Shown here piece by piece: positions 1 to 64,000 of a DNA stretch of 64,000 nt. Position 1 is the stretch's first letter; the number at the start of each line of letters is the position of its first letter. The translations under genes were made by a program, and so were the position numbers. The notes under the pieces were generated by a model. That model was not told where the DNA came from. It ran no database searches and worked only from the letters and a program-made list of their open reading frames with translations. The stretch is from Candidatus Magasanikbacteria bacterium RIFOXYB2_FULL_38_10 (GTDB taxonomy: Bacteria > Patescibacteriota > Patescibacteriia > Magasanikbacterales > UBA10003): the NCBI GenBank assembly GCA_001783145.1, contig MFQT01000016.1:3796-67795 (forward strand), read 5' to 3'.

Positions 1-305
1 GGAAAATTATTGTCATAGAAGGCGTCCGACGTCTGGCTGACATCAGCTATTTAGGCCAACTTCCTAATTTTGTTTTAGTGGAAATTTTTGCTGACCCTAA
101 AATCAGATATGAACGTTTGATCAAACGTGGAGAAAATGCCGATGACACTAAAAAAACTTATGAAGAATTTTTAGCCGACCATCAGCGTTCTACCGAACTT
201 TCCATCCTAAATGTAATCACACAAGCCAAAGAAAAAATAGACAACAATGGCAATTGGGAAAACCTACACCGGCAATTAGATGATTTGGTTGCCAAATATA
301 CGTAA
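1..305 (+). CDS. C-terminal fragment of a P-loop nucleotide/nucleoside kinase-like protein (5' end outside window)
   Basis: The reading frame is open from position 3 (translation ...KIIVIEGVRRLADISYLGQLPNFVLVEIFADPKIRYERLIKRG...) and stops at 305. It resembles the lid/C-terminal part of small NMP/dephospho-CoA kinase-like proteins. No P-loop is visible because the N-terminus is missing. Confidence 0.3.
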   Translation, partial: KIIVIEGVRRLADISYLGQLPNFVLVEIFADPKIRYERLIKRGENADDTKKTYEEFLADHQRSTELSILNVITQAKEKIDNNGNWENLHRQLDDLVAKYT

Positions 306-306
306 T

Positions 307-1155
307 ATGTTAATTGATTTGCATACTCACACCACTTTTTCCGACGGGCTAATGAAAGTGGAAGAATTGGTGGAAAAAGCCGGGAAAAGACGCCTTAAAT
401 TATTGGCCTTAACCGATCATGATACAGTGGCCGGACTTTCTTTATTTTTAAAATTGTGCCGAAAAAATAAAATACCGGCCATCGTAGGAATTGAATTGAG
501 CACGGAATTGGAAGGACAGGAGTTGCATATTGTGGGATACAATTTTAATCGTTTTTTTAAACAGCTTTTACAAATTTTAAAACAACAGCAACACAAAAGA
601 ATAGAACGCGCCCGTAAAATAATTGCTCGTTTTCAAAAAATCGGCATTTATTTTGACAAAAAAACAATTCAAAACCTGCTTAGTCAACCTAATGTAGGCA
701 AACCGCAATTAGGACGTGCTATTTTGCAAGGCACCTCTAACCAAAAAATACTAAAAAGGGTTTTTAATTTTCAAGGCAATCTTTCCGATTTCATTGGCGG
801 ATTTTTGGATCAACCGGGACAATTCGGTTATGTGCCTAAGAAAAAATTGGATAGTATTAAGGCGATTAAACTTATCTCATCAGCCGGGGGGGTGGCGGCA
901 TTGGCCCATCCGGATTTGGATTTAACTAATCAACAGCGCGCTGAGTATTTTATCAAAAAATTAAAACAAGTAGGATTGTGGGGTTTAGAAAATCCACATA
1001 ATCGCTTAGAGGCGCAGCCTTTTTTTCAAAAGCTGGCGCAAAAAAATAATCTGGTTTTAACTTTTGGCTCAGATACACACAATATTAAAAATATAGGAGT
1101 AAAAATTAAAAAGGAGCAATTTAAAAATATCTTGGGGTTGTTAACGCAAAATTAA
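307..1155 (+). CDS. PHP-domain metal-dependent phosphoesterase
   Basis: N-terminal motif LIDLHTHTTFSDG is characteristic of the PHP family, with ALTDHDT and AHPD histidine motifs later. ATG at 307 is in frame with the listed ORF 280..1155 and avoids overlap with the upstream gene. Confidence 0.7.
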   Translation: MLIDLHTHTTFSDGLMKVEELVEKAGKRRLKLLALTDHDTVAGLSLFLKLCRKNKIPAIVGIELSTELEGQELHIVGYNFNRFFKQLLQILKQQQHKRIERARKIIARFQKIGIYFDKKTIQNLLSQPNVGKPQLGRAILQGTSNQKILKRVFNFQGNLSDFIGGFLDQPGQFGYVPKKKLDSIKAIKLISSAGGVAALAHPDLDLTNQQRAEYFIKKLKQVGLWGLENPHNRLEAQPFFQKLAQKNNLVLTFGSDTHNIKNIGVKIKKEQFKNILGLLTQN

Positions 1156-1221
1156 ATCCGTCTTAATCTTTTTTTAAAAAAGTAAAAAATGATCAAAAAA
1201 ATTCAAATTTTGTAATACTAT

Positions 1222-1248
1222 CCAACCCCCAACCGGGTTGGTTTTTTT
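1222..1248 (+). terminator. Rho-independent terminator after PHP gene
   Basis: CCAACCC / GGGTTGG 7-bp stem followed by a T7 run. Confidence 0.5.
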
Positions 1249-1250
1249 AT

Positions 1251-1279
1251 TTGTAAAACCACTCTGTCTATGCTACAAT
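1251..1279 (+). promoter_or_regulatory. sigma70-like promoter for thyX-tmk
   Basis: TTGTAA, 17-nt spacer, TACAAT, about 35 nt upstream of the thyX ATG. Confidence 0.5.
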
Positions 1280-1313
1280 ATCTAAACAAAAATTCTTAAT
1301 TTTACCCATAATT

Positions 1314-2786
1314 ATGGCCGAAAAAGGACCACAGGAGGAAAAAAAATCTAATGAACTTTCTGTTTACAGCTTGGATTATTTAAAACCAGAAGTGGTAGCT
1401 GTGGCCTTTGCCAAATGTTCTCGTTCGCCAGAATCTTTTGCCGATATCGCCGCGGAATTAACCGATGCCAAATCCGCTGATTTTCATGAAAAATGGGTGG
1501 TGGGCTATGGACATTCCAGTGTAGCGGAACACGCCACCTTGCATATGGCCATAGAAAACGTTTCCATTTTGGCCACCAAAGCAATAGAAGACAATCGTTT
1601 AGCCTCTTACACGGAAAAATCCACTCGCTATCAAGTTTTTGATAAAACCAAATACTACAAACCGCAAAATATTCTAAATTCATCCTTGGCTGAGGAATAT
1701 CAAAAAACCATGGATTATATTTTTGATACTTACACAGAGATGAATGAGCCTGTGAAAGAGTTCATTACCAAAAAATATCCGCGCGCAGAGGAAGAACCGG
1801 AAAAAATTTATAATGTCATTACCAAAGCGCGTATTTGTGATAATATTCGCTACCTTTTGCCCACCGCTACCCTAACTAATCTAGGTATGACCGCCAACGC
1901 TCGCGCATTTGAACACGCCATTGTTAAACTTTTGTCTCATCCCTTGGAAGAAATGCGTACTATTGGAGAACAAATGAAAAAAACAGCCCTAGAAATAACC
2001 CCCACTTTGATAAAATTCGCCAATGCCAATGAATACCTTAAACAAACTCCAACTAATTTAACCAATCTCTCCATCAATTTTTTGCCAACCGACAGCGCAC
2101 CTGTTAACCCTGTAGAAATTGTACGATACGATGAAGAGGCGGAAGACAAATTAATTACCACACTCCTTTATCGCGGTTCCAATCTTCCTTACAAACAAAT
2201 CTTAAGTGAGGTAAAAAAGATGCCCCAAGAAGCTAAAGAAAAAGTAATTGATGAAGCTTTAAAAAATCGAGCGGCTTTTGATGCTCCTTTGCGTGAACTG
2301 GAACACATCTATTATACTTTTGACATTTTAATGGATTATGGCGCTTTTCGCGACATTCAACGCCACCGCATGAATACGCAAACCAACCAGGATGTCACCA
2401 TTGTACATGGTTATGAAACTCCGGAAGAAATTGTAGAGGCCGGCTTGCAAGACAAATTTAAAGAAGTAATGAATCGCGCCGTGGATCTTTATCAAAAAAT
2501 TTATCCGATTTTCCCCAAAGAAGCACAGTATGTAGTGCCTTTGGCTTTTAGAAAACGCACACTTTTTACTTGGAATTTGCGGGAATTACACCATTTTATT
2601 TCCCTTAGAAGCGGCAAAAAGGGACACATTTCTTATCGCCGCATTGCCCAGGCTTGTTGGGAAAAATTAAACCAAGTACATCCCCTCTTAGCCAAGTATA
2701 TTAAGGTTGATATGAGCGAAGGATCCTCTTCTTGGGCCTCTACCATGTTCAAGCCGGAGTATTCTTATAAACCAAAAATGGACTAA
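1314..2786 (+). CDS. thyX: FAD-dependent thymidylate synthase ThyX, long tandem-duplicated form
   Basis: N-half has the Thy1-family block GHSSVAEHATLHMAIENVSILATKAIEDNRLASYTEKSTRY, where the RHR of the ThyX motif is replaced by DNR. C-half has a canonical FRDIQRHRMNTQTNQ (RHR...Q...) motif. The gene sits immediately upstream of tmk. Confidence 0.6.
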   Translation: MAEKGPQEEKKSNELSVYSLDYLKPEVVAVAFAKCSRSPESFADIAAELTDAKSADFHEKWVVGYGHSSVAEHATLHMAIENVSILATKAIEDNRLASYTEKSTRYQVFDKTKYYKPQNILNSSLAEEYQKTMDYIFDTYTEMNEPVKEFITKKYPRAEEEPEKIYNVITKARICDNIRYLLPTATLTNLGMTANARAFEHAIVKLLSHPLEEMRTIGEQMKKTALEITPTLIKFANANEYLKQTPTNLTNLSINFLPTDSAPVNPVEIVRYDEEAEDKLITTLLYRGSNLPYKQILSEVKKMPQEAKEKVIDEALKNRAAFDAPLRELEHIYYTFDILMDYGAFRDIQRHRMNTQTNQDVTIVHGYETPEEIVEAGLQDKFKEVMNRAVDLYQKIYPIFPKEAQYVVPLAFRKRTLFTWNLRELHHFISLRSGKKGHISYRRIAQACWEKLNQVHPLLAKYIKVDMSEGSSSWASTMFKPEYSYKPKMD

Positions 2787-2789
2787 AGT

Positions 2790-3461
2790 ATGTTTATCAT
2801 GATAGATGGCATTGATGGCAGTGGCAAAAGTTTGCAAGCAGAACTGCTGATTAACCGTCTAAAAAAAGAAAATTACCCGGTGGAAATAATTAGTTTTCCG
2901 CAGTACGGACAAAAATCCGCCGCGGCCATTGAAGAATACCTTAATGGATTGTATGGCACGGCCGAAGAGGTGGGACCGCATCGCGCCTCGGTTCTTTATG
3001 CCGTGGATAGATTTGCCGCCGCTCCTAAAATAAGAAATTGGCTGCAAGAAAACAAAATTGTTATTGCCAACCGTTATGTCTCCTCCAACATGGGACATCA
3101 AGGGGGCAAGATTAAAGATAATGAGGAAAGAAAAAAATTCTTTGAGTGGAACGATGATCTGGAGTATAATATCTTTGGGATACCCAGGCCGGATCTTAAC
3201 ATAATTTTACATGTCACCGCCTCAATCGCTCAAGAATTGGTAGATAAAAAAGCGGCCCGCGAATATTTAGGTAATACCAAAAAAAGAGATTTACACGAAG
3301 CGGATATAGAACACTTAAAAAATGCGGAAAAAACTTATTTGGAGATCTCGACCTCTTTTCCTGATTTTCATTTGATAGAATGCGTGGAGAATGAAAATAT
3401 TTTGCCTCCGGATAAAATCCATGAAAAAATTTGGGATCTAATTAAAGAAAAATTAAGTTAA
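2790..3461 (+). CDS. tmk: thymidylate kinase
   Basis: IMIDGIDGSGKS P-loop and DRF/DRY region (AVDRFAAAP) typical of dTMP kinase. It follows thyX with a 3-nt gap. Confidence 0.85.
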   Translation: MFIMIDGIDGSGKSLQAELLINRLKKENYPVEIISFPQYGQKSAAAIEEYLNGLYGTAEEVGPHRASVLYAVDRFAAAPKIRNWLQENKIVIANRYVSSNMGHQGGKIKDNEERKKFFEWNDDLEYNIFGIPRPDLNIILHVTASIAQELVDKKAAREYLGNTKKRDLHEADIEHLKNAEKTYLEISTSFPDFHLIECVENENILPPDKIHEKIWDLIKEKLS

Positions 3462-3469
3462 TTAATTTT

Positions 3470-4486
3470 ATGAATTTAAGAAACAAATACGCTCTTTTTT
3501 ATGTTTTAGGCCTCCTTAGTATTATTGTACCGGTTATTTTAATGCCGGCTTCTTTAAGACAAAACCTTAAAGCCTACATCATAATCTTTATTGTTTGGTT
3601 GGCCTTAAGAATCTACATCAACTACTGGTATGGCAAAAAAATAAATTTACCCAACACCGCTCATTTTTGGTCCAGTCTTTTTGTGGATGTGGGTTTTTTA
3701 TTCATGCTTGGATTTGATCGCCAACTTTTGCCCGCTCTTAGTATTTTTAAAGAAGCGCTTAATATCTTTAAAGTTAACTGCAAAACTTTCCTAAAAATTC
3801 TTGGCTGGCTTTTAATTCCAGCGGTGCTTTTAATCATACTTAATATTTTTGACACTTTAACGAATCTTAAATACGTTAATTACAGTTTTCCAATTTATCT
3901 TTTGTTGTCAGCTTTAAGTTTTATCATTGGACTTTGGACGCAAATTGTCTTAATCAGATTAACCAGTGCCAGCTTAACTAAAGAACCTCTTAATGAAAAA
4001 ATCCTTTACACGGAAAGCTGGAGGGACACCGCGCCATTTTTATGGATTTCTATTTTAATGGGTCTTATCATCATGGCCGGCACAATTCTTTTAGTGATTC
4101 CCGGCTTAATTTTTACCATCTGGTATTTATTTTCCCTTTACATCTTTGCTGTTGAAGGCAAGCGCGGTTATAGCGCCTTGCAAAGAAGCAAAGAACTGGT
4201 GCAAGGAAAATTTTGGGCAATAGTGTGGCGTCTGGTTGTCACTGGGTTTTTTTATGGGTTGATCATCTTTGTAATCATCGCCATTCCCACTTTAATCATT
4301 GGATTGATCACTCAATTTAATCAATTTTCTTCTGTCTTTTCTACTATGCCCTGGTGGCTAAACGCCCTGCAAAGCGTGACAGCTATCTTGGTCCTACCTT
4401 TAAATATCGGCCTCATGACTATAATGTTTAAAGATTTGAAAGATAATTCCCCCGCCCCGGAATCAATCCCGGCTAATCTAAACTAA
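3470..4486 (+). CDS. polytopic integral membrane protein, function unknown
   Basis: About 8 hydrophobic segments with no recognisable catalytic motif. Confidence 0.45.
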   Translation: MNLRNKYALFYVLGLLSIIVPVILMPASLRQNLKAYIIIFIVWLALRIYINYWYGKKINLPNTAHFWSSLFVDVGFLFMLGFDRQLLPALSIFKEALNIFKVNCKTFLKILGWLLIPAVLLIILNIFDTLTNLKYVNYSFPIYLLLSALSFIIGLWTQIVLIRLTSASLTKEPLNEKILYTESWRDTAPFLWISILMGLIIMAGTILLVIPGLIFTIWYLFSLYIFAVEGKRGYSALQRSKELVQGKFWAIVWRLVVTGFFYGLIIFVIIAIPTLIIGLITQFNQFSSVFSTMPWWLNALQSVTAILVLPLNIGLMTIMFKDLKDNSPAPESIPANLN

Positions 4487-4488
4487 TT

Positions 4489-6051
4489 ATGTATCAGCCG
4501 GTAATAGGACTAGAAATTCACCTTCAATTAAAAACTAAATCCAAAATGTTCTGCTCTTGCGATAATCGCGGAGAATATTTAGAGCCCAACACCACCATTT
4601 GTCCTATTTGTACAGGGCAGCCCGGCACGCTCCCGGTTCCTAATCAACAAGCGGCCGAGTGGGCGGTAAAAACCGCTCTGGCTTTAAATTGTCAAATTAA
4701 TAAAATCAGTAAGTTTGATCGCAAGCACTATTTTTATCCCGATTTACCCAAGGGCTATCAAATCTCCCAATACGATTTGCCTGTTGGCGAAAAAGGTTTT
4801 GTGGAAATAGAAACTAAAGAAGGAGAGGAAGCGCTGGATAAATTAGTAGAGGAGGAAATACACGGGACAGAAAAAAAATCCAAGCCTTTAAAAAATAAAA
4901 AAAAGATTAGGCTGATCAGAATGCACATGGAAGAGGACGCGGCTAAAAATATACACTTGAGTGGCGATACTTTGGTGGATTTTAATCGCGCCGGCACTCC
5001 GTTGGTAGAAATTGTGACCGAGCCGGATATTTCTTCCAGCGCCGAGGCCAAAACTTTTTTGCAGGAATTGCAAACCATTGCCAGATTTTTACATATTTCC
5101 GATGCGGATATGGAAAAAGGACATCTGCGCTGTGATGTGAACGTTTCTCTACGACCGGAAGGCGACACTAAATTTTATCCCAAGACAGAAATCAAAAATT
5201 TAAATTCTTTTAAAGCCGTGGAAAGGGCCATTGAATACGAAATAAAAAGACAAAGTGAGTTATGGGATAAAGGAGATATTCCGGAAAAATTAACCACCCG
5301 CGGCTGGAACGATGCCAAACAAATTACCGAAGAACAACGTGTTAAAGAAGGTGCCGAAGATTATCGTTATCTACCTGAACCAGATATTCCTGCTTTTGAT
5401 TTGACCAAAATTGCCGAGAGGGCTCAAGCTAATTTGCCAGAATTGCCAGCGCAAACCAGAAATCGTTTTGTAGAAGAATACGGACTTTCCAAATCCGATG
5501 CCCGCATCTTAACTTCCGAACCGGAGTGGGCGGAATTTACAGAAAATGTTTTTAGTGAAGCTTGGGAATGGCTTACTTCCCTGCCGGAGATGGAAGGAAC
5601 GGAGGACGAAATTATGGACAAAAATCGCGCCCGGTTAGGAAAACTAGTTGGCGGCTGGCTCACTTCTAAATTAATGGGGCTGATGGCGGAAAACAAAATT
5701 GATATTAAAATTTTAAAAATTACCCCGGAAAATTTTGCCGAGTTTATCAGTTTAATTTATACCAATAAAATTAACAGCGCCAACGCCCAATTATTACTGG
5801 CCAAAATGTTAGAAGCCGGCGGCGACCCTTCCATAATTATGGAAGAGAATAAATTAGGACAAGTAAAAGATGATGATTTAATTAGTAAAGCAGTGGATAA
5901 TGTAATAAAAATGAATCCGGATCAAGTAGAGCAATACAAAAACGGAAAAGTGGCCGTAATACAATTTCTGATAGGCAAAGTGATGAAGGAAACACAAGGA
6001 CAAGTTGATCCGCAGACCGCGAAGGAAATGCTGGAAGAAAAGTTGAAATAA
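4489..6051 (+). CDS. gatB: aspartyl/glutamyl-tRNA(Asn/Gln) amidotransferase subunit B
   Basis: N-terminus MYQPVIGLEIHLQLKTKSKMFCSC...CPICTGQPGTLPV...FDRKHYFYPDLPKGYQISQ is canonical GatB. A C-terminal GatB/YqeY-like tail is present. Confidence 0.9.
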   Translation: MYQPVIGLEIHLQLKTKSKMFCSCDNRGEYLEPNTTICPICTGQPGTLPVPNQQAAEWAVKTALALNCQINKISKFDRKHYFYPDLPKGYQISQYDLPVGEKGFVEIETKEGEEALDKLVEEEIHGTEKKSKPLKNKKKIRLIRMHMEEDAAKNIHLSGDTLVDFNRAGTPLVEIVTEPDISSSAEAKTFLQELQTIARFLHISDADMEKGHLRCDVNVSLRPEGDTKFYPKTEIKNLNSFKAVERAIEYEIKRQSELWDKGDIPEKLTTRGWNDAKQITEEQRVKEGAEDYRYLPEPDIPAFDLTKIAERAQANLPELPAQTRNRFVEEYGLSKSDARILTSEPEWAEFTENVFSEAWEWLTSLPEMEGTEDEIMDKNRARLGKLVGGWLTSKLMGLMAENKIDIKILKITPENFAEFISLIYTNKINSANAQLLLAKMLEAGGDPSIIMEENKLGQVKDDDLISKAVDNVIKMNPDQVEQYKNGKVAVIQFLIGKVMKETQGQVDPQTAKEMLEEKLK

Positions 6052-6067
6052 ATGAGTAGGGACATAA

Positions 6068-6095
6068 AAAGACAGATTACTTTCTGTCTTTTTTG
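6068..6095 (+). terminator. Rho-independent terminator after gatB
   Basis: AAAGACAG / CTGTCTTT stem followed by a T-run. Confidence 0.6.
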
Positions 6096-6170
6096 GTATT
6101 AAAAAAACAGCAACCGAGGAACACCTCAACCTTGCCTTTAAGCCAAAACTGCGCTAAACTGCACTTATCT

Positions 6171-8210
6171 ATGCCCCAATTTAAGATTAAAGTCAAAATT
6201 AAGCCAGCTGGAGACCAACCTCAAGCCATTGAAAAATTATCCCAAGGGTTGCAAAAAGGATACTCCGCGCAGACCTTGCTTGGCGTCACCGGCTCTGGCA
6301 AAACCTTTACCGTTGCCAATGTAATTGCCAAAACAGGGTTGCCCACTCTTGTAATTGCCCACAACAAAACTTTGGCCGCCCAGCTCTGTAATGAATTTCG
6401 TGAAATTTTTCCGGATAACGCCGTGGAATACTTTGTTTCCTATTATGATTACTACCAACCAGAGGCCTACCTTCCCTCTTCCGATACCTACATAGAAAAA
6501 GAAGCGATGATCAATCAAGAAATTGATCGCTTGCGCCATGCCTGCACCCAAGCACTACTCTCCCGCCGTGATGTTATTATCGTCGCTTCTGTTTCCGCCA
6601 TTTATGGCTTGGGCTCACCCAAAGAATATGAAAAAATTGTTTTGCATTTAAGACGCGGCCAAAAACTTAGCCGACGCGAAATGCTAGAACAACTTATTGA
6701 AATGCAATTCACCCGCACTAATAGTGAATTGAAACGCGGCTCTTTCCGCCTAACCGGACAGGTTTTTGAAATTATGCCGGTGAATGAAGAAATGATCTAT
6801 CGTTTTGAAATTGGCGAAAAAATAAATTTGATTGAACTGGTTGACCCACTTACTCGCCAAATAAAAAGAGAACTGCCCGATGCTTGGTTTTTCCCTGCTC
6901 GGCATTATGTAGCCAGCCCCGAGTCGCGAGAAATGGCTTTTAAAAGTATCCGCCAAGAACTGGAACAGCAGTTGCAACTATTTCAAAAACAAGGAAAAAT
7001 TTTAGAATACGAGCGCCTAAAACGCCGCGTTAATTACGATTTGGAACTCATTAAAAATATAGGTTATTGCAATGGCATAGAAAACTATTCTCGTCATTTT
7101 GAGGATCGCGCTACCGGCGAGCCACCTTTTACGTTACTGGACTATTTTAAAGAAGGTACTGGAAAATTTTTAACTGTGCTCGATGAATCCCACGTGACAG
7201 TTCCGCAAATCCGCGCCATGTATAGTGGAGACAAAGCCCGCAAAGATATTTTGGTAGAGCATGGCTTTCGCCTCCCCTCTGCACGTGATAATCGGCCCCT
7301 AACCTCTGATGAGTTCAACCAAAAGATTGAGCAAGTAATTTATGTCTCCGCCACGCCAGCCGAATTTGAAATCCAAAATAGTGAGCAAGTGGTGGAACAA
7401 ATTGTCCGCCCCACTGGTTTAATTGATCCGGAAATAATCATCAGCCGAATTACTGGAAAAGGAAAAGAAAAATCACAAATTGAAGATTTACTGATTAGAA
7501 TTGACGAACGCATTGCCAAAAAAGAAAGGGTTTTGGTCACCACACTCACTAAAAAAATGGCAGAAGATTTATCCGATTATCTGCTAAAGAAAAAAATTAA
7601 AGTAAAATATTTGCATAGTGGTATTGATACTTTGGAACGCATTGAAATTATTACCGCCTTGCGCAAAGGTGAGATTGATGTGATTGTGGGTGTGAATTTG
7701 CTTCGCGAAGGATTGGATTTGCCAGAAGTTACACTCGTGGCCATTTTAGACGCGGACAAAGAAGGATTTTTGCGCAGCCGCACCAGTTTAATTCAAACCA
7801 TTGGTCGCGCCGCCAGAAATGTCAACGGCCAAGTTGTTATTTACGCCGACCAAATCACTGAATCCATTAAAATAGCAGTTGGAGAAACAGAAAGACGCCG
7901 CGAGATTCAGATCGCTTATAATAAAAATCATGGTATCACACCTAAAACAATTGAAAAAACCATCCGCAACATTTTGGAAGAATTTGGCATCACCGCCAAA
8001 GCCAAAGTCCCTAAAAGACGCACGTTATCAGAAACCACCAAGTTGGATATTTTAGGAGACGGCCGACCGGTGACGGAAATCATCAAAGAAAAAGAAAAGC
8101 TGATGCGCGAGGCGTCGGCGGAATTGGAATTTGAATTAGCTGCTATTTTGCGCGATGAAATAAGTGAACTTAAAAAAATAAATGCGACCGCGCAAAAGGC
8201 TAAAAAATAA
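6171..8210 (+). CDS. uvrB: excinuclease ABC subunit B
   Basis: Walker A GVTGSGKTFT and the UvrB blocks YFVSYYDYYQPEAY and LLREGLDLPEV, with a C-terminal UvrB/UvrC-interaction motif (AILRDEISELKK). ATG at 6171 is in frame with the longer listed ORF. Confidence 0.9.
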   Translation: MPQFKIKVKIKPAGDQPQAIEKLSQGLQKGYSAQTLLGVTGSGKTFTVANVIAKTGLPTLVIAHNKTLAAQLCNEFREIFPDNAVEYFVSYYDYYQPEAYLPSSDTYIEKEAMINQEIDRLRHACTQALLSRRDVIIVASVSAIYGLGSPKEYEKIVLHLRRGQKLSRREMLEQLIEMQFTRTNSELKRGSFRLTGQVFEIMPVNEEMIYRFEIGEKINLIELVDPLTRQIKRELPDAWFFPARHYVASPESREMAFKSIRQELEQQLQLFQKQGKILEYERLKRRVNYDLELIKNIGYCNGIENYSRHFEDRATGEPPFTLLDYFKEGTGKFLTVLDESHVTVPQIRAMYSGDKARKDILVEHGFRLPSARDNRPLTSDEFNQKIEQVIYVSATPAEFEIQNSEQVVEQIVRPTGLIDPEIIISRITGKGKEKSQIEDLLIRIDERIAKKERVLVTTLTKKMAEDLSDYLLKKKIKVKYLHSGIDTLERIEIITALRKGEIDVIVGVNLLREGLDLPEVTLVAILDADKEGFLRSRTSLIQTIGRAARNVNGQVVIYADQITESIKIAVGETERRREIQIAYNKNHGITPKTIEKTIRNILEEFGITAKAKVPKRRTLSETTKLDILGDGRPVTEIIKEKEKLMREASAELEFELAAILRDEISELKKINATAQKAKK

Positions 8211-8239
8211 ATAAACGCTACAAAATTGATAATAAAAAA

Positions 8240-8263
8240 ACTCTGATCATTGCTGATCGGAGT
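8240..8263. terminator. bidirectional terminator between convergent uvrB and HD-domain gene
   Basis: ACTCTGATC / GATCGGAGT stem with one G-U pair, A-run upstream and T-run downstream. Confidence 0.55.
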
Positions 8264-8278
8264 TGTTGTTAGACTAAC

Positions 8279-9166
8279 TTACTTGAGGCCGTTCAAAACC
8301 TCAAAGTATCGCCGCGCCAAGGCCATTTCCACAGCCAGACTCATGGCGGCCGGGGTATAAATTTCCACCGAAAGATTATTATCCCGCAGGTGTCCCAATA
8401 TTCTAGGCTTCAATTCTTCCAGTTCTTTTGTCGATTTGGCCCAAGCGGCAGTACTAACGCTTGTCTTGGCCAAGCTATCCACAACAAAGAAGGCGCCAAT
8501 CTCATCAGCCATGTCAGGAGATTCCTGAATTACAGCCTCGAGCATTACCCTTGCCTCTTCACTATCCACAAAGTCAAAGGAAAAACCATTTGAAAGTCCC
8601 TTAGCAGTGGTTCGCACTTCGCCCAACTTAAAGTGTAAGGCGCAGACGCGGGCCAAATATTCCACCTGCTCATAAGTCAGCCCAAAACCAGTCAGAAAAT
8701 GCTTCATTTTCAAGACGATTTCGCCAGAGGCAATTTCATGTCCCTTGAAACGGAAATTTGGCCGTATTCCGTCCGGTTTCATTCCCTGGAACTCCCGCCG
8801 GGTGAACTTTCCTAAATCATGCAGAGCCGGTGCAATAACCAGACACAGTTCCCACTTATTAAAGTGGCCGACCAACTCCGCGCCCAATCTCATCCCAGCC
8901 GGAGAAAAAACAGGACCAATAAATTGACCAGTATATCCTCTAGCATTATCAATCTTTTTACTGTGGGTGATGACTCCCCACTCATGCCAATTGGTTTCGT
9001 GCATGCGAGGATCATCAGGGTTCAGGGCAAAAGCTTGGCGGTAAGGGTCTTTCTTATCCTGATACAATTTGTCGTTCAGGATTAAAGCCCGTGCCAGCAT
9101 GGGCATAATTTCAAAGAGCCTTGTCTGGATCGTGTCTGCATCCATCTTCTTCTGTTCAAAAATCAT
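8279..9166 (-). CDS. HD-domain phosphohydrolase-like protein, encoded in the GC-rich island
   Basis: H...HD pattern (WHEWGVITH ... ALHDLGKF). Codon usage and GC are clearly higher than in the flanking genes. Confidence 0.55.
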   Translation of the reverse strand: MIFEQKKMDADTIQTRLFEIMPMLARALILNDKLYQDKKDPYRQAFALNPDDPRMHETNWHEWGVITHSKKIDNARGYTGQFIGPVFSPAGMRLGAELVGHFNKWELCLVIAPALHDLGKFTRREFQGMKPDGIRPNFRFKGHEIASGEIVLKMKHFLTGFGLTYEQVEYLARVCALHFKLGEVRTTAKGLSNGFSFDFVDSEEARVMLEAVIQESPDMADEIGAFFVVDSLAKTSVSTAAWAKSTKELEELKPRILGHLRDNNLSVEIYTPAAMSLAVEMALARRYFEVLNGLK

Positions 9167-9192
9167 TTTCTTCTCCCTCTAAAGCTACCTTA

Positions 9193-9220
9193 ATTTTATA
9201 CTTTTTTAGGATTCTGTCAA
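9193..9220 (-). promoter_or_regulatory. sigma70-like promoter for the HD-domain gene
   Basis: On the minus strand: TTGACA, 16-nt spacer, TAAAAT, then a GAGGGAG RBS before the ATG at 9166. Confidence 0.5.
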
Positions 9221-9225
9221 GGCTA

Positions 9226-9254
9226 TTGACAAAAAGCCCAAAATGTGCTATACT
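9226..9254 (+). promoter_or_regulatory. consensus sigma70 promoter for the small-peptide operon
   Basis: Exact TTGACA (9226-9231), 17-nt spacer, TATACT (9249-9254). It is divergent from the HD-gene promoter. Confidence 0.6.
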
Positions 9255-9283
9255 TTAAGGTTAAATTTGTTATTTTAAAGCTG

Positions 9284-9340
9284 ATTTCTCCCTATTTGTG
9301 CCTTAAAAATCTTTAAGATAAGGTAGAAATAGGGAGAAAT
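9284..9340 (+). promoter_or_regulatory. 5' leader stem-loop with 14-bp perfect stem
   Basis: ATTTCTCCCTATTT (9284-9297) is the exact reverse complement of AAATAGGGAGAAAT (9327-9340), with a 29-nt loop. It lies between the promoter and the RBS (GGAGGG) of the 72-aa ORF. Confidence 0.5.
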
Positions 9341-9388
9341 CCCAAGGCAAGTGCTATACCCAATTTCCACGGGTTAAAGTGGGAAAAG

Positions 9389-9607
9389 ATGGAGGGAAAA
9401 ATGAGTCTTTCATTAAAGATCCGGTTGTGGGGATTAGCGGCTCTGGTAGTACTGGCGGGAACAGCCGCCATCATTAATGAGGGCGCGGACACTGAGCCGG
9501 CCAACAATTCCACCCAGGAGACGAATCACCACGACCCCAACAGCTTCGAGGGGTGGTGCGATTCCATCAACAACAGCAACGTGAGTTGCCCCGGCCAAGA
9601 CAAGTAG
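9389..9607 (+). CDS. small secreted/exported peptide (72 aa) with signal peptide and Cys pair
   Basis: After MEGKMSLSLKIRLWGLAALVVLAGTAAI (signal-peptide-like) comes an acidic/polar region with WCDSINNSNVSC. RBS GGAGGG is 7 nt upstream. The gene is GC-rich. Confidence 0.4.
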   Translation: MEGKMSLSLKIRLWGLAALVVLAGTAAIINEGADTEPANNSTQETNHHDPNSFEGWCDSINNSNVSCPGQDK

Positions 9608-9671
9608 TTCCCTGTGCCCTAGTGGTACCATACCCAAGTCGCGAAAAAATCGTTCAAAAACGGAGGGACTA

Positions 9672-10055
9672 ATGAATAACGGCGATCTCGTCTTCAACAG
9701 CAGCCCCAACCACATCAACGACAAAGTAGTGGAAGTCGGTGTGGTCAAGGCATGGGGGTGGGAGCAAATCTTGGGAACTCGGGGCATCTCGGCTCGAGTT
9801 GTCCAGTTCCGGTCTCCTGATGGACAATATCGGATCAACTACACCGGCGATATGCTGACAGCGGAGGAAGGCTACGAGTTCCTCAAGCAGCACTTCAAGC
9901 TACGGCAGGAGAGGTCGGGCGATGGCGACATCAAGGGGATATCCTTCCCCCGCTACCGCAAGTCCCGGACCATGAAAGAACTCGCCACCTTCGTAAAGGA
10001 GATGTTCGACACCCTGGCCAGGATCCCTGGTCATGCCTGGCTGACCGTTTCCTAG
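9672..10055 (+). CDS. hypothetical protein (127 aa) in GC-rich island
   Basis: Long ORF on the same strand as the upstream peptide gene, with plausible non-repetitive composition. No motif recognised. Confidence 0.35.
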   Translation: MNNGDLVFNSSPNHINDKVVEVGVVKAWGWEQILGTRGISARVVQFRSPDGQYRINYTGDMLTAEEGYEFLKQHFKLRQERSGDGDIKGISFPRYRKSRTMKELATFVKEMFDTLARIPGHAWLTVS

Positions 10056-10329
10056 AACAACCTGTTCCTAACTCGCCCATGGCTAACGCTGTGGGCTTTT
10101 TTATAATTGCTAGTGAGCCCACAAGCGGAAGCGTGCTTCCATTTGGGGCGAACGACGCAATTTCAAGCGCCGTGGCAGCGCTTATTTTTACGCCCTCACC
10201 ACTCATCGCCCATCTTGACTTTTCAGCCCAAAAATGTTACAGTAACAACAAACCTAACTTATCTACTACCCCCTAGCAAAATTTTGCGGGGGAATTTTGG
10301 GCTTATACAATCAATATTTAACCAATTTT

Positions 10330-12981
10330 ATGCAAGACAAAATCATTATCAAAGGCGCACGCGAACACAATTTAAAAAATATCAGTTTAGAAATTCCCCG
10401 CAACAAAATGGTGGTCTTTACTGGTTTGTCCGGCTCGGGCAAATCCTCACTCGCATTTGACACCATCTTTGCCGAAGGTCAGCGCCGCTACATAGAATCC
10501 CTATCCGCCTATGCGCGGCAGTTTTTGGGCGGCATGCAAAAACCAGATGTTGATGAAATTGAGGGTCTTTCCCCTGCTATCTCCATTGATCAAAAGGCTC
10601 ACAGCGCCAATCCCCGCTCCATCGTAGCCACTATCACGGAAATCTATGATTATCTGCGTGTTCTTTTTGCGCGTATTGGAGATCCACATTGTCCAATCTG
10701 CGGCGGAAAAATAGAAAAGATGACCACTGATGAAATCAAAGAACATATTTTTAAAAAAATAGATGAGATCAAAAAAGCCAACACGGCCAAAGATCCGTTA
10801 GAACTCTCTATTCTTTCTCCAGTAGTGCGCGGTCGCAAGGGTGAATATTATCAAATGCTTTATGATATTTATAACTCCGGATATTTGGAAGCGCGGGTGG
10901 ATGGCAAAATCAAAAGTTTGCGTAATCAAATAATTTTGGATAAAAATGCCAAACACACAATTGAAATTGTCGTGGATAAAATTCCCATGGCGGAAAAATT
11001 TAAGACAGCGCAATCGGAATTAGGAAAATACAAAGTGAAAGATTTGAGCTCCAAAGAGCGTCTGGCCGAAGCGATTGCCAATGCTGTGGAATTATCTAAC
11101 GGCATTGCCGCCGTAATTTTTCCCGATAAAAGCGAACAAATTTTTAGTACCGAATATTCTTGCCCCAACGATGGTTACAGTTTCCCAGAAATTGAGCCCC
11201 GTCTTTTCTCATTTAACAGTCCTTATGGATATTGTGAAGCCTGTACGGGACTTGGCACAGAATCTTTATGGAGTGATAATGTTTGTCCGGTTTGCCAAGG
11301 CAAAAGATTAAACCCCAACGCGCTTAATGTTAAAGTTGGCGGTAAAAATATTTGGGAAATAACAACTTTAAACGTTAGTGAAGCCCGAAACTTCTTTGAA
11401 GATTTAGCCAAAAAATTAAATACTACGGAGGAAGAAATTGCCGGAGCAATTTTAAAGGAAATTCAAAACCGCCTGGGATTTATGTTTGACGTGGGTTTGC
11501 ATTATCTAACTTTAAATCGCAAGGCTGGTACTCTTTCCGGTGGAGAGGCGCAACGCATTCGCTTGGCTTCACAAGTGGGCACTAAACTTGTCGGTGCACT
11601 TTATGTTTTGGATGAACCAACAATTGGGTTGCATCAAAAAGACAATGCTCAATTAGTTTCCACTTTGCGTAAAATTTGTGATAGTGGCAACAGTATTATC
11701 GTGGTGGAACATGATGAAGATACAATTTTAGAAAGCGATTGGATAACAGACATCGGTCCCGGAGCCGGCAAACACGGCGGGGAAATAATTTTTTCCGGCC
11801 CCTTGGAAAATTTACTGGCGAACAGCAAAACAACAAAAGAAAAATCTTCATGTCAAATTATCGGCGATCCAGCCAAATCCTTAACCGGCAAATATTTGCG
11901 CGGCGAGTTAAAAATACCGCGGCCAACACAACGCCGCAGTGTTGACAAAAGCCAACCCAGAATAAAAATAAAAGGTGCCAAAGAACATAATTTAAAAAAT
12001 ATCAATGTAGAAATACCTTTGCGCCGTTTTGTGGCCTTAACTGGAGTATCTGGATCGGGTAAATCAACTTTGATGCATGATATTTTACTTCCAACCGTGG
12101 AAAGCCGTTTGAATCGTTTAGCTTTACCCAAAAATATTTCCAGCGTGAGCGGCACAGAATATCTTGACCGCGTAATTGTTATTGATCAATCGCCCATTGG
12201 CAGAACCTCTAGAAGCAACCCCGCTACCTACACCAAGGCTTTTGATCACATCAGAGAAATTTTTGCCGCCACAGAAGAAGCCAGAATCCGCGGTTTTAAA
12301 CCTAGCCGTTTTAGTTTTAATGTGCCGGCCACACCGTCCGAGGAAGGCAGCCACAGGGGCCTGGGCGGACGCTGTGAGAATTGCGAAGGCAAAGGCGTGC
12401 TAGAAATTGAAATGCATTTTTTGCCCAGCGTGCAGATTGTTTGCGACGTTTGCAAAGGCAAAAGATTTAACCAGGAAACTTTGCAAGTGCACTACAAAAG
12501 CAAAAACATCTCTGATATTCTAAACATGACCATTGCCGAAGCTGAAGATTTTTTTAAAGATATTCCGTTCATTTATGACAAGCTCAAAATTCTTAATGAG
12601 GTGGGTTTGGATTATCTAACGCTTGGACAATCAGCCACCACCCTTTCTGGCGGCGAGGCCCAACGTATCAAATTATCACGCGAATTAGCCAAACACGGAA
12701 CTACAAAAACTCTATACTTATTAGATGAGCCCACCACCGGCTTGCATTATGATGATGTGAGAAAATTACTGGAAGTCTTGGAACGATTAGTTAATCAAGG
12801 CAATACCATAATGGTGATTGAACACAATTTGGATGTAATCAAATGCGCCGATTGGATTATTGATTTGGGCCCGGAAGGCGGCGATGGCGGCGGCGAGGTG
12901 GTGGCAGAGGGTACTCCGGAAGAAGTGGCTAGACAAGTTGGCAGTTATACGGGAAAATATTTAAAGAGGATGCTAAAATAA
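10330..12981 (+). CDS. uvrA: excinuclease ABC subunit A
   Basis: MQDKIIIKGAREHNLKNISLEIPRNKMVVFTGLSGSGKSSLAFDTIFAEGQRRY is the canonical UvrA N-terminus. It has two ABC cassettes (second Walker A TGVSGSGKST), LSGGE signatures and zinc-finger Cys clusters. Confidence 0.9.
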   Translation: MQDKIIIKGAREHNLKNISLEIPRNKMVVFTGLSGSGKSSLAFDTIFAEGQRRYIESLSAYARQFLGGMQKPDVDEIEGLSPAISIDQKAHSANPRSIVATITEIYDYLRVLFARIGDPHCPICGGKIEKMTTDEIKEHIFKKIDEIKKANTAKDPLELSILSPVVRGRKGEYYQMLYDIYNSGYLEARVDGKIKSLRNQIILDKNAKHTIEIVVDKIPMAEKFKTAQSELGKYKVKDLSSKERLAEAIANAVELSNGIAAVIFPDKSEQIFSTEYSCPNDGYSFPEIEPRLFSFNSPYGYCEACTGLGTESLWSDNVCPVCQGKRLNPNALNVKVGGKNIWEITTLNVSEARNFFEDLAKKLNTTEEEIAGAILKEIQNRLGFMFDVGLHYLTLNRKAGTLSGGEAQRIRLASQVGTKLVGALYVLDEPTIGLHQKDNAQLVSTLRKICDSGNSIIVVEHDEDTILESDWITDIGPGAGKHGGEIIFSGPLENLLANSKTTKEKSSCQIIGDPAKSLTGKYLRGELKIPRPTQRRSVDKSQPRIKIKGAKEHNLKNINVEIPLRRFVALTGVSGSGKSTLMHDILLPTVESRLNRLALPKNISSVSGTEYLDRVIVIDQSPIGRTSRSNPATYTKAFDHIREIFAATEEARIRGFKPSRFSFNVPATPSEEGSHRGLGGRCENCEGKGVLEIEMHFLPSVQIVCDVCKGKRFNQETLQVHYKSKNISDILNMTIAEAEDFFKDIPFIYDKLKILNEVGLDYLTLGQSATTLSGGEAQRIKLSRELAKHGTTKTLYLLDEPTTGLHYDDVRKLLEVLERLVNQGNTIMVIEHNLDVIKCADWIIDLGPEGGDGGGEVVAEGTPEEVARQVGSYTGKYLKRMLK

Positions 12982-13208
12982 AAAATGGTAGTAAGAGTGG
13001 TTTAAATTATTTGTAAAAAACTATAGCGGAAAAAGATCAGAAAATTAGAGATTTTTTTGAGGAAAAATAGTGGTCGGAAAACTTTTTGCTGAAGGCAAAA
13101 AGGCAAACGGGCAACCACGTAATTTTTCCGAAGTAAAAAATCCTAATTTTCAATCTCTTGAAGCGTGTTTTTTAAAAATAATTTAAGCCACTAGATAAAA
13201 CATCATTT

Positions 13209-14444
13209 ATGATCAATCTTAAAAATATTCCTAACTCCCCCGGCATCTACCTCTTTTATAATTCCCAAAAAGAGTTGATTTATGTTGGTAAAGCCACTTC
13301 CTTGAAAAATCGCGTGCGCAGTTATTTTGCTGGCCCTCAAAATCCCAGGCCAATTGAAATAATGATCCACGAAGTCATCAATATCAAATGGATCACCACT
13401 GATTCTGTTTTAGAAGCCATTATTTTAGAAGGTAATTACATTAAAAAATACCGTCCCAAATATAATATTGACTGGCGCGATGATAAAAGCTGGAATTATC
13501 TTGTTATCACTCGTGAGAAATTTCCCAAACTTTTGGCTGTGCGTGAACATGAAATAAAACAGGGTGCCAAAGTGGCGGAATCAAAATATAAATATCTCTT
13601 TGGGCCCTATCCCAATTTGAATACCCGGGCCACTTTAAAAATTTTACAAAAAATATTTTTCTTTTCCACTTGTAAGCCAAACCAAAAACGGCCGTGTTTT
13701 AATTATCAAATTGGTTTGTGTTTAGGCGTTTGCACCGGAGAAATTACAACTAAAGATTATTCACATAAAGTCATTGCGCCCTTAGTGCTTTTTCTTAAAG
13801 GCCAAAAAAAAAGTTTGCTGAAAAAATTGACGAGCGCAATGAAATTGGCGGCTAAAGAAAACAACTTTGAAGAAGCCAGCCGCTTGCGCGATCAGATTTG
13901 GAATTTACAAAAAATCCAAGACATCGCACTTTTGAATAAAGATTTTGTCAAAGAAAAAGAAGCGACTCAAAAAAAATCAGTCCTTATTGAAGGATATGAC
14001 ATCTCTAACTTGGGCACCACTGGCAAAGTTGGCAGTTTAGTTGTCTTTAATGAACTCGGTGCAATTAAATCAGAATATAAAAAATTTAATATCAAAACAG
14101 TTACTGGACAAAACGACGTAGATTGTTTAAAAGAAATTTTAAAACGCCGTCTTAATCATTGGGAGTGGCCTTTACCAGATTTAATTTTGGTTGACGGTGG
14201 CAAACCGCAAGTGAACGCGGCTAAACAGATATTAAATGAAGAAAAAATAAATTTGCCACTGGTGGGTATTGCTAAAGGTAAGGCTCGTAAAAAAAATGAA
14301 TTTCATTTTGCAGCGGCTAAGAACAGTGAGGAAATTATTAAATGGGCTTTGCAAAACAAAGATCTACTTATAAAAGTCCGCGACGAAACTCATCGTTTTG
14401 CCATTCAATTTCAAAAACAAAAAAGAAAAATCCCGCGCGGTTAA
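13209..14444 (+). CDS. uvrC: excinuclease ABC subunit C, short form lacking C-terminal HhH region
   Basis: GIY-YIG N-terminus (PGIYLFYNSQKELIYVGKATSLKNRVRSYF), UvrBC-interaction helix (EEASRLRDQIWNLQKI) and an RNase H-like endonuclease region. The protein is only 411 aa, against about 600 for canonical UvrC. Confidence 0.75.
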   Translation: MINLKNIPNSPGIYLFYNSQKELIYVGKATSLKNRVRSYFAGPQNPRPIEIMIHEVINIKWITTDSVLEAIILEGNYIKKYRPKYNIDWRDDKSWNYLVITREKFPKLLAVREHEIKQGAKVAESKYKYLFGPYPNLNTRATLKILQKIFFFSTCKPNQKRPCFNYQIGLCLGVCTGEITTKDYSHKVIAPLVLFLKGQKKSLLKKLTSAMKLAAKENNFEEASRLRDQIWNLQKIQDIALLNKDFVKEKEATQKKSVLIEGYDISNLGTTGKVGSLVVFNELGAIKSEYKKFNIKTVTGQNDVDCLKEILKRRLNHWEWPLPDLILVDGGKPQVNAAKQILNEEKINLPLVGIAKGKARKKNEFHFAAAKNSEEIIKWALQNKDLLIKVRDETHRFAIQFQKQKRKIPRG

Positions 14445-14481
14445 ACCACTGCGGGATGTTTAAAGCTAAGTTAAGAAGCTG

Positions 14482-14934
14482 TTAGTTGACTTGGAAATCG
14501 TAATCAAAGGGATTTTTCTTACCCTTAGGATAAAAATTGATCACCAACTTCTGTTGATCTCTTTCCACACGCACGGCAAATTCATAAATTACCTTGGGAC
14601 GATGGAACATCTCGCGAGACTTTTTCTCCAACCAATTGGGCTGCTGGACCTTGGCAAACCACTCTCGCAAATAAGACTGGTTATAGTATGGATCTTGAGG
14701 CACCCCAACAAAGGCGACCCAGTAATTCAAACTATGGACGATGCTGTTGTCTAATTCCACTTGCACGTTAGACAAATCTCCACCAGACTGAAGAGCCTTA
14801 TTTAGCAAACGGGTCAAGGCTAAATAAATCTTCTTCAAAGGGTCTGACTCAAAAAAAAGACTATGCTTTAAATCGCCATGCGGGTAATCCGGCGAATAAG
14901 CAATGGCACAAAAATAAACCTTAAGAACTTTCAT
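14482..14934 (-). CDS. hypothetical protein
   Basis: 150-aa ORF convergent with uvrC. No recognisable motif. Confidence 0.35.
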   Translation of the reverse strand: MKVLKVYFCAIAYSPDYPHGDLKHSLFFESDPLKKIYLALTRLLNKALQSGGDLSNVQVELDNSIVHSLNYWVAFVGVPQDPYYNQSYLREWFAKVQQPNWLEKKSREMFHRPKVIYEFAVRVERDQQKLVINFYPKGKKNPFDYDFQVN

Positions 14935-15049
14935 GATTTACTCTCCTTTGTGAAAGAACCTTTTTTTATCAATGAAGCACAAAAAAAATTAACCCCAGAC
15001 AACAGTGAAGATTACCACGTATCCTCAATAATGTCAACCCCCTCCGATT

Positions 15050-15619
15050 TTACACTCCGATTCTAGAAAAACTATATTCCCTTACCACGATCTTACCATC
15101 TCTTTCTTCTTTTAAGCATTTGAGTTTTTTAAATTCAAAAGAATTGGCAATTATTCTAACGTTTTTCCCAGCCTCTTTAATTATTTTATCTTCTAATTCC
15201 CACATCATTCTGGGTAGCAAATAAGTGAAAATTACATCGGCTTGTGATAAATCCATTGCAAATAAATCTTCTTTTTTTATAACAGCAGAAGAGCCCAGGG
15301 TTTTTCCTTTAACCCAGGCCAAAAGAAAAACACAGGGATTAACTTCTATACCCACGCATTTACTTCCCTTAATTTTAGAAGCTTCAAAAACCAAACGACC
15401 ATCTCCGCAACCCAAGTCGTAAACCGTTTCTCCTGCTTTAATATCAGCCATTTTAATCATCATCTTAATGGCCCGGCGACGCGAAGAAACGTAAGGGGCT
15501 GTATTACGACGTGTTAAATCGTTTATTAAACTGCTAAAAGGAACAATAATAAAATAAAATATGGCGATTAAAAAAAATACCGACCCTAAAATCGCCAAAA
15601 AATAAAGCGAAAAAAGCAT
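15050..15619 (-). CDS. class I SAM-dependent methyltransferase with N-terminal TM anchor
   Basis: Motif I VYDLGCGDGRL and motif II-like region, with an N-terminal hydrophobic helix. Confidence 0.6.
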   Translation of the reverse strand: MLFSLYFLAILGSVFFLIAIFYFIIVPFSSLINDLTRRNTAPYVSSRRRAIKMMIKMADIKAGETVYDLGCGDGRLVFEASKIKGSKCVGIEVNPCVFLLAWVKGKTLGSSAVIKKEDLFAMDLSQADVIFTYLLPRMMWELEDKIIKEAGKNVRIIANSFEFKKLKCLKEERDGKIVVREYSFSRIGV

Positions 15620-15622
15620 AAA

Positions 15623-16582
15623 TTATTGAGCTAAAAAAACTTTAGTTAAATCTTCTGCCTCTTCTACATTTTCAATCCATTTAATTTCCGTAATACTTTT
15701 AAACCAAGTGATTTGACGCCTGGCATAATCATGTGTTCTAAATTTTATAAATTCCTTGGCCCTTTCCAAACTAATCTCTCCCCGCAAAAACATTCCTATT
15801 TCTTTATAACCGATTCCAGACATAGAAGGTAGACTCCATTTGTACCATTTAGAAATTAATTTTTGAGTTTCTTCTACCAAACCATTCTTAATTTGTTCTT
15901 CTACGCGTTCGTCAATTCTTTGATATAAAACCTCGCGTGTCTGAGTAATGCCGAGTTCTAAAGTTTCAAACAATTTTTCTCCTTTTCGCCAATTGCCGGC
16001 AAAAGATTGTCCGGTAAAATTAGCCACTTCTAAAGCCCTGACAACACGGCGTTTATTTTTTAAATCTATTTTTTCTGACGAAACCGGATCTATTTTTTTA
16101 AGTTCCTTTACTAATTCGGCTAAATCTTTTTTTTCTAAACTTTGACGCAAATCTAAATTGGGAGCCAGCCGGGGAATTTTTAAATTTTCTACAATCGCTT
16201 TAAGATAAAAACCGGTACCTCCAACCAAAATTGGTAAATTTCCCCGTTGTATAATTTCCGCCATTACTTGAAGGGCATATTCTTTAAATTCGGCGACGGA
16301 ATAAATTTTATCAGGCTCTATTAAATCAATGCCATAATGTCGCACGCCTTCCACGTCAAAACATTCCCGACCATTTCCATCAACATTTTTTTTTCCTTCC
16401 ACTTTGGCAGTACCAATATCCATACCCTTATAAATTTGCCTTGAATCAACAGAAATTATTTCACCTTTAAATTTTTGCGCCAAAAAAATTCCCAGAGCGG
16501 TTTTTCCCGAGGCGGTCGGTCCCACTACAGCAATTATTTTAGGTAATTTTTTAAACATAAATTCATTAAACAATTTCCCCAC
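15623..16582 (-). CDS. miaA: tRNA dimethylallyltransferase
   Basis: IAVVGPTASGKTALGI P-loop and SVDSRQIYKGMDIGTAK are typical MiaA. An alternative start at 16558 (MFKKLPKII) would remove the 17-nt overlap with miaB. Confidence 0.85.
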   Translation of the reverse strand: MGKLFNEFMFKKLPKIIAVVGPTASGKTALGIFLAQKFKGEIISVDSRQIYKGMDIGTAKVEGKKNVDGNGRECFDVEGVRHYGIDLIEPDKIYSVAEFKEYALQVMAEIIQRGNLPILVGGTGFYLKAIVENLKIPRLAPNLDLRQSLEKKDLAELVKELKKIDPVSSEKIDLKNKRRVVRALEVANFTGQSFAGNWRKGEKLFETLELGITQTREVLYQRIDERVEEQIKNGLVEETQKLISKWYKWSLPSMSGIGYKEIGMFLRGEISLERAKEFIKFRTHDYARRQITWFKSITEIKWIENVEEAEDLTKVFLAQ

Positions 16583-17873
16583 GTAAAACCCACATTCCCG
16601 CTTGTTCTACTTTCATTTTAACAATTTTTCCCACCAAACTCTCCCCACCTTTAAGCTGGGCAAACTTCATTTCGTAAGTATGACCGCTACATAAGCCATT
16701 TTCACATTTTTCTACCAATACCTCTATTTCTTTATCTTTAAAAATTTGATTCTTGCGCAAAACTATTTCCTCCATTAAATTCTGCAAAACCCACCACCGA
16801 CGCTCTTTTTCTTCGCGGCTGACATCGTCTGACATTTTAAAAGCCGGGGTGCCGGAACGCGGACTATACTTGGCATTATAGGAAATATCAAAATCGGCTT
16901 GTTTATACAAATCAACTGTTTCTAAAAAATCTTCCGCGCTTTCACCGGGAAAACCAATAATGATATCCGTGCCCAGCGCTATACCAGGACGGGTTTTTTT
17001 TATTTTAGCGACTATTTCTAAATATTTTTCCTTACTATAATGACGATTCATTTGGGATAAAATTTTATCACTTCCCGCTTGCACCGGCAGATGCAAATAA
17101 TTAACTTGCTTAGACAAATTTAAAGCGGCAATTATTTCATCATTCATATATTGTGGATCAGCGGCCGTGAAATGAATCCACTTAAGACCGCCTATTTGAT
17201 TAAGTTCCCACAAAAGAGCGGCAAAATGATTTTTAAAAGGGTTGACTTTAGAAAAATTTTCCTCATCAGGAGCTTGATAGTTGTTAACTGTTTGGCCAAG
17301 CAAAATAATTTCCAAAAAACCCTTGTCTGCTAATTTTTTCACTTCCTGCAAAATTTTTTTTACCGGCCGATTACGTTCCCGGCCACGGCTATAAGGCACC
17401 ACGCAATAAGCGCAAAAATTATTACAACCGGTTTGGATTGGAATAAATGCCTGAAAATTATTGGTATATTGCGGCGTAAAATCCAAATAATCCAACGCGG
17501 AGTTGGAAACCGACAAATACACACCCAAATTTTGCAGCATCTGAGGAAGATTAACTATATCAATAATGGGAAAAAATAAATCAGCCCCGGGGAAATTTTG
17601 ACGTAATTTATTATTCTTATCTCTGCCGGGCAGACAACCGGTAACTGCTATTACCAAACGAGGATTATTTTTTTTAAGTTCTGCCAAATTTTTTACCTCG
17701 CCGATTACCCTGTCTTCCGCACTTTGCCTTACACTGCAAGAATTCAAAATAATCAAATCAGACTCTTCCGGCCTTTCAACTTTTTCCCAGCCTAAATCAC
17801 ACAAAAAACCGGCAATTCTTTCTGAATCGCTCTTATTCATCTGACAGCCGTAAGTGATAAGATAAAACTTCAT
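16566..17873 (-). CDS. miaB: tRNA methylthiotransferase (MiaB-like radical SAM MTTase)
   Basis: UPF0004 N-domain (KFYLITYGCQMN), radical-SAM CxxxCxxC (CNNFCAYCVVP) and a C-terminal TRAM region. It lies immediately upstream of miaA. Confidence 0.85.
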   Translation of the reverse strand: MKFYLITYGCQMNKSDSERIAGFLCDLGWEKVERPEESDLIILNSCSVRQSAEDRVIGEVKNLAELKKNNPRLVIAVTGCLPGRDKNNKLRQNFPGADLFFPIIDIVNLPQMLQNLGVYLSVSNSALDYLDFTPQYTNNFQAFIPIQTGCNNFCAYCVVPYSRGRERNRPVKKILQEVKKLADKGFLEIILLGQTVNNYQAPDEENFSKVNPFKNHFAALLWELNQIGGLKWIHFTAADPQYMNDEIIAALNLSKQVNYLHLPVQAGSDKILSQMNRHYSKEKYLEIVAKIKKTRPGIALGTDIIIGFPGESAEDFLETVDLYKQADFDISYNAKYSPRSGTPAFKMSDDVSREEKERRWWVLQNLMEEIVLRKNQIFKDKEIEVLVEKCENGLCSGHTYEMKFAQLKGGESLVGKIVKMKVEQAGMWVLRGEIV

Positions 17874-17951
17874 AATAACTTATATTCTACTAAAAATGAC
17901 TAAAAAATCAACCCCCTCCGCCCCTAAGACTTACTGCTTAACAAAAAAAAA

Positions 17952-17973
17952 GACCTCCGTATTAACGGAGGAC
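17952..17973. terminator. strong hairpin terminator (bidirectional) between 17979 gene and miaB
   Basis: GACCTCCGT / ACGGAGGAC stem with ATTA loop, flanked by A9 and T5. Confidence 0.6.
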
Positions 17974-17978
17974 TTTTT

Positions 17979-19226
17979 CTACTGATCTATCTTAATTTTT
18001 ACACGACTCATTTCTTTAGGTACGGACAAAATCCAAGCCGGTGATAATTTAACCACGGCCTTTTCTATCCAGGGCAAAGAACGCAAATATTCTTCTACTA
18101 TGGACTTTTTCTGACCCAAAATTTTACTTTTATCTATCACATCTTCCAAGTAACTAACTTGAGCCAGAGCATCTTGAGCTACTTTTAATTCGGCTGTTCT
18201 TGCTTTAAGATCAAACTTATTTAAACTAATCACCGGCAAATCCGGTTTGCCAACCACTACTTCATTCTCACTTAAAGCCGCCCGCAATTGTTCTGATAAA
18301 ATTTTATTCAAACTCTGACTATTGTAAAATACTCCAATCACCACAACTTCTCCGGCTATTTTAAAACTATCGGCGGCTTCGCCTAATTTGGCCGCGCTTT
18401 TGTAAGATTGCGAGGAAACCTGCCAAACCGCATTATCAAAATTGACAGTGGATGTGCTTGTTTGCTTTAATTCATCCTGCGCCTGAACGGCCAATTCTTT
18501 AATTAAAGTTTCACCGGCTGTTTTTATGTCATCATCAGTGATTGTTTTTATAAATTTTAAGCCACCGGTCATTTTTTCTTTGTTCTCCGCAAAAATTACT
18601 TTTTGCAATTCCGTCGACAACCCGGGAATAGTAAATTCAGTCGGTCCAATTTCGTTTTCCACGCCAACTTTATCAGAATAAACATCTGATTCTGCCTGTC
18701 CCCGCGCCGGTATTACTAAAGTTTTTTTCATTCTAAACAAAATATTATTTGGAGATAACAATCTGGTGGTAGCTATCAAGGTTCTATCTTGATTAGTCTG
18801 GTTGTAAATTGTCACTCTGCCAGTAGCCTGACTGGGGGTTCCTTCGCCCTCGTCAGTCACGGCAACAAACTTCTCATTTTTTATATTTTTCTGCAAAACC
18901 ATTCCATTAATTTGATTGGGGCCGGGATTTTGTGGTACTACGCCTAAAAGGAAATCCGCTTTAACATTTTTAGGTTTTAAAGATAAAGAAATTTCCGCCT
19001 TGCCCAGGGTAAAATACAAAACTCCCAAAATTAAAACCAACGCCACACCCAAAAAGGTTAAAGCAATAGTGCGATAAAAACGCGGCGAAGGATTAAAATC
19101 CTGCGGAATTATTATTGGCGCCTTAGAAAAAAACTCCTCTTCTAATTCCGGAGGCACATTAATTAACGGCTCTGAAATTATTTTTTTCTTACGCGGCCGA
19201 GCCGTGATAGTTTTGCGTGGAGGCAT
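17979..19226 (-). CDS. bitopic membrane protein with large extracytoplasmic domain, function unknown
   Basis: Basic cytoplasmic N-terminus, a single TM (TIALTFLGVALVLILGVLYF) and a 340-aa external domain. Downstream of PilB, so possibly pilus-associated. Confidence 0.4.
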   Translation of the reverse strand: MPPRKTITARPRKKKIISEPLINVPPELEEEFFSKAPIIIPQDFNPSPRFYRTIALTFLGVALVLILGVLYFTLGKAEISLSLKPKNVKADFLLGVVPQNPGPNQINGMVLQKNIKNEKFVAVTDEGEGTPSQATGRVTIYNQTNQDRTLIATTRLLSPNNILFRMKKTLVIPARGQAESDVYSDKVGVENEIGPTEFTIPGLSTELQKVIFAENKEKMTGGLKFIKTITDDDIKTAGETLIKELAVQAQDELKQTSTSTVNFDNAVWQVSSQSYKSAAKLGEAADSFKIAGEVVVIGVFYNSQSLNKILSEQLRAALSENEVVVGKPDLPVISLNKFDLKARTAELKVAQDALAQVSYLEDVIDKSKILGQKKSIVEEYLRSLPWIEKAVVKLSPAWILSVPKEMSRVKIKIDQ

Positions 19227-19309
19227 AAAAAATTAAATTTTTAAATTTTAATAACAAATTTTGTAGATAAATTGGTTAAACAGCGCAAATTGAGGGCGAA
19301 ATAAAAAAA

Positions 19310-20992
19310 CTATTCCACCACTCTAAAAACTTCTTCAACCGAAGTGATGCCTTGTAAAGCTTTTAGCAAACCGTCTTGAGCCATAGTGATCATACCATTC
19401 TTAATAGCCACCTCTTCCATAGCATAACCGGAAACATCATTTTTTAAAATTAAAGCCTCAATTTCTTTGTTCATTTCTAAAAGTTCATAGATACCAATAC
19501 GTCCTTTATAACCCAAGCCATTACATGCTTCGCAACCAACAGGACCATAAAATTTTAAATTATCTAAAATGATTTGATGCTTGGTTAAAAATTCCGCTGG
19601 TAATTTTTGTAAAGTTTCTCTAGCTTTCTTTAAAGACATTTCCTCAAGAGAAATTTCTTTTTTACAAACATTGCACAAACGACGCACCAAGCGTTGACCC
19701 ATGACCGCATTTAAAGCTGGCGCCAGCAAAAAGGGTTTAACGCCCATAGATAAAAACCTGGGCACAGCTCCAGCGGCATTATTGGTATGGATGGTAGAAA
19801 GCATAAAATGCCCGGTCAAAGCCGCTTGAATAGCCGTTTCCGCTGTTTCTAAATCTCTAATTTCACCTACCATGACAATATCCGGATCTTGACGCAACAA
19901 GGAACGCAAACCTTTGACAAAAGTATATTCACGGCTGGCATCAATTTGGCTTTGATTAACCCCCGGCATTTTATATTCCACAGGATCTTCTAAAGTAATA
20001 ATTTTTACTCCCGGTTTATTTAATTGCTGTAAAATGGCATACAAAGTGGTAGTTTTACCGGATCCAGTGGGGCCGGTTGTAATTACCATACCCGAAGGTC
20101 TTTCTATTTGTTTTTTTAAAGCCCCCAGAAGGGTGTCTTGTAAACCCAACTCTTCAAAACTTAAAGCTGACACTGATTTTAAAATGCGCATTACCACTGA
20201 TTCCCCAAAAACCGTAGGCAAAGTAGAAACACGAACATCAACTTTTGCGTTTTTCAAAACAATGGTATAACGGCCGTCTTGCGGGGTATCAATAATATTA
20301 ATTTTCAATCCCGCCAAAAGTTTGATCCTGGAAATTATCCGTGACCATAATTCTTTAGAAATTAACCCTGCTTCTTGCAAAATTCCGTCCAAACGATAGC
20401 GTACCACCGCACCCTCTTCTTCAGATTCCACGTGAACATCCGAAGCCTCCAATTTTAAAGCAGCCGCCACCAACAGAGTAACCGAGTCTGTCACATTATC
20501 AAGATTGGCCAATTGTTTTTTAAACTCTATTAAAGAATTGATGCTGGAGCCTAAACGTTCCAAATCTTGTTCCGTGATACTAACATCTTTGGTGATTGGT
20601 TTAATAACAGGCAGAGCGGAATAAAATTTAACCGCTTCTTTAAAGCTGTTTTCCGAAATTAAATAAATAACGCCGCGGCTGTGATGCCTTTCTTCCAGAA
20701 CATGCAAAAGTTCTTTGGCTTCTTCTTTTTGTGGATTGATGGCGCCCAACCTAATTTCCGATCCGGTAAACAAAAAACACACGACCTTCTTTTTTTGCGC
20801 TTCAATCTCGGGAATTAAACTAATGGCTTCCGCTGTAATTGGAAAACGAAAAAGATTAATATAAGGCGCGCCCAAAGACCCCGCCAATTTTTCCGCCTCG
20901 GTCTCTTTTTCTTTAATGACAATATCATGCATCTTGCCGGCCAATTTGGCGGCCGATTCATCAGAGGCTAATTTTAAAGACACTTTAGGCAT
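19310..20992 (-). CDS. pilB: type IV pilus / type II secretion assembly ATPase (PilB/GspE family)
   Basis: Walker A GPTGSGKTTT, Asp/His boxes and a C-terminal tetracysteine (CNVCKK...CEAC) typical of PilB/GspE. Confidence 0.85.
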   Translation of the reverse strand: MPKVSLKLASDESAAKLAGKMHDIVIKEKETEAEKLAGSLGAPYINLFRFPITAEAISLIPEIEAQKKKVVCFLFTGSEIRLGAINPQKEEAKELLHVLEERHHSRGVIYLISENSFKEAVKFYSALPVIKPITKDVSITEQDLERLGSSINSLIEFKKQLANLDNVTDSVTLLVAAALKLEASDVHVESEEEGAVVRYRLDGILQEAGLISKELWSRIISRIKLLAGLKINIIDTPQDGRYTIVLKNAKVDVRVSTLPTVFGESVVMRILKSVSALSFEELGLQDTLLGALKKQIERPSGMVITTGPTGSGKTTTLYAILQQLNKPGVKIITLEDPVEYKMPGVNQSQIDASREYTFVKGLRSLLRQDPDIVMVGEIRDLETAETAIQAALTGHFMLSTIHTNNAAGAVPRFLSMGVKPFLLAPALNAVMGQRLVRRLCNVCKKEISLEEMSLKKARETLQKLPAEFLTKHQIILDNLKFYGPVGCEACNGLGYKGRIGIYELLEMNKEIEALILKNDVSGYAMEEVAIKNGMITMAQDGLLKALQGITSVEEVFRVVE

Positions 20993-21001
20993 AAATAAAA
21001 A

Positions 21002-21961
21002 CTAACGACGAAATAATTGATTAGCTAAACGATGTAATTTGGCTGTGGCCGTTCCTTCTTCCATTCGTTTAAAAAGCAAAGTCCAAGCCACGGTATGGAA
21101 GGTCCCTAAAAATCCGGCCAACCATAAAATTAAGAGGATAGAAAATAAGGTTCCTAAGAAAAAAGCCACGTTGGTTAAAACAGGAAAAAGGATTAATAAA
21201 CCAAAAAAAACAAAAAGAAAAGTAGGAATAGCAATAATAAACAAACCAAAAATCGTTAAAATACCAAATAAAAAATTAAGCAAAAAAATCACCACGGCCA
21301 TTTCTAAACTGGTTAACCAATTTTTTATAAAAAGAAACCAAGCCATCTTTAAAGATTTTAACAAAGGATACTTCTTAATAGTGGCATAAGCCCCGGCCAG
21401 AACCATTAAAAGTGAAGCAATGATGGTAATAACTACCCCCAAAATAAAGAGAATGGGATAAATCCAAGGCCAGATATTGGAATTGTAGCCGCTCCAAATA
21501 AGCCACAGAGGAAAAATACTTAATAAAATGGCCAACCCCACAATGATTTTTAAGACTAGCAAAGGCCAAAAAACCAACCAAAAATTTTTATTAGTTTGCT
21601 GCCAAATTTTTCCCAAATCCATTTTTTTACCTTCATATTTATCCGTAGCCAAAATTAAAGTGGCAAAAGAACGAACAATCATCAGAACAAAAAAAACAGC
21701 CAAGCCCAAGCAAAGAAGAAACAACATTATTAACAAAGGAATTTTTGACCAACCACCAACAAAGTGCATTTCTGCTCGCCAAAAAAATGGCAAATGGGGA
21801 GTGAAAATCATTTGAACATTGCGGCTAAAAATTTCTAAAGCGCCGCCAGTGGCGATAAAGGCACTAAAAATACCAAAAACCCACATCATTTTATGATGCC
21901 AGGAAATTTTCCAAGCCTGACTGATAATTTGACGATAAAGAGAAGAATGTTTGGTAGACAT
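21002..21961 (-). CDS. polytopic integral membrane protein, unknown function
   Basis: Eight or more hydrophobic segments. It sits immediately upstream of pilB on the same strand. Confidence 0.4.
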   Translation of the reverse strand: MSTKHSSLYRQIISQAWKISWHHKMMWVFGIFSAFIATGGALEIFSRNVQMIFTPHLPFFWRAEMHFVGGWSKIPLLIMLFLLCLGLAVFFVLMIVRSFATLILATDKYEGKKMDLGKIWQQTNKNFWLVFWPLLVLKIIVGLAILLSIFPLWLIWSGYNSNIWPWIYPILFILGVVITIIASLLMVLAGAYATIKKYPLLKSLKMAWFLFIKNWLTSLEMAVVIFLLNFLFGILTIFGLFIIAIPTFLFVFFGLLILFPVLTNVAFFLGTLFSILLILWLAGFLGTFHTVAWTLLFKRMEEGTATAKLHRLANQLFRR

Positions 21962-22072
21962 AAAGAACTAAGATAAACAAAAAATAATTAAGTTAATTTA
22001 ACTTAATGTTATTATACCAAATTTTAAAATTTGGGTCTAACAAACATGCCTAAGCATCTTTAAATTAAAAAA

Positions 22073-22092
22073 CGCTCCTTAAATAAGAAGCG
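22073..22092. terminator. terminator downstream of ftsH
   Basis: CGCTCCTT / AAGAAGCG stem with one mismatch, flanked by A/T runs on both strands. Confidence 0.45.
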
Positions 22093-22113
22093 CTTTTTAA
22101 TTTAAAATTTTTT

Positions 22114-23934
22114 TTACCCCTTCATTATCTCTTTAAACTCTTCTTGTTCCACCACTTCTTTTTCTAACAGCACTTTAACCAATTTGTCCATCTGTACACG
22201 ATATCGGCCAATTATTTCCCCGGCTTTGTTTTTAGCCTCTTCCAAAATTCTAGAAATCTCCGCGTCAATTAGCTCAGCTGTCTTTTCACTATAACTTTTC
22301 TTCTCATGAATTTCTTGAGCCAAAAAAATCAATTCTTCATTATCAGCAAACATTCTGGGTCCTAATTTGTCACTCATGCCAAAACGCATTACCATAGAAG
22401 TGACTGACTGTGTGACTTTTTTTAAATCACTAGAAGGTCCGGTAGAAAGCTGGTCCTCACCATAAATAATTTTTTCTGCCATAAATCCGCCAAGCATCAT
22501 AGATAAATTATCTTTCATTTTGGACAAAGTTTGATAATGTACATCTTTTTCCGGCATAGATAAAGTATAGCCCCCGGCTAATCCCCGACCGACAATAGAA
22601 ACCTTGCGCACAGGATCACAGCCTGGCAAAAAATTGGCTACCACGGCATGTCCGGCTTCGTGATAAGCAGTCATTGTCTTATCTTTTTCTGTCATCACGC
22701 GAGACTTTTTCTCCGGGCCCAAAATTACTTTTTCTATGCTCTCTAAAATTTCTTCTTCGCCTACTTGTTTTTTACCGCGGCGCACTGCTAAAATAGCCGC
22801 CTCATTTAAAAGATTAGCCAAATCCGCTCCGGAAAAGCCTGGAGTACGCTCGGCAATTTTACGCAAAGAAACATTTTTAGCCAGCGGCTTACCTTTGGCG
22901 TGAACAAACAAAATTTCTTCTCTGTCTTGAATATCCGGCATGTCAATTATTACGCGACGGTCAAAACGACCCGGACGCAACAGGGCTGGATCTAAAACAT
23001 CCGGTCTGTTGGTGGCCGCAATCACGATAACACCCAAATTGGGTTCAAAACCATCCATTTCTACCAAAATTTGATTTAAAGTTTGTTCTCTTTCATCATG
23101 CGAACCACCCAGCCCTGCTCCACGGCGACGTCCCACAGCGTCAATCTCATCAATGAAAACAATGGCTGGGGCTTCTTTCTTGGCGCGCTTGAACAAATCG
23201 CGCACGCGGGAGGCGCCTACACCCACAAACATTTCCACAAATTCCGAACCGGACATGTGCAAGAACGGCACATTGGCTTCTCCGGCCACAGCTTTAGCTA
23301 ACAAAGTTTTGCCGGTACCAGGAGCACCCATCAATAAAACTCCCTTGGGGATCTTAGCACCCATCTCGGCAAATCTTTTAGGAGTGATTAAAAATTCCAC
23401 CACTTCTTGCAGTTCTTCTTTGGCTTCGCGCGCTCCAGCCACATCTTTAAAAGTTTTTTTGTTTTTATCATCTTTGCCGGTTTCTCTGGCAGTGGATTGG
23501 CCAAAACCCATAGCCCGAGAATTAACCCCTTGCACTTGGCGCGTCATAAAATACAACAAAACGCCCAAAAGCAAAAAGGGTAAAACAAAAGGGAGCAAGT
23601 TGCTGATCCAAAAGGCCCAACCGTGATCATTTTTAATGGAGACTTGCACATCTTTTAATTTGGCCTGATCAACATTGTAGTTTTTAACCAAACTGCTTAA
23701 GGTATCACCGGCTTCTTTTTTAGCCTCTTGTACCGTATCATTCTTTAAAGTGGCGCGCAAAACATCGCCCTCCACTTCTATTTTTTTAATGTCTTGAGTT
23801 TGCAACTCGGCGATGATTTTATCCAAGCTAACTTGATCCACTTTGGTTTTGTTGGCGCTAAAACCGCCAAAAACCAAAGATAAAACCACCAACACGCCAA
23901 CAAATAAAAGCAGGTTTTTAACAAATGGTGACAT
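22114..23934 (-). CDS. ftsH: ATP-dependent zinc metalloprotease FtsH
   Basis: N-terminal TM pair, AAA+ module ([27 protein letters not shown]), SRH region and HEAGHAV zinc site. Confidence 0.95.
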
Positions 23935-24000
23935 AGTTTTAATTTTAGATTAACAAATTTTAAACCTCCGGGCGGTCAAAATTAGTTAGTTAAAGAAAGA

Positions 24001-25122
24001 CTAATTTTTTTCTTCTTTCTTTTGATGAGGTTCCTCCTGTCCAAACAATTTTAAACCCAAGCGATGTTTAGCCGGTTCAATAGAGATGATTTCAAAATCC
24101 AACAAATCCCCTTCTTTGGGATTTAATTCTCCCAAGCTGGAAACGTGCGCCAAACCTTGAATATCTTTATCTAATTCCACAAACAAGCCAAAAGGATTAA
24201 CTTTTAAAACCTTACCTTTAACTTGCTGGCCCAAACCGTAGCGTTCTTTAATGCCTTCCCAAGGATCTTGAGTTAATTTTTTCATTGATAAGAAAATTTT
24301 GGCTCCTTCAATTTGAATGATTTCAGCTTTGATTTTTTCACCCACTTTTAAGATGTCTTTAGGATGATCTAATCTTTGCCAAGCGATTTCGGAAATATGA
24401 ATAAGGCCTTCCACTTCATCAAATTTTACAAAAGCGCCGAAGTCGGTTAACGCGGTGATGGTGCCTTCTACAATATCCCCTACTTTATAAGAGCTGAGCA
24501 TGCTGCGTTTTTCTTCTTCCCAAGCCGCCTTTTCGGAAACAATCAATTTATTTTCTTTTTCATTGATGTCTAAAACTTTCACGGAAAACATTTGACCAAT
24601 GTAAGATTTTAATCTTTCCAAAATTCTGTTTTTATCACCGCCGGCTACGCGTGGATAATGTTCCGGATTTAATTGCGAGACAGGCAAAAAGCCGGAAACG
24701 GAATCCAAGCCCACCATTAAACCACCGCGGTTAGCATCTTTAATTTTAACTTGCACGATTTTGCCTTCTTTTAACAAACCGGCCAAAGCTTCCCAAGATT
24801 TGCGGGAACCTGCTTCTTTAAAGGAAAGCTCCATCTCGCCATTTTCATTTTCCAATGACAAAATAGTGGCTTCCACTTCATCGCCAGGTTTTAAATTAAC
24901 AAAATCAGGAGACTCATACAATTCTTCACCGCGCACCACACCGGTTCTAAAACCCGGAAAATTAATGCGCACCAAAGAACGGCTTACGGAAAGCACTTCG
25001 CCCTTAACTAAGTCACTAATTTTAGGCACTTTGGTAAATTGCGCGTCGGCAATAAGTTGCTTAAAATTATTATTTTTCTTGTCCTCCATCACTCCTTTAA
25101 TTTCTTCTTTTAAGGTAGTCAT
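24001..25122 (-). CDS. rpsA: 30S ribosomal protein S1 (four S1 domains)
   Basis: Repeated S1/OB motifs (GxxVxGxVxxIxxFGAFV...). It is shorter than E. coli S1, as is common in small genomes. Confidence 0.75.
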   Translation of the reverse strand: MTTLKEEIKGVMEDKKNNNFKQLIADAQFTKVPKISDLVKGEVLSVSRSLVRINFPGFRTGVVRGEELYESPDFVNLKPGDEVEATILSLENENGEMELSFKEAGSRKSWEALAGLLKEGKIVQVKIKDANRGGLMVGLDSVSGFLPVSQLNPEHYPRVAGGDKNRILERLKSYIGQMFSVKVLDINEKENKLIVSEKAAWEEEKRSMLSSYKVGDIVEGTITALTDFGAFVKFDEVEGLIHISEIAWQRLDHPKDILKVGEKIKAEIIQIEGAKIFLSMKKLTQDPWEGIKERYGLGQQVKGKVLKVNPFGLFVELDKDIQGLAHVSSLGELNPKEGDLLDFEIISIEPAKHRLGLKLFGQEEPHQKKEEKN

Positions 25123-25382
25123 AAAACTATTTTATCCTTCAGTCTGAGGCCTTGGGATAATAAAAAGAGTTTCTCAACTCTTTCTAAAAGAAAGAATTAG
25201 CCGAAAATTATCTTGGCGGGAATTGGTGCTAAGCAAGTAAAATTGCGGCAACCATCTCCTTAGTTTAGCCATTTTTTGATAATTTCAGCCCCCATTTCTC
25301 GGGGTTTAATTAAGTTAAATACAGTATAGCAGTATATACGTAGGCAGTCAAGATTTAGGCAATCCCCCGTAACCTTACCCAC

Positions 25383-25411
25383 TTGCACCCCCAGCCTAAA
25401 TTTAGTATAAT
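25383..25411 (+). promoter_or_regulatory. sigma70-like promoter for MBL-fold gene
   Basis: TTGCAC, 17-nt spacer, TATAAT. Confidence 0.5.
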
Positions 25412-25447
25412 ATATGTACATTTTAATATCTTGAAATCTTAAAAACT

Positions 25448-26080
25448 ATGCATATTTCCTGGCTTGGTAATTCTGCCTTTAAAATAGAAACCAAAACTCC
25501 CCTTAAAGAAGAGGTCTCTATTCTCATCAACCCCTATAATCTACCCAAAGCTGATTTACCGCGCAATTTAAAAAGCGACATTGTGCTTTTAACAAATGGT
25601 GCAGAAAACACTATCACCCTATCGGGCGAACCTTTTGTTATTTCCACTCCGGGCGAATATGAAATTCAAGGCGTAATGATTTATGCCATCCCCCTGCCCA
25701 AAGTAGACAAAGAGGAGCCTCAACTCATTTATCATTTTGAAACAGAACTGATGTCCTTAACTTTTTTGGGCACTTTTAAAGGAAAACTCACCGATGAGCT
25801 TATAGAAAAATTAGGTGTGGTTGATATTGCCTTGCTTCCCATCGGTGGCAAAACTGTTTTGTCAGCCGATGAAGCCAATGATTTAATAGGCCAAATTGAA
25901 CCACGCCTAGTAATTCCTCATTCTTTTAATTCGCCCGGACAAAATTTGCCCTTTGATAACGCAGATAAATTTGCCAAACTCATGGGACAAAAAGATGTTG
26001 AATGGTTACCCAAACTAAAAGTTAACAAAAGAGATTTGCCACAAGAAGAAACTAAATTAGTTCTATTAAGCAAGGGTTAA
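25448..26080 (+). CDS. MBL-fold metal-dependent hydrolase (UPF0173-like)
   Basis: N-terminus MHISWLGNSAFKIE is typical of the UPF0173 / beta-lactamase-fold family. Confidence 0.55.
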   Translation: MHISWLGNSAFKIETKTPLKEEVSILINPYNLPKADLPRNLKSDIVLLTNGAENTITLSGEPFVISTPGEYEIQGVMIYAIPLPKVDKEEPQLIYHFETELMSLTFLGTFKGKLTDELIEKLGVVDIALLPIGGKTVLSADEANDLIGQIEPRLVIPHSFNSPGQNLPFDNADKFAKLMGQKDVEWLPKLKVNKRDLPQEETKLVLLSKG

Positions 26081-26110
26081 TTTTTGCGTCTCGGCGATTA
26101 GCCCTAAAAT

Positions 26111-26548
26111 ATGTTTTATCAATCTATTTCTAAAGAAAAATTAGAAAAAGAAAAAAACAAATCTTTAAAAAAAAATTTGGTCAATTTAAATTCAACAAAT
26201 AATTTTAATCGGCAAAGAAATATTTGGCTATGGGCAGGCACAGGTATAGTAATGTTAGCTATTTTATTTTTTTGGGTCCATACTCTGTCTGGTCAATTAC
26301 AGATATCGGCATTGGGAAAAAGTATGGCCACGGATATTTTTCAAAATAACCAAAACGGATTAGAAAATCTTTTACAAGATTCCACCAGTGATTTAAATAA
26401 TTTAAAAAAAGCGGCGGGTTCAATTTTAACAGAAATGAGAACAGCTTCTTCTACAGTTAAAAATTCCACCACTGCCCCCGCCGCCACTTTACCAACGCTT
26501 ACCTCAGAACAAATTAAAGAATTAAAAAATAAAATAGAAAAAAAATAA
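26111..26548 (+). CDS. hypothetical single-pass membrane protein
   Basis: One TM ([19 protein letters not shown]) followed by a polar, coiled tail. Confidence 0.35.
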
Positions 26549-26555
26549 AATAATT

Positions 26556-29048
26556 ATGCCGAGAATCAAAGCCTTCTCAAAACAAGAAAAATTACCGGAT
26601 ATTGATCCTTTAGCAAACATAGGCAAAATTGTTATTCAGCCAATTATAAATGAAGTACAGGAATCATACTTAAATTATGCCATGAGTGTTATTATCGCCC
26701 GCGCCCTACCGGATGTGCGCGACGGTTTAAAACCGGTGCATCGCCGTATTTTGTACGCCATGTGGGAATCTGGATTACGCGCCGGTTCTAAATTCCGTAA
26801 GTCCGCCACCATCGTGGGTAATGTTTTAAGTTTGTATCACCCCCACGGCGACATGGCGGTTTATGATTCCATGGTGCGTATGGCCCAAGATTTTTCCTTG
26901 CGTTATCCTTTGGTGCATGGGCAGGGTAATTTTGGCTCTATGGATGGAGACTCGGCTGCCGCTTATCGTTATACCGAAGCCAAATTAGCCAAAATTGCCG
27001 AAGAATTACTTTTGGATATTGAATCCGAAACAGTGGATTTTTCCGCCAACTACGACGGCACGCACCAAGAACCACAAGTTTTACCGGCTAAACTTCCCAA
27101 CTTGTTATTAAACGGCTCCATGGGTATTGCCGTAGGTATGGCCACCAATATTCCACCCCATAACTTAACCGAATTATGCGATGGCATCATTCATTTAATA
27201 GATCATCCTGATGCCGAAATAGAAGAGTTGACGGAATTTGTCAAAGGCCCGGACTTTCCTACCGGTGGTATTATTTATGATAAAAAAGAAATTGCTCAGG
27301 CCTACGCCACAGGCCGCGGTCGCGTAGTAATGCGCGCCAAAACAGAAATTGTAGAAGACAAAGCCGGTCAATTTAAAATTATTGTCACCGAAATCCCCTA
27401 TCAAGTCAACAAGGCCACCTTAGTAGAAAGAATTGCCGAATTGGTGCACGAAAAAAAATTAGAAGGCATTAAAGATTTGCGCGATGAATCCAACAAAGAA
27501 GGCGTGCGCGTGGTAATAGAACTTAAAAAAGATTCCTACCCCAAAAAGATTTTGAATCAGCTTTTTAATCAAACTCAACTACAAGACACTTTCAATTTTA
27601 ATATGCTGGCTTTGGTGGATGGCATTCAACCGCGCATCTTAAATTTAAAAACAATTTTGGAGGAGTACATCAAGCATCGCAAAAATGTAGTCCGCCGCCG
27701 CACTGAATTTTATTTAAAAAAAGCCGAAGAGCGCGCTCATATTTTGAAGGGTTTAAAAATTGCTTTGGACAATATTGATGCTATCATCAAAACCATTAAA
27801 AGCTCCAAAGACAAAGATGCGGCCCGCATTAATTTGATGGTCAAATTTAAATTAACGGAAATTCAGGCCAATGCCATTTTGGAAATGAAATTACAACAAC
27901 TGGCCAACCTAGAAAGGCAAAAAGTGGAAGATGAATTAAAAGAAAAATTGGCCTTGATAAAAGAATTGCAAGCCATTTTGGCCTCCACTAAAAAAATTCA
28001 AGAAATTGTTAAAAAAGAAATTTTAGAAATCAAAGAAAAATTTGGCGATGAACGCCGCACGCAAATTGTCGCTCACGGGGTAAAAGAATTTTCCAGTGAA
28101 GATTTAATCCCTAATGAAGACACCATTGTCATGATTACGCAAGATGGCTACATTAAACGCTTACCGCCCGATACCTTTAAGACTCAGCATCGCGGTGGCA
28201 AGGGTGTGATTGGTGTCACCACCAAAGAAGAAGACGTGGTGGAACATTTATTCTCCACCACCACCCACGCGGATTTATTATTTTTCACCACCAAAGGCCG
28301 TGTCTTTCAATTAAAAGCCTATGAGGTGCCACAGGGATCCAGAACTGCCAAAGGCCAGGCCATTGTGAACTTTTTACAATTGGCTCCTGACGAAAAGATT
28401 TCCGCTGTGTTATCTTTAACCGATTTGGGAGACTTTAAGTATTTAGTAATGGTAACCAAAGAAGGTGTCACCAAAAAAGTGGACATTAAAGATTTTTCCA
28501 ATGTGCGCCGCTCGGGCCTAATCGCTTTAAAATTAAAAGGTAGCGATACTTTAATGTGGGTCAAACCCTCTACCGGCTCTGATGAAATAATGCTCATCAC
28601 CTCTGGCGGACAATCCATCCGTTTTAAAGAAAAACTAATTCGCGCCATGGGTCGCAATGCTTCCGGCGTCCGCGGTATCAGATTAAAAGGCAGTGATAAA
28701 ATTATCGGCATGGATATAGTTGATCCTAATTTAGCCAAGTCTTTTCAATTATTCATTATTTCCGAAGAGGGTCTGGGGAAACGCACACCTCTCGCCCAAT
28801 ATCGCCTTCAAGGACGTGGCGGCTCAGGTATCAAAACCGCTAAAGTGACCAAAAAAACAGGCAAAATTATTGGCGCTTACGTGGTAAATGCCAAAGATGA
28901 AAGGGACTTGATGATTATGTCTAACAAAGGACAAATTATCAGATTACCATTTGGTACAGTGTCTGTTTCCGGACGCGCTACCCAAGGCGTCAGATTAATG
29001 CGCTTTAAAGAAACTAATGACAAAGTAGCCAGCGTGACTTTAGTATAA
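26556..29048 (+). CDS. gyrA: DNA gyrase subunit A
   Basis: [28 protein letters not shown] with the active-site Tyr region, a GyrA-box-like QGRGGSG and C-terminal beta-pinwheel repeats. Confidence 0.95.
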
Positions 29049-29055
29049 ACCAATT

Positions 29056-29090
29056 TAAAAACGGAGCGTTCTAAAGCCCCGTTTTTAAAT
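29056..29090 (+). terminator. terminator after gyrA
   Basis: AAAAACGG ... CCGTTTTT stem followed by a T-run. Confidence 0.45.
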
Positions 29091-29120
29091 TATGGAAGCT
29101 TAAAAAATTGAATAATCATT

Positions 29121-29486
29121 ATGAATTTGTATTACAAAAAAGTAAAGGACAAGGGACGGGGAGTATTTTCTAAAAACAAAATTACAAAAGGGACAATAAT
29201 AGAAGTATGTCCAGTGATTCCCCTATCTAAAAAAGAATTAAAGTTTATAGAAAAAACTCGTTTGGACAAATACTATTATTGCTGGGGAAAAGGATTTAAA
29301 GAAGGATCTTTGCCTTTAGGTTTTGGCTTGCTTTACAACCATTCTTACCATTCCAACGCCAATTACAAATTTGATCTTAAAAAACAGACTATTACTTATT
29401 TTGCAGTAAAAAATATCCCCGCTAATGAAGAAATAACAGTGAATTACAATAGCAGTCCGGATGACGAAACACCATTTAATCTTTAA
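29121..29486 (+). CDS. SET-domain protein (putative protein lysine methyltransferase)
   Basis: LLYNHSYHSNANY resembles the SET NHSCxPN motif, and EEITVNYN resembles the SET E-L-T-x-D/NY motif. The size (121 aa) is typical of minimal bacterial SET proteins. Confidence 0.55.
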   Translation: MNLYYKKVKDKGRGVFSKNKITKGTIIEVCPVIPLSKKELKFIEKTRLDKYYYCWGKGFKEGSLPLGFGLLYNHSYHSNANYKFDLKKQTITYFAVKNIPANEEITVNYNSSPDDETPFNL

Positions 29487-29533
29487 GGTAATAATTTTAA
29501 AAACCACTTTGGAGATTCCAAGGTATTTTTTAT

Positions 29534-29562
29534 TGCCAAAAAGCTTCAAGTGTCGTATAATA
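29534..29562 (+). promoter_or_regulatory. sigma70-like promoter for xerC/xerD-like gene
   Basis: TTGCCA, 17-nt spacer, TATAAT, 8 nt before the ATG region. Confidence 0.5.
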
Positions 29563-29569
29563 TTAGCAT

Positions 29570-30568
29570 ATGAATATTGCCGATGCCTTGCGACAATTCC
29601 TAGAATACTTGGAAATCGAAAAAAATCGTTCACCTAAAACCGTGCACAACTATGAATTTTATTTGCAACGTTTTATAAACCAAACCGATATAAAAAATCC
29701 GGCCGATATTACCTTAGAAGTGGTACGTCAATTTAGACTTTGGCTACATCGCCAAAAAGAAGCCACTGCCGGCAGAGAAATCAAAACCTCCACTCAAAAC
29801 TATCATTTAATTGCTCTGCGTTCCTTTTTAAAATACCTTTCCAAACGCGACATTAAAACTTTGGCTCCGGAAAAAATAGAATTAGCTAAAATGCCGGAGC
29901 GTCAAATTTCTTTTTTAGAGGGCGGTGATTTGGATAGATTTTTAGAGGCGCCCCTGCAAAAAAAGACAGCGGGGAAAAGCGGAGAACTTATTAAATTGCG
30001 AGATAAAGCTCTTTTAGAAATGCTTTTTAGCACAGGACTCCGCGTCTCCGAATTAGCTAATCTTAAAAAAGACGACATCAACCTAAACAAAGAAGAGTTC
30101 TCCGTTCGCGGCAAGGGTGGAAAGATACGCGTGGTATTTTTAAATAATCAGGCTAAATACTGGCTTAAAAAATATTTGGACAGCCGGCAGGATATGAGTC
30201 CTTTTATTTTTGTGCCGCTGGACAGGGCGGAAAAGGGCAGGGAAAAGCAGGAAGGGAGAGAACGAGCCGGCGGGGTCTTGATTAAACTTGGAAAAAATGA
30301 TAAAATAATGGCCAATGGCTTAACTCCCCGTAGCATTCAAAGGATGATAGAAGGATACGCCCGTGCCGCCGGTATTACCAAAAAAATTACGCCCCATGTC
30401 TTGCGCCACAGTTTTGCCACTGATTTACTGCACAATGGAGCGGATATTAGAAGCGTGCAGGCCATGCTGGGTCACTCTTCCATCACCACCACCCAAATTT
30501 ATACCCACATTACAGATAAAGGCTTAAGAGACGTTTACAAAGCCTTTCATGGCAAAAAAAGAGGATAA
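29570..30568 (+). CDS. tyrosine site-specific recombinase XerC/XerD family
   Basis: N-terminal SAM-like core-binding domain, and a catalytic domain with R...HxxR...Y (LRHSFATDLLHNGADIRSVQAMLGHSSITTTQIYTH). It contains a Lys/Glu-rich insertion. Confidence 0.85.
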   Translation: MNIADALRQFLEYLEIEKNRSPKTVHNYEFYLQRFINQTDIKNPADITLEVVRQFRLWLHRQKEATAGREIKTSTQNYHLIALRSFLKYLSKRDIKTLAPEKIELAKMPERQISFLEGGDLDRFLEAPLQKKTAGKSGELIKLRDKALLEMLFSTGLRVSELANLKKDDINLNKEEFSVRGKGGKIRVVFLNNQAKYWLKKYLDSRQDMSPFIFVPLDRAEKGREKQEGRERAGGVLIKLGKNDKIMANGLTPRSIQRMIEGYARAAGITKKITPHVLRHSFATDLLHNGADIRSVQAMLGHSSITTTQIYTHITDKGLRDVYKAFHGKKRG

Positions 30569-30575
30569 AAATTAT

Positions 30576-30647
30576 GGCTCCGTAGTTCAATGGATAGAAC
30601 GAGGGACTTCTAATCCCTAGATCAAGGTTCGATTCCTTGCGGAGTCA
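30576..30647 (+). tRNA. tRNA-Arg (anticodon TCT)
   Basis: Cloverleaf parsed by eye. Acceptor GGCTCCG/CGGAGTC, D-stem GTTC/GAAC, anticodon stem AGGGA/TCCCT with loop CTTCTAA, T-arm CAAGG-TTCGATT-CCTTG. 72 nt with no encoded CCA. Confidence 0.85.
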
Positions 30648-30860
30648 AGAAAAAAAGCTCATTAATTTATGGGCTTTTTTTGTCTTTTTAAAAAATTTTT
30701 CAAAAAATTAGCAAAACTTACTTGACTTGTGGAAAACTCTGCGATAAAATTTATAGTGGATTGACGAAAAAAAATGAAAAGAGACATTATTGATCGCTAC
30801 CGGAGGAAGCAGATCACAAATTCTAATCCGCAAAACAAACAACTTACCTTTTTGATAACG

Positions 30861-30879
30861 GTCAATTTTTAAAATTGAC
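30861..30879. promoter_or_regulatory. perfect 9-bp palindrome GTCAATTTT-T-AAAATTGAC upstream of PP-loop gene
   Basis: Exact palindrome followed by T6. It could be an operator or a weak terminator. A TTGACT-17-TAAAAT promoter-like element lies at 30722..30750. Confidence 0.35.
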
Positions 30880-30945
30880 TTTTTTATTTTGGTTTCCTGA
30901 AGACCGACCAAGGATGACGCGGTGCGAAGTTGATTTTTTTTTAAA

Positions 30946-32310
30946 ATGAAAAACAAACAATTAAAAATAACAATTAAACAAAAAGATAACAGCTTTATAG
31001 TAAAAGCAAAAGATTTTTTTACTGCTAAAATTACTTATCCTAAAAATTTTTTTGACAACCAAGATGTAATTTCCCGTCAAAATTTAATAGCTAACTTTGC
31101 TTTTAATCGAACACGCCAGTTAGGTTTATATTTCCCTAAAATTAGCTATAATTACCCCAAACCAATTATCAAAAATTTTGTGGAGCAAGGAGTAAGACAA
31201 GACTTGCCTTATATAAATTACGATAAAAAAATAAAAGTTTCGGAACAAATCAAAACTTTTAACCAAACGGAAATAAAATTTACCAAAAAAAATGATTTTA
31301 ATCGTGTCGTACCCATTAAATCGCCGCTTAAAGATAACATTATTTTATCCATGTCTTTTGGCAAAGACTCTTTACTTTCTTATGCCTTATGCAAAGAAAT
31401 TGGCTTGGACCCCAAATTAGTTTTTATTAATGACATGGCCACTTGGAATCCCCAAGAAGCCGTGCTTAAGCACCAAATAATGAAAAATTTCGGTGAAGAC
31501 CAAAAAAAAGAAATCTTATTTGTAGAAGACAATAGCGATGACATTTACGATAAAAAAAATTTAAAAAATATTAATGAAGATTTAGCCGCCACCAATGCCA
31601 TGTTGGCTTTTGCGTTGCAGTTGATTCCTGTAGCCTATCATTACCGCGCCAAATATATTATGTTTGGTAATGAAAAAAATCTTGATGATTATTTTATTGA
31701 CGGAGAAAATTTTAAAACCTACCTTTCCAGCGATCAATCCACCACTTACATGCGCGGACAGAATAAGTATCTCAACCTTTTAACCGAGGGCAATATCAAA
31801 GTAATAAGTATTATAAAACCGCTCTTTAATTTGGCTGAAATGCAGATAATTAACCATCGCTACCCTTATTTGTTCAAATATTTAATGTCTTGCACCTCCC
31901 AAAAAATAACTACGGAAAAAGGCTGTTGCAACTGTATTACCTGTGCCTGGACTTATCTTTATGGCCAGGCTTTGGGCTACGATCCGCGCAATTTAGGCTT
32001 AAAAGCTAACATGTTTGAAAAAAAATATCGTCGACATTTTGTACTCTTTAATAAAAAAATGGATGTGGTCTCAGAAGTTGTACCCAACGCTCACGATGAA
32101 CAATTACTGGCTTTTTTAATGGCCATGCGCCGGGGCGGCAAGGGATATTTAATCAATGAATTTAAAAAACACTTCTTAAGCGAAGCCTTAAGAAAAGAAA
32201 AAAAACTACGCCATAAATTTTTTGGCATTCATTCCGCGGAAATGATTCCAGAGGAATACAGGGAAAAGATACTTAATATCTATAAACAAGAGTTGCATCA
32301 TCTGCGCTAA
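30946..32310 (+). CDS. PP-loop ATP pyrophosphatase superfamily protein (PAPS-reductase/TtcA/DndC-like) with CxxC cluster
   Basis: ILSMSFGKDSLLSYAL resembles the SFSGGKDS PP-loop of the PAPS-reductase family. A later GCCNCITCAW Cys cluster is present. The N-terminal domain of about 130 aa is unrecognised. Confidence 0.5.
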   Translation: MKNKQLKITIKQKDNSFIVKAKDFFTAKITYPKNFFDNQDVISRQNLIANFAFNRTRQLGLYFPKISYNYPKPIIKNFVEQGVRQDLPYINYDKKIKVSEQIKTFNQTEIKFTKKNDFNRVVPIKSPLKDNIILSMSFGKDSLLSYALCKEIGLDPKLVFINDMATWNPQEAVLKHQIMKNFGEDQKKEILFVEDNSDDIYDKKNLKNINEDLAATNAMLAFALQLIPVAYHYRAKYIMFGNEKNLDDYFIDGENFKTYLSSDQSTTYMRGQNKYLNLLTEGNIKVISIIKPLFNLAEMQIINHRYPYLFKYLMSCTSQKITTEKGCCNCITCAWTYLYGQALGYDPRNLGLKANMFEKKYRRHFVLFNKKMDVVSEVVPNAHDEQLLAFLMAMRRGGKGYLINEFKKHFLSEALRKEKKLRHKFFGIHSAEMIPEEYREKILNIYKQELHHLR

Positions 32311-32315
32311 ATTAT

Positions 32316-33308
32316 ATGAAAATTGCCATTACATCCAATTTAAGAACCCGGGAAACCGAGGATCAGGCGGAATTTGATTCTTTGGAAACAATTGATTTTA
32401 TGTCCCGGAATTTAAAAGACCTGGGCCACGAAGTTAAATTCATAGAATTGACCCGTCCGCTGACTGAAGTAATTAAGGATTTGCAAAATTATCAGCCGGA
32501 TTTAATTTTTAACACCAGTGAAGGCACCAAAGGGAAATATCGCGAATCTTTTTGGCCGGGTATCTTTGAAGAATTAGGACTTATTTACACCGGCTCAGAT
32601 CCCTTTACACTAGCTTTAAGTTTAGATAAAAATCTAACCAAAGAAATAGTAGCTAAGCAGGGCGTACCAACACCCCGGGCAGAAATGGTTTACCCTGGTC
32701 TTTTACCCAGCTTAAATCATTTACATTTTCCCATCATCGCCAAGCCAAATTACGAAGGATCTTCTAAAGGAATCACCCAAGACAGCGTTATAGAAAATTT
32801 AGAAACATTGCAAAAACGTTTACCGGAGATGTTACAAAAATATCCGGATGGAATTTTAATTGAAGAATATATTTTTGGCAAAGATATCACCATTCCTTTC
32901 CTAGAAAACCTTGAGGATCCCATATTAGATGTGGTAGAATATGTTATAGATCCGGAATTTTCCAAAAAGATACGCTATCAAATCTATGATTACGAAATGA
33001 AAAATAATTTTTATGATAGTGTAAATATACAAATCGCTAATTTAGATGAAAAATTGCAACAACAAATTAAAGAAATATCCCAAAAAATAATTAAAGGAAT
33101 AAACTGCCGCGATTTAGGTAGAATGGATTTTCGCTTAACACCGGATGGAAAAATTTATTTCTTAGAAATCAACTGTCTGCCTTATTTAGATGAAGGAGTA
33201 AGTTTGTACCTCGCGGCGGAAAAACGAGGACTTAGCACTAAAGAAGTATTTAATCACATTATCCAAAGCGCAATTAAGCGCAAAACTCAAACCTTTTCCA
33301 GGGTTTAA
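32316..33308 (+). CDS. ATP-grasp ligase, D-Ala-D-Ala-ligase-like family (paralog 1)
   Basis: Ddl-like layout. The N-domain has an SEG...LGLIYTGSDP block in place of HG..GEDG..LGIPYVGS. The central KEIVAKQGVPTP and PIIAKPNYEGSSKGIT (ATP-grasp K/S motif) and C-terminal INCLPYL (metal-binding E/N) follow. Confidence 0.65.
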   Translation: MKIAITSNLRTRETEDQAEFDSLETIDFMSRNLKDLGHEVKFIELTRPLTEVIKDLQNYQPDLIFNTSEGTKGKYRESFWPGIFEELGLIYTGSDPFTLALSLDKNLTKEIVAKQGVPTPRAEMVYPGLLPSLNHLHFPIIAKPNYEGSSKGITQDSVIENLETLQKRLPEMLQKYPDGILIEEYIFGKDITIPFLENLEDPILDVVEYVIDPEFSKKIRYQIYDYEMKNNFYDSVNIQIANLDEKLQQQIKEISQKIIKGINCRDLGRMDFRLTPDGKIYFLEINCLPYLDEGVSLYLAAEKRGLSTKEVFNHIIQSAIKRKTQTFSRV

Positions 33309-33314
33309 ACTAAA

Positions 33315-34436
33315 ATGGAAACAAAAAAATTAAACTTGGCATTTGTCTACAATGTTCGCCATAAAAAACCTTGCCTTGCCGACGAACAAGCCGTAGCCGA
33401 GGCTGAATTTGACGAGCCGGTGACTATTAACGGGATTGCCCATTCTTTAAGAAAATTAGGCCATGAAGTATACCGAATTGAAGCTAATGAAGAGGCTTAT
33501 CTTAAATTAAAAAACCTAAAAAACAAGTTGGATTTGGTTTTTAATGTTGCCGAGGGCTTGCAGAACCATGACAGAGAAGCTCAAATTCCCGCCATGCTTG
33601 AGAATTTGAATATTCCCTATGTTGGTTCCAAGCCCTTAACGCAAGCACTGTGTTTAAACAAGGCTTACACCAAAAAAGTTTTAGCCTATCATCAAATAAC
33701 CACCCCCCGCTTCCAAATGTTTTACAATCCTAATGAGAAACTTTCTCGCAAAATGCGTTTTCCTTTAATTGTTAAGCCTGTTTCCGAAGGTTCTTCCAAA
33801 GGCATTACCAATGATTGTTTAGTGAACAATCAAATGGAATTATATAAAAAAATTGGCGAACTTATAGAAAAATTTAATCAACCGGCTTTGGTGGAAGAAT
33901 TTTTAAACGGACGAGAATTTACTGTTTCCTTGATTGGCAATGATCCGGTGGAAGTTTTACCACCTGTAGAAATTTTATTTGATCATTTGCCCAATAATTT
34001 GGCGCCTATGGATTCTTACGAAGTAAAATGGATAATTGATAATCCGGAAAGCCAAATCCAAACCATTTCCTGTCCGGCCCAACTTGATTATAAAAAGTTC
34101 CTACAAATTAAAAAACTTTGTTTAAGAACGAAGCAAGCTTTGGATATTTTAGATTGGTGCCGCATTGACGTGCGCATGGACAGCGAGGGTTGCCCGCATG
34201 TTTTAGAAATTAATCAAATTCCCGGCATTATTCCCGATCCTAAAGAGAACTCCCGCTTCCCCCTAGCCGCCAGAACGGCTGGCTATACTTACGAGGAGAT
34301 GATCCACAAGATCATTAAAGCGGCTTGTGACAGACACAACATTCCTCTTTCTCCGGCTTTAGAACCCGCACCGGAAAAAGCCACCAATTGGCTGGTAAAA
34401 ACCTTCTCTGGACAAAAAGCCTTTAAGCCGATATAA
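33315..34436 (+). CDS. ATP-grasp ligase, D-Ala-D-Ala-ligase-like family (paralog 2)
   Basis: Same architecture as the upstream paralog (AEGLQNHDREAQIPAMLENLNIPYVGSKP; LIVKPVSEGSSKGIT; LEINQIPGI). Confidence 0.65.
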   Translation: METKKLNLAFVYNVRHKKPCLADEQAVAEAEFDEPVTINGIAHSLRKLGHEVYRIEANEEAYLKLKNLKNKLDLVFNVAEGLQNHDREAQIPAMLENLNIPYVGSKPLTQALCLNKAYTKKVLAYHQITTPRFQMFYNPNEKLSRKMRFPLIVKPVSEGSSKGITNDCLVNNQMELYKKIGELIEKFNQPALVEEFLNGREFTVSLIGNDPVEVLPPVEILFDHLPNNLAPMDSYEVKWIIDNPESQIQTISCPAQLDYKKFLQIKKLCLRTKQALDILDWCRIDVRMDSEGCPHVLEINQIPGIIPDPKENSRFPLAARTAGYTYEEMIHKIIKAACDRHNIPLSPALEPAPEKATNWLVKTFSGQKAFKPI

Positions 34437-34449
34437 TAGCGCTACCCAC

Positions 34450-34524
34450 GGTGACTATGGTGTAGCGGTAGCACAGCAGTTTGTGGCACTGCTAGTGAGG
34501 GTCCAACTCCCTCTAGTCACCCCA
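34450..34524 (+). tRNA. tRNA-His (anticodon GTG) with G(-1) and encoded CCA
   Basis: G-1 at 34450. Acceptor GTGACTA/TAGTCAC, D-stem GTGT/GCAC, anticodon stem GCAGT/ACTGC with loop TTGTGGC, T-arm GAGGG-TCCAACT-CCCTC, discriminator C then CCA. Confidence 0.85.
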
Positions 34525-34628
34525 CCAGAAACAACCCCCTAAAAGGGGTGTTTTTGTTTGTAAAAAGCGCTATAATATAGGTACAAGTTGAAGATGCGGA
34601 GGTTATCAAATTATTAAAATAACAAGAT

Positions 34629-35510
34629 ATGATTTTGTTTTCTTTTCCCATTTACGATTATTTAGCTAAATCCTTATTTAAAAATTCTGTTTTTAAAAAA
34701 GGAAAATTTGAAACAAGACGTTTTGCCAACGGAGAGATGCAAATTATTTTAAAAACCAAAATTAAAGGCAAAAAATGTGTAATTCTAGGCACCACCGCAC
34801 CGCCAGACACTAACATCATGTCCTTTCTTCTTTTGGCCCATACTCTTAAAAAAGAAGGAGCCACTTCAATAACCGCCCTAATCCCCTATTTAGGCTACAG
34901 CCGCCATGACAAAAATGAAGAAGATAAAAGTTTAGGTTTTGCTTGGCTAGGCAAGATGATGAAAGCCTCGGGGATTGATGAGATTGTAACGATTGACACC
35001 CACAGCGAATTAGATAAGAAACTTTTTGCTCTGCCGCTTATTTCTTTGCCTTTTGCCGATTTATTAACTTCTGATTTAAAAAAAATACAAGCGAAAAAAA
35101 TTGCTTTAGTGGCGCCGGATGGCGGAGCAGTGGACAATTGCCTGGCCATACAAAAAACTTTAAACAGTAAGTTGCCTCTTATTTTGTTTAAAAAAATAAG
35201 AACCCCCAATGGAGTTACCGTTTCGACCCCACCGGGATTGACGCCTAAAAAAGTAATAATGATTGATGATATTTTAGATACCGGAGAAACCCTTGTTAAA
35301 GCGACGGAAAAATTGCGCCAGATGGGAACTAAAGAAATTTATATAGTTGCAACCCACGGACTTTTCACTGGGCAAAAATGGCAGAAACTCTGGCAATTGG
35401 GGGTGAAAAAAATTTTTTGCACCAATACCAACCCGGATGTTTTAAAAAGAAACAATAAAAGAATCATCATTGTTTCTTGCTTAAGATCTATTCAAGGATA
35501 TTTTAAATAA
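34629..35510 (+). CDS. prs: ribose-phosphate pyrophosphokinase
   Basis: PRPP-binding motif VIMIDDILDTGETL and a flag region. N-terminus is Prs-like. Confidence 0.8.
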   Translation: MILFSFPIYDYLAKSLFKNSVFKKGKFETRRFANGEMQIILKTKIKGKKCVILGTTAPPDTNIMSFLLLAHTLKKEGATSITALIPYLGYSRHDKNEEDKSLGFAWLGKMMKASGIDEIVTIDTHSELDKKLFALPLISLPFADLLTSDLKKIQAKKIALVAPDGGAVDNCLAIQKTLNSKLPLILFKKIRTPNGVTVSTPPGLTPKKVIMIDDILDTGETLVKATEKLRQMGTKEIYIVATHGLFTGQKWQKLWQLGVKKIFCTNTNPDVLKRNNKRIIIVSCLRSIQGYFK

Positions 35511-35511
35511 C

Positions 35512-37050
35512 ATGAAAATTTGGCAAAAGCAAAATTTACTTCTGCTTCTGTTTTTTTTAATCGTGGCTGTCTATTTTAGCCTGCTTCAAGGATCGCCTCA
35601 TTTTGTCGATCCCGATTCTTTTTATCATGCCAAAATGGGGTTTTTAATGCAAAAAGATATAATCATTAAAAACTTCCCTTGGATTAAATTTGCGCCTTTT
35701 ACTCAAAATTTTACCGACCATCAATTTATTTATCATTTATTACTAATACCTTTCACTTTCTTTTTTTCACCCCTTTTAGGCACTAAAATAGCCGCCATCA
35801 TTTTGGCTGTAACGGCTTTTGCAATTTTTTATTTTTTCTTAAAAAAATGGCAAATAAAATATCCTCTTTTTTATATTCTCATTCTTTTAACATCCATTTC
35901 TTTTGTTTTTAGAATGAATTTGGCCAAAACTAGCTCCCTTTCTTTAATTATTCTTCTTTTAACGCTTAATTTTATCTGGCAACGCCGCTTTATCCCCTTA
36001 TTTTTAGCTTCTTTTGTTTATGTTTGGTGCTACGGCGGCTGGGGAATGCTTTTAGGGCTTATTTTTAGTCTAACACTGGGTGATTTAATTATTAATAAAA
36101 AAATCATTGGGAGTAACATTTTAGCAATTTTACTGGGACTGCTGGCCGGGATTATTATTAATCCTTATTTCCCCCATAATATTCAATTTTACTGGCAACA
36201 AGTGGTGCAAATAGGCCTGATTAATTATAAAGACCAAATAGCCGTAGGTATGGAATGGTATCCCCCGGATATTTTAAATTTTCTGGGCAGTGAAATTTTT
36301 ATATTCTTACTGGGGATATTGGCTCTTTTTTTATTTTTTATAAAAATTAAGACAAAAAAAAATAATAATTTAGAGGATGAGAGATCTCTCCACAAAATTT
36401 TTTCCAAAATCATTGGCTTATTTATTTTTGCCGGTCTGCTTTTTGTCCTAACTTTAAAATCCCAACGCTTTATAGAATATTTCGTACCTTTTAGTGTTTT
36501 AGCTTGCGCCTTTTTAATAAATTTTTCTTTGCCCAAAAATTTTTCCTTAAAAGAATCACTATATTTTTGGCTTACTAAAAATAAATATCTTAATAAAGCT
36601 TTTTTAGTTTATTTTTTAGCCATTATGGTTGGTTTTTTTTCTTTAAACAGCTTAAAATTAAACCAACAATTTACCTCGCGTTATAATTGGAACTATTTAA
36701 AAAATTCTTCCGCTTGGCTTAAAGAAAATACACCACCAAAAACAACTGTTTTTCACACCAGCTGGGCAGACTGGCCAATGCTCTTTTATCATAATTCACA
36801 AAATACCTATTTAAGCGGCCTAGATCCTACCTTTTTTTATTTAAAAGATAAAAATTTGTATAAAGAATGGATACAAATAGGCAATGGTCAAATACAAGAT
36901 AAATTAGATGAAAAAATTAAAAAAAATTTTAGCGCTAATTGGATTTTAATCAAGAACAATGAGATAAAGCTGTTAAAAGCAATCAAATCAAATGACAAAT
37001 TTTCTTTAGTTTACCGGGATGATGAAGCTCAAATTTTTTTTCTACGTTAA
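35512..37050 (+). CDS. large polytopic membrane protein, GT-C-type (PMT/ArnT-like) glycosyltransferase candidate
   Basis: About 12 TM segments with an acidic first-loop motif (HFVDPDSFYHAKMG) resembling the DxD/DE loop of GT39/GT83 enzymes, plus a C-terminal soluble domain. Confidence 0.4.
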   Translation: MKIWQKQNLLLLLFFLIVAVYFSLLQGSPHFVDPDSFYHAKMGFLMQKDIIIKNFPWIKFAPFTQNFTDHQFIYHLLLIPFTFFFSPLLGTKIAAIILAVTAFAIFYFFLKKWQIKYPLFYILILLTSISFVFRMNLAKTSSLSLIILLLTLNFIWQRRFIPLFLASFVYVWCYGGWGMLLGLIFSLTLGDLIINKKIIGSNILAILLGLLAGIIINPYFPHNIQFYWQQVVQIGLINYKDQIAVGMEWYPPDILNFLGSEIFIFLLGILALFLFFIKIKTKKNNNLEDERSLHKIFSKIIGLFIFAGLLFVLTLKSQRFIEYFVPFSVLACAFLINFSLPKNFSLKESLYFWLTKNKYLNKAFLVYFLAIMVGFFSLNSLKLNQQFTSRYNWNYLKNSSAWLKENTPPKTTVFHTSWADWPMLFYHNSQNTYLSGLDPTFFYLKDKNLYKEWIQIGNGQIQDKLDEKIKKNFSANWILIKNNEIKLLKAIKSNDKFSLVYRDDEAQIFFLR

Positions 37051-37077
37051 AATAAAAATGGTATAAAATTAAAAATT

Positions 37078-38667
37078 ATGAAACGTCAAGAATGGATTTT
37101 TATCTCTATTATTTCCGGACTACTAATTATTATCACCGCCGTCCCCTATCTTTACGGTTGGCTGATGACCCCTCCCAATTATTCTTTTTTGGGCAACGGA
37201 TTCTTTAACTCCCACGACAATCATGTTTATTATGCTTATATAGAACAGGTCAAGGCTGGTCATTTTTTATTAAAAGACGTCTTCACATCGGAAACACAAA
37301 AACCATTTTTAAATATATTCTGGTTACTGGCCGGATTGCTGGCCAGCTTTTTTCATTTAGGACCAATTTTTACTCTTCATTTTTTAAGAATAATTTTAAT
37401 TCCGCTTTTTGTTATAATAGCTTACAAATTTGCCTTGTTAGCTTATGAAAATGATGCCAAAAAAGAATTAAAAATAAGGTTAGCAATTTTGTTTTTATTT
37501 TTTACCGCCGGATTTGGCGGTTTAATTTGTTTATTTAACAAAAATTTTTCCTCACCTTTGGAAGTTTGGTGGCCGGAAGCCTATGCTTTTTTAAGCAGTT
37601 ATTTTTCACCTCATTTTATAGCTTCCTGGACCTTATTATTACTCTCTTTTTATTTCTTAATTAAAGGGTTGAAAGAAAACAGTTATAAAAAAATTTGTTA
37701 TGCGGGTCTCTTTGGGCTTTTTTTAATTCAATTTCACACTTTTTATTTAGCTTTAATCGCCCCCGTAAGTTTAATTTTTCTTATTTACTCTAAAAATTTA
37801 ATCAAGGATGCGGTTAAAAAAATAATTTTGTATAATTTATTTTTTGTTCCGGCCGTAGCCTATTATTTTTTTATGATTGCCAGTGATGAAGTGATGGGGC
37901 AAAGATTATTTAATAATTTAATGCTCACTCCTAATTCACCGACTAAAATTATTTTAGCCTTTGGCTTAATCATCCCCTTAGCCATAATAGCTTTTTTAAA
38001 TTTGCTTAAAGAAAAAAATAATTTAGCAAAAATTTTCTTAAATATTTGGTTTATCAGTGTGCCATTTTTAATACTCTCTAAATTACCTTTCGAAAGAAGA
38101 TTGATTGAAGGGTGGCAATTTCCAGCTATAATCTTAGCCGTGGATTCAATTTTTCTCATTAAAAATAAATTTGCGCCCTTTAAAAAAATATCTGCTTTAA
38201 TTTTTAACAGACTAACTTTTTTCTTAATATTTATTTTTCCACTTATTTTTATTTATTTTATTTTATTTAATGTCTATTATAATCCCGGGGAAAGGCAATT
38301 TTATCTACCTAATGAAGTAAAAGATTCGCTGGTCTGGTTAAAAAATAAGGGAACTTACGATGATATTGTTTTATCTTCCACTTACACCGGACTGGCGGCC
38401 GCTTTTATGGCGGATAAAACTGTTTTTATTGGGCATGGTTTTGAGACTCTTGATTCAAGAAAAAAAATGAAACAGATGGCATGGTTTTTTCAAACCAACA
38501 CAGAAGACGATTTAAAAAAAGAAATGCTCAAAAATTGGAATATTAAGTACTTAATTTTTGGTCCTTATGAAAAGGCGCTCAATTCAATCTATGAACCGGA
38601 TCAAAAAAAATATTTAACAAAAATTTACAGCCAAAAAGGAGTAGAAATTTACCAAACTGCCAATTGA
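37078..38667 (+). CDS. second large polytopic membrane protein, GT-C-like
   Basis: Architecture matches the upstream gene (multi-TM core plus C-terminal globular domain), so likely a paralogous glycosyltransferase. Confidence 0.4.
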   Translation: MKRQEWIFISIISGLLIIITAVPYLYGWLMTPPNYSFLGNGFFNSHDNHVYYAYIEQVKAGHFLLKDVFTSETQKPFLNIFWLLAGLLASFFHLGPIFTLHFLRIILIPLFVIIAYKFALLAYENDAKKELKIRLAILFLFFTAGFGGLICLFNKNFSSPLEVWWPEAYAFLSSYFSPHFIASWTLLLLSFYFLIKGLKENSYKKICYAGLFGLFLIQFHTFYLALIAPVSLIFLIYSKNLIKDAVKKIILYNLFFVPAVAYYFFMIASDEVMGQRLFNNLMLTPNSPTKIILAFGLIIPLAIIAFLNLLKEKNNLAKIFLNIWFISVPFLILSKLPFERRLIEGWQFPAIILAVDSIFLIKNKFAPFKKISALIFNRLTFFLIFIFPLIFIYFILFNVYYNPGERQFYLPNEVKDSLVWLKNKGTYDDIVLSSTYTGLAAAFMADKTVFIGHGFETLDSRKKMKQMAWFFQTNTEDDLKKEMLKNWNIKYLIFGPYEKALNSIYEPDQKKYLTKIYSQKGVEIYQTAN

Positions 38668-38674
38668 TTTAATT

Positions 38675-39382
38675 ATGTCTTTAATCAACATTACAATTCC
38701 TGTTTTTAACGAAGAAATTATTTTAGAATCCAGTCTTAAAAAATTATCTGACTTTTGCGCTAAAAGTTTAAAAGACGACTGGTTTATGGTGGTGGTTAAT
38801 AACAATTCAACGGATGCCACAGCTTTAATTTGTAAAAGAATATCTCAAAACAATACCCGCATTAAATGCCTTAATCTGCCTCAAAAAGGCAAGGGCTTGG
38901 CCATTCAGGAAGGTTGGCAAAGTTTTTCCGCTGACTATTACATTTTTATGGATGCTGATTTAGCCACAGATTTGGAGGCCTTGCCAAAAATGATAGAGGA
39001 ATTAAAAAAAGGAGCCCCTGCAATAATTGGTTCACGCCGCTTGCCCCTTTCCCAAGTAGAAAGATCCGTATTACGCGATCTTGTTTCTTTAACTTATTTA
39101 AAAATAGCTAATTTAATGCTTAACCTTAAGTTAAGCGATTTAGCCTGCGGTTTTAAGGGAGTAAACAACGAAATTAAAGAAAAAATACTGCCCAAGATAA
39201 AAGACAGGGCTTGGTTTTGGGACACAGAAATGCTTTTTTGGGCCAAACGAGCGGGATTTAAAATAAAAGAAATCCCGGTCATTTGGACCGAGACTCCTGA
39301 TCAAAAAAGAAAAAGCAAAGTGGGAATTTTAAAGGTGGGTTTTAAAAATTTTCTGTCACTGTTTAAAATCCGCTATTTATAA
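38675..39382 (+). CDS. GT2 polyprenol-phosphate glycosyltransferase (Dpm1/GtrB-like)
   Basis: ITIPVFNEE...VVVNNNSTDAT...FMDADL is the classic GT-A fold DxD of dolichol/polyprenol-phosphate mannosyl/glucosyltransferases. Confidence 0.75.
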   Translation: MSLINITIPVFNEEIILESSLKKLSDFCAKSLKDDWFMVVVNNNSTDATALICKRISQNNTRIKCLNLPQKGKGLAIQEGWQSFSADYYIFMDADLATDLEALPKMIEELKKGAPAIIGSRRLPLSQVERSVLRDLVSLTYLKIANLMLNLKLSDLACGFKGVNNEIKEKILPKIKDRAWFWDTEMLFWAKRAGFKIKEIPVIWTETPDQKRKSKVGILKVGFKNFLSLFKIRYL

Positions 39383-39843
39383 AATGATTGGGTTTCCGCA
39401 GGAAGAATATCAGACGCTGCTGTTTCCGGAGCATAGGTTGTACTGCGTAAAAGAAAAAGAGTAATTAATAAAACAATACCATAAGCGGCGAGGACAATAA
39501 CAAGTCCGATGACGCCGTTTTTTAAATATTTCTGAGCCTCTTCTACTTTTTTAGACTCTCCGGCAGAGGTCATCCATAAAAAACCGGCGTAAACAATCAA
39601 GCCCAAGAAAATTATACCCACGATTCCCAAAAAAACTTTAATCAGATTAGCGACTGTTTGTCGCGGGTCTTGGGTGCTCAAACCAGCCACATTGGTTGCC
39701 GCGCTAAATTGTTGATTAATAATATTGATTACTTTATCGCTCCCTCCTGATTCGTCGGCTGAAACATTTTTTACAAAAAAAGTATTTATAAAAAAGCTTA
39801 AGGCTAAAAAAAGAGGAAAAAATAAAAAAAATATTTTTCTCAT
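39373..39843 (-). CDS. TrbC/VirB2-like pilin-family small membrane protein (array member 9)
   Basis: Signal peptide followed by a variable region, then the conserved hairpin VFLGIVGIIFLGLIVYAGFLWMTSAGESKKVEEAQKYLKNGVIGLVIVLAAYGIV. Confidence 0.6.
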   Translation of the reverse strand: MRKIFFLFFPLFLALSFFINTFFVKNVSADESGGSDKVINIINQQFSAATNVAGLSTQDPRQTVANLIKVFLGIVGIIFLGLIVYAGFLWMTSAGESKKVEEAQKYLKNGVIGLVIVLAAYGIVLLITLFLLRSTTYAPETAASDILPAETQSFYK

Positions 39844-39853
39844 AATTTTGTAA

Positions 39854-40270
39854 TTAAACGGGATTCAAATAAAAAATTGCCAAAACTCTGACCAGAACAA
39901 AACGGGTAATACCCGCAGCGGCTAAAACAATAATTAAGCCGATAATTCCATTTTTTAAATATTTTTGGGCATCCTCCACTTTCTTAGGCTCTCCACCGGC
40001 TGTCATCCATAAATATCCGGCAAAAACCACCAAACCTAAAAAAACTACACCCAAAAGACCCAGAACCGCATAAATAACAAATCCTATAATCTCAGACAAG
40101 GTCATTTCATTAGCCTGTCCATAACCACTTTCTCTTTGCACATTTTGCAATAAAGTACCAGGACCATCCACTGCAGAGCAAAAACTGCTCCAAGAAAAAA
40201 ATAGGTTGGCTACCAAACTAAAAATTAAAACCCCCCAACTAATATTTTTAAAATTAAAAAATTTAAACAT
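39854..40270 (-). CDS. TrbC/VirB2-like pilin-family protein (array member 8)
   Basis: Conserved block LGVVFLGLVVFAGYLWMTAGGEPKKVEDAQKYLKNGIIGLIIVLAAAGI. Confidence 0.6.
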   Translation of the reverse strand: MFKFFNFKNISWGVLIFSLVANLFFSWSSFCSAVDGPGTLLQNVQRESGYGQANEMTLSEIIGFVIYAVLGLLGVVFLGLVVFAGYLWMTAGGEPKKVEDAQKYLKNGIIGLIIVLAAAGITRFVLVRVLAIFYLNPV

Positions 40271-40278
40271 AAAATTAT

Positions 40279-40701
40279 TCAGGAGTTGTCCCCCCCCCCC
40301 CCAAATTCAATACCGCTGGCACCGGTTAAATAAAAAACTACAAAATAAGTAATAGCGTAAGCGGCTACCACAATTATTAAACCAACGATAGATCTTTTAA
40401 TTATATCCTGTGCTTCATCCACTTCTTTAGATTCACCCCTGGCTAACATCCACTTAAAACCGCCGTAAATCATTAAAATCAAAAATATCACCCCCAACAA
40501 AACTAAAGCCGCCTCAATTATACCCCCCACAACAGCTTCTAATTGTTTAGGTTCTCCGCCGTAAGCTGGTGCCAGTTTTCCAAGTTCTGTTCCGGCATTT
40601 TTTATAGTAGGGTTATCTTGCGCCAAAGCTTGCAACTGACTAAAAATAAAAAAACCGGAAATAATAAGGAAAAAACTATAAAACAAAACTTTTTTAAACA
40701 T
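40279..40701 (-). CDS. TrbC/VirB2-like pilin-family protein (array member 7) with 3' poly-G tract
   Basis: Conserved block LLGVIFLILMIYGGFKWMLARGESKEVDEAQDIIKRSIVGLIIVVAAYAI. The C-terminal ...IEFGGGGDNS is encoded by a G13 homopolymer. Confidence 0.6.
   Translation of the reverse strand: MFKKVLFYSFFLIISGFFIFSQLQALAQDNPTIKNAGTELGKLAPAYGGEPKQLEAVVGGIIEAALVLLGVIFLILMIYGGFKWMLARGESKEVDEAQDIIKRSIVGLIIVVAAYAITYFVVFYLTGASGIEFGGGGDNS
40290..40302 (-). repeat. 13-nt homopolymeric G tract (C13 on the plus strand) inside the 3' end of array member 7
   Basis: Counted directly as gtc + cccccccccc + cc. It encodes the GGGG near the stop codon. The next pilin paralog starts 9 nt downstream. Confidence 0.9.
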
Positions 40702-40705
40702 AAAA

Positions 40706-41098
40706 TTATGTTGTTACAGCGGCTACAATCCTGGTTATTAAAAATTGAGAAATGGCGTAAGCTAAAATAACCACTATTATACCAATAATAGCCATAGTAA
40801 TGGTATCTTTAGCCGTTTCCACATCTTTAGTGTCTCCTTTGGCCAGCATCCACTTAAAACCGCCGTAAATCATTAAAACAAAAAAGATTATGCCAATTAA
40901 AGACAGGGCGTAGCCGGTTAAACGCGTGACATAAGCTTCTACAGTTGAATTTTCAGACGTATTTAAGCCGGTTTTTTGAGCCGATTGATTAGTAATTTCC
41001 AAAGCATTTTTAAAATTACCAAGTTGCGCCACAGCCGGTGTTAGGATAGTTAAACAAAATAAAATTGACAAAGAAAAAACAAATATTTTTTTAAACAT
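40706..41098 (-). CDS. TrbC/VirB2-like pilin-family protein (array member 6)
   Basis: Conserved block LIGIIFFVLMIYGGFKWMLAKGDTKDVETAKDTITMAIIGIIVVILAYAI. The start is set at MFKKIF (41098) to avoid overlap with the upstream gene. Confidence 0.6.
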   Translation of the reverse strand: MFKKIFVFSLSILFCLTILTPAVAQLGNFKNALEITNQSAQKTGLNTSENSTVEAYVTRLTGYALSLIGIIFFVLMIYGGFKWMLAKGDTKDVETAKDTITMAIIGIIVVILAYAISQFLITRIVAAVTT

Positions 41099-41102
41099 AC
41101 TT

Positions 41103-41447
41103 TTATTGAGCCACAGCAAAGACATATTTAGTAATTACGTATGAGGCGGCCACAATAATAATACCAATAATAGAATTGATAATGATATCCTTAGCTTCTC
41201 CGGTTTGTTTGGTGTCGCCTCTGGCAGTCATCCACAAAAAACCGCCGTAAATCATTAAAGCAAAAAAGATCACGCCTATTAAAGACAAGCCGGCTCCCAA
41301 AATTTGCCCTACCCTGGTCTGAATAGTGCCCTCCATAGGAACACCGGCTCCCTTAGCCGTTTCTTGCAGGCCATATTGTGCCAAACAATAAGGAGCCAAA
41401 GCAAAAGAGGAAAAAATTACCGCTAACCAAGAAAAAATTTTTTTCAT
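41103..41447 (-). CDS. TrbC/VirB2-like pilin-family protein (array member 5)
   Basis: Conserved block LIGVIFFALMIYGGFLWMTARGDTKQTGEAKDIIINSIIGIIIVAASYVI. Confidence 0.6.
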   Translation of the reverse strand: MKKIFSWLAVIFSSFALAPYCLAQYGLQETAKGAGVPMEGTIQTRVGQILGAGLSLIGVIFFALMIYGGFLWMTARGDTKQTGEAKDIIINSIIGIIIVAASYVITKYVFAVAQ

Positions 41448-41718
41448 AATTTATTCGGAGATAATTGGAAATTTTGGAAAATAATTGTTTTAAATATGAC
41501 ACAGATTCTTTGCCTGCGGCTCAAGATAACGTGTAAAAAGCTGGCAATGAAACGCCTAACGATAAACTCACAACAATCAATTTCCAAAATTTCTAATCTC
41601 TTAAGGGACGGGTGCTTTAAAAAAGCCCAAAGATCTAGACTTAAGTTTCCGCTTAAGCCTTAGGCCTTAGAAACCTATTTCCAAATCTTTTTCCCGTCCC
41701 TCAAACATTTTCAAAATA

Positions 41719-42117
41719 CTATGGAGTGGTGGTTGCATTAACCAAACTGTTCACCACGAAGCTGGCAATAGCGTAAGCCGCTAAAATAATAGCCAAACCA
41801 ATTACACCATACATAATTCTCTTTTTGGCTTCGTCTGTAGCTTTTTCATTGCCTCCGGCAGTCATCCATTCAAAGCCGCCAATTAAGATAATAACCACGG
41901 CTACGATACCAAGAAGCCCCATGGCTGTTTTGATAATTGTAGCTACTGTCTGACGAACATCTTTGGTGCCAAGTCCGGTATAGGTGCCATAAGAAATACC
42001 CAAATCATTGGCATTAATAAGCCCTTGAGCTGAAGCGGCCACTGGCAAAACCAAGAGCGCCATAACAAACAGGCTGAGTCCGAAAGAAACAATTTTATTT
42101 GCGTTCATTTGATTCAC
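41719..42117 (-). CDS. TrbC/VirB2-like pilin-family protein (array member 4)
   Basis: Conserved block LLGIVAVVIILIGGFEWMTAGGNEKATDEAKKRIMYGVIGLAIILAAYAI. Confidence 0.6.
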   Translation of the reverse strand: MNQMNANKIVSFGLSLFVMALLVLPVAASAQGLINANDLGISYGTYTGLGTKDVRQTVATIIKTAMGLLGIVAVVIILIGGFEWMTAGGNEKATDEAKKRIMYGVIGLAIILAAYAIASFVVNSLVNATTTP

Positions 42118-42158
42118 CTCCCTTCTTAAAAATTTGATTTTGATTATTTATCTATAAG

Positions 42159-42674
42159 TTATTCTACCGGACAAATAGACAAGTCTTTACAAAGTCCCGG
42201 AACCAGAACACCTCTTGGGCAGGAAGCGGAAGTATCTTTAATATCAGCCGTAGTGGTAAGCTGTGAACACTGATAAACAGGATCCTGAATCACACAACAT
42301 TTAGGACCGGGGGTGCCCGTTGTCAATCCCCTGATTAAAAAATCCACTAAAAAATAACTGCTAAAAATTATAGCTAAACCCACTACCGACCATAAAAAAA
42401 CATCCCTACCTTTCTTAATTTTAGCAGGTTCACCCTGCGAGGTCAACCACAAAAAACCGCCATAAATAAAAAGTAAAAGGGCAATGGAACCACTAACGGC
42501 AATGGCTCCTTTAGCCACCTTGCCGGCAAAAGTCAAAACGCTCTGTTTGGTAATTTCTTGCTGACCCAAAGGGTTAGGAAGGCCTTGCTGTGCCCAAACT
42601 TGAGCCGAGAAACCCAAAATAAAAATTAAGGACAAGACCAAAATTATTTTTTTAATTTTTTTCTGCTGTTTCAT
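42159..42674 (-). CDS. TrbC/VirB2-like pilin-family protein (array member 3) with Cys-rich C-terminal extension
   Basis: Conserved block SIALLLFIYGGFLWLTSQGEPAKIKKGRDVFLWSVVGLAIIFSSYFLV, followed by a 6-Cys tail (KCCVIQDPVYQCSQ...SCPRGVLVPGLCKDLSICPVE). Confidence 0.55.
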   Translation of the reverse strand: MKQQKKIKKIILVLSLIFILGFSAQVWAQQGLPNPLGQQEITKQSVLTFAGKVAKGAIAVSGSIALLLFIYGGFLWLTSQGEPAKIKKGRDVFLWSVVGLAIIFSSYFLVDFLIRGLTTGTPGPKCCVIQDPVYQCSQLTTTADIKDTSASCPRGVLVPGLCKDLSICPVE

Positions 42675-42677
42675 ATT

Positions 42678-43223
42678 TTATGAGGATAAGGCGGTAAAAA
42701 CAAAATTCAAAATAAAATAACTGCTAAAAATAACAATCAAACCTATGCCGGCCCAAAGCATTGTTTGGGTGGCTTTTTTAATTTGTTCTGATTTCCCCGC
42801 AGAAGTAAGCCAAAGAAAACCGGCGTAAACAAAAAGAATAAAGGCAATAGTACCCAAAAAACCCATCACGGCCATAATAATATTGCTAATAAGGCCCTGT
42901 ACAGTTAAGCCATACAAGGGATTGACAATGGTTCCAATATTACTTGGGGAATAGGCGGCCGCGGTTTTACAATTACCCAAAGCCTCAATAAATTGAGTTT
43001 CACAATTCCTTCTGTTTTCTTCTGTCTGTGCTGGATAGCCACCTTCAATAGAGGCTGCCTGAGAATAAACTTTATCTAAACAAGCCGTATTAGCTTCTTG
43101 AGCTTTTTCGGAACAATCTTTTTCTGCGGATTTGGCCAAAGAAACAAAACTTAAATTAAAAATTAAGGCCAAAAGAAACAAAACTAAATTGACTTTAATT
43201 CCCTTTACCAAAAATCTCCGCAT
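42678..43223 (-). CDS. TrbC/VirB2-like pilin-family protein (array member 2) with Cys-containing N-terminal ectodomain
   Basis: Signal peptide, a 4-Cys ectodomain, then the conserved block FLGTIAFILFVYAGFLWLTSAGKSEQIKKATQTMLWAGIGLIVIFSSYFIL. Confidence 0.55.
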   Translation of the reverse strand: MRRFLVKGIKVNLVLFLLALIFNLSFVSLAKSAEKDCSEKAQEANTACLDKVYSQAASIEGGYPAQTEENRRNCETQFIEALGNCKTAAAYSPSNIGTIVNPLYGLTVQGLISNIIMAVMGFLGTIAFILFVYAGFLWLTSAGKSEQIKKATQTMLWAGIGLIVIFSSYFILNFVFTALSS

Positions 43224-43230
43224 AATTTTA

Positions 43231-43752
43231 CTATTTTATTTCCACGTTAATACTGCCGGTAGGTAAACTAACCGAGGTGCTTCCTCCGGCTTTAATTACG
43301 GTGTCTAAAATAAAACTTAACAAAAGCTGGGCAGAAAAAATTATAACTAAACCAATAGCCGCCGCCACCAAGGTTTCCTTACCTTTTTTAACTCTTTCCC
43401 CACCGGCCGCGGTTAAAATTACAAACCCGCCATAAATAAAAAATAATAAAGCCACACCGCCCACTACTTCAAAAGCAACATTAACTACATTAACCAAAAG
43501 CTGTAAAAAAACATTAATATTGCGGCAACCGCAGGTTTTTTCTTTAGAAGTTCCCTCAAAATAAACGCAATCGGGAAAGAACCAAGAAGGGTTGCCGGAT
43601 GAGTACAGGGGAATTCCCTTATCGTCTTTTAATTGTTTTAAATCACAAACAATCGGCTCGGTTCCTGTTTGTGCCAAAGCCTTAAAAGGTAAAGCTAAAA
43701 TAATTACCCCTAAAAAAGCAACCAGTATTCCCTTATATATTTTGCCCTCCAT
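43231..43752 (-). CDS. TrbC/VirB2-like pilin-family protein (array member 1) with Cys-containing ectodomain
   Basis: Signal peptide, a Cys-containing domain (CDLK...CVYFEG...CGC), then the block GGVALLFFIYGGFVILTAAGGERVKKGKETLVAAAIGLVIIFSAQLLL. Confidence 0.55.
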   Translation of the reverse strand: MEGKIYKGILVAFLGVIILALPFKALAQTGTEPIVCDLKQLKDDKGIPLYSSGNPSWFFPDCVYFEGTSKEKTCGCRNINVFLQLLVNVVNVAFEVVGGVALLFFIYGGFVILTAAGGERVKKGKETLVAAAIGLVIIFSAQLLLSFILDTVIKAGGSTSVSLPTGSINVEIK

Positions 43753-43754
43753 AT

Positions 43755-45158
43755 TTACATTGTTTGATTAACCCCGGCCACGGCATTCTCCACGGCTTTG
43801 CGGTAAGCGGCTGGATCATTTAAAAACTCTTTATCCAAAATATTATCAATCATTTTAATAAAATATTTATCTGCAACAGCCGCATCTTTTCCTTTATACC
43901 AAGTTTTAGCCGTTAAAAGTTGACCCGCAAAAACCGCTAGATCCGGATTTTGCATTTGAGTTGGAATAAGTTCACGCAAAGCGGTAATCTTTCCGGTTTT
44001 ATTAAGATATTTTACCACATTTTTAGGATCACTGGCAAAAAGTAAAAAATCCCAGGCTTCATTGGCATTTTGAGTCTTTTTGGAAACTGTTTCTGCCCAA
44101 AACAAACCAAAATTAACCGGTCGTTCTGGATTGATTTGCGGCAAGGACACTACATTATAATTTAATTTTGGCGCGCGAGCCTTAATAAAAGCTTGATTAT
44201 AACCATAACCTATATAAAAAGCGGCCTGCCCACGAGTAAAAGAATCCAAAGAATTAGGCATCTTGCTGTTCCAAGTATAAACCTGCTTAGTGGGCTGGGC
44301 AAAATCGGTATAAAACTGCAAGGCCTGATCTGCCGGCGGCACGGATCCGCTCCAACCGGATGGCGTTTGATTAAAAGTGGGATAACCGTTGTCGCTAGTC
44401 ATTGGTACTCCGTTTTGCATCATCAAAACAGACAAAATATCCCCCGCTCTGTCTACGTTTTGACTAGTGCCCAGAGCCGCTCCGGCTCTTAAGATATTAT
44501 TCTGTTGGTCAATCTTAGTAATCGCAATGACATCTTTTTGAAAATCAGTCCAAGTTTTGGGAGCTTCGGCAATACCCGCTTGATCTAACATTTCTTTATT
44601 ATAAAACAAAGCTAAAGTGTCTACCGACAAAGGCAGACCGTAAATCAATTTGCTGGTTTGGCCAGTCGCAGGATCAAAAGTGGGAATAATTATATTATCG
44701 GCTACTGCGCCAATATATCTATCTTGAATATTTTTAGCCGAAGGAGTGGTGACAGTTTTAATATCCACTACTAATTCTTTTTTAAGTGTTCCCTGCATGC
44801 TTTGAAAAGCCTCTTTGACCGTAGAGGGCATTGGTAAAATTTTGCTTTGATATTTTCTAAGCCAATCATTTTGAATGGAGAACATATCCGGACCTCGATC
44901 TTCAGCCAAAGCATTAAGCAATTCCTGTTCAAAGTCTTCTATTCTTAATTTACGATAATTAATGACGATATTAGGATGCAAAGCCTGATAAGCAGTAATA
45001 ATTTCACCAAAAGAATCAGAATCATCCAAAACACGCCAATAATTTAAAGTAATGGGTTTGATGGCATTTTGCTGTTCTGCGGTTAAACCTTGTTTACAAC
45101 CCAAACCGGAGGTGATTAAAAAAGAAAAGATTAAAGCAAAGGGCAAAAATTTTTTCAT
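43755..45158 (-). CDS. extracellular solute-binding lipoprotein (ABC transporter SBP family 1, sugar-type), orphan
   Basis: Lipobox (ITSGLGC), MalE-like size and pattern. No permease or ATPase gene is adjacent. Confidence 0.65.
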   Translation of the reverse strand: MKKFLPFALIFSFLITSGLGCKQGLTAEQQNAIKPITLNYWRVLDDSDSFGEIITAYQALHPNIVINYRKLRIEDFEQELLNALAEDRGPDMFSIQNDWLRKYQSKILPMPSTVKEAFQSMQGTLKKELVVDIKTVTTPSAKNIQDRYIGAVADNIIIPTFDPATGQTSKLIYGLPLSVDTLALFYNKEMLDQAGIAEAPKTWTDFQKDVIAITKIDQQNNILRAGAALGTSQNVDRAGDILSVLMMQNGVPMTSDNGYPTFNQTPSGWSGSVPPADQALQFYTDFAQPTKQVYTWNSKMPNSLDSFTRGQAAFYIGYGYNQAFIKARAPKLNYNVVSLPQINPERPVNFGLFWAETVSKKTQNANEAWDFLLFASDPKNVVKYLNKTGKITALRELIPTQMQNPDLAVFAGQLLTAKTWYKGKDAAVADKYFIKMIDNILDKEFLNDPAAYRKAVENAVAGVNQTM

Positions 45159-45166
45159 AGATAAAA

Positions 45167-46048
45167 TTATTTTATCTTTTTAATATATTCTTTAATTCCT
45201 TCGGCCAGTTCCGGACGACGCAAAGCAAAATCTAAATTAGCCTTTAAATACTCCAACTTATTGCCTGTATCATAATAGTAACTATTTTTTATCTCACAAG
45301 CATAAACGGGAAATTCTTTTTGAATCAATTTCTCTATGGCATCGGCGAGCCACAATTCTCCTCCCTTGCCCGGCTTTAAATCTTGTAAAATAGGAAAAAT
45401 TTCTCCGGGCAAAATATAAGCGCCGTGGGTGGCCAAATTAGATGGCGCTTCCCCTGCTTTGGGCTTCTCCACTATCTTTTTTATTTTAAAAATATTGTCT
45501 TCTACCGGTTCCACATCGGCAATACCATAACGGCTTAAATTTTCTTCCTCCACCCGCACCGCAGAAATTATGGCTCCGCCTTTTTTTTCATAAACATCTA
45601 CCATCTGTTTTAAACGCGGCGGATTGGCATAAATAAATTCATCACCCCACATTACGGCAAAATTCTCATCATCATCTATTAAATGGCGACAACAATAAAC
45701 GGGGGTGGCGTTGCCATAGGGCCCTTTTTGGCGAACATAAACAAAATTAGCCATTTCGGCAATATGACGCACTTCTGCTAACTCTTTTAGTTTACCGGCC
45801 TCCTCCAAACGTTTCTCCAATTCAAAAGAATGATCAAAATAATCTTCTATGGCCCTTTTATGCCAACCCGTGACAATAATAATATCTTTAATGCCGGCGG
45901 CCACGGCTTCTTCTACCACATATTGAATCACCGGTTTATCCACAATTGGCATCATTTCTTTAGGCATGGATTTGGTAGCGGGTAAAAATCTGGTGCCAAA
46001 ACCGGCGGCAGGAATAATAGCTTTAGTTATTTTTCTATGATTTTTCAT
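45167..46048 (-). CDS. galU: UTP--glucose-1-phosphate uridylyltransferase
   Basis: KAIIPAAGFGTRFLPATKSMPKEMMPIVDKPVIQYVVEEA is the canonical GalU N-terminus. Confidence 0.85.
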   Translation of the reverse strand: MKNHRKITKAIIPAAGFGTRFLPATKSMPKEMMPIVDKPVIQYVVEEAVAAGIKDIIIVTGWHKRAIEDYFDHSFELEKRLEEAGKLKELAEVRHIAEMANFVYVRQKGPYGNATPVYCCRHLIDDDENFAVMWGDEFIYANPPRLKQMVDVYEKKGGAIISAVRVEEENLSRYGIADVEPVEDNIFKIKKIVEKPKAGEAPSNLATHGAYILPGEIFPILQDLKPGKGGELWLADAIEKLIQKEFPVYACEIKNSYYYDTGNKLEYLKANLDFALRRPELAEGIKEYIKKIK

Positions 46049-46129
46049 ATTTTACTTGTAAGACTGAATATTTTGTTCAAAAACTTGTGTCTAAATTGTA
46101 TCATTTTAAAGCAATTGACACAACTTAAC

Positions 46130-47515
46130 CTATTTAATTTCTCTCCAAGAAATTAAATGATATTCGGTTCCCACAAAAAAGGACGGGGGAGGAGAATAAG
46201 TTAAATTAGCATCGTAATTGGTAAAAGTATTGCGATAACCTGAAACCACAGAACCTCCTTGCGTCACCCAACTCCAAGTCCAAATACCTTTAGAAATAAC
46301 ACTGCCGTAAATAGTTAAATCATTCAGAATATTACCGGAATAATAAAATCTTTGGGCACTGCCGTTTTGTGCCACTACTGCGGCATCAATTTCTAAATCA
46401 TTTGGAGAATAACGCGGAATTAAAATATCTTTTTGAGCAATTAAACCTAAGGAATCAGAGCCGTCCTTAGCCGTATAAACAATATTATTAGGAATAACAA
46501 TAGTAGTGTAAGTGTTAGGATTAACGGGAAACTTGCCTGAACCCACAGTCAAATGACCTTTAACTGTCCCCTCCACCCAAACCTTATCCTCAATAAAAAT
46601 TAAACCGTTAGCAGGATTAGCAAAGTTACCTTGTAAAGTTTCATTTTTAACATCATAGGATTCATAATGTTTCACACCATTCACATCTTTGCCATAACCT
46701 GGAGAAGGAACTGGTTTTAAAGATGTCACTTTATAAAGATCAAAGGTACTGTTGCTCTTAAATTTTATATGATAACCATAGGCTCCGGAAGAAGAACGAT
46801 AAAAGCCGTCGCTCTGCGCTCCGGTCCTGACATTGGATAAATCTATAGTAATGCCATCAAAATCAAAAGCCGGTATGGGAAATTGCCAAAAATTAGTTGG
46901 GCCTCCGGCGCCCCAAATACCCGGCTTGGTGGTATTATTGCATCCCGAACCAAAAATGGGTTTACAAACATAAGTTGGTTTAGCCGAGGTAATCGGCGCA
47001 TCAGCCGTACCATCAAACCTAATACCACCGTTGGCATGTAATTTTCCGTGAATAATTTCATTATCACCAATCCAAACATCCGAATTGGTTAAAAAAGCAA
47101 AATCAGCCAAAGAAGGAAGACCCATTCTGATTTGAACTTTTCTTTTAGTATTAGGTTGATCCAACGTATAACCGGTGGAAACAATAGTGACAACAGAAGA
47201 GCCAGTGGTCGGCGGGGTTATTTCCAAACTAAATCTGCCAATAATATTGCCATCTTTATCCAGATAATCATGAACATAGGGTCCGGGGCCGCCTGTGCCG
47301 TCCTGATAATCAGTACCACTGTGCGCCAAATGCCAGCGGTAATATTCAGCACCAGCTTCGGCAATTTGAAAGGCCTGCTCATTATTTTGATTAAAATGAG
47401 CCGCTCTGTTTTCCATCACTCCGAAAACAGCCACACCATTAAAAATGGCAGTGACGGCCATGGCTCCAAAAACCAGCGCAATCAGCAAAATATTTCCCTT
47501 TTTTTTACTCGGCAT
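46130..47515 (-). CDS. PilX-N-domain-like pilus assembly / minor pilin-associated protein
   Basis: N-terminal TM (ILLIALVFGAMAVTAIF), then QAFQIAEAGAEYY resembling the PilX_N AEAG motif, then a large Gly/Thr/Asn-rich beta domain. Confidence 0.5.
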   Translation of the reverse strand: MPSKKKGNILLIALVFGAMAVTAIFNGVAVFGVMENRAAHFNQNNEQAFQIAEAGAEYYRWHLAHSGTDYQDGTGGPGPYVHDYLDKDGNIIGRFSLEITPPTTGSSVVTIVSTGYTLDQPNTKRKVQIRMGLPSLADFAFLTNSDVWIGDNEIIHGKLHANGGIRFDGTADAPITSAKPTYVCKPIFGSGCNNTTKPGIWGAGGPTNFWQFPIPAFDFDGITIDLSNVRTGAQSDGFYRSSSGAYGYHIKFKSNSTFDLYKVTSLKPVPSPGYGKDVNGVKHYESYDVKNETLQGNFANPANGLIFIEDKVWVEGTVKGHLTVGSGKFPVNPNTYTTIVIPNNIVYTAKDGSDSLGLIAQKDILIPRYSPNDLEIDAAVVAQNGSAQRFYYSGNILNDLTIYGSVISKGIWTWSWVTQGGSVVSGYRNTFTNYDANLTYSPPPSFFVGTEYHLISWREIK

Positions 47516-48116
47516 ATTTTAAATTTCTTATCTCGGCCTTGGCATTAATAGTAATGGGCAAAGGAGAAAGTCCGGGCTTTTGATCTATCACCAGACTCAT
47601 TTGTACCATACGCACGTCTAAAACATTAATTGGAAAAGATAAAGCGGAACCAAGACCGGTATAATTTTTATTAAAATAAGAAAAAGGTTGCTGGTCGGCT
47701 GTTAAGTCATGAACCACACCGGTGATTACTTCTGTTGAATCATTATAAGATAAGGGATTGCCCGAGGGTTTGATGACTCCTTTTTTAAAAAGCGACCCCG
47801 AAACAAAATATCTTACTTTTTCCGCGTAGCTATCAGAATCAATATCACTATAGAAAGCAAAAGAAGTGGGAGTGGCTTCGGCCACCATATAAGAACCAAT
47901 GCTGGAGGCTGAGGCGTTACGTAATTCTTTAACAAAATCCGCGGCTACGCGTCTGGCTTCCTTTTGAGCCGTCAGTTGATTATAAATAATATTATTAGAA
48001 GAAAAAATGGTGCTAATGAATAAAGCGGCCACGGTAATAAACAAAATAAAAATGCCTAAAGAAACCAAAACTTCTATTAAAGTAAAACCGGAAAATTTTT
48101 TAAAAATTAAAAGCAT
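47505..48116 (-). CDS. type IV prepilin-like protein (minor pilin / pseudopilin)
   Basis: N-terminal prepilin cleavage/methylation motif FSGFTLIEVLVSLGIFILF. Confidence 0.65.
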   Translation of the reverse strand: MLLIFKKFSGFTLIEVLVSLGIFILFITVAALFISTIFSSNNIIYNQLTAQKEARRVAADFVKELRNASASSIGSYMVAEATPTSFAFYSDIDSDSYAEKVRYFVSGSLFKKGVIKPSGNPLSYNDSTEVITGVVHDLTADQQPFSYFNKNYTGLGSALSFPINVLDVRMVQMSLVIDQKPGLSPLPITINAKAEIRNLKYAE

Positions 48117-48122
48117 AAAAAA

Positions 48123-49913
48123 TTACGGGCTCATTAATACTTCCACCTGAGAGCGGCCACTGACATCGGCCGTGGTGATTACGTTTTGATAACCAGGGAG
48201 AGTTACCGTTAAATTGTAAGTTCCCGAATCTAAACCGTAAAAAAAAGATTGGCCCGGGGGCGTGCAACCCGAGGTATAACTAATGGACACTTCTGATAAT
48301 TGCGGAGAAAAATTTTGATTAGCGGTTGATAAACTTATTTTATAACGCAAAAATCTGTCACCATTATGCACTGCGGAAATATTGCTATCACTGACAGTAT
48401 AATAAGTTTCTCCGGTTCCGTCCGGACCTAAAAAATTCCAAGAACTTGGCGCCGAGGAACTGGCCGTAGCAATTTGAAATTTAATAGAATCAACTCCGGT
48501 TTGAGCTGGCTGACTTAAGGGTTCCCAAATGATATTGGTAAAATTGCTGGCTGTTCCAAAGTCAATGGTGGAGGAGATTAATTCGCCGCTCCATTGATAT
48601 TTATTGCCGATTTTTTTTAAATACAAATCACCGGCGGGGCTATTTGTTTCCACTCCTCCATCTTGTAAAAAATAGCCTGTTTCGTCTATAAAGTTTTCTT
48701 GTCCCGAACCGCCCGACCAATCTGTTTGTCTTAAATAACCGCGTCCGGTAACCAAGGAATCGCTAAATGTCCCTTTATCAATAGAAACCGCGGCGTTAGT
48801 TAAAGGAAGTTTGGTGGCGCTATCTTTAATTGTTAAAAGCAAAGAGTTGGTTGTGTGTGAATGCAAGATTACAGATAAGTTTTGAGTAGCATCGGGAACT
48901 AAAAAAACCGGCAAGGTGGGAATGGTTCCGGCCACATCGTAACTTCCGTTAGACAAATTAAAACTATAAGTGTCCCATTCCAAATTATCTAAAACTTTTG
49001 TTCCCTCACTATTGGTGGAAACGGTTTGATCATAACGGTAAACATTAGGGTTTTCACCAATCACCTTGGAGCCACTGACGGAGAAAGAAATGTTGGAAAG
49101 GCCACTGCATTGCGGATTGATAGCAGAAAAATTGATGGTAGAAATTTTATCAATGGAAAAAGAAAGATTAGTGACGGTTTGTGAAGCCACGGTAGCCAAG
49201 GGTTTGACTGGATTAGGATTATTGACAGTTTCGGGAATAGTGTAATCGGTTGTGTAGCCATTTTTAGAAACAACAACAGAATACCCCTCGGTAGAAGTGG
49301 CTATGTCAATTATTTTTAATTCCCCATTAGTGTTAGTGGTATCGGTAAGATCAACATTGGGATTAACTAAAGTATTGGTAATATGAACTGTGGCCCCAGG
49401 CACCAGCAGGCCGGAAGCATCAAAAACTTTAATAAAAAGAGAACCGTTTTGGGAATCGGCTTCCGTATTTTTAGGAGAGATTCGAGCGGTTAAAATTGTA
49501 GGCCTTACCTGTCCGCCGGTGCAAGACGAACAAAAAACACGGACCTCGGCCAATTTAAAGTCGGCCGGAGAGGTATCATTGGGAGAACCTCCGGCCAAAC
49601 CGTCAAAAGGATCATCTATATTACGGATGGTTGTTTGTACTAAAAAAGACGCTCCATTACGCAAGGTGGTAGTGGTTTGCGGCCACACCCCATTAGGCAC
49701 CCCACCAATGGTTCCGGTACTTTCATAGGGCAAATTACGTAGAGTTTCTATAACTTCATTAGCTACTTGTGTTTCCAAAACTTGCACGCGAGAAATGTAG
49801 GTGACTTTAAAAACATAAATAATCACCGCATAAACTCCGGATAGAATAACGGCAAAAATGGCAATAGAAACTAAAATTTCAATTAAAGTAAATCCTTTTT
49901 TAATCCTGGTCAT
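48123..49913 (-). CDS. large type IV prepilin-like protein with carboxypeptidase-regulatory-like beta-sandwich domains
   Basis: N-terminal KKGFTLIEILVSIAIFAVIL prepilin motif. Internal GATVHITN...TNGELKIIDIATSTEGYSVVVSKNGY resembles a CarbopepD_reg fold. Rich in T/S/N. Confidence 0.65.
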   Translation of the reverse strand: MTRIKKGFTLIEILVSIAIFAVILSGVYAVIIYVFKVTYISRVQVLETQVANEVIETLRNLPYESTGTIGGVPNGVWPQTTTTLRNGASFLVQTTIRNIDDPFDGLAGGSPNDTSPADFKLAEVRVFCSSCTGGQVRPTILTARISPKNTEADSQNGSLFIKVFDASGLLVPGATVHITNTLVNPNVDLTDTTNTNGELKIIDIATSTEGYSVVVSKNGYTTDYTIPETVNNPNPVKPLATVASQTVTNLSFSIDKISTINFSAINPQCSGLSNISFSVSGSKVIGENPNVYRYDQTVSTNSEGTKVLDNLEWDTYSFNLSNGSYDVAGTIPTLPVFLVPDATQNLSVILHSHTTNSLLLTIKDSATKLPLTNAAVSIDKGTFSDSLVTGRGYLRQTDWSGGSGQENFIDETGYFLQDGGVETNSPAGDLYLKKIGNKYQWSGELISSTIDFGTASNFTNIIWEPLSQPAQTGVDSIKFQIATASSSAPSSWNFLGPDGTGETYYTVSDSNISAVHNGDRFLRYKISLSTANQNFSPQLSEVSISYTSGCTPPGQSFFYGLDSGTYNLTVTLPGYQNVITTADVSGRSQVEVLMSP

Positions 49914-50011
49914 AAAATGATTATAACATTTTTTTTAAAGCCTGTCGCTAAAATTTATTAGTCCAATTTAAACATTAAGCAGTTTCCACGGACACGTCAC
50001 CCAAATAAAAC

Positions 50012-50036
50012 ACCGCCCAGCATTACACCGGGCGGT
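50012..50036. terminator. bidirectional hairpin terminator downstream of the cNMP-MBL gene
   Basis: ACCGCCC / GGGCGGT stem, T-rich on both sides. Confidence 0.55.
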
Positions 50037-50057
50037 TTATTTTGTTAAAAACTAAAT

Positions 50058-52223
50058 TTATTCTTTCAGGCGACTTTCCGCCAGCACCATCAGCATCATA
50101 CTGAAAATCGGCGCTTCTTCGCGCAAACGATCAAAATCATCCTTAGCCAAAGAAAAAACTACCAGATCGGTTTTGGCCACCACATCAGCTATTCTTTTTT
50201 GGCCCTTAACCAGGGCGATTTCGCCAAACAGCTGATTAGTACCAAGAGTAGCCACATGCCGAATGTTGCCTCTTCCATCGTCATGCAGCACTTCAGCTTC
50301 TCCCTCAATAATGCCATACATATTATCCGCGTCTGTCCCTTGGGCAATAATCCTTGTTCCAACTGGAATAATTATCTTCTTAGCACGAACAAAAATCTTA
50401 TTCTGTGTACTAACCGAAAGTTCTCTAAACTGGTGGAACTGCATGAAGATGGGACGGAACTGGTGAATCTTCATCAGCATTTCCATAATCCTGGTATCCT
50501 TAATCAGCAGATTAAAGATTTCCTTGCCAATCTCCAACAACCGCACCGGCGTGTTAGTTCTGACAGAGGCGTTGCAAGGGACGCCAAACATAATAGACAT
50601 TTCACCAAAAAAGTCTCCGGTGGAAAGCTGGGCTATTACTTCATCTTTCTGCAAGACGGAAAGAGTCCCGGCTATAACGATGTAAAAATTCTTGCCTTCT
50701 TTGCCCAATTCCAACAAGTTGTGATTGATGGGATATTCCCTTACTCTTCCTTGATGCAAAATAACATTGAGCCACATGGGCGAAAGACCAGCCAAAATTG
50801 GAGCGTTCTGCACCTGCCTAAAGGCATTGACATCCCAGCTTTTGGCTTCTACAAAAGTCCAGCTCTGTCCCGGCGTTAAACTTTGGAACAGGTGCTGGAG
50901 ATTAGGGGGTACTTTGGAAAGGTGCGTGGGTACAATCACCCGACGCAGTTGCGGTGGCAGAGCGGCCAATTCTTCAATGTCAGGGTGAATGAGTCCGCCA
51001 CCGGCGTCAAAAAAAGTCAAATCCGATCCCATCTCCGGAATGTGCTGGATAAAATCGTGAAGTTCATGGGAAATAGCGCCCTTTTCCAAAAGCGCAGTCA
51101 GTTTTTTACCCCAAAGCGTATCACCACTATAAATGATGGAGCGGCCATTCAAGGTTACTCTGAACCCCAGCGTGGGCACAGTGTGCACCGCGCGCCAAAA
51201 TTCAAACCTGGCGCCGTACCAATCAAAGGGCTTTCCCAATTCAATTCGTACCTGCCTGATGTAATGTTTCACCTCTTCAACCGGCCGATCCAAAGTCAGA
51301 GCAATTTTAGTAACAATACACCAGTAACCAAGATCATCTGACATGGCATAGGAAACCTTGCCATTAACTACCAATCCAAAAATGTTGCAATGGTCCTCGT
51401 GAATATGGGTATCAATGAATACGAAGACTTCATGTGAGTTAATACCGAGGTGACGCAAGTGTTCTTTGGTCCAAGCCGAACTATCCACCAAAGCAAACAT
51501 ACCGTTGAGCGAGAGCAGCACGCCCGAGGTGTAGCCGGTAGGATCAAAACCAGTGGTGCATTTGCTCAAGGCAATCGCACCAAAAGTAGACCTATCAGCA
51601 AATAATTCCGGCATAACAATAGGCAAAGGAGGCCTCTGCGGTTCGTTGATGGTAATGTCTACTGTCCAAGTTTCTTCACCATTCGTGAACTCAAAAATAT
51701 TGGGCGCCAGAATTTTAACCTTCACGCCCTGGTATTCCAGTGTCCCGTCCGCAGCAAAACAAACAAATTCCACCAAGTCATCAATGCCCGCTACTTCGTC
51801 AGTACCCTTCTTGTGGATGGCCAAGGCATCAGACATTGTGCGGAATTCCACTTGCGTGGCTTTATCAATGCCCCACTTGTCCATATCCTCATACGAAGGG
51901 CCAAGCAAAGTCAAACGCAAAATTTTACGCAGGCGTTCAATCTGTTCGGCAGTGCCAAAAACAGTCGGGCGCTTACCCTGGAAATAATACTGCTTGAAAA
52001 ACAACATCTTAAAGATAGGGAATTCCAAGGCGGCTTGCACAATGCCGTATTGATACATTAGAGCCGGCAAAAAAATCTTGTCGGGCAACTGCAGGCCCTT
52101 AATTTCCAAAACCTTCACAATTTCCGAAGGACAACCAAGCAAGGCTTCAAAAGCCGAAGTGTGAGAAATTTTGCACCCGGGCATGACATCAGTGACCCTA
52201 ATCAAAGGCGTTTGACTGGACAT
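50058..52223 (-). CDS. multidomain protein: N-terminal unknown domain + MBL-fold hydrolase + two C-terminal cyclic-nucleotide-binding domains
   Basis: MBL HxHxDH (DTHIHEDH) plus downstream His/Asp ligands, then two CNB domains (GDFFGEMSIMFGVPCNASVRT and NQLFGEIALVKGQKRIADVVA). The start is set at MSSQTPL (52223), 7 nt after an AGGAGAAAAA RBS. The gene is clearly GC-richer than its neighbours. Confidence 0.6.
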   Translation of the reverse strand: MSSQTPLIRVTDVMPGCKISHTSAFEALLGCPSEIVKVLEIKGLQLPDKIFLPALMYQYGIVQAALEFPIFKMLFFKQYYFQGKRPTVFGTAEQIERLRKILRLTLLGPSYEDMDKWGIDKATQVEFRTMSDALAIHKKGTDEVAGIDDLVEFVCFAADGTLEYQGVKVKILAPNIFEFTNGEETWTVDITINEPQRPPLPIVMPELFADRSTFGAIALSKCTTGFDPTGYTSGVLLSLNGMFALVDSSAWTKEHLRHLGINSHEVFVFIDTHIHEDHCNIFGLVVNGKVSYAMSDDLGYWCIVTKIALTLDRPVEEVKHYIRQVRIELGKPFDWYGARFEFWRAVHTVPTLGFRVTLNGRSIIYSGDTLWGKKLTALLEKGAISHELHDFIQHIPEMGSDLTFFDAGGGLIHPDIEELAALPPQLRRVIVPTHLSKVPPNLQHLFQSLTPGQSWTFVEAKSWDVNAFRQVQNAPILAGLSPMWLNVILHQGRVREYPINHNLLELGKEGKNFYIVIAGTLSVLQKDEVIAQLSTGDFFGEMSIMFGVPCNASVRTNTPVRLLEIGKEIFNLLIKDTRIMEMLMKIHQFRPIFMQFHQFRELSVSTQNKIFVRAKKIIIPVGTRIIAQGTDADNMYGIIEGEAEVLHDDGRGNIRHVATLGTNQLFGEIALVKGQKRIADVVAKTDLVVFSLAKDDFDRLREEAPIFSMMLMVLAESRLKE

Positions 52224-52306
52224 TTTTTCTCCTGTTTTAGTTGTCAAAGTACCTTTTAAACTTAGCAAGTTTAAGGGTACATGTCAATCATTTTTAACTT
52301 AAACAA

Positions 52307-52338
52307 AACATCACCCCGTTCTCTGACAGGGTGATGTT
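52307..52338 (-). terminator. Rho-independent terminator of metK
   Basis: AACATCACCC / GGGTGATGTT 10-bp stem with a 12-nt loop. On the minus strand it is followed by TTTTGTTT. Confidence 0.65.
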
Positions 52339-52349
52339 TGAAATGCTAA

Positions 52350-53498
52350 TTACTGAATAATTGCCTTTTGCAATTCATCCACTTTGTCTATTTTTTCCCA
52401 AGGAAATTCCGGGCGGCCAAAGTGGCCATAAGCGGAAGTGGCGCGATAGATTGGACGGCGCAAATCCAAATGTTCAATAATTTTTCCCGGACGAAAATCA
52501 AAAACTTTGGCAACTGCTTTTTCTAATTCTTCATCACCAAACTTTCCGGTACCAAAAGTTTGCACGCGAATGCTGGTTGGTTCAGCGCGTCCGATAACAT
52601 AAGAAACCTGCACTTCGCACTTATCAGCCAAATCGGCAGCTACAATATTTTTAGCCGTATAACGCGCCATATAGGCGCCGGAGCGGTCCACCTTACTAGG
52701 ATCCTTGCCGGAAAAACATCCGCCTCCATGCCGTCCCATGCCGCCATAAGTATCCACGATTATTTTTCTACCAGTAAGTCCGGTGTCACCGTGGGGTCCG
52801 CCCACTACAAACCGACCGGTCATATTAATAAAATATTCCGTCTCCGCATCCAAATATTTTTCGCAAATCGGTTTGATTACCTGTTCTAAAATATCTTGAC
52901 GCAATTGTTCGGTTGTAACGTCATCATTATGTTGGGCGGCAATCACCACATTTCTTAAACGCATCGGCTTATCATCCACATATTCCACCGCCACTTGCGA
53001 CTTACCGTCCGGACGCAAATATTTTAAAATTCCTTTTTTCCTCACTTCAGTCAAACGCTGAGCTAATTTTTGCGCCAAAATTATGGGTAGAGGCATCAAT
53101 TCTTCTGTTTCCTTAACGGCATAACCAAACATCAAACCTTGATCCCCTGCTCCCTGATCTTCCGCCATAGTTTGTGTGACGCCCTGCGCAATATCCGGCG
53201 ATTGTTCATGAATGGCGGACAAAACACCGGCATGTTCGGCATCAATCCCATAATTAGAATCCGTATAGCCGATTTCATTTAAAACTTGGCGAGTAATTTT
53301 TTGGGTATCAACATAACCCTTGGAGGTCACTTCACCTGCAATTATTACCAGACCGGTAGTGGTAAAAGTTTCCACCGCCACTCGGGAATTAGGATCTTGT
53401 TCCAGATAAGAATCCAAAATGGCATCAGAAACTTGGTCGCAAATTTTGTCAGGGTGCCCTTCTGTCACAGATTCGGATGTAAAAATATATTTAGACAT
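52350..53498 (-). CDS. metK: S-adenosylmethionine synthetase
   Basis: [29 protein letters not shown] and [19 protein letters not shown] are the MetK signature blocks. Confidence 0.95.
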
Positions 53499-53840
53499 AA
53501 AAATAAAAATTATGCGGAAAAACCGGCTCTTGCAAGAACCAAACTACCGCCTCAAGCGACGGAGGGAAGTTATTGATTAGTATCGACTTTTAATATTAAC
53601 AAACCAATAACTAACACTGTCACTTGGAATAAATTATAAAAATCCTCTTTTAGAAATCCTCTGCAATAAATTAAAACCAAATCAATTTTATCACCAAAAT
53701 AACGATTAGTAAAATAAAAACCCGAATTATGTTTCTTAATGGGACAAATTAACTTCCGTTTGACAGCAAATTGCTCTTCTTGACTTATAAAATATAATTT
53801 GGCATAATTAAAATCAATAAACTCTTGTAAGGGGTTCTGA

Positions 53841-54185
53841 ATGAGTGTTTGGGAAGAACTCAAACAATTGACTGGTAAGGATTTAAAGGGGTTTCAGATT
53901 CTTTTAATGGCCGAAGTTTACAAAAAAAACGAGGACGGACGCAAAACGGGATCCGTTGGTTTCTTTAAAAATCCTGCTATTGCCCAGGCTTTTGTTGGTG
54001 AGCAAAACGATGCTCCTTGGCACGGCATTGCTGGCGTATATGTTTTGACCAATGGCAAGGTGGGCTATGTTCTTGATACGGGAGAAAAAGTAACGTTCTT
54101 TGATGACGAACAAGAAGCCGTCAGACTTCGGCAGAAGATCCTTGAAAAACTTACACCAGGGCAACGCGCCCTTCTTGGAGTGTAA
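53841..54185 (+). CDS. hypothetical protein (114 aa)
   Basis: Clean ORF with elevated GC. It is followed by an imperfect hairpin plus T-run at about 54217..54244. No motif recognised. Confidence 0.35.
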   Translation: MSVWEELKQLTGKDLKGFQILLMAEVYKKNEDGRKTGSVGFFKNPAIAQAFVGEQNDAPWHGIAGVYVLTNGKVGYVLDTGEKVTFFDDEQEAVRLRQKILEKLTPGQRALLGV

Positions 54186-54420
54186 GAAAGTAATTTTATA
54201 GAACCGTTCTTTCAACAGCACCAAGCCTTAGGCAAGGTGTTTTTTATTTAGGCATAAGGTACATATTTACTCTGTCTAAATAGTTAAGCCTATTTTGACG
54301 TTCCGGCTTTTATCCAGAAAATATACTAAAATTTCCTTTATTCGCAGATAACAATAAAAATATATTGACAAACGATAAAAGATAAATTAAATTGTAGTTA
54401 TCGCTAACCAAAAATCATCT

Positions 54421-54906
54421 ATGAAAAAAAGCTCAACAATATTTCTTCAGGTCGTAATCATGCTTATCGGCATTGTGGCACTGGCCATTATGATCCGGTT
54501 TCCTTTGACCGAAGGAAGGGCCGCGAACTTAGACCTGTTTAGTATTTATGCTGACCCTTTCATAATCTATGGATATCTCGCGTCTATCGCGTTTTTCGTT
54601 GCGCTGTATCAGGCGTTTAAATTACTCGGATACATCAGACAAAATAAAGTATTCTCACTAGAATCCGTGAAGTCTTTAAGGAATATAAAATATTGCGCAA
54701 TCGTACTGAGTTGCTTTATTGTAATAGCGGCAATATACATAAGGGTATCTTTTAATGGCAACGCAGATGACGATCCGGCGGGTTTTATTGCCGTGTCTAT
54801 TGTGGCCATTTTTATTTCTATCGTTATCGCCACTGCCGCGGCCGTGTTTGAAAAAACTTTGCAAAGTGCCGTAGATATCAAGTCTGAGAACGACTTAACC
54901 ATTTAA
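54421..54906 (+). CDS. DUF2975-like four-TM membrane protein
   Basis: Four hydrophobic helices and a size typical of DUF2975, paired with the downstream small HTH regulator. A TTGACA-17-TAAATT promoter-like element lies at about 54366..54394. Confidence 0.5.
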   Translation: MKKSSTIFLQVVIMLIGIVALAIMIRFPLTEGRAANLDLFSIYADPFIIYGYLASIAFFVALYQAFKLLGYIRQNKVFSLESVKSLRNIKYCAIVLSCFIVIAAIYIRVSFNGNADDDPAGFIAVSIVAIFISIVIATAAAVFEKTLQSAVDIKSENDLTI

Positions 54907-54910
54907 CGCT

Positions 54911-55114
54911 ATGGCAATCATTATTAACATTGATATCATGTTGGCGAAGCGGAAGATGAGCGTCACCGAGCTCGCCGAGAAAGTTGGTATCACAATGGCT
55001 AACCTCTCTATATTGAAAAACGGAAAGGCAAAAGCAATTCGCCTTTCAACTTTGGAAGCTATTTGCAAAGCTTTAGATTGCCAGCCCGGGGACATTTTGG
55101 AATATAAGAAGTAA
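54911..55114 (+). CDS. XRE-family (Cro/C1-type) HTH transcriptional regulator, YozG-like
   Basis: MSVTELAEKVGITMANLSILKNGKAKAIRLSTLEAICKALDCQPGDIL is the canonical short HTH_XRE protein found with DUF2975. Confidence 0.75.
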   Translation: MAIIINIDIMLAKRKMSVTELAEKVGITMANLSILKNGKAKAIRLSTLEAICKALDCQPGDILEYKK

Positions 55115-55135
55115 CGACAAATTTGACTATAAAAA

Positions 55136-55167
55136 AGAAAAAGAGCAGCACAAACCGCTCTTTTTTA
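55136..55167 (+). terminator. Rho-independent terminator after the XRE gene
   Basis: AAAAAGAGC / GCTCTTTTT stem followed by a T-run. Confidence 0.6.
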
Positions 55168-55390
55168 TTGATATTTTATAGACAAGCCAAATTTTTTCTA
55201 CGACAATCAAAAAACATTCACCTTTCCCAAAACTTGCTTAACATTTTGTTTATAACTATGAACTTTCTCTCGAGCGGCGAGGGATTTTTGCGGAGCGCGG
55301 ACACGAGGCGGCCGCTCGGAGCCGCCCTTTCAAATCGCGAAGTTTATATTAGCGGAGAGTCGTGGACGATGTCAGAACTGCCTTACTATT

Positions 55391-55705
55391 TTAGGATTCC
55401 ATTCGTTTAAGAGCTCTAAGAACAGTAGAAGCAACAAAATCTTTTCGCGCAGCGGCCAACACTGGCAACGTTGCGAGCACAGATGCATTTTTAGTAGGCA
55501 ACAATTCTACCTTTCCTCCGTTATAATCGGTAAGTTGCATTAAGAATTCATCGAGCCAAGATGGTGTTACTGTGAGTACTTGGTCAAAATCAATTTGGAC
55601 AGACACATCAGGATTAAGTTGTGGACGAATTGCATTAAAGGCCTCCAAACCTGCCGGGCGAGAAATAAGCACAGTGCCAAATTTTTTGAGTTGGATCATT
55701 TGCAT
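55391..55705 (-). CDS. STAS-like (DUF4325-type) small protein, putative partner of the upstream GHKL ATPase
   Basis: 104-aa protein with a STAS/anti-sigma-antagonist-like alpha/beta pattern. It lies immediately downstream of, and co-oriented with, the MerR-GHKL gene (12-nt gap). Confidence 0.45.
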   Translation of the reverse strand: MQMIQLKKFGTVLISRPAGLEAFNAIRPQLNPDVSVQIDFDQVLTVTPSWLDEFLMQLTDYNGGKVELLPTKNASVLATLPVLAAARKDFVASTVLRALKRMES

Positions 55706-55717
55706 ATTTATTATATT

Positions 55718-56446
55718 TTAAAATTGTATAACAGCATATGTTCCGCGGATATTTCCATCAGTCATCATAATTTGCATCAATCCTGGATGCAGAGGGATAT
55801 TAACTAGACCAATTCCCGAACGAAATAAAAGGCCGATTTCATTTGATTCTGCCACACTACGAACAACCTTGAGCCCGTTGCCGCGTTTCTCTGGATTTCT
55901 CCCCGAAACAATTTCTGTAAAAGCCACTTTAAGCGCTTCAATATCAGTTGCGAGATTTGGTCTGATTTGTTGAAGCGTTGTTTTGACACCGCGCCCTCGG
56001 TCCGCAAGAACTATAATACGCTTATCGATATTATACCCAAAAAATAAACCTGGAACATCAGGCCAGTTGCCAACATTATGTGCAAAAGAATTATCGCCGA
56101 TTTCTCCCGCAACAAGAGTGAGAAGCGAAGCCATATTTTCCGACACATTTCCGGCTTTTTGGAGCTCAGCACCCATCCTGGTCACTCGATTTGTGAAACG
56201 GTCTGCCCGTTCGCAATAATATTCACTTGGTAGTTCTGGTGGGATTGCGCTTGTGGCCCATGCTAGTCCTAATATTTTAAGATCAAGAGTAAAGTTGTTA
56301 AGATCTCGCAGCGCGTAAAAACGTTGTTTACCTTCACTTCGTCCAGCACGAAGTTTGCCGGATTTTTCCCAGTTGCGTAGAGTTTGCACCGAAACACCAA
56401 GTATTTTTGCCGCCTTTCCTATTCGTACGTTTTGCCCATTTATCAT
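55718..56446 (-). CDS. fusion protein: MerR-family HTH + GHKL (HATPase_c, RsbW/SpoIIAB-like) ATPase domain
   Basis: N-terminus MINGQNVRIGKAAKILGVSVQTLRNWEKSGKL is a MerR-type HTH. The C-terminal part has GHKL N-box (EIGDNSFAHN), G1 (DRGRGV) and G2 (GNGLKV)-like motifs. The start is set at the ATG at 56446, because the listed upstream GTG lies inside the promoter. Confidence 0.55.
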   Translation of the reverse strand: MINGQNVRIGKAAKILGVSVQTLRNWEKSGKLRAGRSEGKQRFYALRDLNNFTLDLKILGLAWATSAIPPELPSEYYCERADRFTNRVTRMGAELQKAGNVSENMASLLTLVAGEIGDNSFAHNVGNWPDVPGLFFGYNIDKRIIVLADRGRGVKTTLQQIRPNLATDIEALKVAFTEIVSGRNPEKRGNGLKVVRSVAESNEIGLLFRSGIGLVNIPLHPGLMQIMMTDGNIRGTYAVIQF

Positions 56447-56454
56447 ATAAAAAT

Positions 56455-56483
56455 ATAATACCACAAAAACCTATAAAAGTCAA
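56455..56483 (-). promoter_or_regulatory. sigma70-like promoter of the MerR-GHKL gene, with repeat/palindrome in and around the -35
   Basis: Minus strand TTGACT, 17-nt spacer, TATTAT, about 8 nt before the ATG. CTATAAAA / TTTTATAG inverted repeats flank the -35. Confidence 0.45.
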
Positions 56484-56560
56484 GGGAGTTTTTATAGATT
56501 ACAGCATAAAACCTATAAAATCTAGCATTTCTTTATATATTTACTAAGAAAACCTATAAA
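56466..56560. repeat. three phased direct repeats AAAACCTATAAA(A)
   Basis: Copies at 56466..56478, 56508..56520 and 56549..56560, spaced 42 and 41 nt. The first has an inverted partner TTTTATAG at 56492..56499. Confidence 0.8.
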
Positions 56561-56599
56561 CTGGACAAATTCCCCTTAACAAAAACAAAAAGTGAAAAT

Positions 56600-56689
56600 T
56601 GGCGGTGGGGGTGAGATTCGAACTCACGATACTCTTGCGAGTATAGCGGTGTTCGAGACCGCCGCATTCGACCACTCTGCCACCCCACC
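56600..56689 (-). tRNA. tRNA-Ser (anticodon CGA), type II, encoded CCA
   Basis: Acceptor GGTGGGG/CCCCACC, anticodon stem GCGGT/ACCGC with loop CTCGAAC, long variable arm, T-arm GTGAG-TTCGAAT-CTCAC, discriminator G then CCA. Confidence 0.85.
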
Positions 56690-56860
56690 AACCACTTAAA
56701 TTTAACAAAAAAAACCGCCAAAAGCAAGAAAACCCTGCCAGATCACCTAGCAGGATTATAAATGTAATAAGTTCAAACAAAAAAGTTATTAAAAGCTGTC
56801 CAATCGTGCCAATCTCCGCCATTGCACCCACACCCATCTTACCGTAAGCCAATTCCCAAT

Positions 56861-58150
56861 TTACAGATTAATCTTTTTACCTTCTAACTCTTCTATTTTC
56901 TTTTTCAATTCAATCATTTTTAACTCCCTACCTGATAAAATTTTATTAAGTCTTTCCACTTCCTCTAACTCTTGTTCCAAATTTTCCCTGGTTCTTTTCA
57001 AATCTTTTGTCCTATCTTCTACTTTTTGCTCCAAATTTTCATATGATTCTTTTAATTTAACTACCATCTCATTAAAAACTTTAATCAAAAAACCCATTTC
57101 ATCTTTTCTATTATAGCGGCTAGCAACAAAAATCACTTCATCAAAATCGCTCTGTGATAATTTTTGGGCTACGCGCGATAAATACAAAAGAGGATTGATC
57201 AACCAACGAGAAAATAACAAAGAAATTATTAAAACCGAAATTTCGGTAATAATAAAAATAATTAAAAAATAATTAAAAAGTTGCTTGAGCGGTTGATAAG
57301 CCTCATCTCTATTAATTTTTACCACCAAACCCCAATCTGCTCTAAGCGCATATCTGGTAGCCGCTATTACAGGAGTTCCTTTATAGTCAACAATATTATT
57401 TTCAACCAACAGAGTCTCGTGTCCGTTAGTTGCCGGTACGATGGGGACATTAATTTTATCTTTCGTGACAATACGAGTTAAAGAAGCATTAGGATCAAAA
57501 CGCGTAGGGGTAACAAAAAGCGCATCACCCTCTTTATTTTTTTGGGCTATCAGCATTTCGCCGGTTTCTCCTAAGCCAATAAAATCACTGGTGATTTTAA
57601 GCACTGGATCAAAAAAATTTATAACGGCAATAAAACCAATATTTTGATTATCTAAAATCAAAGGCGCAGTAAAAAGAAAACGAGGAATATTATCTACATC
57701 TTTAAAAATACCCTGGTATTTTTCTTTTTCTTGCGGACTTTGAAGCAGAGGCCACAGAGCCTTGTTCTTCTCTATCTCAGAATCGGTAGAGACAACTAAC
57801 CTATTTTCTTTGTCAAAGACAGAGATTGATTGAATTTCAGAAACGACCAAAGAAGCATCTCTAATAATTTCGTAAATTTTGTTCAAATTTTGCTGATCTT
57901 TATTTTTAGAATAATCTTGGAGATTAGTTTTTAAACTGGTGCGGGAACTGGTTAATTTTAAAATGTTAAAGTAAGAATTTAAAACCTCATTTATTTCTTG
58001 TTTTTTGGAATTGGCTAAAGAAATTAATTGTCCATTAACTTGATTGGAGATGGTGTCACGCATTTGCCAATAAAATAACGCGGTGATAACAATGAGAGGT
58101 ACGATGGTAATACCCACTAATAATAAAATAAGTTTGGTAAAAAATTTCAT
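56861..58150 (-). CDS. membrane sensor-domain protein (Cache-like periplasmic domain + HAMP + coiled coil) lacking a catalytic output domain
   Basis: TM1, then a periplasmic domain of about 250 aa, then TM2 (LIIFIITEISVLIISLLF) and a HAMP-like region, ending in a heptad coiled coil (LKESYENLEQKVEDRTKDLKRTRENLEQELEEVERL...). There is no HisKA/HATPase or MCP signalling domain. Confidence 0.5.
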   Translation of the reverse strand: MKFFTKLILLLVGITIVPLIVITALFYWQMRDTISNQVNGQLISLANSKKQEINEVLNSYFNILKLTSSRTSLKTNLQDYSKNKDQQNLNKIYEIIRDASLVVSEIQSISVFDKENRLVVSTDSEIEKNKALWPLLQSPQEKEKYQGIFKDVDNIPRFLFTAPLILDNQNIGFIAVINFFDPVLKITSDFIGLGETGEMLIAQKNKEGDALFVTPTRFDPNASLTRIVTKDKINVPIVPATNGHETLLVENNIVDYKGTPVIAATRYALRADWGLVVKINRDEAYQPLKQLFNYFLIIFIITEISVLIISLLFSRWLINPLLYLSRVAQKLSQSDFDEVIFVASRYNRKDEMGFLIKVFNEMVVKLKESYENLEQKVEDRTKDLKRTRENLEQELEEVERLNKILSGRELKMIELKKKIEELEGKKINL

Positions 58151-58264
58151 AGTTTCTTGAGCGAAATTATAAAATTCGCTGATAAAAAAATAATAAAGGC
58201 ACTTTTATTATACCAATCCAATTTGGAAAAACAAAAAATCCCCTGCACAATGCAGAGGTTTTTT

Positions 58265-58340
58265 TGGTTGCGGGACCCGGACTCGAACCGGGAACCTTCG
58301 GGTTATGGGCCCGACGAGCTACCAATTGCTCTATCCCGCG
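58265..58340 (-). tRNA. initiator tRNA-fMet (anticodon CAT), encoded CCA
   Basis: C1:A72 mismatch at the acceptor end, three G:C pairs at the base of the anticodon stem (TCGGG/CCCGA) and loop CCCATAA. These are the hallmarks of bacterial initiator tRNA. Confidence 0.85.
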
Positions 58341-58483
58341 TCATTAACTTAAACTAAATTATAAAGGTTTTTTTATCTTTTGTCAAATCCCTGTACTGTA
58401 ATATAAAGTGAGCCAAATGAGGCATGAGTTAAACGGATCTTAATAAAAGAAAAAAACGCTATTTTTCAATAGTGCTTTTTTCT

Positions 58484-58558
58484 TGGAGCGGGTAACGGGA
58501 GTCGGACCCGTATCTCGTCCTTGGCAAGGACGCATAATAGCCGCTATACTATACCCGC
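58484..58558 (-). tRNA. tRNA-Gly (anticodon GCC), encoded CCA
   Basis: Acceptor GCGGGTA/TACCCGC, anticodon stem CGTCC/GGACG with loop TTGCCAA, T-arm ACGGG-TCCGACT-CCCGT. Confidence 0.8.
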
Positions 58559-58608
58559 GAAGTGAGGAATAAGGCGGCCAAGCTTGCTTGGACATCTTTT
58601 CCGAACGA

Positions 58609-58707
58609 GTGGGTATACGAAAGTATACCCACGAAATGAGGGGCAAAATGAATAAATTTTTTTATTCATTTTCTCCGAATGAGCGGATATATGGAACATA
58701 TATCCGC
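58609..58707. other. structured intergenic segment with three strong hairpins
   Basis: GTGGGTATAC-GAAA-GTATACCCAC (10-bp perfect stem with GNRA loop, 58609..58632). GAATAAA-TTTTT-TTTATTC (58651..58669). GCGGATATAT-GGAAC-ATATATCCGC (10-bp perfect stem, 58683..58707). Confidence 0.6.
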
Positions 58708-58748
58708 AAAATATTACTCCTACAATATACTCTTATTCTAAACGGAGG

Positions 58749-59936
58749 TCAAGGGGCTATGCCAGCGGCTTTCTTCCTCATCCCCTCCCACAGCAAAAAC
58801 AGCAAAATCAAAAAACCCACTAAAGAACCTGCAGAAGAAAAAGCAAAAGCATAGGCCGGGGAAGCATTATCCCAAATTTTACCAAGAAAAAATCCGCCCG
58901 CAATTACGGCCAACCCTACAAAAGTATTAAAAATGGCATAAGCGCTACCTCGCGCTTCGACCGTGACTAAATCAGCTATAATGGCGCGAGCAGAACCTTC
59001 TGTTAAGGCATAAAATAAACCATAGAAAGCAAAAAGGATCAAAGCTACACCGATGGTTGAATCAAAGATAAACCCCAATTCCACTAAGGATAACACCAGC
59101 CAGCCCAACATTATAAAAGGCATTTTACCAAACCGATCACTTAAAATTCCAACCGGATAAGAAAGAACGGCGTAAATCAAAGTGAAACCGGCAAAGAGCA
59201 CGGGAATCCACCGCGCTGTAATGCCCAGATCCTGCGCCCTAATCAAAAACAGAGAATCATTAATTTTGGTAAGCATAGCCAAAGTCATACCTAACACAAA
59301 CACCCAAAACTGCCAGGGAAAAGACTGGTTTGTTTTCACCACCGTGGCCATCTTATTTTCCGGTTCTTTAATACCAAAAAAAATTAAAGACAAAGCGATC
59401 AGACCGGGAATAACGGCCAAAGCAAAAATTAAACGATAAGAATGTAAAGAAGGCGTGAGAGCAAACAAGATTGCCGCCGCTAAAAGCGGACCTAAAACTG
59501 AACCGGCCGTATCTACCAAGCGATGAAAACCAAAAGCCCTGCCCCGATATTCAACGGCCGCAGAATCGGCCACCAAGGCGTCGCGAGGCGAGTCCTTCAT
59601 ACCTTTGCCGACCCCATCAACCGAACGCAAAATGGCTATGCCGGCAAAAGAATTAGTCAAAGCTAAAATTGGCCTGGCCACGGACGAAAAAGTATAACCT
59701 AAAAAAATGAAAAATTTGCGATTGCGAAATCTGTCGGATAAAATTCCGGAAACAAATCTAAACAAACTGGTAAAACCTTGAAGCAAACCATCTATTACAC
59801 CCACACCGGCATGGCCAATTCCCAAAGTCAAAAGATAGGCGGGCAGAACAGGCGTAATCAAATCTTGACCTAACCCGGAAAAAAGGGCCACAAAAGCTAC
59901 AATTAAAACATTGCGTGAAATTTTAGGCTTGGACAT
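58749..59936 (-). CDS. MFS transporter
   Basis: 12-TM profile with the MFS loop 2-3 motif (GILSDRFRNRK). Confidence 0.75.
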   Translation of the reverse strand: MSKPKISRNVLIVAFVALFSGLGQDLITPVLPAYLLTLGIGHAGVGVIDGLLQGFTSLFRFVSGILSDRFRNRKFFIFLGYTFSSVARPILALTNSFAGIAILRSVDGVGKGMKDSPRDALVADSAAVEYRGRAFGFHRLVDTAGSVLGPLLAAAILFALTPSLHSYRLIFALAVIPGLIALSLIFFGIKEPENKMATVVKTNQSFPWQFWVFVLGMTLAMLTKINDSLFLIRAQDLGITARWIPVLFAGFTLIYAVLSYPVGILSDRFGKMPFIMLGWLVLSLVELGFIFDSTIGVALILFAFYGLFYALTEGSARAIIADLVTVEARGSAYAIFNTFVGLAVIAGGFFLGKIWDNASPAYAFAFSSAGSLVGFLILLFLLWEGMRKKAAGIAP

Positions 59937-60004
59937 AAAAAAATCTTGGGAGTAATAGCCTTAAAATAATATTAAAAGAAGAATCTTTTATATTATACCA
60001 AATT

Positions 60005-63000
60005 TTAAACTTTATCTCTTTTTTTCCAAAAAGCTATTTTACCAATAAAACCAAAAGCTATTGCCTTAGCTATGGCCCCGCGACCCTTGGCCAATAAAGC
60101 CAGCAACAAACTAGTCACTCCACCAGCCGTAGCGGTTAAATATTTTTCCGTCACATCAGCAGTAGTCCCATTGTCTATTGGCTTGCCTACATCTAAAATG
60201 TTGACATCTTCTGCTCCACGGGGCCAAAGAACCCAGGTATCTTTGCTTTTACCAATAATTCCTGTCACTTTTACTTTGTCCCCCACGCTAGCCACTTTGC
60301 CTTTTAGTCCGGTTCTACTTTTTAATTGCACTTGAATTTCCCCCATCTCATCGCCCAAATAAAAATAACCGCTACCCGTTTCTAAAACTTCACCTTCCAT
60401 TTGCACCAAAGAAAAAAATTTATCATCATCAATGTCTCCGGTGTTTACTGCCAATGGTTCTTTTAAATTATCAATAGATAAAATATCAATATCCTTTTTT
60501 TCTTTAATTTTTACGCGGACAGTGCCTAAATATGTTCCCAATTCACCAGTCACTTCTACCTCATCGCCAATTTTAATTGGGGGAAAATCTCTGCTGTTCA
60601 TATACACAGGTAAGCCCGCGCCGCTTAAAGGATCTACAATAAAAAACATTTGGGTACTAAAATTTCCCGGCGGAACCTTTACCACACCTTTGGTTTTTAC
60701 CATAGTTAAAGGTGCCAAGGCAGAAATTTTATCTAAAGAAGCAACAACTAAACTTTTTATTTTTTTAGCCGCGGAATTAACAGAATTTTTAGAAGAAACC
60801 ACGGCTATATTTTCTTCTTCATCGGTTTCCACATAAATTTTAAGCGCTTGTTTAACTTCGCCGCCTTGATTATCTTTAACCACTAAAGAAATCTTTTTAT
60901 TTCCTTTTGTTTGATAAATATGATTAACAATTTCTCCTTCCCCATTTGTCCCGTCGCCAAAATCCCAAAAAAAGCCAAGCGGATTATTATCCGGGTCAAA
61001 AGAATCCGAAGCGTCAAAAACAATTTCCTCGCCGGTTAAAACAACACTGGGTAAAGAAACCGCCACCAAAGGCAAAGAGTTGGGTGGAACCATTATGTTT
61101 TCTCGGCCCGGCGTCACGGCCACTGTCCAATCCCAAAGAGAACTTGTAGTCCCAGCTCTAGCCCAAGAAACACCATCCAAAGCGGTATCTTCAAATGTTG
61201 CCCTATCTAACAAACGATTGTCCGAATCGTAAAGTTCTAAATTTTCCGCATTATTTTTTAAAATTAAGTTGCTCTCTTTTCTTTTAACCACTAAAAATTC
61301 CCCTAGCCCAATAAAAGTGGAGGAAGCAAATTTGTATTTACGCCGGCTGGAATTGAGAAGATAAAAATTTTGCAGATTTATTTTCTCCGTGCCAATATTT
61401 TTTAATTCTATAAACTCCCCTTCTTGATCTGATCCTTTGGGATTGGGAAAAATTTCGTTGATGATGATACAGCTAGAAATGGGCGGGGTATTATTATTTA
61501 CGCTAGAATTATCAGCAGAATAATCTTCCGCTAAAAAAACATTGAAATTTCCCAATGTAGGAGTAGCGCAAACCGCCCAACTTTCTTTATTGACGCCAGA
61601 CTCAAAATTTTTTCTTCCCGCACTTTTGCTATCGTAAGGCGCCGAGGCATTGTCGGAGATGTTGCCGTCGTTCCAATTACCATAAGCAACTCTATCCACC
61701 AGGCGGCCAAAAGCATCATACAAAAAAATCACATCGCCGGAATTATTTAAATTTCCCTTGGGGCTATAAACCACGAAATAACCGTGTGGTTTAATTGTGC
61801 CTTGTAAAAAAGTTTGTTCCTCCGAACCCTCCTCCAGCCGCCAATTATTTAAATTGATCTCTTCGGCGGAATTGTTGTACAACTCCAGCCATTCTTTTTC
61901 GCCGCTATTGGGATCAGCAACAAATTCATTGATGAAAATTTTTCCGTAAGAAGCAGCAAGTAGATTGGCACTGCCACCGGAACTGGCCGCTGAGGACGAA
62001 TTTTCCATTTGTTCTGGAAGTAGAGTAATAACATTGGATTGGCTTTTAGTTGGCGTCAAAGTAAGAGCAAAATCTGATTTATCAAAATCAGTATCACTGC
62101 CATCACTTGAACGCGCCAAGGATTCACCGATCGATGGCGCAGGGGCATTGTCCATTAAATTATCATCATCAAAATTTCCATAAGATATTTGGTCAATAAT
62201 TTCTCCAACACTATTTTTTAAAATCACAATATCACCACTATTATTAAAACGACTAGAAAATTCTAAAACTAAAAATCCACCGGAAATAATTTCACCCCCC
62301 AAAGTAGTAGTAGAAGAATTATCTTGCAAAGTCCAACCAGCCAAATTGGCAGTAGAAGTAGCAGGGTTAAAAAACTCCACCCATTCTTTTTCCGCAGAAG
62401 TGGCGGTGACAGGATAAATCTCATTGATTTTAATGTGATAATTTGATCCGGTGGAAGTGGAAATACTTTCTAGCGGTGCTGGTGGCGTGATCAGGGCTTC
62501 ACTTTTTACTGCGCCAGGAGTACCACCCACCACATAACTTTCCTGCCAATTATCTGCTGTGCCAAAACCGGTTTCGTCTTTTTTCTCCAGAGTTTTGCTA
62601 TTTCCGGAAGCACCCCAACTGTTAGAATAATTCACCTCTGACCACAATGGCCCATCTGAACCAACTCTCAAGGCCACAGTGCCAGAGGCATTGCTTAAAC
62701 TAAAAGAAGATTTTAAAATTTTTCCCCAATAATTTGGATAATTAGAGGCAAAAGTGGCTTCATCTTGTACCACGGCACAATATTCTCCTGCTTCCAAAAT
62801 AGTGCTGGTGGAAAAAGTATGATTAGACCCGTCAAACAAACGCCAAGCGATGGCGCTTGAGCCGCCCACAATTTCTAAAGGTGAGGCGCCGGAATTTTTA
62901 ATTTCCACCCACTCATTTTTGGTATCCGAACCGCTGGGGTCACACATTATCTCTGTAATCTGCAAGTCGCTTTCGGCCGCCCAAATTCGTGAGGCAAAAA

Positions 63001-63061
63001 TAAAAAAACCACCGATTAAAAAAACGCTGGTTATTAAAAAACAAATTTTCCCCCTTGTCAT
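60005..63061 (-). CDS. large secreted, C-terminally anchored protein with three lamin-tail (LTD) domains and a PKD domain
   Basis: Signal peptide. Three LTD repeats (ITEIMCDP...EWVEIKNSG...; INEIYPV...EWVEFFNPA...GWTL; INEFVADP...EWLELYNNS...NWRL). A PKD-like block (GFFWDFGDGTNGEGEIVNHIYQTKGNKKISLVVKDNQGG). A C-terminal hydrophobic anchor plus KKRDKV. Confidence 0.65.
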   Translation of the reverse strand: MTRGKICFLITSVFLIGGFFIFASRIWAAESDLQITEIMCDPSGSDTKNEWVEIKNSGASPLEIVGGSSAIAWRLFDGSNHTFSTSTILEAGEYCAVVQDEATFASNYPNYWGKILKSSFSLSNASGTVALRVGSDGPLWSEVNYSNSWGASGNSKTLEKKDETGFGTADNWQESYVVGGTPGAVKSEALITPPAPLESISTSTGSNYHIKINEIYPVTATSAEKEWVEFFNPATSTANLAGWTLQDNSSTTTLGGEIISGGFLVLEFSSRFNNSGDIVILKNSVGEIIDQISYGNFDDDNLMDNAPAPSIGESLARSSDGSDTDFDKSDFALTLTPTKSQSNVITLLPEQMENSSSAASSGGSANLLAASYGKIFINEFVADPNSGEKEWLELYNNSAEEINLNNWRLEEGSEEQTFLQGTIKPHGYFVVYSPKGNLNNSGDVIFLYDAFGRLVDRVAYGNWNDGNISDNASAPYDSKSAGRKNFESGVNKESWAVCATPTLGNFNVFLAEDYSADNSSVNNNTPPISSCIIINEIFPNPKGSDQEGEFIELKNIGTEKINLQNFYLLNSSRRKYKFASSTFIGLGEFLVVKRKESNLILKNNAENLELYDSDNRLLDRATFEDTALDGVSWARAGTTSSLWDWTVAVTPGRENIMVPPNSLPLVAVSLPSVVLTGEEIVFDASDSFDPDNNPLGFFWDFGDGTNGEGEIVNHIYQTKGNKKISLVVKDNQGGEVKQALKIYVETDEEENIAVVSSKNSVNSAAKKIKSLVVASLDKISALAPLTMVKTKGVVKVPPGNFSTQMFFIVDPLSGAGLPVYMNSRDFPPIKIGDEVEVTGELGTYLGTVRVKIKEKKDIDILSIDNLKEPLAVNTGDIDDDKFFSLVQMEGEVLETGSGYFYLGDEMGEIQVQLKSRTGLKGKVASVGDKVKVTGIIGKSKDTWVLWPRGAEDVNILDVGKPIDNGTTADVTEKYLTATAGGVTSLLLALLAKGRGAIAKAIAFGFIGKIAFWKKRDKV

Positions 63062-63107
63062 AAATTTTATAAATTATTTTTTCTTATTATAAAAATAAGA
63101 CAACGTC

Positions 63108-63137
63108 TTGTCAAATTGGTATTTTTTGGTAGAATAA
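63108..63137 (+). promoter_or_regulatory. promoter-like element upstream of tRNA-Leu
   Basis: TTGTCA, 16-nt spacer, TAGAAT, about 8 nt before the tRNA 5' end. Confidence 0.4.
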
Positions 63138-63145
63138 GAACAATT

Positions 63146-63231
63146 GCCGGAGTGGCGAAATGGCAGACGCACCAGCTTTAGGAGCTGACGCCCGCAAGGG
63201 CATGAGGGTTCAAGTCCCTCCTCCGGCACCA
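63146..63231 (+). tRNA. tRNA-Leu (anticodon TAG), type II, encoded CCA
   Basis: Acceptor GCCGGAG/CTCCGGC, anticodon loop TTTAGGA, long variable arm, T-arm GAGGG-TTCAAGT-CCCTC, discriminator A then CCA. Confidence 0.8.
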
Positions 63232-63274
63232 AAATAACTTTATGTTGCACCAACTTGTAGCCAAAATACGGCAA

Positions 63275-64000
63275 ATGAGGAAATTCCAAAACCAGCGCGA
63301 AACTCTAATCACCATAGAAATTAGCCGGGATGCCCTGCTTAACAATTTACACAACTTGCAAAAATTAGCTCCGCATTGGCAATTAGCTCCGGTTTTAAAA
63401 AGCAATGCTTACGGACACGGCAGCAATTTAATTGCTGACATTTTAAAAAAGGAAGATCATCTGCCTTTTTTTTGTATTGATTCTTATTTTGAAGCAGAAC
63501 AGTTAAAACATCACAGCTTAAACAAACCACTTTTAATTTTGGGCTACACTCCTACAACACTAATAGTTAAAAACAAATTAAAAAATTTGCAATTTGTCGT
63601 GGGATCTTTGGAGCAATTAAAAATTTTAGTGGACAAAAAAATTAAACAAACTATTCAGATTAAATTTGATACAGGCATGCATCGCCAAGGCATTCCCTAT
63701 AATTTTCTGATTGAAGTTTTGGAAATCCTTCAAAAAAATACTACTCTAAAAATTAGCGGCGTTTTATCGCACCTCTCTGATGCGGAAAATTCCAATTCGG
63801 AAATAACCAAAAAACAAATCACTAATTGGAATGAGCTGGCCAAAAAAATGCAAGAAATTTTTCCCACCATCAAATATTATCATTTAACTAATTCTGCTGG
63901 TTTGGCTTTTTCTCAAAATATTGTTGCCAATGTAGGCCGTAGCGGTTTAGCGCTTTACGGAATCAACCCAGGAAATCTGCCCATCAATTTACATCCGATT
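63275..64000 (+). CDS. alr: alanine racemase (N-terminal part; 3' end beyond window)
   Basis: The frame is open from the ATG at 63275 to the window end. The PLP-Lys motif APVLKSNAYGHG is characteristic of Alr. It is absent from the ORF table only because no stop codon lies within the window. Confidence 0.75.
   Translation, partial: MRKFQNQRETLITIEISRDALLNNLHNLQKLAPHWQLAPVLKSNAYGHGSNLIADILKKEDHLPFFCIDSYFEAEQLKHHSLNKPLLILGYTPTTLIVKNKLKNLQFVVGSLEQLKILVDKKIKQTIQIKFDTGMHRQGIPYNFLIEVLEILQKNTTLKISGVLSHLSDAENSNSEITKKQITNWNELAKKMQEIFPTIKYYHLTNSAGLAFSQNIVANVGRSGLALYGINPGNLPINLHPI

Follow-up and report, generated by a model that had tools for sequence, protein, structure and literature searches.

Within the window (the whole 64-kb stretch of DNA analysed here), the space between uvrB and uvrA is probably occupied by a small accessory gene islet, which comprises two independent, back-to-back units residing in a variable slot of a conserved cluster of nucleotide excision repair (NER) genes in a groundwater bacterium of the Ca. 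Magasanikbacteria (CPR). The first unit would be a stand-alone HD-domain metal-dependent phosphohydrolase from a sparse and scattered family, the substrates of which are most likely nucleotides or the phosphorylated ends of nucleic acids, whereas the second appears to be a self-contained, moron-like cassette consisting of a promoter, a leader, a peptide gene, a gene for a 127-aa protein and a terminator. The DNA of the second unit was most likely acquired horizontally from an unknown source of higher GC content.

Layout and base composition of the uvrB–uvrA gap

The gap contains a gene for a 295-aa HD-domain protein on the minus strand, promoters placed back to back, an ORF for a small membrane peptide and another of 127 aa (Table 1). 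The islet lies exactly between uvrB and uvrA, the identities of which are backed by Pfam, in agreement with the first-pass annotation, and the three products named there correspond to ORFs at 8279–9166 (minus strand, 295 aa), 9389–9607 (plus strand, 72 aa) and 9672–10055 (plus strand, 127 aa). The neighbouring genes are gatB, uvrB, uvrA, uvrC, a methyltransferase-like gene, miaA and miaB.

The same annotation portrayed the locus as an island of ~55% GC set among flanking genes of ~30% GC. The elevation itself was borne out, with the island representing the most GC-rich 2033-nt segment of the window (48.1%–48.4% versus a mean of 38.8%, sd 3.3) and also holding the most GC-rich 900-nt segment (53.3%), but the figure of ~55% describes only the right half (9389–10055, 55.0%, with 300-nt peaks of 57.7%), the island as a whole having a GC content of 48%, the HD gene 47.4% and the promoter region (9167–9388) 33.8%; the flanking uvrB and uvrA genes have 42% GC rather than ~30%. 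Sliding-window GC and tetranucleotide profiles, which had been proposed as a check, are not uniform and single out the right half: the tetranucleotide distance of 9261–10100 is in the top 0.5% of equal-size windows, and that of the HD gene in the top 5%. The cassette has a GC content of 55% and a GC3 of 0.75 versus 42% and 0.40 in the flanks, and all three genes of the islet (Table 1) are above the host mean GC3 of 0.373 (sd 0.069).

On its left, the islet is likely delimited by a hairpin between the convergent uvrB and HD genes, which probably functions as a bidirectional terminator because its two sides are bordered by an A-run and a T-rich run. In L012, a contig of the sister lineage, the hairpin persists through substitutions that compensate for each other (T>C with A>G), indicating that the uvrB–HD intergenic region is orthologous in the two lineages. 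The right edge is placed at the uvrA promoter-like site, and native uvrA control sequences would thus resume there. The two divergent near-consensus promoters are exactly as originally claimed. Past the leftward one, GGGAGAAG sits 4 nt upstream of the ATG of the HD gene; the rightward one, of an extended −10 type that is also used elsewhere in the window, is kept in the sister contig L011 as TTGACA-17-TATAAT. A promoter spacer common to the cassette and uvrA promoters, AGCCCAAAAT, is unenriched in the window (17 matches versus 15.5 expected) and was set aside.

Table 1. Features of the uvrB–uvrA gap, in window coordinates
Feature	Position	Strand	Details
uvrB–uvrA gap	uvrB stop 8210; uvrA start 10297 or 10330		
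Hairpin ACTCTGATCA-TTGC-TGATCGGAGT (likely bidirectional terminator)	8240..8263	.	between convergent uvrB and HD genes
HD-domain metal-dependent phosphohydrolase (predicted)	8279..9166	-	ORF, 295 aa; GC 47.4%, GC3 0.51
HD-gene promoter TTGACA-16-TAAAAT	9193..9220	-	11/12 matches
Cassette promoter TTGACA-17-TATACT	9226..9254	+	extended -10 TG; 11/12 matches
Long stem-loop in 5' leader	9283..9341	+	23-nt arms, 91% complementary
Second leader hairpin	~9360-9392	+	5' of ribosome-binding site
Small membrane-peptide ORF	9401..9607	+	68 aa from ATG 9401 (72 aa from ATG 9389); GC3 0.71
127-aa soluble ORFan	9672..10055	+	ORF; GC 56%, GC3 0.75; SD GGAGGG
Cassette intrinsic terminator	10075..10102	+	9-bp stem, 6 G-C pairs, then TTTTTT
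uvrA promoter-like site TTGACT-17-TACAGT with TG	10215..10243	+	

A stand-alone HD-domain protein from a scattered family

The first-pass assignment of the leftward product to the HD-domain phosphohydrolases is supported by conserved motifs and by a structural model, from which the activity is predicted. The match of the protein itself to the Pfam HD family (PF01966) is weak (19.1 bits versus a cut-off of 22); two homologues, P0004 and P0006, carry precomputed PF01966 matches, and the putative metal ligands H61, H68, H116-D117, H143, H178 and D230 are invariant across 10 homologues, the ligand pattern being the H...HD...D motif extended to H, HD, H, H, D. The AF2 model (pLDDT 91.6) is mostly helical, and its sole significant PDB matches (probability 1.0, E 4e-4) are chains 3WFO–3WFS, deposited as ‘Poly A polymerase’ or ‘tRNA processing enzyme’, which are the best PDB matches in both Foldseek and HMM searches; the ligands of the protein fall on the HDIGK, HD, H and D positions when aligned to 3WFO.

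Accordingly, the HD domain of class II tRNA nucleotidyltransferases/poly(A) polymerases is the closest relative by both sequence and fold, with the HDxGK motif, the second and third His and the final Asp aligned, at ~17% identity, a TM score of 0.44 and an E-value of ~1e-3. However, the protein stands alone, lacking the nucleotidyltransferase head, and its family has a conserved N-terminal NPDD...WHxWG..TH signature of its own. There is also weak profile similarity to the Cas3 HD nuclease (TIGR01596/PF18019) over the HD motif region, but the score of 26 bits is below the curated cut-off of 43.45, the helicase domain is missing, no cas gene is found at those HD-family loci that have annotated neighbours, and no CRISPR array was noticed. 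In one relative (L021), the uvrB–uvrA slot contains a Dgt-like HD protein in the same orientation as the HD gene described here, so that both are HD-superfamily nucleotide hydrolase candidates adjoining NER genes; nevertheless, the two proteins show no family-level homology (hhalign probability 0.2%), and the HDxGxxxFGH signature of the Dgt family is lacking from the one studied here.

The HD family, of roughly 60 members, is sparse, widely scattered and uncharacterised, being found in CPR bacteria and in one Nanoarchaeota genome, on contigs ranging from 21 to 74% GC. Elsewhere, its neighbours are enriched in genes of nucleotide and DNA metabolism, namely, those for NT5C, NUDIX (twice), DHH (twice), PolB, TopA-UvrB-UvrA, a DNA methylase and OMP decarboxylase; all-versus-all clustering revealed no neighbour gene conserved across the lineages of the family, and the Pfam annotations yielded a functional theme alone. 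Members of the family adjoin uvrB in two unrelated lineages, with the Dgt-like HD protein filling the slot of a third. The HD gene may have resided at the locus for a long time rather than having arrived recently, given that its site is shared with the sister lineage and its GC excess is but moderate (~2 sd).

A GC-rich cassette with its own transcription signals

In the second unit, a host-type, extended −10 promoter is predicted to drive a leader of ~130 nt that includes the long, conserved stem-loop; a small membrane peptide with a single helix and the 127-aa soluble protein are encoded next, with transcription presumably ending at the intrinsic terminator. The predicted fold of the leader (dG −43.6, z −4.2) recurs in the sister lineage (z −6.4), with one compensatory change of a C-G to a U-A pair, and the Shine–Dalgarno (SD) sequence is not sequestered in the predicted folds of either leader. 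The leader and the island had no Rfam match at gathering score, and the relaxed matches were to generic miRNA-precursor hairpin models, at 9283–9341. Both ORFs of the cassette are preceded, at 5–6 nt, by GGAGGG, which is kept in the sister lineage.

Translation of the small ORF most likely begins at ATG 9401, a start favoured because it follows GGAGGG by 5 nt and is conserved in position in the sister lineage. Thus, of the 72-aa signal-peptide protein with a Cys pair described in the first-pass annotation, the ORF, the hydrophobic N-terminus and the two Cys residues hold, but the length is likely 68 aa. The product would have an N-terminal hydrophobic helix, LWGLAALVVLAGTAAII (hydropathy maximum 2.31), followed by a polar tail with two Cys. 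The counterpart in the sister contig L011 retains the SD sequence and the position of the ATG, and is a wholly hydrophobic 31-aa peptide devoid of both the polar tail and the Cys pair. A diversity-generating retroelement was considered as a cause of the contig breaks that fall inside the small ORF and rejected, there being no second copy of 9389–9660 in the window.

Searches of 5.8 billion and 1.84 billion proteins yielded one homologue of the 127-aa protein, that of the sister lineage, which is of equal length and 76% identical, without indels (dN/dS 0.42). An exhaustive HMMER search added just one repeat protein of 1290 aa, which has the short motif ARIPGHxW in common with it, and residues 4–74 weakly match residues 204–274 of the ATP-binding subunit ModC (PDB 3D31, E 0.004). 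The AF2 model, built from two sequences, is unusable (pLDDT 46). Neither product of the cassette matched a family in Pfam, NCBIfam, PHROGs or PADLOC.

The closest known parallel to this organization is provided by the morons of prophages, which are defined by having a promoter and a terminator of their own as well as a deviant GC content (PMC3594210). The cassette (9226–10102) similarly combines a near-consensus promoter, an intrinsic terminator and a GC content far from that of its neighbours, and the sister lineage holds one additional unit of this kind, in keeping with modular units. Unlike morons, however, the cassette lies outside any prophage, between uvrB and uvrA, which are core genes of the chromosome, and is associated with no phage gene, PHROG match or IMG/VR copy.

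The uvrB–uvrA slot in relatives and in a sister lineage

Conservation of the uvrB-uvrA-uvrC cluster extends across Patescibacteria, whereas the distance between uvrB and uvrA ranges from 33 bp to 5.6 kb. Direct adjacency of uvrB and uvrA, which the first-pass annotation proposed to look for in related genomes, is found in some relatives (gaps of 33–66 bp), but the slot is variable in all of them, and the island is therefore best regarded as occupying a slot whose content varies, not as a singular insertion into an otherwise fixed operon. In the relatives, the cargo has native GC content and is mostly housekeeping-looking, including DUF218 proteins, lipoproteins, BipA and a dGTPase-like HD protein; none of the 80 related loci encodes the three products of the island. 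With its conserved uvrB and uvrA flanks, its gap of widely varying length and its lineage-specific cargo, the locus resembles the core-gene hotspots in which accessory genes accumulate by recombination, although it departs from them in that compositionally foreign ORFans are found only here and in the sister lineage, the cargo of the relatives being of native composition.

Outside the source lineage, the cassette and the 127-aa gene are carried by only one sister lineage (contigs L011 and L012), in which the HD gene resides at the orthologous site and is accompanied by the same promoter, leader and 127-aa gene. The small peptide of the sister lineage differs from that encoded in the window, and the sister slot additionally contains a GC-rich singleton ORFan cassette, a 156-aa unit with its own promoter and terminator. 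The shared parts, the differing peptide and the extra ORFan cassette together indicate that the content of the slot is modular. The divergence between the window and the sister lineage is discordant among the genes: the C-terminus of UvrB has dS of 0.86 and dN of 0.034, the HD gene has dN of 0.36 with saturated dS, and the 127-aa gene has dS of 0.32 and dN of 0.13, the lower dS of the latter possibly reflecting, in part, codon bias.

Origin of the islet

The codon composition of the cassette is strongly foreign. A foreign origin of the right half is plausible because its GC3 of 0.71–0.75 contrasts with the host value of 0.37 and because its genes are absent from 80 related genomes. The horizontal acquisition put forward in the first-pass annotation thus fits the right half, by GC3 and patchy distribution, but lacks the expected insertion scars; given that neither a donor nor a homologue of the 127-aa protein outside the two lineages was found, it is composition and patchy distribution that argue for it. 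The islet differs from classical genomic islands and integrative elements in that it has no recombinase, tRNA target or flanking direct repeats: there is no recombinase ORF within 8211–10296 and no integrase, transposase or att-like scar, the nearest tRNA is 20 kb away, and the direct repeats sought at 8264–8280 and 10270–10296 are missing from the island ends. An inverted repeat at 8263–8285 and 10229–10251 (74% complementary, with a 9-nt perfect core) was taken as a chance occurrence because the sister lineage lacks part of its left arm. No island-free strain was found among the contigs with identical UvrA or UvrB, and neither a copy of the cassette nor a phage match was detected in phage and IMG/VR collections.

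One contig, L005, is 100% identical to 7790–9575 of the window and ~65%–75% identical leftward of it, as though the identical island had recently been transferred into a divergent genome. This candidate was rejected as an assembly chimera: the left part of the contig is identical, around the junction, to a Peregrinibacteria genome (98.4% over 3.2 kb), the natural context of that genome being Rrf2-EF-P-uvrB-PALP (24 contigs), both genomes have 30 nt exactly in common at the switch point, within helicase motif VI of UvrB, and the hybrid UvrB is a singleton found on that one contig. Contig L010, which shows a like pattern on the uvrA side and switches inside uvrA, is probably the same kind of artefact. 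L005 had been the single apparent instance of the island in a foreign background.

Alternative explanations

Two other accounts of the islet DNA have to be considered. It is unlikely that nothing in the islet is foreign and that its genes are native, vertically inherited and lineage-specific, with a GC content dictated by amino acids, mRNA structure or expression-linked codons. The shared location of both units in the two lineages, behind an orthologous uvrB–HD intergenic region, the likeness of the extended −10 promoters to others in the window, the lack of detected mobility signatures and the fact that the further GC peaks of the window correspond to core genes (for FtsH, a cNMP-binding protein and a tRNA) are all consistent with such an origin. 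However, the GC3 of 0.75 exceeds the host mean by 5.5 sd whereas GC2 is an ordinary 0.39, which places the GC excess at silent sites rather than in amino-acid content; furthermore, the cassette is missing from all other relatives, the slot of which holds different genes, and the additional singleton cassette of the sister lineage shows that the content turns over. That the right half does not code for protein at all, being instead a GC-rich structured RNA or a run of chance ORFs in GC-rich DNA, is extremely improbable. GC-rich segments of AT-rich genomes are often RNAs, antisense ORFs of 74–134 aa are open here too, a public gene caller selected a 65-aa antisense ORF rather than the small sense ORF, and the 127-aa genes of the two lineages differ with only a weak bias towards third positions (20/14/24 by codon position). 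Set against these points are the strong codon periodicity of the 127-aa gene (GC1/2/3 of 0.55/0.39/0.75), the 384-nt ORF that is intact, equal in length and free of indels at 85% nucleotide identity, a dN/dS that is lowest in the annotated frame, the conserved GGAGGG motifs before both starts and the lack of an Rfam match.

As to what the cassette does, we would tentatively guess that the soluble 127-aa protein and the membrane peptide form a fast-evolving accessory or conflict-type pair, for instance, a membrane-acting peptide with a cytoplasmic partner. Another, unlikely proposal is a toxin–antitoxin-like or phage-exclusion module, in which a membrane-depolarising peptide of the type I style, with a structured 5' UTR, would be checked or partnered by the 127-aa protein, whereas the HD protein would be a nucleotide-depleting or nuclease-type defence enzyme. 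Such a module would share with type I toxin–antitoxin systems a small hydrophobic peptide (31–68 aa, with a single TM helix and hydropathy of 2.3–2.6) and a structured mRNA leader, here long, conserved and with a compensatory change (z −4.2 and −6.4 for the hairpins), and would accord with the fast evolution, restricted distribution, foreign GC and variable location of the unit, with the weak similarity of the HD protein to Cas3-HD and with the dGTPase-like HD protein that fills the same slot in L021. Conversely, no minus-strand promoter-like site at 9260–10100 and no antitoxin RNA were seen (a weak argument, coming from a consensus scan only), the SD sequence is free in the predicted folds, a downstream protein gene is atypical of type I systems, the cassette has no PADLOC match and the HD matches are below cut-offs, and the neighbours of the HD family elsewhere resemble housekeeping nucleotide metabolism rather than defence islands. 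The suggestion of the first-pass annotation, a bacteriocin/immunity or signalling pair in which the 72-aa product is exported, cleaved and disulphide-bonded and the 127-aa protein protects the producer or senses the peptide, fares worse and appears very unlikely. K/R residues do precede the N-terminal hydrophobic segment, a polar tail with two Cys follows it, and a strong promoter is predicted to co-transcribe the small ORF with the small downstream protein; yet the putative mature part is precisely what is not conserved, the sister peptide being hydrophobic, only 31 aa long and without the Cys-pair tail, whereas the promoter, leader, SD sequence and 127-aa gene are kept. Moreover, inspection revealed no double-glycine leader, with no GG before a cleavage site, genes for an ABC exporter, a peptidase, peptide modification or a two-component system are missing within 10 kb, and neither product matches a recognized family. 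The islet is thus not a demonstrable bacteriocin locus.

Biological significance

Beyond the slot and the HD family, the finding is an ordinary small genomic islet with no sign of a new mechanism. A bolder generalization, which we regard as a rather unlikely proposition, would treat the GC-rich ORFan cassettes as undescribed, exchangeable modules of conflict or host interaction in CPR bacteria and, independently, the HD family as a nucleotide- or DNA-end-processing enzyme tied to NER. Parked in the uvrB–uvrA slot, these modules would comprise the small peptide and 127-aa protein of the window and, in the sister lineage, the additional 156-aa unit.

CPR genomes are tiny and are thought to leave little room for accessory DNA. 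The variable slot inside the conserved uvrB-uvrA-uvrC cluster is a place where these genomes gain and turn over novel genes and, in one lineage, it is filled by compositionally foreign ORFans with a predicted strong promoter. The recurrent neighbourhood of the HD family, centred on nucleotide and DNA metabolism, in turn offers a concrete biochemical hypothesis that would be cheap to pursue.

Composition and anatomy of the uvrB-uvrA islet

The GC-rich islet between uvrB and uvrA is real, but the figures given for it in the first-pass annotation had to be corrected. The window, from a groundwater CPR (Patescibacteria) bacterium of the Candidatus Magasanikbacteria, averages 38.8% GC, and within its 64 kb the islet is both the highest-GC 2-kb and the highest-GC 900-nt stretch; nevertheless, the contrast is smaller than had been claimed, because the flanks stand at 42% rather than 30%. 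The excess is located at silent sites: GC3 reaches 0.75 in the 127-aa gene, 0.71 in the small ORF and 0.51 in the HD gene, whereas 47 long window ORFs average 0.373 (SD 0.069). By tetranucleotide distance, positions 9261-10100 fall among the most deviant 0.5% of windows of equal size, and the HD gene among the most deviant 5%. The remaining GC peaks of the window correspond to ordinary core features, namely, FtsH, a cNMP-binding protein and tRNA-His. The uvr genes, ORFs, terminator and two back-to-back promoters lie as tabulated and, therefore, the anatomy originally described is correct.

Table. Features and GC content of the uvr region (window coordinates)
Feature	Position	Strand	GC (%)	Detail
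uvrB	6093/6132-8210		42	Pfam
Hairpin	8240-8263			between convergent uvrB and HD genes
Islet	8264-10296		48.4	300-nt peaks up to 57.7% GC
HD gene	8279-9166	minus	47.4	295-aa ORF
Promoter region	9167-9388		33.8
Predicted promoter	9220-9193	minus		TTGACA-16-TAAAAT, 11/12 consensus positions
Predicted promoter	9226-9254	plus		TTGACA-17-TATACT with TG extension, 11/12 consensus positions
Rightward ORF region	9389-10055		55.0
Small ORF	9389 or 9401 to 9607
127-aa ORF	9672-10055
Intrinsic terminator	10075-10096			followed by T-run
uvrA	10297/10330-12981		42	Pfam
uvrC	13209-14444			Pfam

Several neighbouring elements were also recorded. A near-perfect palindrome or hairpin, CCCCCTAGCAAAATTTTGCGGGGG (10269-10292), lies in the 5' region of uvrA, between the promoter-like site of this gene and its start codon, and could be a regulatory site. 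The AT-rich uvrA-uvrC spacer (12982-13208, 227 nt) forms one imperfect hairpin of ~200 nt (dG -72.3 kcal/mol, z -8.9), aligns over 209 nt with its own reverse complement, at 70%, and is single-copy in the window and in every fetched locus; it could be a long palindromic element, MITE-like or otherwise, within the uvr cluster. Just past uvrC, a lineage-specific 150-aa ORFan (14482-14934, minus strand; GC3 0.49) is preceded by its own extended -10 promoter-like site (~15037-15009), and has no Pfam match and no relative among 80 related loci.

A variable slot in a conserved cluster

Scanning species-representative genomes for UvrB relatives yielded 80 loci, across which the uvrB-uvrA-uvrC cluster is conserved in Patescibacteria. 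The gap between uvrB and uvrA is only 33-66 bp in four loci in which the two genes directly adjoin (L028, L029, L033 and L035), and reaches 5.6 kb at the other extreme. In the nearest Magasanikbacteria (UvrB 67%-74% identical), it measures 0.65-3.7 kb and accommodates DUF218 membrane proteins, lipoprotein-like ORFs, BipA, DUF3592 or a dGTPase-like HD protein, throughout at the GC content of the respective flanks. Gap size and cargo differ among relatives and, thus, the slot is naturally variable. None of the 80 loci carries relatives of the three islet products, and only in the window's lineage is the slot filled with compositionally deviant genes.

The dGTPase-like protein belongs to a Patescibacteria MAG with 72% identical UvrB (locus L021, 3595-4692, minus strand). 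It is a 365-aa HD protein resembling dGTP triphosphohydrolases (NCBIfam, E 1e-34), and its gene matches the window's HD gene in both slot and orientation, but the two share no family-level homology (hhalign probability 0.2%).

Divergence from a sister lineage and possible transfer

A close relative of the window is present in one metagenome (SRR22387951). Its UvrB is ~94% identical to that of the window across the C-terminal 253 residues (dS 0.86). On one sister contig (L012), the orthologous site is occupied by a homologue of the HD gene, with the uvrB-HD hairpin maintained through compensatory changes; the HD proteins, however, are only 56% identical (dN 0.36, dS saturated, dN/dS 0.14). The order on the other (L011) is as follows: a GC-rich singleton ORFan of 156 aa, equipped with a terminator and an extended -10 promoter of its own; a promoter and leader matching those of the window's cassette; a 31-aa ORF, hydrophobic throughout, at the position of the small ORF; and a 127-aa homologue, 76% identical and of equal length without indels. 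For the latter gene, dS is 0.32, dN 0.13 and dN/dS 0.42, the lowest of six frames. Given these differing rates, the histories of the three parts are discordant relative to the host gene. This pattern hints at exchange or replacement but does not amount to proof, since strong codon bias can depress dS.

An identical copy of the islet within a much more divergent genome, on contigs L005 and L010, might be taken for recent transfer, but L005 proved to be artefactual. This contig (ENA ERZ27254852 k141_348459, MEGAHIT) is a chimera joining a Peregrinibacteria genome (Rrf2, EF-P and the 5' part of uvrB) to the window's Magasanikbacteria genome (the 3' part of uvrB and HD) at window position 7790, where the two share 30 identical nt within helicase motif VI of UvrB, and its hybrid 678-aa UvrB is a singleton in protein databases. 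L010 (ANAN16 scaffold_86066) is probably chimeric too, with the switch inside uvrA at ~10545. Neither an integrase nor a tRNA target was found at the islet, no direct repeats were detected at its ends, and the contigs whose UvrA or UvrB is identical to the window's yielded no islet-free strain.

The HD protein

Homologues of the leftward product were found in a collection of 5.8 billion proteins (10) and at 55 metagenomic loci. Residues H61, H68, H116-D117, H143, H178 and D230 are invariant among the 10 homologues, and the AF2 model is confident (pLDDT 91.6). Significant PDB matches, by both sequence and fold, are confined to chains 3WFO-3WFS, which carry the deposition names 'Poly A polymerase' or 'tRNA processing enzyme' and align at every motif position; we take this resemblance as a lead and claim no membership. 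Cas3-HD models remain under the cut-off (26 bits), and matches in a viral fold library are likewise weak. The invariant ligands and structural matches support the original assignment as an HD phosphohydrolase, and we infer that it acts on nucleotides or nucleic-acid ends. Family contigs span 21%-74% GC, with the genes usually at native GC. No partner gene is conserved across the family loci, and genes of nucleotide or DNA metabolism recur beside its members (NT5C, NUDIX twice, DHH twice, family-B polymerase, DNA methylase and OMP decarboxylase). A second, independent HD-uvrB adjacency is found in an unrelated lineage (L107; 9881-10786, plus strand; 33% identical to the window's protein), with the order topA-HD-uvrB-uvrA and uvrB-uvrA tightly linked.

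The rightward cassette

The cassette leader contains a stem-loop with 23-bp arms (9283-9341) and a second hairpin upstream of the ribosome-binding site; it matches no Rfam family, and the sister leader has the same predicted fold, in which one C-G pair is replaced by U-A in a compensatory change. GGAGGG precedes the ATG codons at 9401 and 9672, both kept in the sister. The small product combines a single hydrophobic helix with a polar Cys-containing tail. The 127-aa product is predicted to be soluble and has no family match in Pfam, NCBIfam, PHROGs or PADLOC, nor a relative in phage collections or IMG/VR. An exhaustive HMMER search recovered a single true homologue, and the AF2 model is too poor to use (pLDDT 46). 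Residues 4-74 marginally resemble ModC, an ATP-binding subunit (PDB 3D31, residues 204-274; E 0.004). The C-terminal 24 residues match a motif, (A/L)ARIPGHxW after an amphipathic helix, in the ~10 tandem repeats of ~30-40 aa of a 1290-aa protein from the representative library (P0013; E 1.6e-11 summed across repeats). Independent assemblies of the window's genome start or end at 9420, 9458/9459, 9475, 9575 and 9658, within or just past the small ORF, where we suspect strain-level indel heterogeneity.

The sister's small product lacks the polar Cys tail and the 127-aa product has no family match; hence, the bacteriocin/immunity pair proposed in the first-pass annotation is not supported. By contrast, its broader reading, an accessory islet, probably of horizontal origin, encoding an HD phosphohydrolase, is supported. 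With its own promoter, own terminator and deviant GC, the cassette resembles the morons of prophages, of which these are the hallmarks (PMC3594210), but it lies outside any prophage. The islet is best described as a pair of independent units sharing a variable slot between core genes. One encodes an uncharacterised enzyme of the HD family, whose substrates are probably nucleotides or the ends of nucleic acids; the other is a moron-like ORFan operon that would produce a small membrane peptide and a soluble partner.

Follow-up and report, generated by a model that had tools for sequence, protein, structure and literature searches.

We slightly favour, at a little better than an even chance, the reading that the three-gene cassette G1-G2-G3 (Table 1), a chromosomal operon, encodes an ATP-driven, NRPS-independent route to amide bonds, whose product would be a small pseudopeptide, probably containing a beta-amino acid. 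In the window, the 64-kb stretch of DNA that was analysed as a whole, the cassette is a pared-down form of a modular cluster that recurs in CPR bacteria and in archaea, DPANN among them. This cluster appears to be previously undescribed, and its related versions most likely build a small peptide-like molecule, not cell wall. The pairing put forward in the original prediction, in which an AMP-forming PP-loop enzyme and ADP-forming ATP-grasp ligases form amides stepwise, is still the best reading, and is backed by the conserved neighbourhoods described below.

Table 1. Features of the cassette and its flanks, in window coordinates
Feature	Position	Strand	Description
Small SET-domain methyltransferase gene	29121-29486	+	SET 57 bits
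Tyrosine recombinase gene (xer)	29570-30568		Upstream of cassette; Phage_integrase 142 bits
tRNA-Arg(tct)	30575-30648	+	Upstream boundary; ARAGORN, Rfam tRNA 72 bits
Terminator-like hairpin	30650-30681		After tRNA-Arg
Promoter-like element	30722-30750	+	TTGACT-17-TAAAAT; consensus scan, 10/12 matches
Small leader ORF	30774-30872	+	32 aa, MKRD...TVNF; stop codon inside palindrome loop
Palindrome and T-run	30861-30890	+	GTCAATTTT-T-AAAATTGAC, read directly; perfect 9+1+9 palindrome at 30861-30879, then T-run
G1 (gene 1)	30946-32310	+	454 aa ORF
PP-loop of G1	31354-31371	+	S137-F-G-K-D-S142; family consensus SxGKDSLL
Four-Cys motif of G1	31891-31944	+	C316-x10-C327-x2-C330-x2-C333; predicted Zn site, QueC type
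G2 (gene 2)	32316-33308	+	330 aa ORF
G3 (gene 3)	33315-34436	+	373 aa ORF
tRNA-His(gtg)	34451-34524	+	Downstream boundary; ARAGORN
Terminator-like hairpin	34534-34549		Near tRNA-His

The ORF coordinates bear out three co-directional genes, separated by 5 nt (G1/G2) and 6 nt (G2/G3), and the ARAGORN and profile matches likewise agree with the original prediction of a tRNA bracket and an Xer-type recombinase upstream, as does a direct reading of the 19-bp palindrome and promoter-like element that precede the cassette. The two tRNA genes are context, without a functional part in the system. The recombinase scores 235 and 231 bits with the XerD and XerC models, under their cut-offs, and 229 bits with the XerA/integron-integrase model, over its cut-off of 220. 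The SET gene, which is separated from the cassette by xer and tRNA-Arg, is possibly an optional accessory of the system, its membership being uncertain.

The leader region was compared with that of a Magasanikbacteria relative (locus L005), in which both the promoter-like element and the palindrome are kept while the stretch between them has diverged. The former, near-identical in L005 despite its diverged flanks, is a candidate promoter for the three-gene operon. The palindrome, which in L005 has lost 1 nt from its loop, is with its T-run a candidate operator or terminator- or attenuator-like hairpin. A single 9+1+9 palindrome is not rare in itself, because 13 perfect hairpins whose arms reach 9 nt or more occur in the window, against 4.7 +/- 2.2 in Markov-simulated sequence. 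The small leader ORF has a counterpart in L005 alone among the loci, also ending in ...TVNF and differing by one in-frame 3-nt indel; on this slight, lineage-specific evidence it is possibly a leader peptide or attenuator. The leader matched no Rfam family, and as a whole it folds no better than its shuffles (z = -0.55).

G1 founds an unannotated family of QueC-superfamily PP-loop ATPases. In its structural model (AF2, pLDDT 93, pTM 0.92), a QueC-like core is preceded by an alpha/beta extension and followed by a helical one. The top Foldseek matches are QatC, QueC (3bl5, TMt 0.77) and Cap9, followed by weaker fold matches that include MnmA, ThiI and the much weaker TtuA; the PAPS-reductase/TtcA/DndC-like affinity originally proposed is not supported, the fold and Cys motif being of the QueC superfamily. 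QatC is the only full-length structural match (E 6e-4, 453 aligned columns), albeit with a TM-score of only 0.41. The isolated N-domain gave no significant structural relative and only a weak RNase-H/uS11-like topology (best E 0.008, TM 0.3-0.45), QatC being absent among the matches listed. Searches of NCBIfam (E<=0.01) and of PDB sequences returned nothing for G1, and its only Pfam match, a phage tail domain at 16.9 bits against a cut-off of 27, is at chance level; as had been suspected, G1 is not a standard TilS, QueC or TtcA.

The anticipated SFGKDS loop and Cys cluster are both present in G1. In an alignment of 37 diverse family members, G139, K140, D141, S142, L143 and L144 of the PP-loop are invariant, as are all four cysteines of the C-x10-CxxCxxC motif, and the family profile aligns the loop weakly to the PP-loop proteins MJ0690 and PH0300. 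SFGKDS is the predicted ATP pyrophosphate-binding loop, the counterpart of the SGGxDS loop that is a hallmark of QueC (PMC13082051). The second QueC hallmark is a C(x)8CxxCxxC motif, and QatC binds zinc by four cysteines (PMC13082051, PMC13279940).

The closest family and PDB matches of G2 and G3 are Ddl/Van ligases throughout, and relatives are labelled 'D-alanine--D-alanine ligase' by annotation pipelines. Dala_Dala_lig_C scores are 104 bits for G2 and 117 bits for G3, and the best Ddl models reach 150/132 and 168/144 bits, respectively, against cut-offs of 243/246. On alignment, both are Ddl-fold ATP-grasp ligases in which the ATP/Mg catalytic core is intact and the substrate pocket remodelled, in agreement with the earlier view that neither is a bona fide Ddl. 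SEGTKGKYRES in G2 and AEGLQNHDREAQ in G3 take the place of the HGRGGEDG loop when aligned with E. coli DdlB. G2 keeps the equivalents of K97, K144, S150, S151, E180, K215, R255, D257, E270 and N272, with changes in the pocket: H63 is replaced by E, Y216 is gapped, and S281-L282 has become V-S. In the hhalign alignment of G3 to DdlB, K238, R283, D285, E298 and N300 are kept, H63, Y216 and L282 correspond to E80, W239 and R314, and a 4-residue insert is present. The GG-S-E-EVS motif of Ddl is replaced by N...AEFD. The three G3 substitutions are invariant across its clade, which also has the inserted loop. The L-amino acid ligase BL00235 (3vot) is a further match to G3, at E 1.6e-9.

The claim that the two ligases are paralogous holds in that they are related, but only deeply (33% identity), and their histories appear to differ. 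The only close relative of G2, a lineage-specific paralogue, is the L005 copy (80%), and G2 takes the operon slot held by KamA in related operons. G3 belongs to a widespread clade, present also in Woesearchaeota, Aenigmarchaeota, Bathyarchaeia and Thorarchaeota, which in an NJ tree with one outgroup and no bootstrap joins it to ligases that are fused (L020, L079) or adjacent (L006, L007, L042, L074, L086, L087) to KamA. With 44-64% identity to these KamA-coupled ligases, G3 is their orthologue, the partners being KamA-type amino-acid 2,3-aminomutases.

The neighbourhoods of G1 homologues were surveyed in 82 non-redundant loci. At least one same-strand ATP-grasp gene (1-4 ATP-grasp domains per locus) lies within about 6 kb of G1 in 44 of the 82 (in 23 of the 32 bacterial loci and 21 of the 50 archaeal ones, though some MAG domain labels may be wrong). 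This linkage is far beyond chance and is conserved across domains of life; in the reverse direction, G1 genes lie directly downstream in two of four long-contig loci of G3 homologues. About 38 of the 82 loci, some on short contigs, have no nearby ATP-grasp partner, and therefore G1 can work without these ligases. The KamA family occurs at 15 loci, including two KamA fusions with a G3-type ligase; these proteins pass TIGR00238, with AblA the closest model (450-509 bits, cut-off 525) and EpmB also among the matches. A LysA-like decarboxylase, for which the N-citrylornithine decarboxylase FslC is the second-best model, occurs at 20 loci, GNAT at eight (in three fused to the ligase), and an MsbA-type ABC exporter at some. 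The fused 807-aa ligases bear a LAL_C2 domain. SET genes lie in or beside the clusters of L005, L015, L019, L020, L021, L022 and L079, yet the SET family is broad, and neither of two loci sampled from the SET side was linked.

In the proposed pathway, G2 and G3 would join amino acids through carboxylates activated as acyl-phosphates (ATP to ADP + Pi), with a beta-amino acid such as beta-lysine as the probable substrate of G3. This last assignment is drawn from orthology alone, because the window holds no homologue of KamA, the decarboxylase, GNAT or the exporter. G1 would adenylate a carboxylate (ATP to AMP + PPi) and hand it over to ammonia or an amine, thereby capping or extending the product by a further amide; for QueC, Cap9 and QatC, such attack by NH3 or an amine on an ATP-activated carboxylate has been shown or proposed. 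Tandem G1-G1 duplications at some loci fit a role for G1 as one ligase module among several, and the decarboxylase, GNAT/SET and ABC exporter genes of fuller clusters suggest a pseudopeptide that is small, probably cationic and perhaps exported.

An alternative that we consider unlikely is a protein- or peptide-modifying system, in which G1 would ligate an activated carboxylate to a target N-terminus or lysine, as do Cap9 and, by proposal, QatC, while the attached group would come from the ligases, or be lengthened by them, and be further modified by SET or GNAT proteins. QatC shares its N-extension, QueC core and C-terminal helices with G1; its protein partner QatB is held by the C-terminal extension together with a loop of the core, and defence depends on both extensions of QatC, such that the similar extensions of G1 would favour a macromolecular substrate. 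SET domains, usually protein-lysine methyltransferases, recur in the clusters, beta-lysine for EF-P is also made by KamA-type enzymes, and many archaeal G1 genes stand alone beside ribosomal-protein, RNA-polymerase or aminoacyl-tRNA synthetase genes. However, no non-enzymatic gene recurs as a conserved partner in the 82 neighbourhoods, conservation of the small leader ORF stops at L005, LysA/FslC-like decarboxylases and ABC exporters suit small molecules better, and the structural support is limited by the low QatC TM-score and an N-domain without significant relatives. Translation genes beside some archaeal homologues, together with the bracketing tRNA genes, the weaker TtuA, MnmA and ThiI fold matches and the weak RNase-H/uS11-like topology of the N-domain, could also be cited for a tRNA or rRNA modification set, given that tRNA modification is a frequent role of PP-loop enzymes in this superfamily; G1 would then adenylate a base, as TilS, ThiI and MnmA do, and attach a ligase-made amine or peptide. 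This is quite improbable, since G1 has no recognisable RNA-binding domain (THUMP, PUA or TRAM), its N-domain matches are not significant, the tRNA bracket is limited to the window lineage, and the patchy spread of G1, in 327 of 185,579 species genomes, does not resemble that of a core decoding function.

A set of divergent housekeeping peptidoglycan enzymes, in which the organism's true ligases for D-Ala-D-Ala (or D-Ala-D-X) would be G2 and/or G3 while G1 amidates the stem peptide, would account for the Ddl/Van matches, the pipeline names and the absence of a further Ddl-like gene from the 64-kb window, and an acidic residue of the AEFD motif might stand in for E15. Yet the Ddl scores are far below the cut-offs, the G3 pocket changes are invariant, the G3 clade has archaeal members, fusion to KamA or GNAT points to other substrates, and no mur or fts genes were found at the four G3-type loci sampled on long contigs or among the recurrent neighbour families checked. 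We therefore regard this reading as very improbable, in line with the original argument against peptidoglycan D-Ala-D-Ala synthesis. Least credible, with only a slight chance of being correct, is that the neighbouring tyrosine recombinase integrated the cassette at a tRNA gene as the cargo of a mobile element or defence island, possibly as an anti-phage system related to QatABCD or type IV CBASS. The flanking recombinase and tRNA genes, the two defence proteins among the closest structural relatives of G1 and the patchy taxonomic distribution all speak for it, but the 'typical integration context' first perceived here is not supported: the order gyrA-SET-xer-tRNA-Arg-G1-G2-G3-tRNA-His recurs in L005 despite only 73% identity in G1, the cassette is surrounded by housekeeping genes, and it shows neither flanking direct repeats nor a shift in GC or composition. 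Moreover, the recombinase is Xer-like and not phage-integrase-like, the three proteins match no PADLOC model even at E<=1, and QatA/B/D, CD-NTase and TGT-like proteins are absent from the recurrent neighbour families checked.

With NRPS-independent amide formation as the preferred reading, the cassette can be set against known systems. G1 shares with QueC, QatC and Cap9 the Rossmann-like PP-loop fold and a loop of the SGGxDS type, with QueC and QatC a C-terminal four-Cys motif of C(x)nCxxCxxC type, and with QatC the extensions around the core; by analogy with these relatives, it probably also shares ATP-dependent carboxylate adenylation and amide formation. It differs from QueC in that PF06508 misses it (of the 37 family members, just 3 match that model, and weakly), in its Cys spacing of x10 instead of x8, and in that the substrate motifs YxQxHxxE, VPxRN and YPDC, which bind 7-deazaguanine, are replaced, the family having GNE and [YF]-P-x-[FY]-[DE]-Q-[ST]. 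No queD/queE/tgt, CD-NTase or qatA/B/D partners are seen beside G1, and its family is absent from the clusters described in the QueC-family survey of 2026. G2 and G3 share the ATP-grasp fold and the equivalents of the ATP/Mg and phosphoryl-transfer residues K97, K144, S150/S151, E180, K215, R255, D257, E270 and N272 with Ddl (TIGR01205/NF002378) and the Van ligases, their closest sequence relatives, but differ in score (132-168 against 243-246 bits), in pocket residues, in their occurrence in archaea, in lacking a mur/dcw context at the sampled G3-like loci, and in having relatives fused to KamA or GNAT. Related clusters resemble AblA/AblB, which make N-epsilon-acetyl-beta-lysine, in their AblA-closest KamA and, in some, GNAT. 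The window, unlike AblA/AblB and the EpmB/EpmA pair of EF-P beta-lysylation, has no KamA or GNAT gene, and in the related clusters the aminomutase is coupled (twice fused) to an ATP-grasp ligase, and not to AblB or the LysRS-like EpmA, with a QueC-like enzyme added. NRPS-independent L-amino-acid-ligase pathways include those of BacD/YwfE, RizA/RizB and TabS, of dapdiamide (the ATP-grasp DdaF and the PP-loop amidotransferase DdaH) and of NAGGN (the ATP-grasp/GNAT Ngg and the PP-loop amidotransferase AsnO). In the present system, the PP-loop enzyme resembles QueC, bears a Zn-type Cys motif and is not asparagine-synthetase-like, the ligases are of the Ddl clade and not the BacD clade, and the host organisms belong to uncultured lineages, CPR and DPANN among them; what is held in common is an operon that combines several stand-alone ATP-grasp ligases with a PP-loop adenylating enzyme, joined in the fuller G1 clusters by GNAT and exporter genes.

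The first gene of the cassette, G1, encodes a PP-loop enzyme that no NCBIfam model matches at E<=0.01 and that, searched as a single sequence, matches no PDB entry; its sole Pfam match is a phage tail domain at chance level (16.9 bits, below the cut-off of 27). Searched against solved structures, a profile of the G1 family extends no further than the PP-loop of two proteins, MJ0690 and PH0300 (E 0.3-0.5). At 90% identity the family falls into about 91 clusters, not one of them meaningfully named, and it is present in 327 of 185,579 species-level genomes, its hosts being Patescibacteria, Omnitrophota, Woesearchaeota, Nanoarchaeota and others; it counts 190, 584 and 1585 representatives at E<=1e-30, 1e-10 and 1e-3, respectively. 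In an alignment of 37 diverse members, G-K-D-S-L-L within SxGKDSLL is invariant, and GNE and [DE]-Q-[ST] motifs are also apparent. The PP-loop of G1 itself reads S137-F-G-K-D-S142, in which G, K, D and S do not vary across the family, nor does any of the four cysteines of C316-x10-C327-x2-C330-x2-C333, a predicted zinc site.

An AlphaFold model of G1, built on the family alignment (pLDDT 93, pTM 0.92), has as its best Foldseek matches in the PDB QatC (E 6.1e-4), QueC 3bl5 (E 8.2e-4, TMt 0.77), 2pg3 and Cap9, the last from type IV CBASS. The TM of 0.77 for 3bl5, the B. subtilis QueC, is normalised to QueC; QatC, from the QatABCD defence system, aligns over 453 columns but with a TM of 0.41 and an rmsd of 8.3. 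Furthermore, both hallmarks of QueC, SGGxDS and C(x)8CxxCxxC (PMC13082051), are found in G1, as SxGKDS and C(x)10CxxCxxC. Together, the fold matches and the two hallmarks argue that G1 is a QueC-superfamily PP-loop ATPase, and not the PAPS-reductase/TtcA/DndC-like enzyme of the original prediction: TtuA, MnmA and ThiI are far weaker fold matches, with the TtuA type (TMq ~0.2) ranked under the QueC type, and PF01507 finds nothing in the window's G1 and only 3 of the 37 family members, weakly (best E 0.016).

G1 nevertheless differs from canonical QueC, the preQ0 synthase, whose turnover of CDG has been shown to require the binding and catalytic motifs YxQxHxxE, VPxRN (with R99) and YPDC (the stacking Tyr and Asp). 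The G1 consensus lacks all three and has, at positions matched by secondary-structure order only, D-x7-E, TN, GNE and [YF]P-x-[FY]-[DE]-Q-[ST]. Similarly, Cap9 and QueC read the 7-deazaguanine ring with a Tyr/Asp pair (PMC13279940) for which G1 has no clear equivalent. The QueC model PF06508 does not detect the window's G1; it matches 3 of the 37 family members, with a best E of 1.2e-5, and one homologue has a precomputed match. G1 was thus rejected as a canonical QueC. N- and C-terminal extensions, which in QatC bind a partner, appear to surround the G1 core as well. The spacing of the Cys motif is x8 in the QueC hallmark, x10 in G1 and x19 in QatC; the N-domain modelled alone (pLDDT 89) has no significant PDB relative, QatC being absent among the matches listed. 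QatC works with QatA/B/D, and Cap9 with a CD-NTase and Cap10, yet the recurrent G1 neighbour families checked include not one of these partners, and the PADLOC defence-system models give no match to the cassette at E<=1, so that identification of G1 as QatC or Cap9 was also discarded. The 2026 QueC-family survey contains no description of the G1 clade.

G2 and G3, the two Ddl-like ATP-grasp ligases (Ddl being D-Ala-D-Ala ligase), are 33% identical to each other. Both match Dala_Dala_lig_C and the Ddl/Van models, and in the PDB their best matches are to Ddl enzymes (~28-30% identity). Against the curated NCBIfam cut-offs for Ddl, however, G2 and G3 score 149.6 and 168.1 bits with NF002378 (cut-off 243 bits) and 132.4 and 144.0 bits with TIGR01205 (cut-off 245.65 bits). 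In the numbering of E. coli DdlB, whose sequence was checked against 1IOV, the residues of ATP/Mg binding and phosphoryl transfer, K97, K144, S150/S151, E180, K215, R255, D257, E270 and N272, are kept in both proteins by MAFFT alignment, and hhalign confirms the last five for G3. The D-Ala site has been altered. Profile alignment of the G3 clade shows H63 replaced by E80, Y216 by W239 and S281-L282, with a four-residue insert, by S313-R314, all invariant or nearly so, and GEDG replaced by D-R-E; in G2, as aligned by MAFFT, H63 is a glutamate, Y216 falls in a gap and S281-L282 reads V-S. E15, which in Ddl binds the amino group of D-Ala1, is set against L/V by MAFFT, in a region (GG-S-E-EVS motif) whose alignment is not reliable and which hhalign leaves unaligned. 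An AEFD motif, with F32 and D33 invariant in the G3 clade, might be an alternative source of the acid. Neither the cassette nor any of four G3-like genes sampled on long contigs has mur or fts genes nearby. The proposal that G2 and G3 are not bona fide Ddl enzymes is thus upheld by their scores (132-168 bits against 243-246), their changed pockets and their non-mur context. As for a conventional ddl, which the same proposal had raised, none lies beside G2 and G3: the 64-kb window holds no further Ddl-like gene.

The genomic surroundings of G1 were surveyed in 82 non-redundant loci, drawn from 80 found with the G1 profile and four found by exact look-ups, in which neighbouring ORFs were called, clustered and then classified by domain. 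A same-strand ATP-grasp gene lies within ~6 kb of G1 in 44 of the 82 (23/32 bacterial and 21/50 archaeal, by MAG record titles of which some are doubtful), and since some contigs are short, these linkage counts are underestimates. Linked loci carry one to four ATP-grasp domains. About 38 loci show no ligase partner, some of the archaeal ones lying beside ribosomal-protein or RNA-polymerase genes. Other recurrent neighbours are a LysA-like PLP decarboxylase (20 loci; under the lysA cut-off, with FslC, N-citrylornithine decarboxylase, as second-best model), the KamA-family radical-SAM amino-acid 2,3-aminomutase (15 loci; passing TIGR00238, nearest AblA), GNAT acetyltransferases (8 loci, fused to a ligase in three), small SET-domain proteins (6 loci) and, at some loci, MsbA-type ABC exporters. 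Typically, the CPR order is G1, a fused double ligase (807 aa), ATP-grasp_3, decarboxylase and, optionally, exporter, or in some CPR G1, G3-type ligase and KamA; the DPANN order is ligase, ligase, G1, an optional ligase, decarboxylase and KamA; and that of Bathyarchaeia is G1, ligase and GNAT. Tandem G1-G1 pairs occur at some loci. An apparent G1-Ddl-Ddl order at loci L006, L007, L042 and L074 was rejected, as domain-level classification revealed KamA-like radical-SAM proteins that had been grouped in through KamA-ligase fusions.

Such fusions, in which KamA and a G3-type ligase form a single ~700-aa polypeptide, are found in Woesearchaeota, and by Rosetta-stone reasoning they suggest that the ligase may take the aminomutase product. 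When the search was started in reverse from G3 homologues, G1 genes were directly downstream in two of four long-contig loci and KamA was present in a third. A neighbour-joining tree of the ligases, made with one outgroup and no bootstrap, places the window's G3 in a clade of KamA-fused or KamA-adjacent ligases (44-64% identity), and G2 groups only with its counterpart in L005, the locus of the nearest relative, a Candidatus Magasanikbacteria MAG whose G1 and G3 are 73% and 88% identical to those of the window. Nearest to the window's G3 in that clade, at 63% identity, are the ligases of L042 and L074, where the operons run G1, G3-like ligase, KamA; G2 sits in the slot that KamA occupies in these nearest related operons. 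No homologue of KamA, the decarboxylase, GNAT or the third ligase is present in the 64-kb window, and the cassette is therefore a reduced form.

A SET-domain methyltransferase gene lies two genes upstream of the cassette, and SET genes of two subfamilies occur within or beside G1-ligase clusters of CPR bacteria and Woesearchaeota. As a specific partner, SET was rejected, the family being broad (851 clusters) and neither of two reverse-sampled SET loci being linked to G1; the methyltransferase is at most an optional accessory. Several other arrangements were observed. In Bathyarchaeia, a Ddl-like ligase fused to GNAT lies beside G1 at three loci, GNAT is a separate downstream gene at L075, L080, L082 and L083, and G1 there always has a threonine-synthase-like PALP enzyme and an Lhr helicase for neighbours. 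At L046, L048, L050, L055 and L062, also from Bathyarchaeia, an ABC-2 transporter ATPase and permease, a radical-SAM/DUF1848-like protein, G1 and two small proteins recur in that order without an ATP-grasp gene. L072 and L084 likewise have no ATP-grasp gene, and their tandem G1-G1 pair is followed by DUF1611, DAP-epimerase-like, MgtE-like and Nramp transporter genes, a context that possibly involves D-amino acids or DAP.

Coordinates of the cassette, its surroundings and features of related loci
Feature	Locus	Position	Strand	Remark
SET-domain methyltransferase gene	window	29121-29486	+
Tyrosine recombinase (Xer-like)	window	29570-30568	+	upstream of cassette
tRNA-Arg(tct)	window	30575-30648		one side of cassette
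Promoter-like site	window	30722-30750		TTGACT-17-TAAAAT
Leader ORF	window	30774-30872		32 aa; stop codon inside palindrome loop
Palindrome	window	30861-30879		perfect 9+1+9; with T-run behind, 30861-30890
G1	window	30946-32310	+	454 aa
G2	window	32316-33308	+	330 aa
G3	window	33315-34436	+	373 aa
tRNA-His(gtg)	window	34451-34524		other side of cassette
Two polytopic membrane proteins, GT2 glycosyltransferase	window	35512-37050, 37078-38667, 38675-39382	+	after prs
Clustered perfect hairpins	window	57580-57599, 57704-57723, 58610-58631, 58648-58669, 58684-58706		near tRNA-Met, tRNA-Gly
Counterpart region of leader ORF and palindrome	L005	7823-7978		ORF ends TVNF
KamA-ligase fusion	L020	3966-6077		Radical_SAM + LAM_C
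KamA-ligase fusion	L079	281-2386		Radical_SAM + LAM_C
SET gene	L005	6223-6588
SET gene	L015	4159-4575
SET gene	L019	6308-6745
SET gene	L020	6077-6481
SET gene	L022	7566-7979
SET genes	L079	4851-5504, 6093-6503
GNAT-fused ligase	L051	2907-4337
GNAT-fused ligase	L060	9610-11025
GNAT-fused ligase	L061	9370-10974
Tandem G1-G1 locus	L072	1305-8459
Tandem G1-G1 locus	L084	167-7327

The ORFs, gaps (5 nt between G1 and G2, 6 nt between G2 and G3), tRNAs, recombinase, palindrome and promoter-like site that had been listed originally are all present. The source is a low-GC CPR bacterium, and the housekeeping genes around the cassette are gyrA, prs, miaA, miaB, ftsH, the gene for ribosomal protein S1, uvrC and that for a pilB-like ATPase. 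The recombinase, which looks like the genome's single Xer, scores slightly under the XerC and XerD cut-offs and over that of XerA/integron integrase; a K/E/R/G-rich insertion of ~40 residues, at about positions 205-245, breaks its XerC and XerA model alignments into two stretches. Downstream, the two large membrane proteins that follow prs have no Pfam match, and in L005 the same two stand directly after tRNA-His, without prs.

Between tRNA-Arg and G1 there is a terminator-like hairpin, then the promoter-like site and then a leader of ~190 nt. A riboswitch in this leader was rejected, as Rfam gives no match except tRNA and the leader folds no better than its shuffled versions. The palindrome is not rare by itself, because the window has 13 perfect hairpins of its size against ~5 expected; L005 keeps both palindrome and promoter-like site, with the leader between them diverged. 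The leader ORF has its only counterpart in L005, with an in-frame 3-nt indel, and in no other locus, and a family-wide precursor or leader peptide was accordingly dismissed. The ORF and the palindrome could possibly act as a translation-coupled attenuator, or as an operator. Elsewhere in the window, perfect hairpins with arms of >=9 nt cluster near two tRNA genes, and such hairpins are ~2.7-fold commoner than in Markov simulations.

The folds, motifs, conserved catalytic cores, remodelled pockets and a conserved gene linkage that is partly one of fusion are established, and the cassette may well make a small-molecule pseudopeptide. G2 and G3 would form acyl-phosphates and then ligate amino acids, the substrate of G3 probably being a beta-amino acid of the kind made by KamA enzymes. 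G1 would adenylate a carboxylate and hand it to ammonia or an amine; QueC and Cap9 have been shown to carry out this adenylate-then-amine transfer, and QatC has been proposed to (PMC13279940). In the fuller clusters, the product would then be decarboxylated, acetylated or methylated, and exported.

Other readings are less probable. That the cassette serves to modify a protein is unlikely, and that it modifies RNA is quite improbable. A particular form of such modification, itself rather unlikely, would make G1 a new branch of the QueC scaffold acting as a conjugating ligase: the Ddl-like ligases would build a beta-lysine-type pseudopeptide, which G1 would attach to a protein terminus or lysine or to an RNA base. 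Deazaguanylation by Cap9 offers a parallel, although a nucleobase group is transferred there and a non-nucleobase acyl group would be transferred here; if true, CPR bacteria and DPANN archaea would have a modification of a new kind.

It is very improbable that the ligases are a divergent housekeeping Ddl; as canonical Ddl, G2 and G3 fail on score, pocket residues, genomic context and host range, the G3 clade occurring in several archaeal phyla. Island or defence cargo is the most improbable reading of all. The tRNA bracket beside a recombinase had been taken for a typical integration context, but no direct repeats above chance and no att-like repeats flank the cassette, its GC (0.31-0.41) is that of its flanks, the arrangement recurs unchanged in L005 (gyrA, SET, xer, tRNA-Arg(tct), G1, G2, G3, tRNA-His(gtg), two large membrane proteins), and other G1-ligase operons have no flanking tRNAs. 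The bracket is thus lineage-specific and not evidence of mobility. A tRNA-targeted island was rejected on the repeats, GC and shared gene order, and a defence system on the PADLOC result.

The genomes of CPR bacteria and DPANN archaea are tiny and encode few recognisable biosynthetic pathways; that these lineages share a conserved cluster of several enzymes, costly in ATP, implies that its product probably matters to their lifestyle. Candidate products include a cationic pseudopeptide or a substitute for polyamines, an osmolyte, a product that is exported or displayed at the surface, and a modification group. Many annotations of "D-alanine--D-alanine ligase" in these phyla, archaea included, represent a ligase clade of its own, whose pocket is remodelled and which is coupled time and again to a KamA-type aminomutase, in two cases by fusion. 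This gives a directly testable hypothesis, in which a beta-amino acid is ligated and an amide is then formed by QueC-like chemistry.

After preQ0 synthesis, CBASS Cap9 and QatC, the cassette would be a fourth context for the QueC scaffold, and one to which the current Pfam model is blind. No cluster of this sort, QueC-like enzyme with ATP-grasp or aminomutase with ATP-grasp, was found described in the literature. In mode of action the cassette probably comes closest to the NRPS-independent ATP-grasp peptide pathways with a PP-loop amidotransferase, such as those of dapdiamide and NAGGN; by descent its nearest families are the QueC superfamily, for G1, and the Ddl clade, for G2 and G3.

Follow-up and report, generated by a model that had tools for sequence, protein, structure and literature searches.

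Tandem arrays of VirB2-like pilin genes are known from Patescibacteria, where a survey described 441 of them, with 2-11 genes each, and found Microgenomatia and Saccharimonadia to be the richest in them (Quinonero-Coronel et al. 2025, PMC12102498). In Southlakia epibionticum ML1, a six-gene PF18895 array (SEML1_0014-0019) is essential by Tn-seq (Wang et al. 2023, PMC10633639); this array is the only member of its kind with functional data. In archaea, cells that lack an outer membrane build pili from the VirB2-like two-helix pilins CedA1 and TedC; the signal peptide of TedC is cleaved, Ced works with the type IV pilus Ups, and transport by the system is import, not export (Beltran et al. 2023, PMC9905601). 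In a CPR bacterium, the only filaments solved to date are Ig-like Pam pili, which are unrelated.

The array described here is borne by an ultrasmall groundwater bacterium, Candidatus Magasanikbacteria (class ABY1, Patescibacteria), a placement that supports the CPR origin proposed in a sequence-only reading of the same window (the whole 64-kb stretch of DNA that was analysed). Like the surveyed arrays it is tandem, PF18895/VirB2-like and chromosomal in a VirB4-positive genome, its nine genes fall within the range of 2-11, and its paralogues are 26-50% identical compared with a mean of 25% and a maximum of 54% in the survey; in contrast, it is remote from virB4, and its class is ABY1, not one of the two that the survey found richest in arrays (PMC12102498). 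It shares with S. epibionticum several sequence-divergent PF18895 pilins in tandem, but there six genes lie in a T4SS cluster beside VirB6 without a solute-binding protein (SBP) gene, whereas here nine lie off the T4SS and behind an SBP gene. Diderm VirB2/TrbC/TraA pilins (PF04956) resemble the array products in signal peptide, two-helix hairpin, short charged loop and full-length, sub-threshold matches; what sets the array apart is the missed PF04956 gathering score, a presumably monoderm cell, and a set of nine paralogues whose external parts are large and variable. No sequence relation to CedA1/TedC is detectable, and the archaeal pilin genes, usually single, adjoin their own VirB4-/VirB6-like genes, unlike the array. 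The Mycoplasma ICE pilin-like family (NF045849, Mbov_0395) and PrgF are likewise small proteins with a hairpin, from the conjugation systems of monoderms, but these are single genes on mobile elements, none of them shown to form a pilus. The VirB2 clusters of Anaplasma and Bartonella, also tandem and divergent, have been cited as a parallel for variation in host range or antigens (PMC12102498); they occur in intracellular, diderm pathogens that have T4SS effector systems, whereas the paralogues here are ancient, keep their order and have orthologues in other species.

The nine-gene array and its products

Nine co-oriented ORFs of 156, 138, 140, 139, 114, 132, 171, 181 and 173 aa (g1-g9) occupy 39373..43752 (-), which bears out the nine small genes of 114-181 aa with a common two-helix membrane hairpin noted in the sequence-only reading:

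43231..43752 (-), g9, pilin paralogue, 173 aa; PF18895 39.6 bits; N-terminal ectodomain with 4 Cys; UT86_C0004G0082
42678..43223 (-), g8, pilin paralogue, 181 aa; PF18895 36.0 bits; N-terminal ectodomain of ~75 aa with 4 Cys
42159..42674 (-), g7, pilin paralogue, 171 aa; PF18895 32.1 bits, TrbC 23.3 bits; C-terminal extension of ~55 aa with 6 Cys
41719..42108 (-), g6, candidate major pilin, 129 aa; PF18895 44.5 bits, TrbC 26.8 bits; KKR48599.1
41448..41718 (-), structured intergenic RNA 3′ of g6; long hairpin GAGGGACGGG...CCCGUCCCUU and a second hairpin
41103..41447 (-), g5, pilin paralogue, 114 aa, the shortest; PF18895 36.6 bits
40706..41125 (-), g4, pilin paralogue, ORF of 139 aa; PF18895 43.7 bits; probably 130 aa from ATG 41098
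40279..40701 (-), g3, pilin paralogue, 140 aa; PF18895 33.2 bits
39854..40270 (-), g2, pilin paralogue, 138 aa; PF18895 42.8 bits
39373..39843 (-), g1, pilin paralogue, 156 aa, last of the array; PF18895 41.2 bits

Intergenic spacing is -23 to 41 nt, with the sole exception of 271 nt between g5 and g6, and g1 overlaps the 3′ end of a convergent glycosyltransferase (GT2) gene by 10 nt. The mechanical g6 ORF begins at GTG 42117 (132 aa), but ATG 42108, which the public gene call uses, is probably the true start; the probable start of g4 was placed by MFKKIF, as in g3.

Each product has an N-terminal hydrophobic segment with an AxA-like end (VSA-D, CSA-V, ALA-Q, AVA-Q, CLA-Q, ASA-Q, VWA-Q, KSA-E and ALA-Q, the hyphen marking the end) and, beyond it, two more hydrophobic helices; alignment of the nine gives the shared core IYGGFxWMTAxGxxxKxxxAK..IGLIIVxAAY. 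A two-helix hairpin is common to all of them, as is, by sequence pattern, a Sec-type signal peptide, the absence of which would, according to the sequence-only reading, have counted against its proposal. That reading had also noted three Cys-rich variable parts with 4-7 residues; the three are there, and counts in g7 (6, C-terminal extension), g8 and g9 (4 each, N-terminal parts) reduce the range to 4-6. The other six products have 0-1 Cys, and the Cys-rich stretches are confined to predicted external parts.

All nine pass the PF18895 (T4SS_pilin) gathering score of 26.6 bits (32.1-44.5 bits), so that chance likeness is excluded. The PF04956 (TrbC/VirB2) gathering threshold is reached by none of the nine, four of which match the full model length just below it; the T4SS pilin family proposed earlier is upheld, all nine being PF18895 members. 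NF045849 matches eight of the nine, g6 with 41.3 bits (cutoff 40) and the seven others below the cutoff, and the CONJScan T_virB2 profile matches g6. An AF2 model of g6 predicts a helical hairpin (helices 51-83 and 88-127, pLDDT >90); structure prediction, suggested earlier as a check, returns the hairpin, but fold searches cannot separate it from other helical hairpins. Judged from sequence, nine differentiated pilins of the VirB2/TrbC superfamily (PF18895) are encoded here by a chromosomal array that resembles an operon.

Conservation and a candidate major subunit

Because sibling species (L030, L032, L036) carry a one-to-one orthologue of each of the nine genes in the same order, the array is, on comparative grounds, a fixed set of differentiated paralogues and no shuffling repertoire. 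Three position classes follow the SBP gene in fixed order, namely g9-g7 with Cys-rich ectodomains, the highly conserved g6, and g5-g1, and this order is kept in at least 28 loci. It is improbable that the array is instead a repertoire whose members are expressed in alternation or recombine, so as to vary antigens or host range, with one or few paralogues in use at once. Host-strain adaptation was proposed in the survey by analogy with Bartonella and Anaplasma (PMC12102498), and several features point the same way: the non-core, external parts are diversified, as had been noted, evolving 2-3 times faster than the hairpin; related loci hold 1 to 11 pilins; g2 is mosaic on one short contig; and a G13 homopolymer (40290..40302) within the 3′ end of g3 could slip. 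However, all nine genes are full-length and tightly packed in one orientation, with their own starts and signal peptides; neither silent cassettes nor invertible elements were seen; and 20 kb are 99.99-100% identical among independent samples. The variable repertoire that had been proposed is not supported by the sibling species, in which order and orthology of all nine genes are kept, nor by the pilins themselves, no region of which has dN/dS >1 (dS being saturated).

Orthologue identity is 80/73/63% for g6 compared with 34-65% for the remaining array genes, and g6 has 2009 homologues. Within the block, g6 alone is preceded by a strong ribosome-binding site (AAGGGAGGTGA), which is conserved in four lineages including the siblings. 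The g6-g5 intergenic RNA has an MFE of -90.3 kcal/mol (z = -6.8) and matches no Rfam family; hairpins also lie 3′ of the g6 orthologue in L030 (z -3.0), L034 (z -8.3) and, more weakly, L032. As a candidate terminator, attenuator or 3′ stabiliser, this RNA would split the array into g9-g6 and g5-g1. Higher conservation, the sole strong conserved ribosome-binding site and the stable stem-loop argue together for g6 as the likely major subunit.

Genes next to the array

This kind of VirB2-like array has already been published (PMC12102498, PMC10633639); what looks unreported is the genomic context of the present locus:

43755..45158 (-), MalE-like family-1 solute-binding lipoprotein; SBP_bac_1 91.2 bits; lipobox LGC; 2 nt upstream of g9
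45167..46048 (-), GalU-like UTP-glucose-1-phosphate uridylyltransferase; NTP_transferase 128 bits; 8 nt upstream of the SBP gene
35512..39382 (+), glycosylation genes convergent with the array, encoding two large membrane proteins and a GT2
35512..37050 and 37078..38667 (+), the two large membrane proteins
38675..39382 (+), GT2, polyprenyl-phosphate-sugar-synthase-like; GT2 82.9 bits; best NCBIfam neighbours PgfS, AglJ and ArnC

An SBP-type lipoprotein gene directly preceding such pilin arrays looks unreported; PMC12102498 makes no mention of an SBP, GalU or GT2 context of arrays. The closest solved relatives of the SBP protein are oligosaccharide-binding proteins. Pilin genes follow the SBP gene in 64 of 64 related metagenome loci, and in L007, L008 and L118, with a junction that is often overlapping or <100 nt; the pilin class next to it is that of g9, as here. 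This constancy, together with loci that consist of an SBP gene and a single pilin, the lack of T4SS genes near any such locus and the distance of the array from virB4, would suit a T4SS-independent module around the lipoprotein, e.g. for uptake or surface anchoring, in which the small two-helix proteins were membrane partners of the SBP and the VirB2 likeness mere ancestry. Such a module is very improbable: two-helix proteins with large variable external parts are unlike any known permease, the PF18895 family occurs inside the Saccharibacteria T4SS cluster without an SBP gene, and solitary pilins without an SBP gene also exist.

The GalU-like product scores 325.2 bits against TIGR01099 (cutoff 326.8), and GalU lies immediately upstream of the SBP gene in 23 of 51 loci. 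A GT2 homologue is found inside arrays or at the array end in 11 of 28. The 529-aa membrane protein is a predicted GT-C glycosyltransferase, its AF2 model (pLDDT 88.7, pTM 0.89) matching STT3, AglB, PglB, DPY19, AftA and ArnT (E 2e-9 to 7e-5); GalU, GT2 and the predicted GT-C enzyme recur near related arrays.

Further upstream lie type IV prepilin-like genes:

46130..49913 (-), three type IV (pseudo)pilin-like genes, p596, p203 and p461
48123..49913 (-), p596; N_methyl and CarboxypepD_reg
47505..48116 (-), p203; N_methyl
46130..47515 (-), p461; N-terminal hydrophobic helix, no family match
50036..50012 (-), terminator-like hairpin of the upstream gene, within 49920..50036
49948..49920 (-), promoter-like site, 10/12 with TG; like the hairpin, from a consensus scan only, not evidence of function

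PF07963 (N_methyl) scores in this block are 34.1 and 22.6 bits, with weak matches to ComGF, GspJ and PilV, and the consensus scan marks 49920..50036 as a possible start of the co-oriented gene block. The sequence-only reading had fused array and prepilin genes into one operon; their co-orientation stands, the fusion is not supported, as the GalU and SBP_bac_1 genes, both non-pilus, part them. That the pilins are assembled by, or form one machine with, the upstream type IV pilus system is barely credible and, as a general rule, largely refuted. Prepilin trio, GalU, SBP gene and array do share orientation and short gaps, the block is maintained in four lineages (the trio in L030-L036) despite differing outer flanks, and T4P are known to cooperate functionally with T4SS-like systems, as in the pairing of Ced and Ups and in the R64 thin pilus. 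Yet none of the nine array products has an N_methyl motif, all carrying Sec signal peptides instead, and the PilB ATPase is ~25 kb away. The association is confined to close relatives: of the 29 wider loci that extend 5 kb or more upstream only one has the trio, and L007 and L008 have no prepilin motif. In the sibling L032, a methyltransferase and another gene sit between the two blocks.

Proposed assembly by a T4SS encoded in trans

VirB4, VirB6 and VirD4 are absent from the window and from 8 kb on either side in ~80 related loci. Since no T4SS gene is found near the array or its relatives, we infer T4SS dependence from homology only. The best explanation as a whole, which we hold to be probable though well short of certain, is a nine-pilin array with g6 as major subunit, assembled by a T4SS in trans and partnered by the SBP. 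Following Sec insertion and signal-peptide cleavage, both pilin termini would face outward and the short charged loop would be cytoplasmic; the T4SS would extract the pilins from the membrane and, by polymerising them, build a pilus-like filament or conduit where the cell touches its host. In this structure g6 would be the major, highly translated subunit. The other eight would be subunits of low abundance; their external parts, which evolve faster and would be partly stabilised by disulfides, would supply tip, adaptor or host-recognition functions. The MalE-like lipoprotein would be a dedicated partner of the pilins, which the GalU, GT2 and GT-C neighbours may glycosylate.

It is unlikely, though worth weighing, that the products are membrane-embedded channel or accessory subunits akin to PrgF, a non-pilus component of Gram-positive T4SSs, with hairpins that remain in the cytoplasmic membrane within the translocation channel, ectodomains that reach into the wall, and no extracellular pilus. 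The Patescibacteria system is related to Gram-positive-type T4SSs, which are mostly devoid of pili, the FATA_PrgF profile also catches a PF18895 protein (Table S3, PMC12102498), and a PF18895 pilus has so far been seen in no Patescibacterium. Nine paralogues, one of them highly conserved and with a strong ribosome-binding site, nevertheless better fit a polymer with minor subunits; the VirB2/TrbC homology spans the whole model, and archaeal VirB2-like proteins formerly taken for membrane proteins turned out to be pilins (PMC9905601).

The candidate machinery for the favoured assembly in trans can be located in Candidatus Magasanikbacteria GW2011_GWC2_40_17 (GCA_000996105.1), where g6 is gene 279, VirB4 genes 447 and 523, VirB3 gene 448, TrsD gene 524 and VirB6 gene 527, at least 168 genes from the array (Table S3, PMC12102498). 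Among the nine array genes, g6 is the only one listed in that survey.

A tandem array of nine PF18895 pilin genes

The array and the co-oriented genes upstream of it are arranged as follows.

39373..43752, minus strand: nine pilin genes, g1 (39373..39843) to g9 (43231..43752)
43755..45158, minus strand: gene for a MalE-like solute-binding lipoprotein (SBP), directly upstream of g9
45167..46048, minus strand: GalU-like gene
46130..49913, minus strand: three prepilin-like genes, p596, p203 and p461

The nine successive ORFs encode proteins of 156, 138, 140, 139, 114, 132, 171, 181 and 173 aa (g1 to g9). They are read from g9 towards g1, with spacings of -23 to 41 nt and the 271-nt gap between g6 and g5 as the sole exception. 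The likely true starts of g4 and g6 are ATG 41098 and ATG 42108, respectively; the latter is also the start in the public gene call (129 aa). By hydropathy and sequence pattern, all nine N-termini are basic and hydrophobic and close in an AxA-like motif, and predicted cleavage gives an N-terminal Gln in six of the nine products. Beyond this segment each protein has two more hydrophobic helices (three segments by hydropathy), so that every array product is predicted to carry a membrane hairpin of two helices behind a signal peptide. Alignment reveals a common core of ~75 residues, IYGGFxWMTAxGxxxKxxxAK..IGLIIVxAAY, flanked by parts that are non-alignable among the nine and that in g7, g8 and g9 hold cysteine clusters (6, 4 and 4 Cys); the pairwise local identity of the paralogues is 26-50%. 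ORFs, hydropathy and alignment thus confirm the sequence-only reading of nine consecutive, co-oriented small genes with a common hairpin.

All nine proteins score above the gathering threshold of the Pfam family T4SS_pilin, PF18895 (32.1-44.5 bits versus 26.6), and the match spans nearly all of the 71-position model, which establishes them as PF18895 members. The gathering threshold of PF04956 (TrbC/VirB2), 27.9 bits, is reached by none of them: g6, g7, g9 and g1 score 26.8, 23.3, 21.4 and 17.3 bits with near-full model coverage, and the other five array proteins have no match. This indicates a superfamily relative rather than a member by Pfam's cutoff, and the kinship with VirB2 is a matter of profile similarity. 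The proposed placement in the VirB2/TrbC pilin family is therefore supported through PF18895 but not through PF04956. NF045849, which describes the pilin-like conjugal transfer protein Mbov_0395 of Mycoplasma ICEs, is matched by g6 (41.3 bits, cutoff 40); g1, g2, g3, g4, g5, g8 and g9 stay below the cutoff (20.6-37.5 bits), and g7 has no match.

An AlphaFold2 (AF2) model of g6 places helices at residues 3-28, 51-83 and 88-127, with pLDDT >90 over residues 60-120, and the core can be regarded with confidence as a predicted helical hairpin. Fold searches returned generic hairpins only and did not discriminate; a profile search of solved structures with the pilin alignment returned nothing even at E <= 10. 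The N_methyl family PF07963 and the prepilin motif G|F(T/S)LxE are absent from all nine proteins, whose N-termini are of the Sec type, which rejects an identity as type IV pilins or pseudopilins. A holin or immunity function is likewise rejected, since signal peptides are present and the sole match, Phage_holin_3_6 in g3 (E = 0.11), has no stretch that passes; neither a valid match of this kind nor a missing signal peptide was found for any of the nine.

Fixed gene order and a candidate major pilin

Sibling loci were retrieved via orthologues of g6, which share 80% identity with g6 in L030 and L031, 72-73% in L032, L033 and L036, and 63% in L034 and L035. Nine pilins each are present in L030, L031, L032 and L036, whereas in L034 and L035 a tandem of eight is followed ~1.4 kb further on by the ninth, beyond a glycosyltransferase gene on the opposite strand; the L033 locus stops inside the array. 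For each pilin of L030, L032 and L036, the best match in the window is the paralogue at the equal position. Such position-matched orthology implies that the paralogues are older than these species and that their order is fixed.

The sequence-only reading had described hypervariable ectodomains forming a variable surface repertoire. The non-core parts do evolve faster, with dN 2-3 times that of the hairpin, but no region has dN/dS >1, and since dS is saturated (>1 versus both siblings) the ratios are unreliable and only relative dN is usable; 'hypervariable' is hence an overstatement. What the data show is a fixed nine-role scaffold whose external parts evolve fast. A repertoire from which one or a few paralogues are in use at once could draw on these diverging parts; yet the complete, collinear orthologues in L030, L032 and L036, with copy number and order retained, make this improbable. 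Cassette-type antigenic variation finds no silent or truncated copies in the array, all nine genes being complete, and a 20 kb stretch is 99.99-100% identical across samples.

Two local irregularities deserve mention. The last codons of g3 (FGGGGDNS) hold a G13 tract (40290..40302, minus strand). No other long G/C homopolymer occurs in the window, and the tract is missing from the sibling species. Three independent contigs (L002-L004) end beside it, at 40276-40288, and a further one (L001) reads G11AG at the tract, a synonymous change; one added G would fuse g3 and g2 in frame. Separately, a 1.8-kb contig (L005) shares 100% identity with the window across 1446 nt but loses all similarity within the 5' half of the g2 hairpin (its nt 1-137 versus 39947..40083 of the window), which makes it a recombinant allele of g2 or else a chimeric assembly.

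One of the nine genes stands apart. The orthologues of g6 are 80, 73 and 63% identical, compared with 34-65% for the other eight pilins and 70, 65 and 39% for the SBP; in its core dN amounts to 0.10 (other pilins: 0.22-0.38); and it has 2009 detectable homologues (g9: 122). Only g6 in the whole block is preceded by a strong ribosome-binding site, AAGGGAGGTGA (42109..42125, minus strand), which is kept upstream of its orthologues in four lineages (L030, L032, L034 and L036), while in the rest of the pilin genes the ATG is immediately preceded by an A/T-rich leader (for example ATAATTTT). The 271-nt gap 3' of g6 (41448..41718, minus strand) folds into two long hairpins with an MFE of -90.3 kcal/mol (z = -6.8 versus shuffles), and in L030 and L034, too, the g6 orthologue has strong hairpins on its 3' side. 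The gap matches no Rfam family and lacks a clear U-tract, the hairpin arm GAGGGACGGG is not a dispersed repeat within the window, and Rfam finds only six tRNAs across the window. The g6 orthologues also share a conserved external C-terminal xATT tail (NAT in the window). From the conservation, the slow dN, the sole strong ribosome-binding site and the structured gap, we infer a major-subunit role for g6 and minor roles for the other eight. Arrays of this type can thus be ordered, ancient sets with one candidate major subunit, which provides a concrete target in the search for a filament.

T4SS genes and the published survey of VirB2-like arrays

No VirB4, VirB6 or VirD4 gene lies within the 64-kb window, which otherwise carries housekeeping genes, including those for UvrABC, GyrA, FtsH, MetK and GatB and two Ddl genes. 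The products of g6 and g9 are identical to KKR48599.1 (UT86_C0004G0085) and UT86_C0004G0082, respectively, both from Candidatus Magasanikbacteria bacterium GW2011_GWC2_40_17 (GCA_000996105.1, class ABY1, 978 kb), a genome that is covered by a survey of patescibacterial T4SS genes (Quinonero-Coronel et al. 2025, PMC12102498).

T4SS-related proteins of GCA_000996105.1 in Table S3 of PMC12102498
Protein #279 (g6): VirB2 via the T_virB2 profile, flagged as not near virB4
Proteins #447 and #448: VirB4 and VirB3
Proteins #523, #524 and #527: VirB4, TrsD and VirB6
Three further proteins: T4CP-like

According to these entries a T4SS is present in trans, at least 168 genes away, and T4SS assembly genes such as VirB4 and VirB6 do not adjoin the array (#447 or #523 versus #279 for g6). 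The survey reports VirB2-like pilins in 1,948 VirB4-positive assemblies and 441 arrays in 383 assemblies, an array being 2-11 pilin genes of low mutual identity (mean 25%, maximum 54%), in tandem or with one non-pilin gene between. Nine tandem genes with 26-50% identity fit this description, so that the locus adds no new kind of feature to the published array type. Table S3 names only one of the nine pilins (g6) for this genome, and in the rows examined its PF18895 entries all stand among those flagged as near virB4; the array was therefore probably not counted as such, and arrays remote from virB4 are probably under-counted in the survey. The six-gene PF18895 array of Southlakia epibionticum (SEML1_0014-0019), in contrast to the remote array described here, adjoins VirB6 and is essential.

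On balance, we lean towards a mechanism in which Sec would insert the pilins into the membrane and the trans-encoded T4SS would polymerise them into a host-contact filament, with g6 supplying the major subunit. A PrgF-like fate, in which the proteins remain in the membrane as channel components, is appreciably less probable. Reviews leave open whether this monoderm T4SS builds a pilus, and the filament structures obtained from a CPR bacterium are those of Pam pili. The array does not encode Pam pilins, which are Ig-like, assemble by donor-strand exchange and are unrelated to the array genes (2026 preprint). The matter is of consequence because T4SS and pilin array are essential in the single genetically tractable Patescibacterium.

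A solute-binding lipoprotein gene and its neighbours

In reference genomes the SBP has only two homologues in Patescibacteria, in L007 (40%) and L008 (31%), and both genes are followed directly by PF18895 genes. With the SBP protein as query, 80 metagenome loci with a homologue (43-64% identity) were obtained. A pilin gene starts no more than 700 nt after the SBP gene in 64/64 loci with at least 700 nt downstream, often overlapping it, and the same adjacency is seen in L118. The number of pilins per locus is 1-11 (from 28 loci whose downstream sequence extends 6 kb or more), and their classes follow the SBP in a set order: g9/g8/g7-class, then g6-class, then g5-g1-class. Where a locus has a single pilin, it belongs to the first class. 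The converse fails, as solitary pilins without an SBP gene are found, and the array of Saccharibacteria, unlike the SBP-led arrays, also lacks it.

Proteins with a pilin core and large extra ectodomains are encoded at SBP-proximal positions (L034 8574..9527; L008 11112..12245), one of such proteins being of 317 aa with 18 Cys and another a 377-aa fusion with CarboxypepD_reg, a domain also present in the prepilin p596. A solitary PF18895 gene sits beside the gene for ribosomal protein S15 in the Magasanikbacteria relative L034 (13838..14769) and in the Saccharibacterium S. epibionticum (SEML1_0024-0025), where it is non-essential.

The closest solved relatives of the SBP are oligosaccharide-binding proteins of ABC importers; no ABC permease gene adjoins it. 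Ten neighbour families from among the most recurrent, checked with Pfam, include no T4SS component, and the remaining recurrent flanking genes are housekeeping genes. These surroundings would suit an SBP-centred module that operates without a T4SS, to which we nevertheless give very little credence. The linkage of SBP and pilin genes is mentioned neither in the survey nor in publications reached by full-text search. It is conceivable, though doubtful, that SBP-led pilin operons represent a separate kind of module in ABY1-type Patescibacteria, new to the literature and located away from T4SS genes. Such a module would couple a MalE-like lipoprotein of the oligosaccharide-binding type translationally to VirB2-like pilins in a set order (Cys-rich class, a single major pilin, minor pilins), often with flanking genes for glycosylation through UDP-glucose, a polyprenyl-phosphate sugar and a GT-C enzyme. 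In the boldest version the SBP would itself function within the filament system, and could act as a receptor that passes host-derived sugars to a T4SS-built conduit or recognises the host surface. If true, this would provide direct genomic support for the view that the essential Patescibacteria T4SS takes up material from the host, perhaps with pilins that are glycosylated.

A GalU gene lies immediately upstream of the SBP gene in 23/51 loci, and a homologue of the GT2 gene of the window is found in 11/28, either convergent at the array end or inside it after the first pilin. The window genes concerned are these.

35512..39382, plus strand: two large membrane protein genes followed by the GT2 gene
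37078..38667, plus strand: 529-aa membrane protein
38675..39382, plus strand: GT2 polyprenyl-phosphate-sugar-synthase-like gene

An AF2 model of the 529-aa protein (pLDDT 88.7, pTM 0.89) matches the GT-C enzymes STT3, AglB, PglB, DPY19, AftA and ArnT (E 2e-9 to 7e-5), and a GT-C (STT3/PglB/ArnT-like) fold is predicted. GalU, GT2 and GT-C would form a route from UDP-glucose via a polyprenyl-phosphate sugar to an extracytoplasmic acceptor, and may serve pilin or surface glycosylation; that a pilin is the acceptor is speculation. Both the strict linkage to a sugar-binding-type lipoprotein and the frequent association with a putative pathway of protein or surface glycosylation offer testable functional leads. 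Together with the three-class order and its marked major pilin, they lend the locus moderate added interest.

Upstream of the array follow, co-oriented, the SBP gene, the GalU-like gene and p461 (no family), p203 (N_methyl) and p596 (N_methyl and CarboxypepD_reg); p596 and p203, unlike the nine pilins, carry the prepilin motif. Terminator-like and promoter-like sites precede p596, so a single long transcript of the block is possible on sequence grounds. The sequence-only reading had linked the pilins to type IV pilus (T4P) genes through this operon. The entire block does recur in four related lineages despite differing outer flanks, but in L032 a methyltransferase gene and another gene are inserted between the prepilin trio and GalU, and the trio occurs in only one of 29 metagenome loci with at least 5 kb upstream, the prepilin motif being otherwise absent from them. 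The juxtaposition is thus clade-specific and separable, and the link is weakened. Cooperation of T4P and T4SS-like systems has precedents in Ced with Ups and in the R64 thin pilus (PMC12102498, PMC9905601), yet with the trio in 1/29 loci, T4P-dependent assembly of the pilins is hardly credible.

Elsewhere in the window, a PilB-type T4P ATPase gene (19310..20992) is flanked by two genes without a family (17979..21961, minus strand); Pfam at E <= 10 gave nothing useful for these neighbours, for p461 or for the two large membrane proteins. A 1018-aa surface protein with four lamin-tail domains and a PKD domain is encoded at 60005..63061 (minus strand). The 736-aa product of the gene at 50058..52268 (minus strand) combines two cNMP-binding domains with a metallo-beta-lactamase-like portion; the gene lies in a stretch richer in G+C (0.46 versus ~0.39) that has several long overlapping antisense ORFs. 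Finally, a tyrosine recombinase gene (29570..30648, plus strand; Phage_integrase with SAM-like N-domain) adjoins tRNA-Arg(tct) and is kept in sibling contigs; it could be XerC/D-like or mark an integration hotspot.
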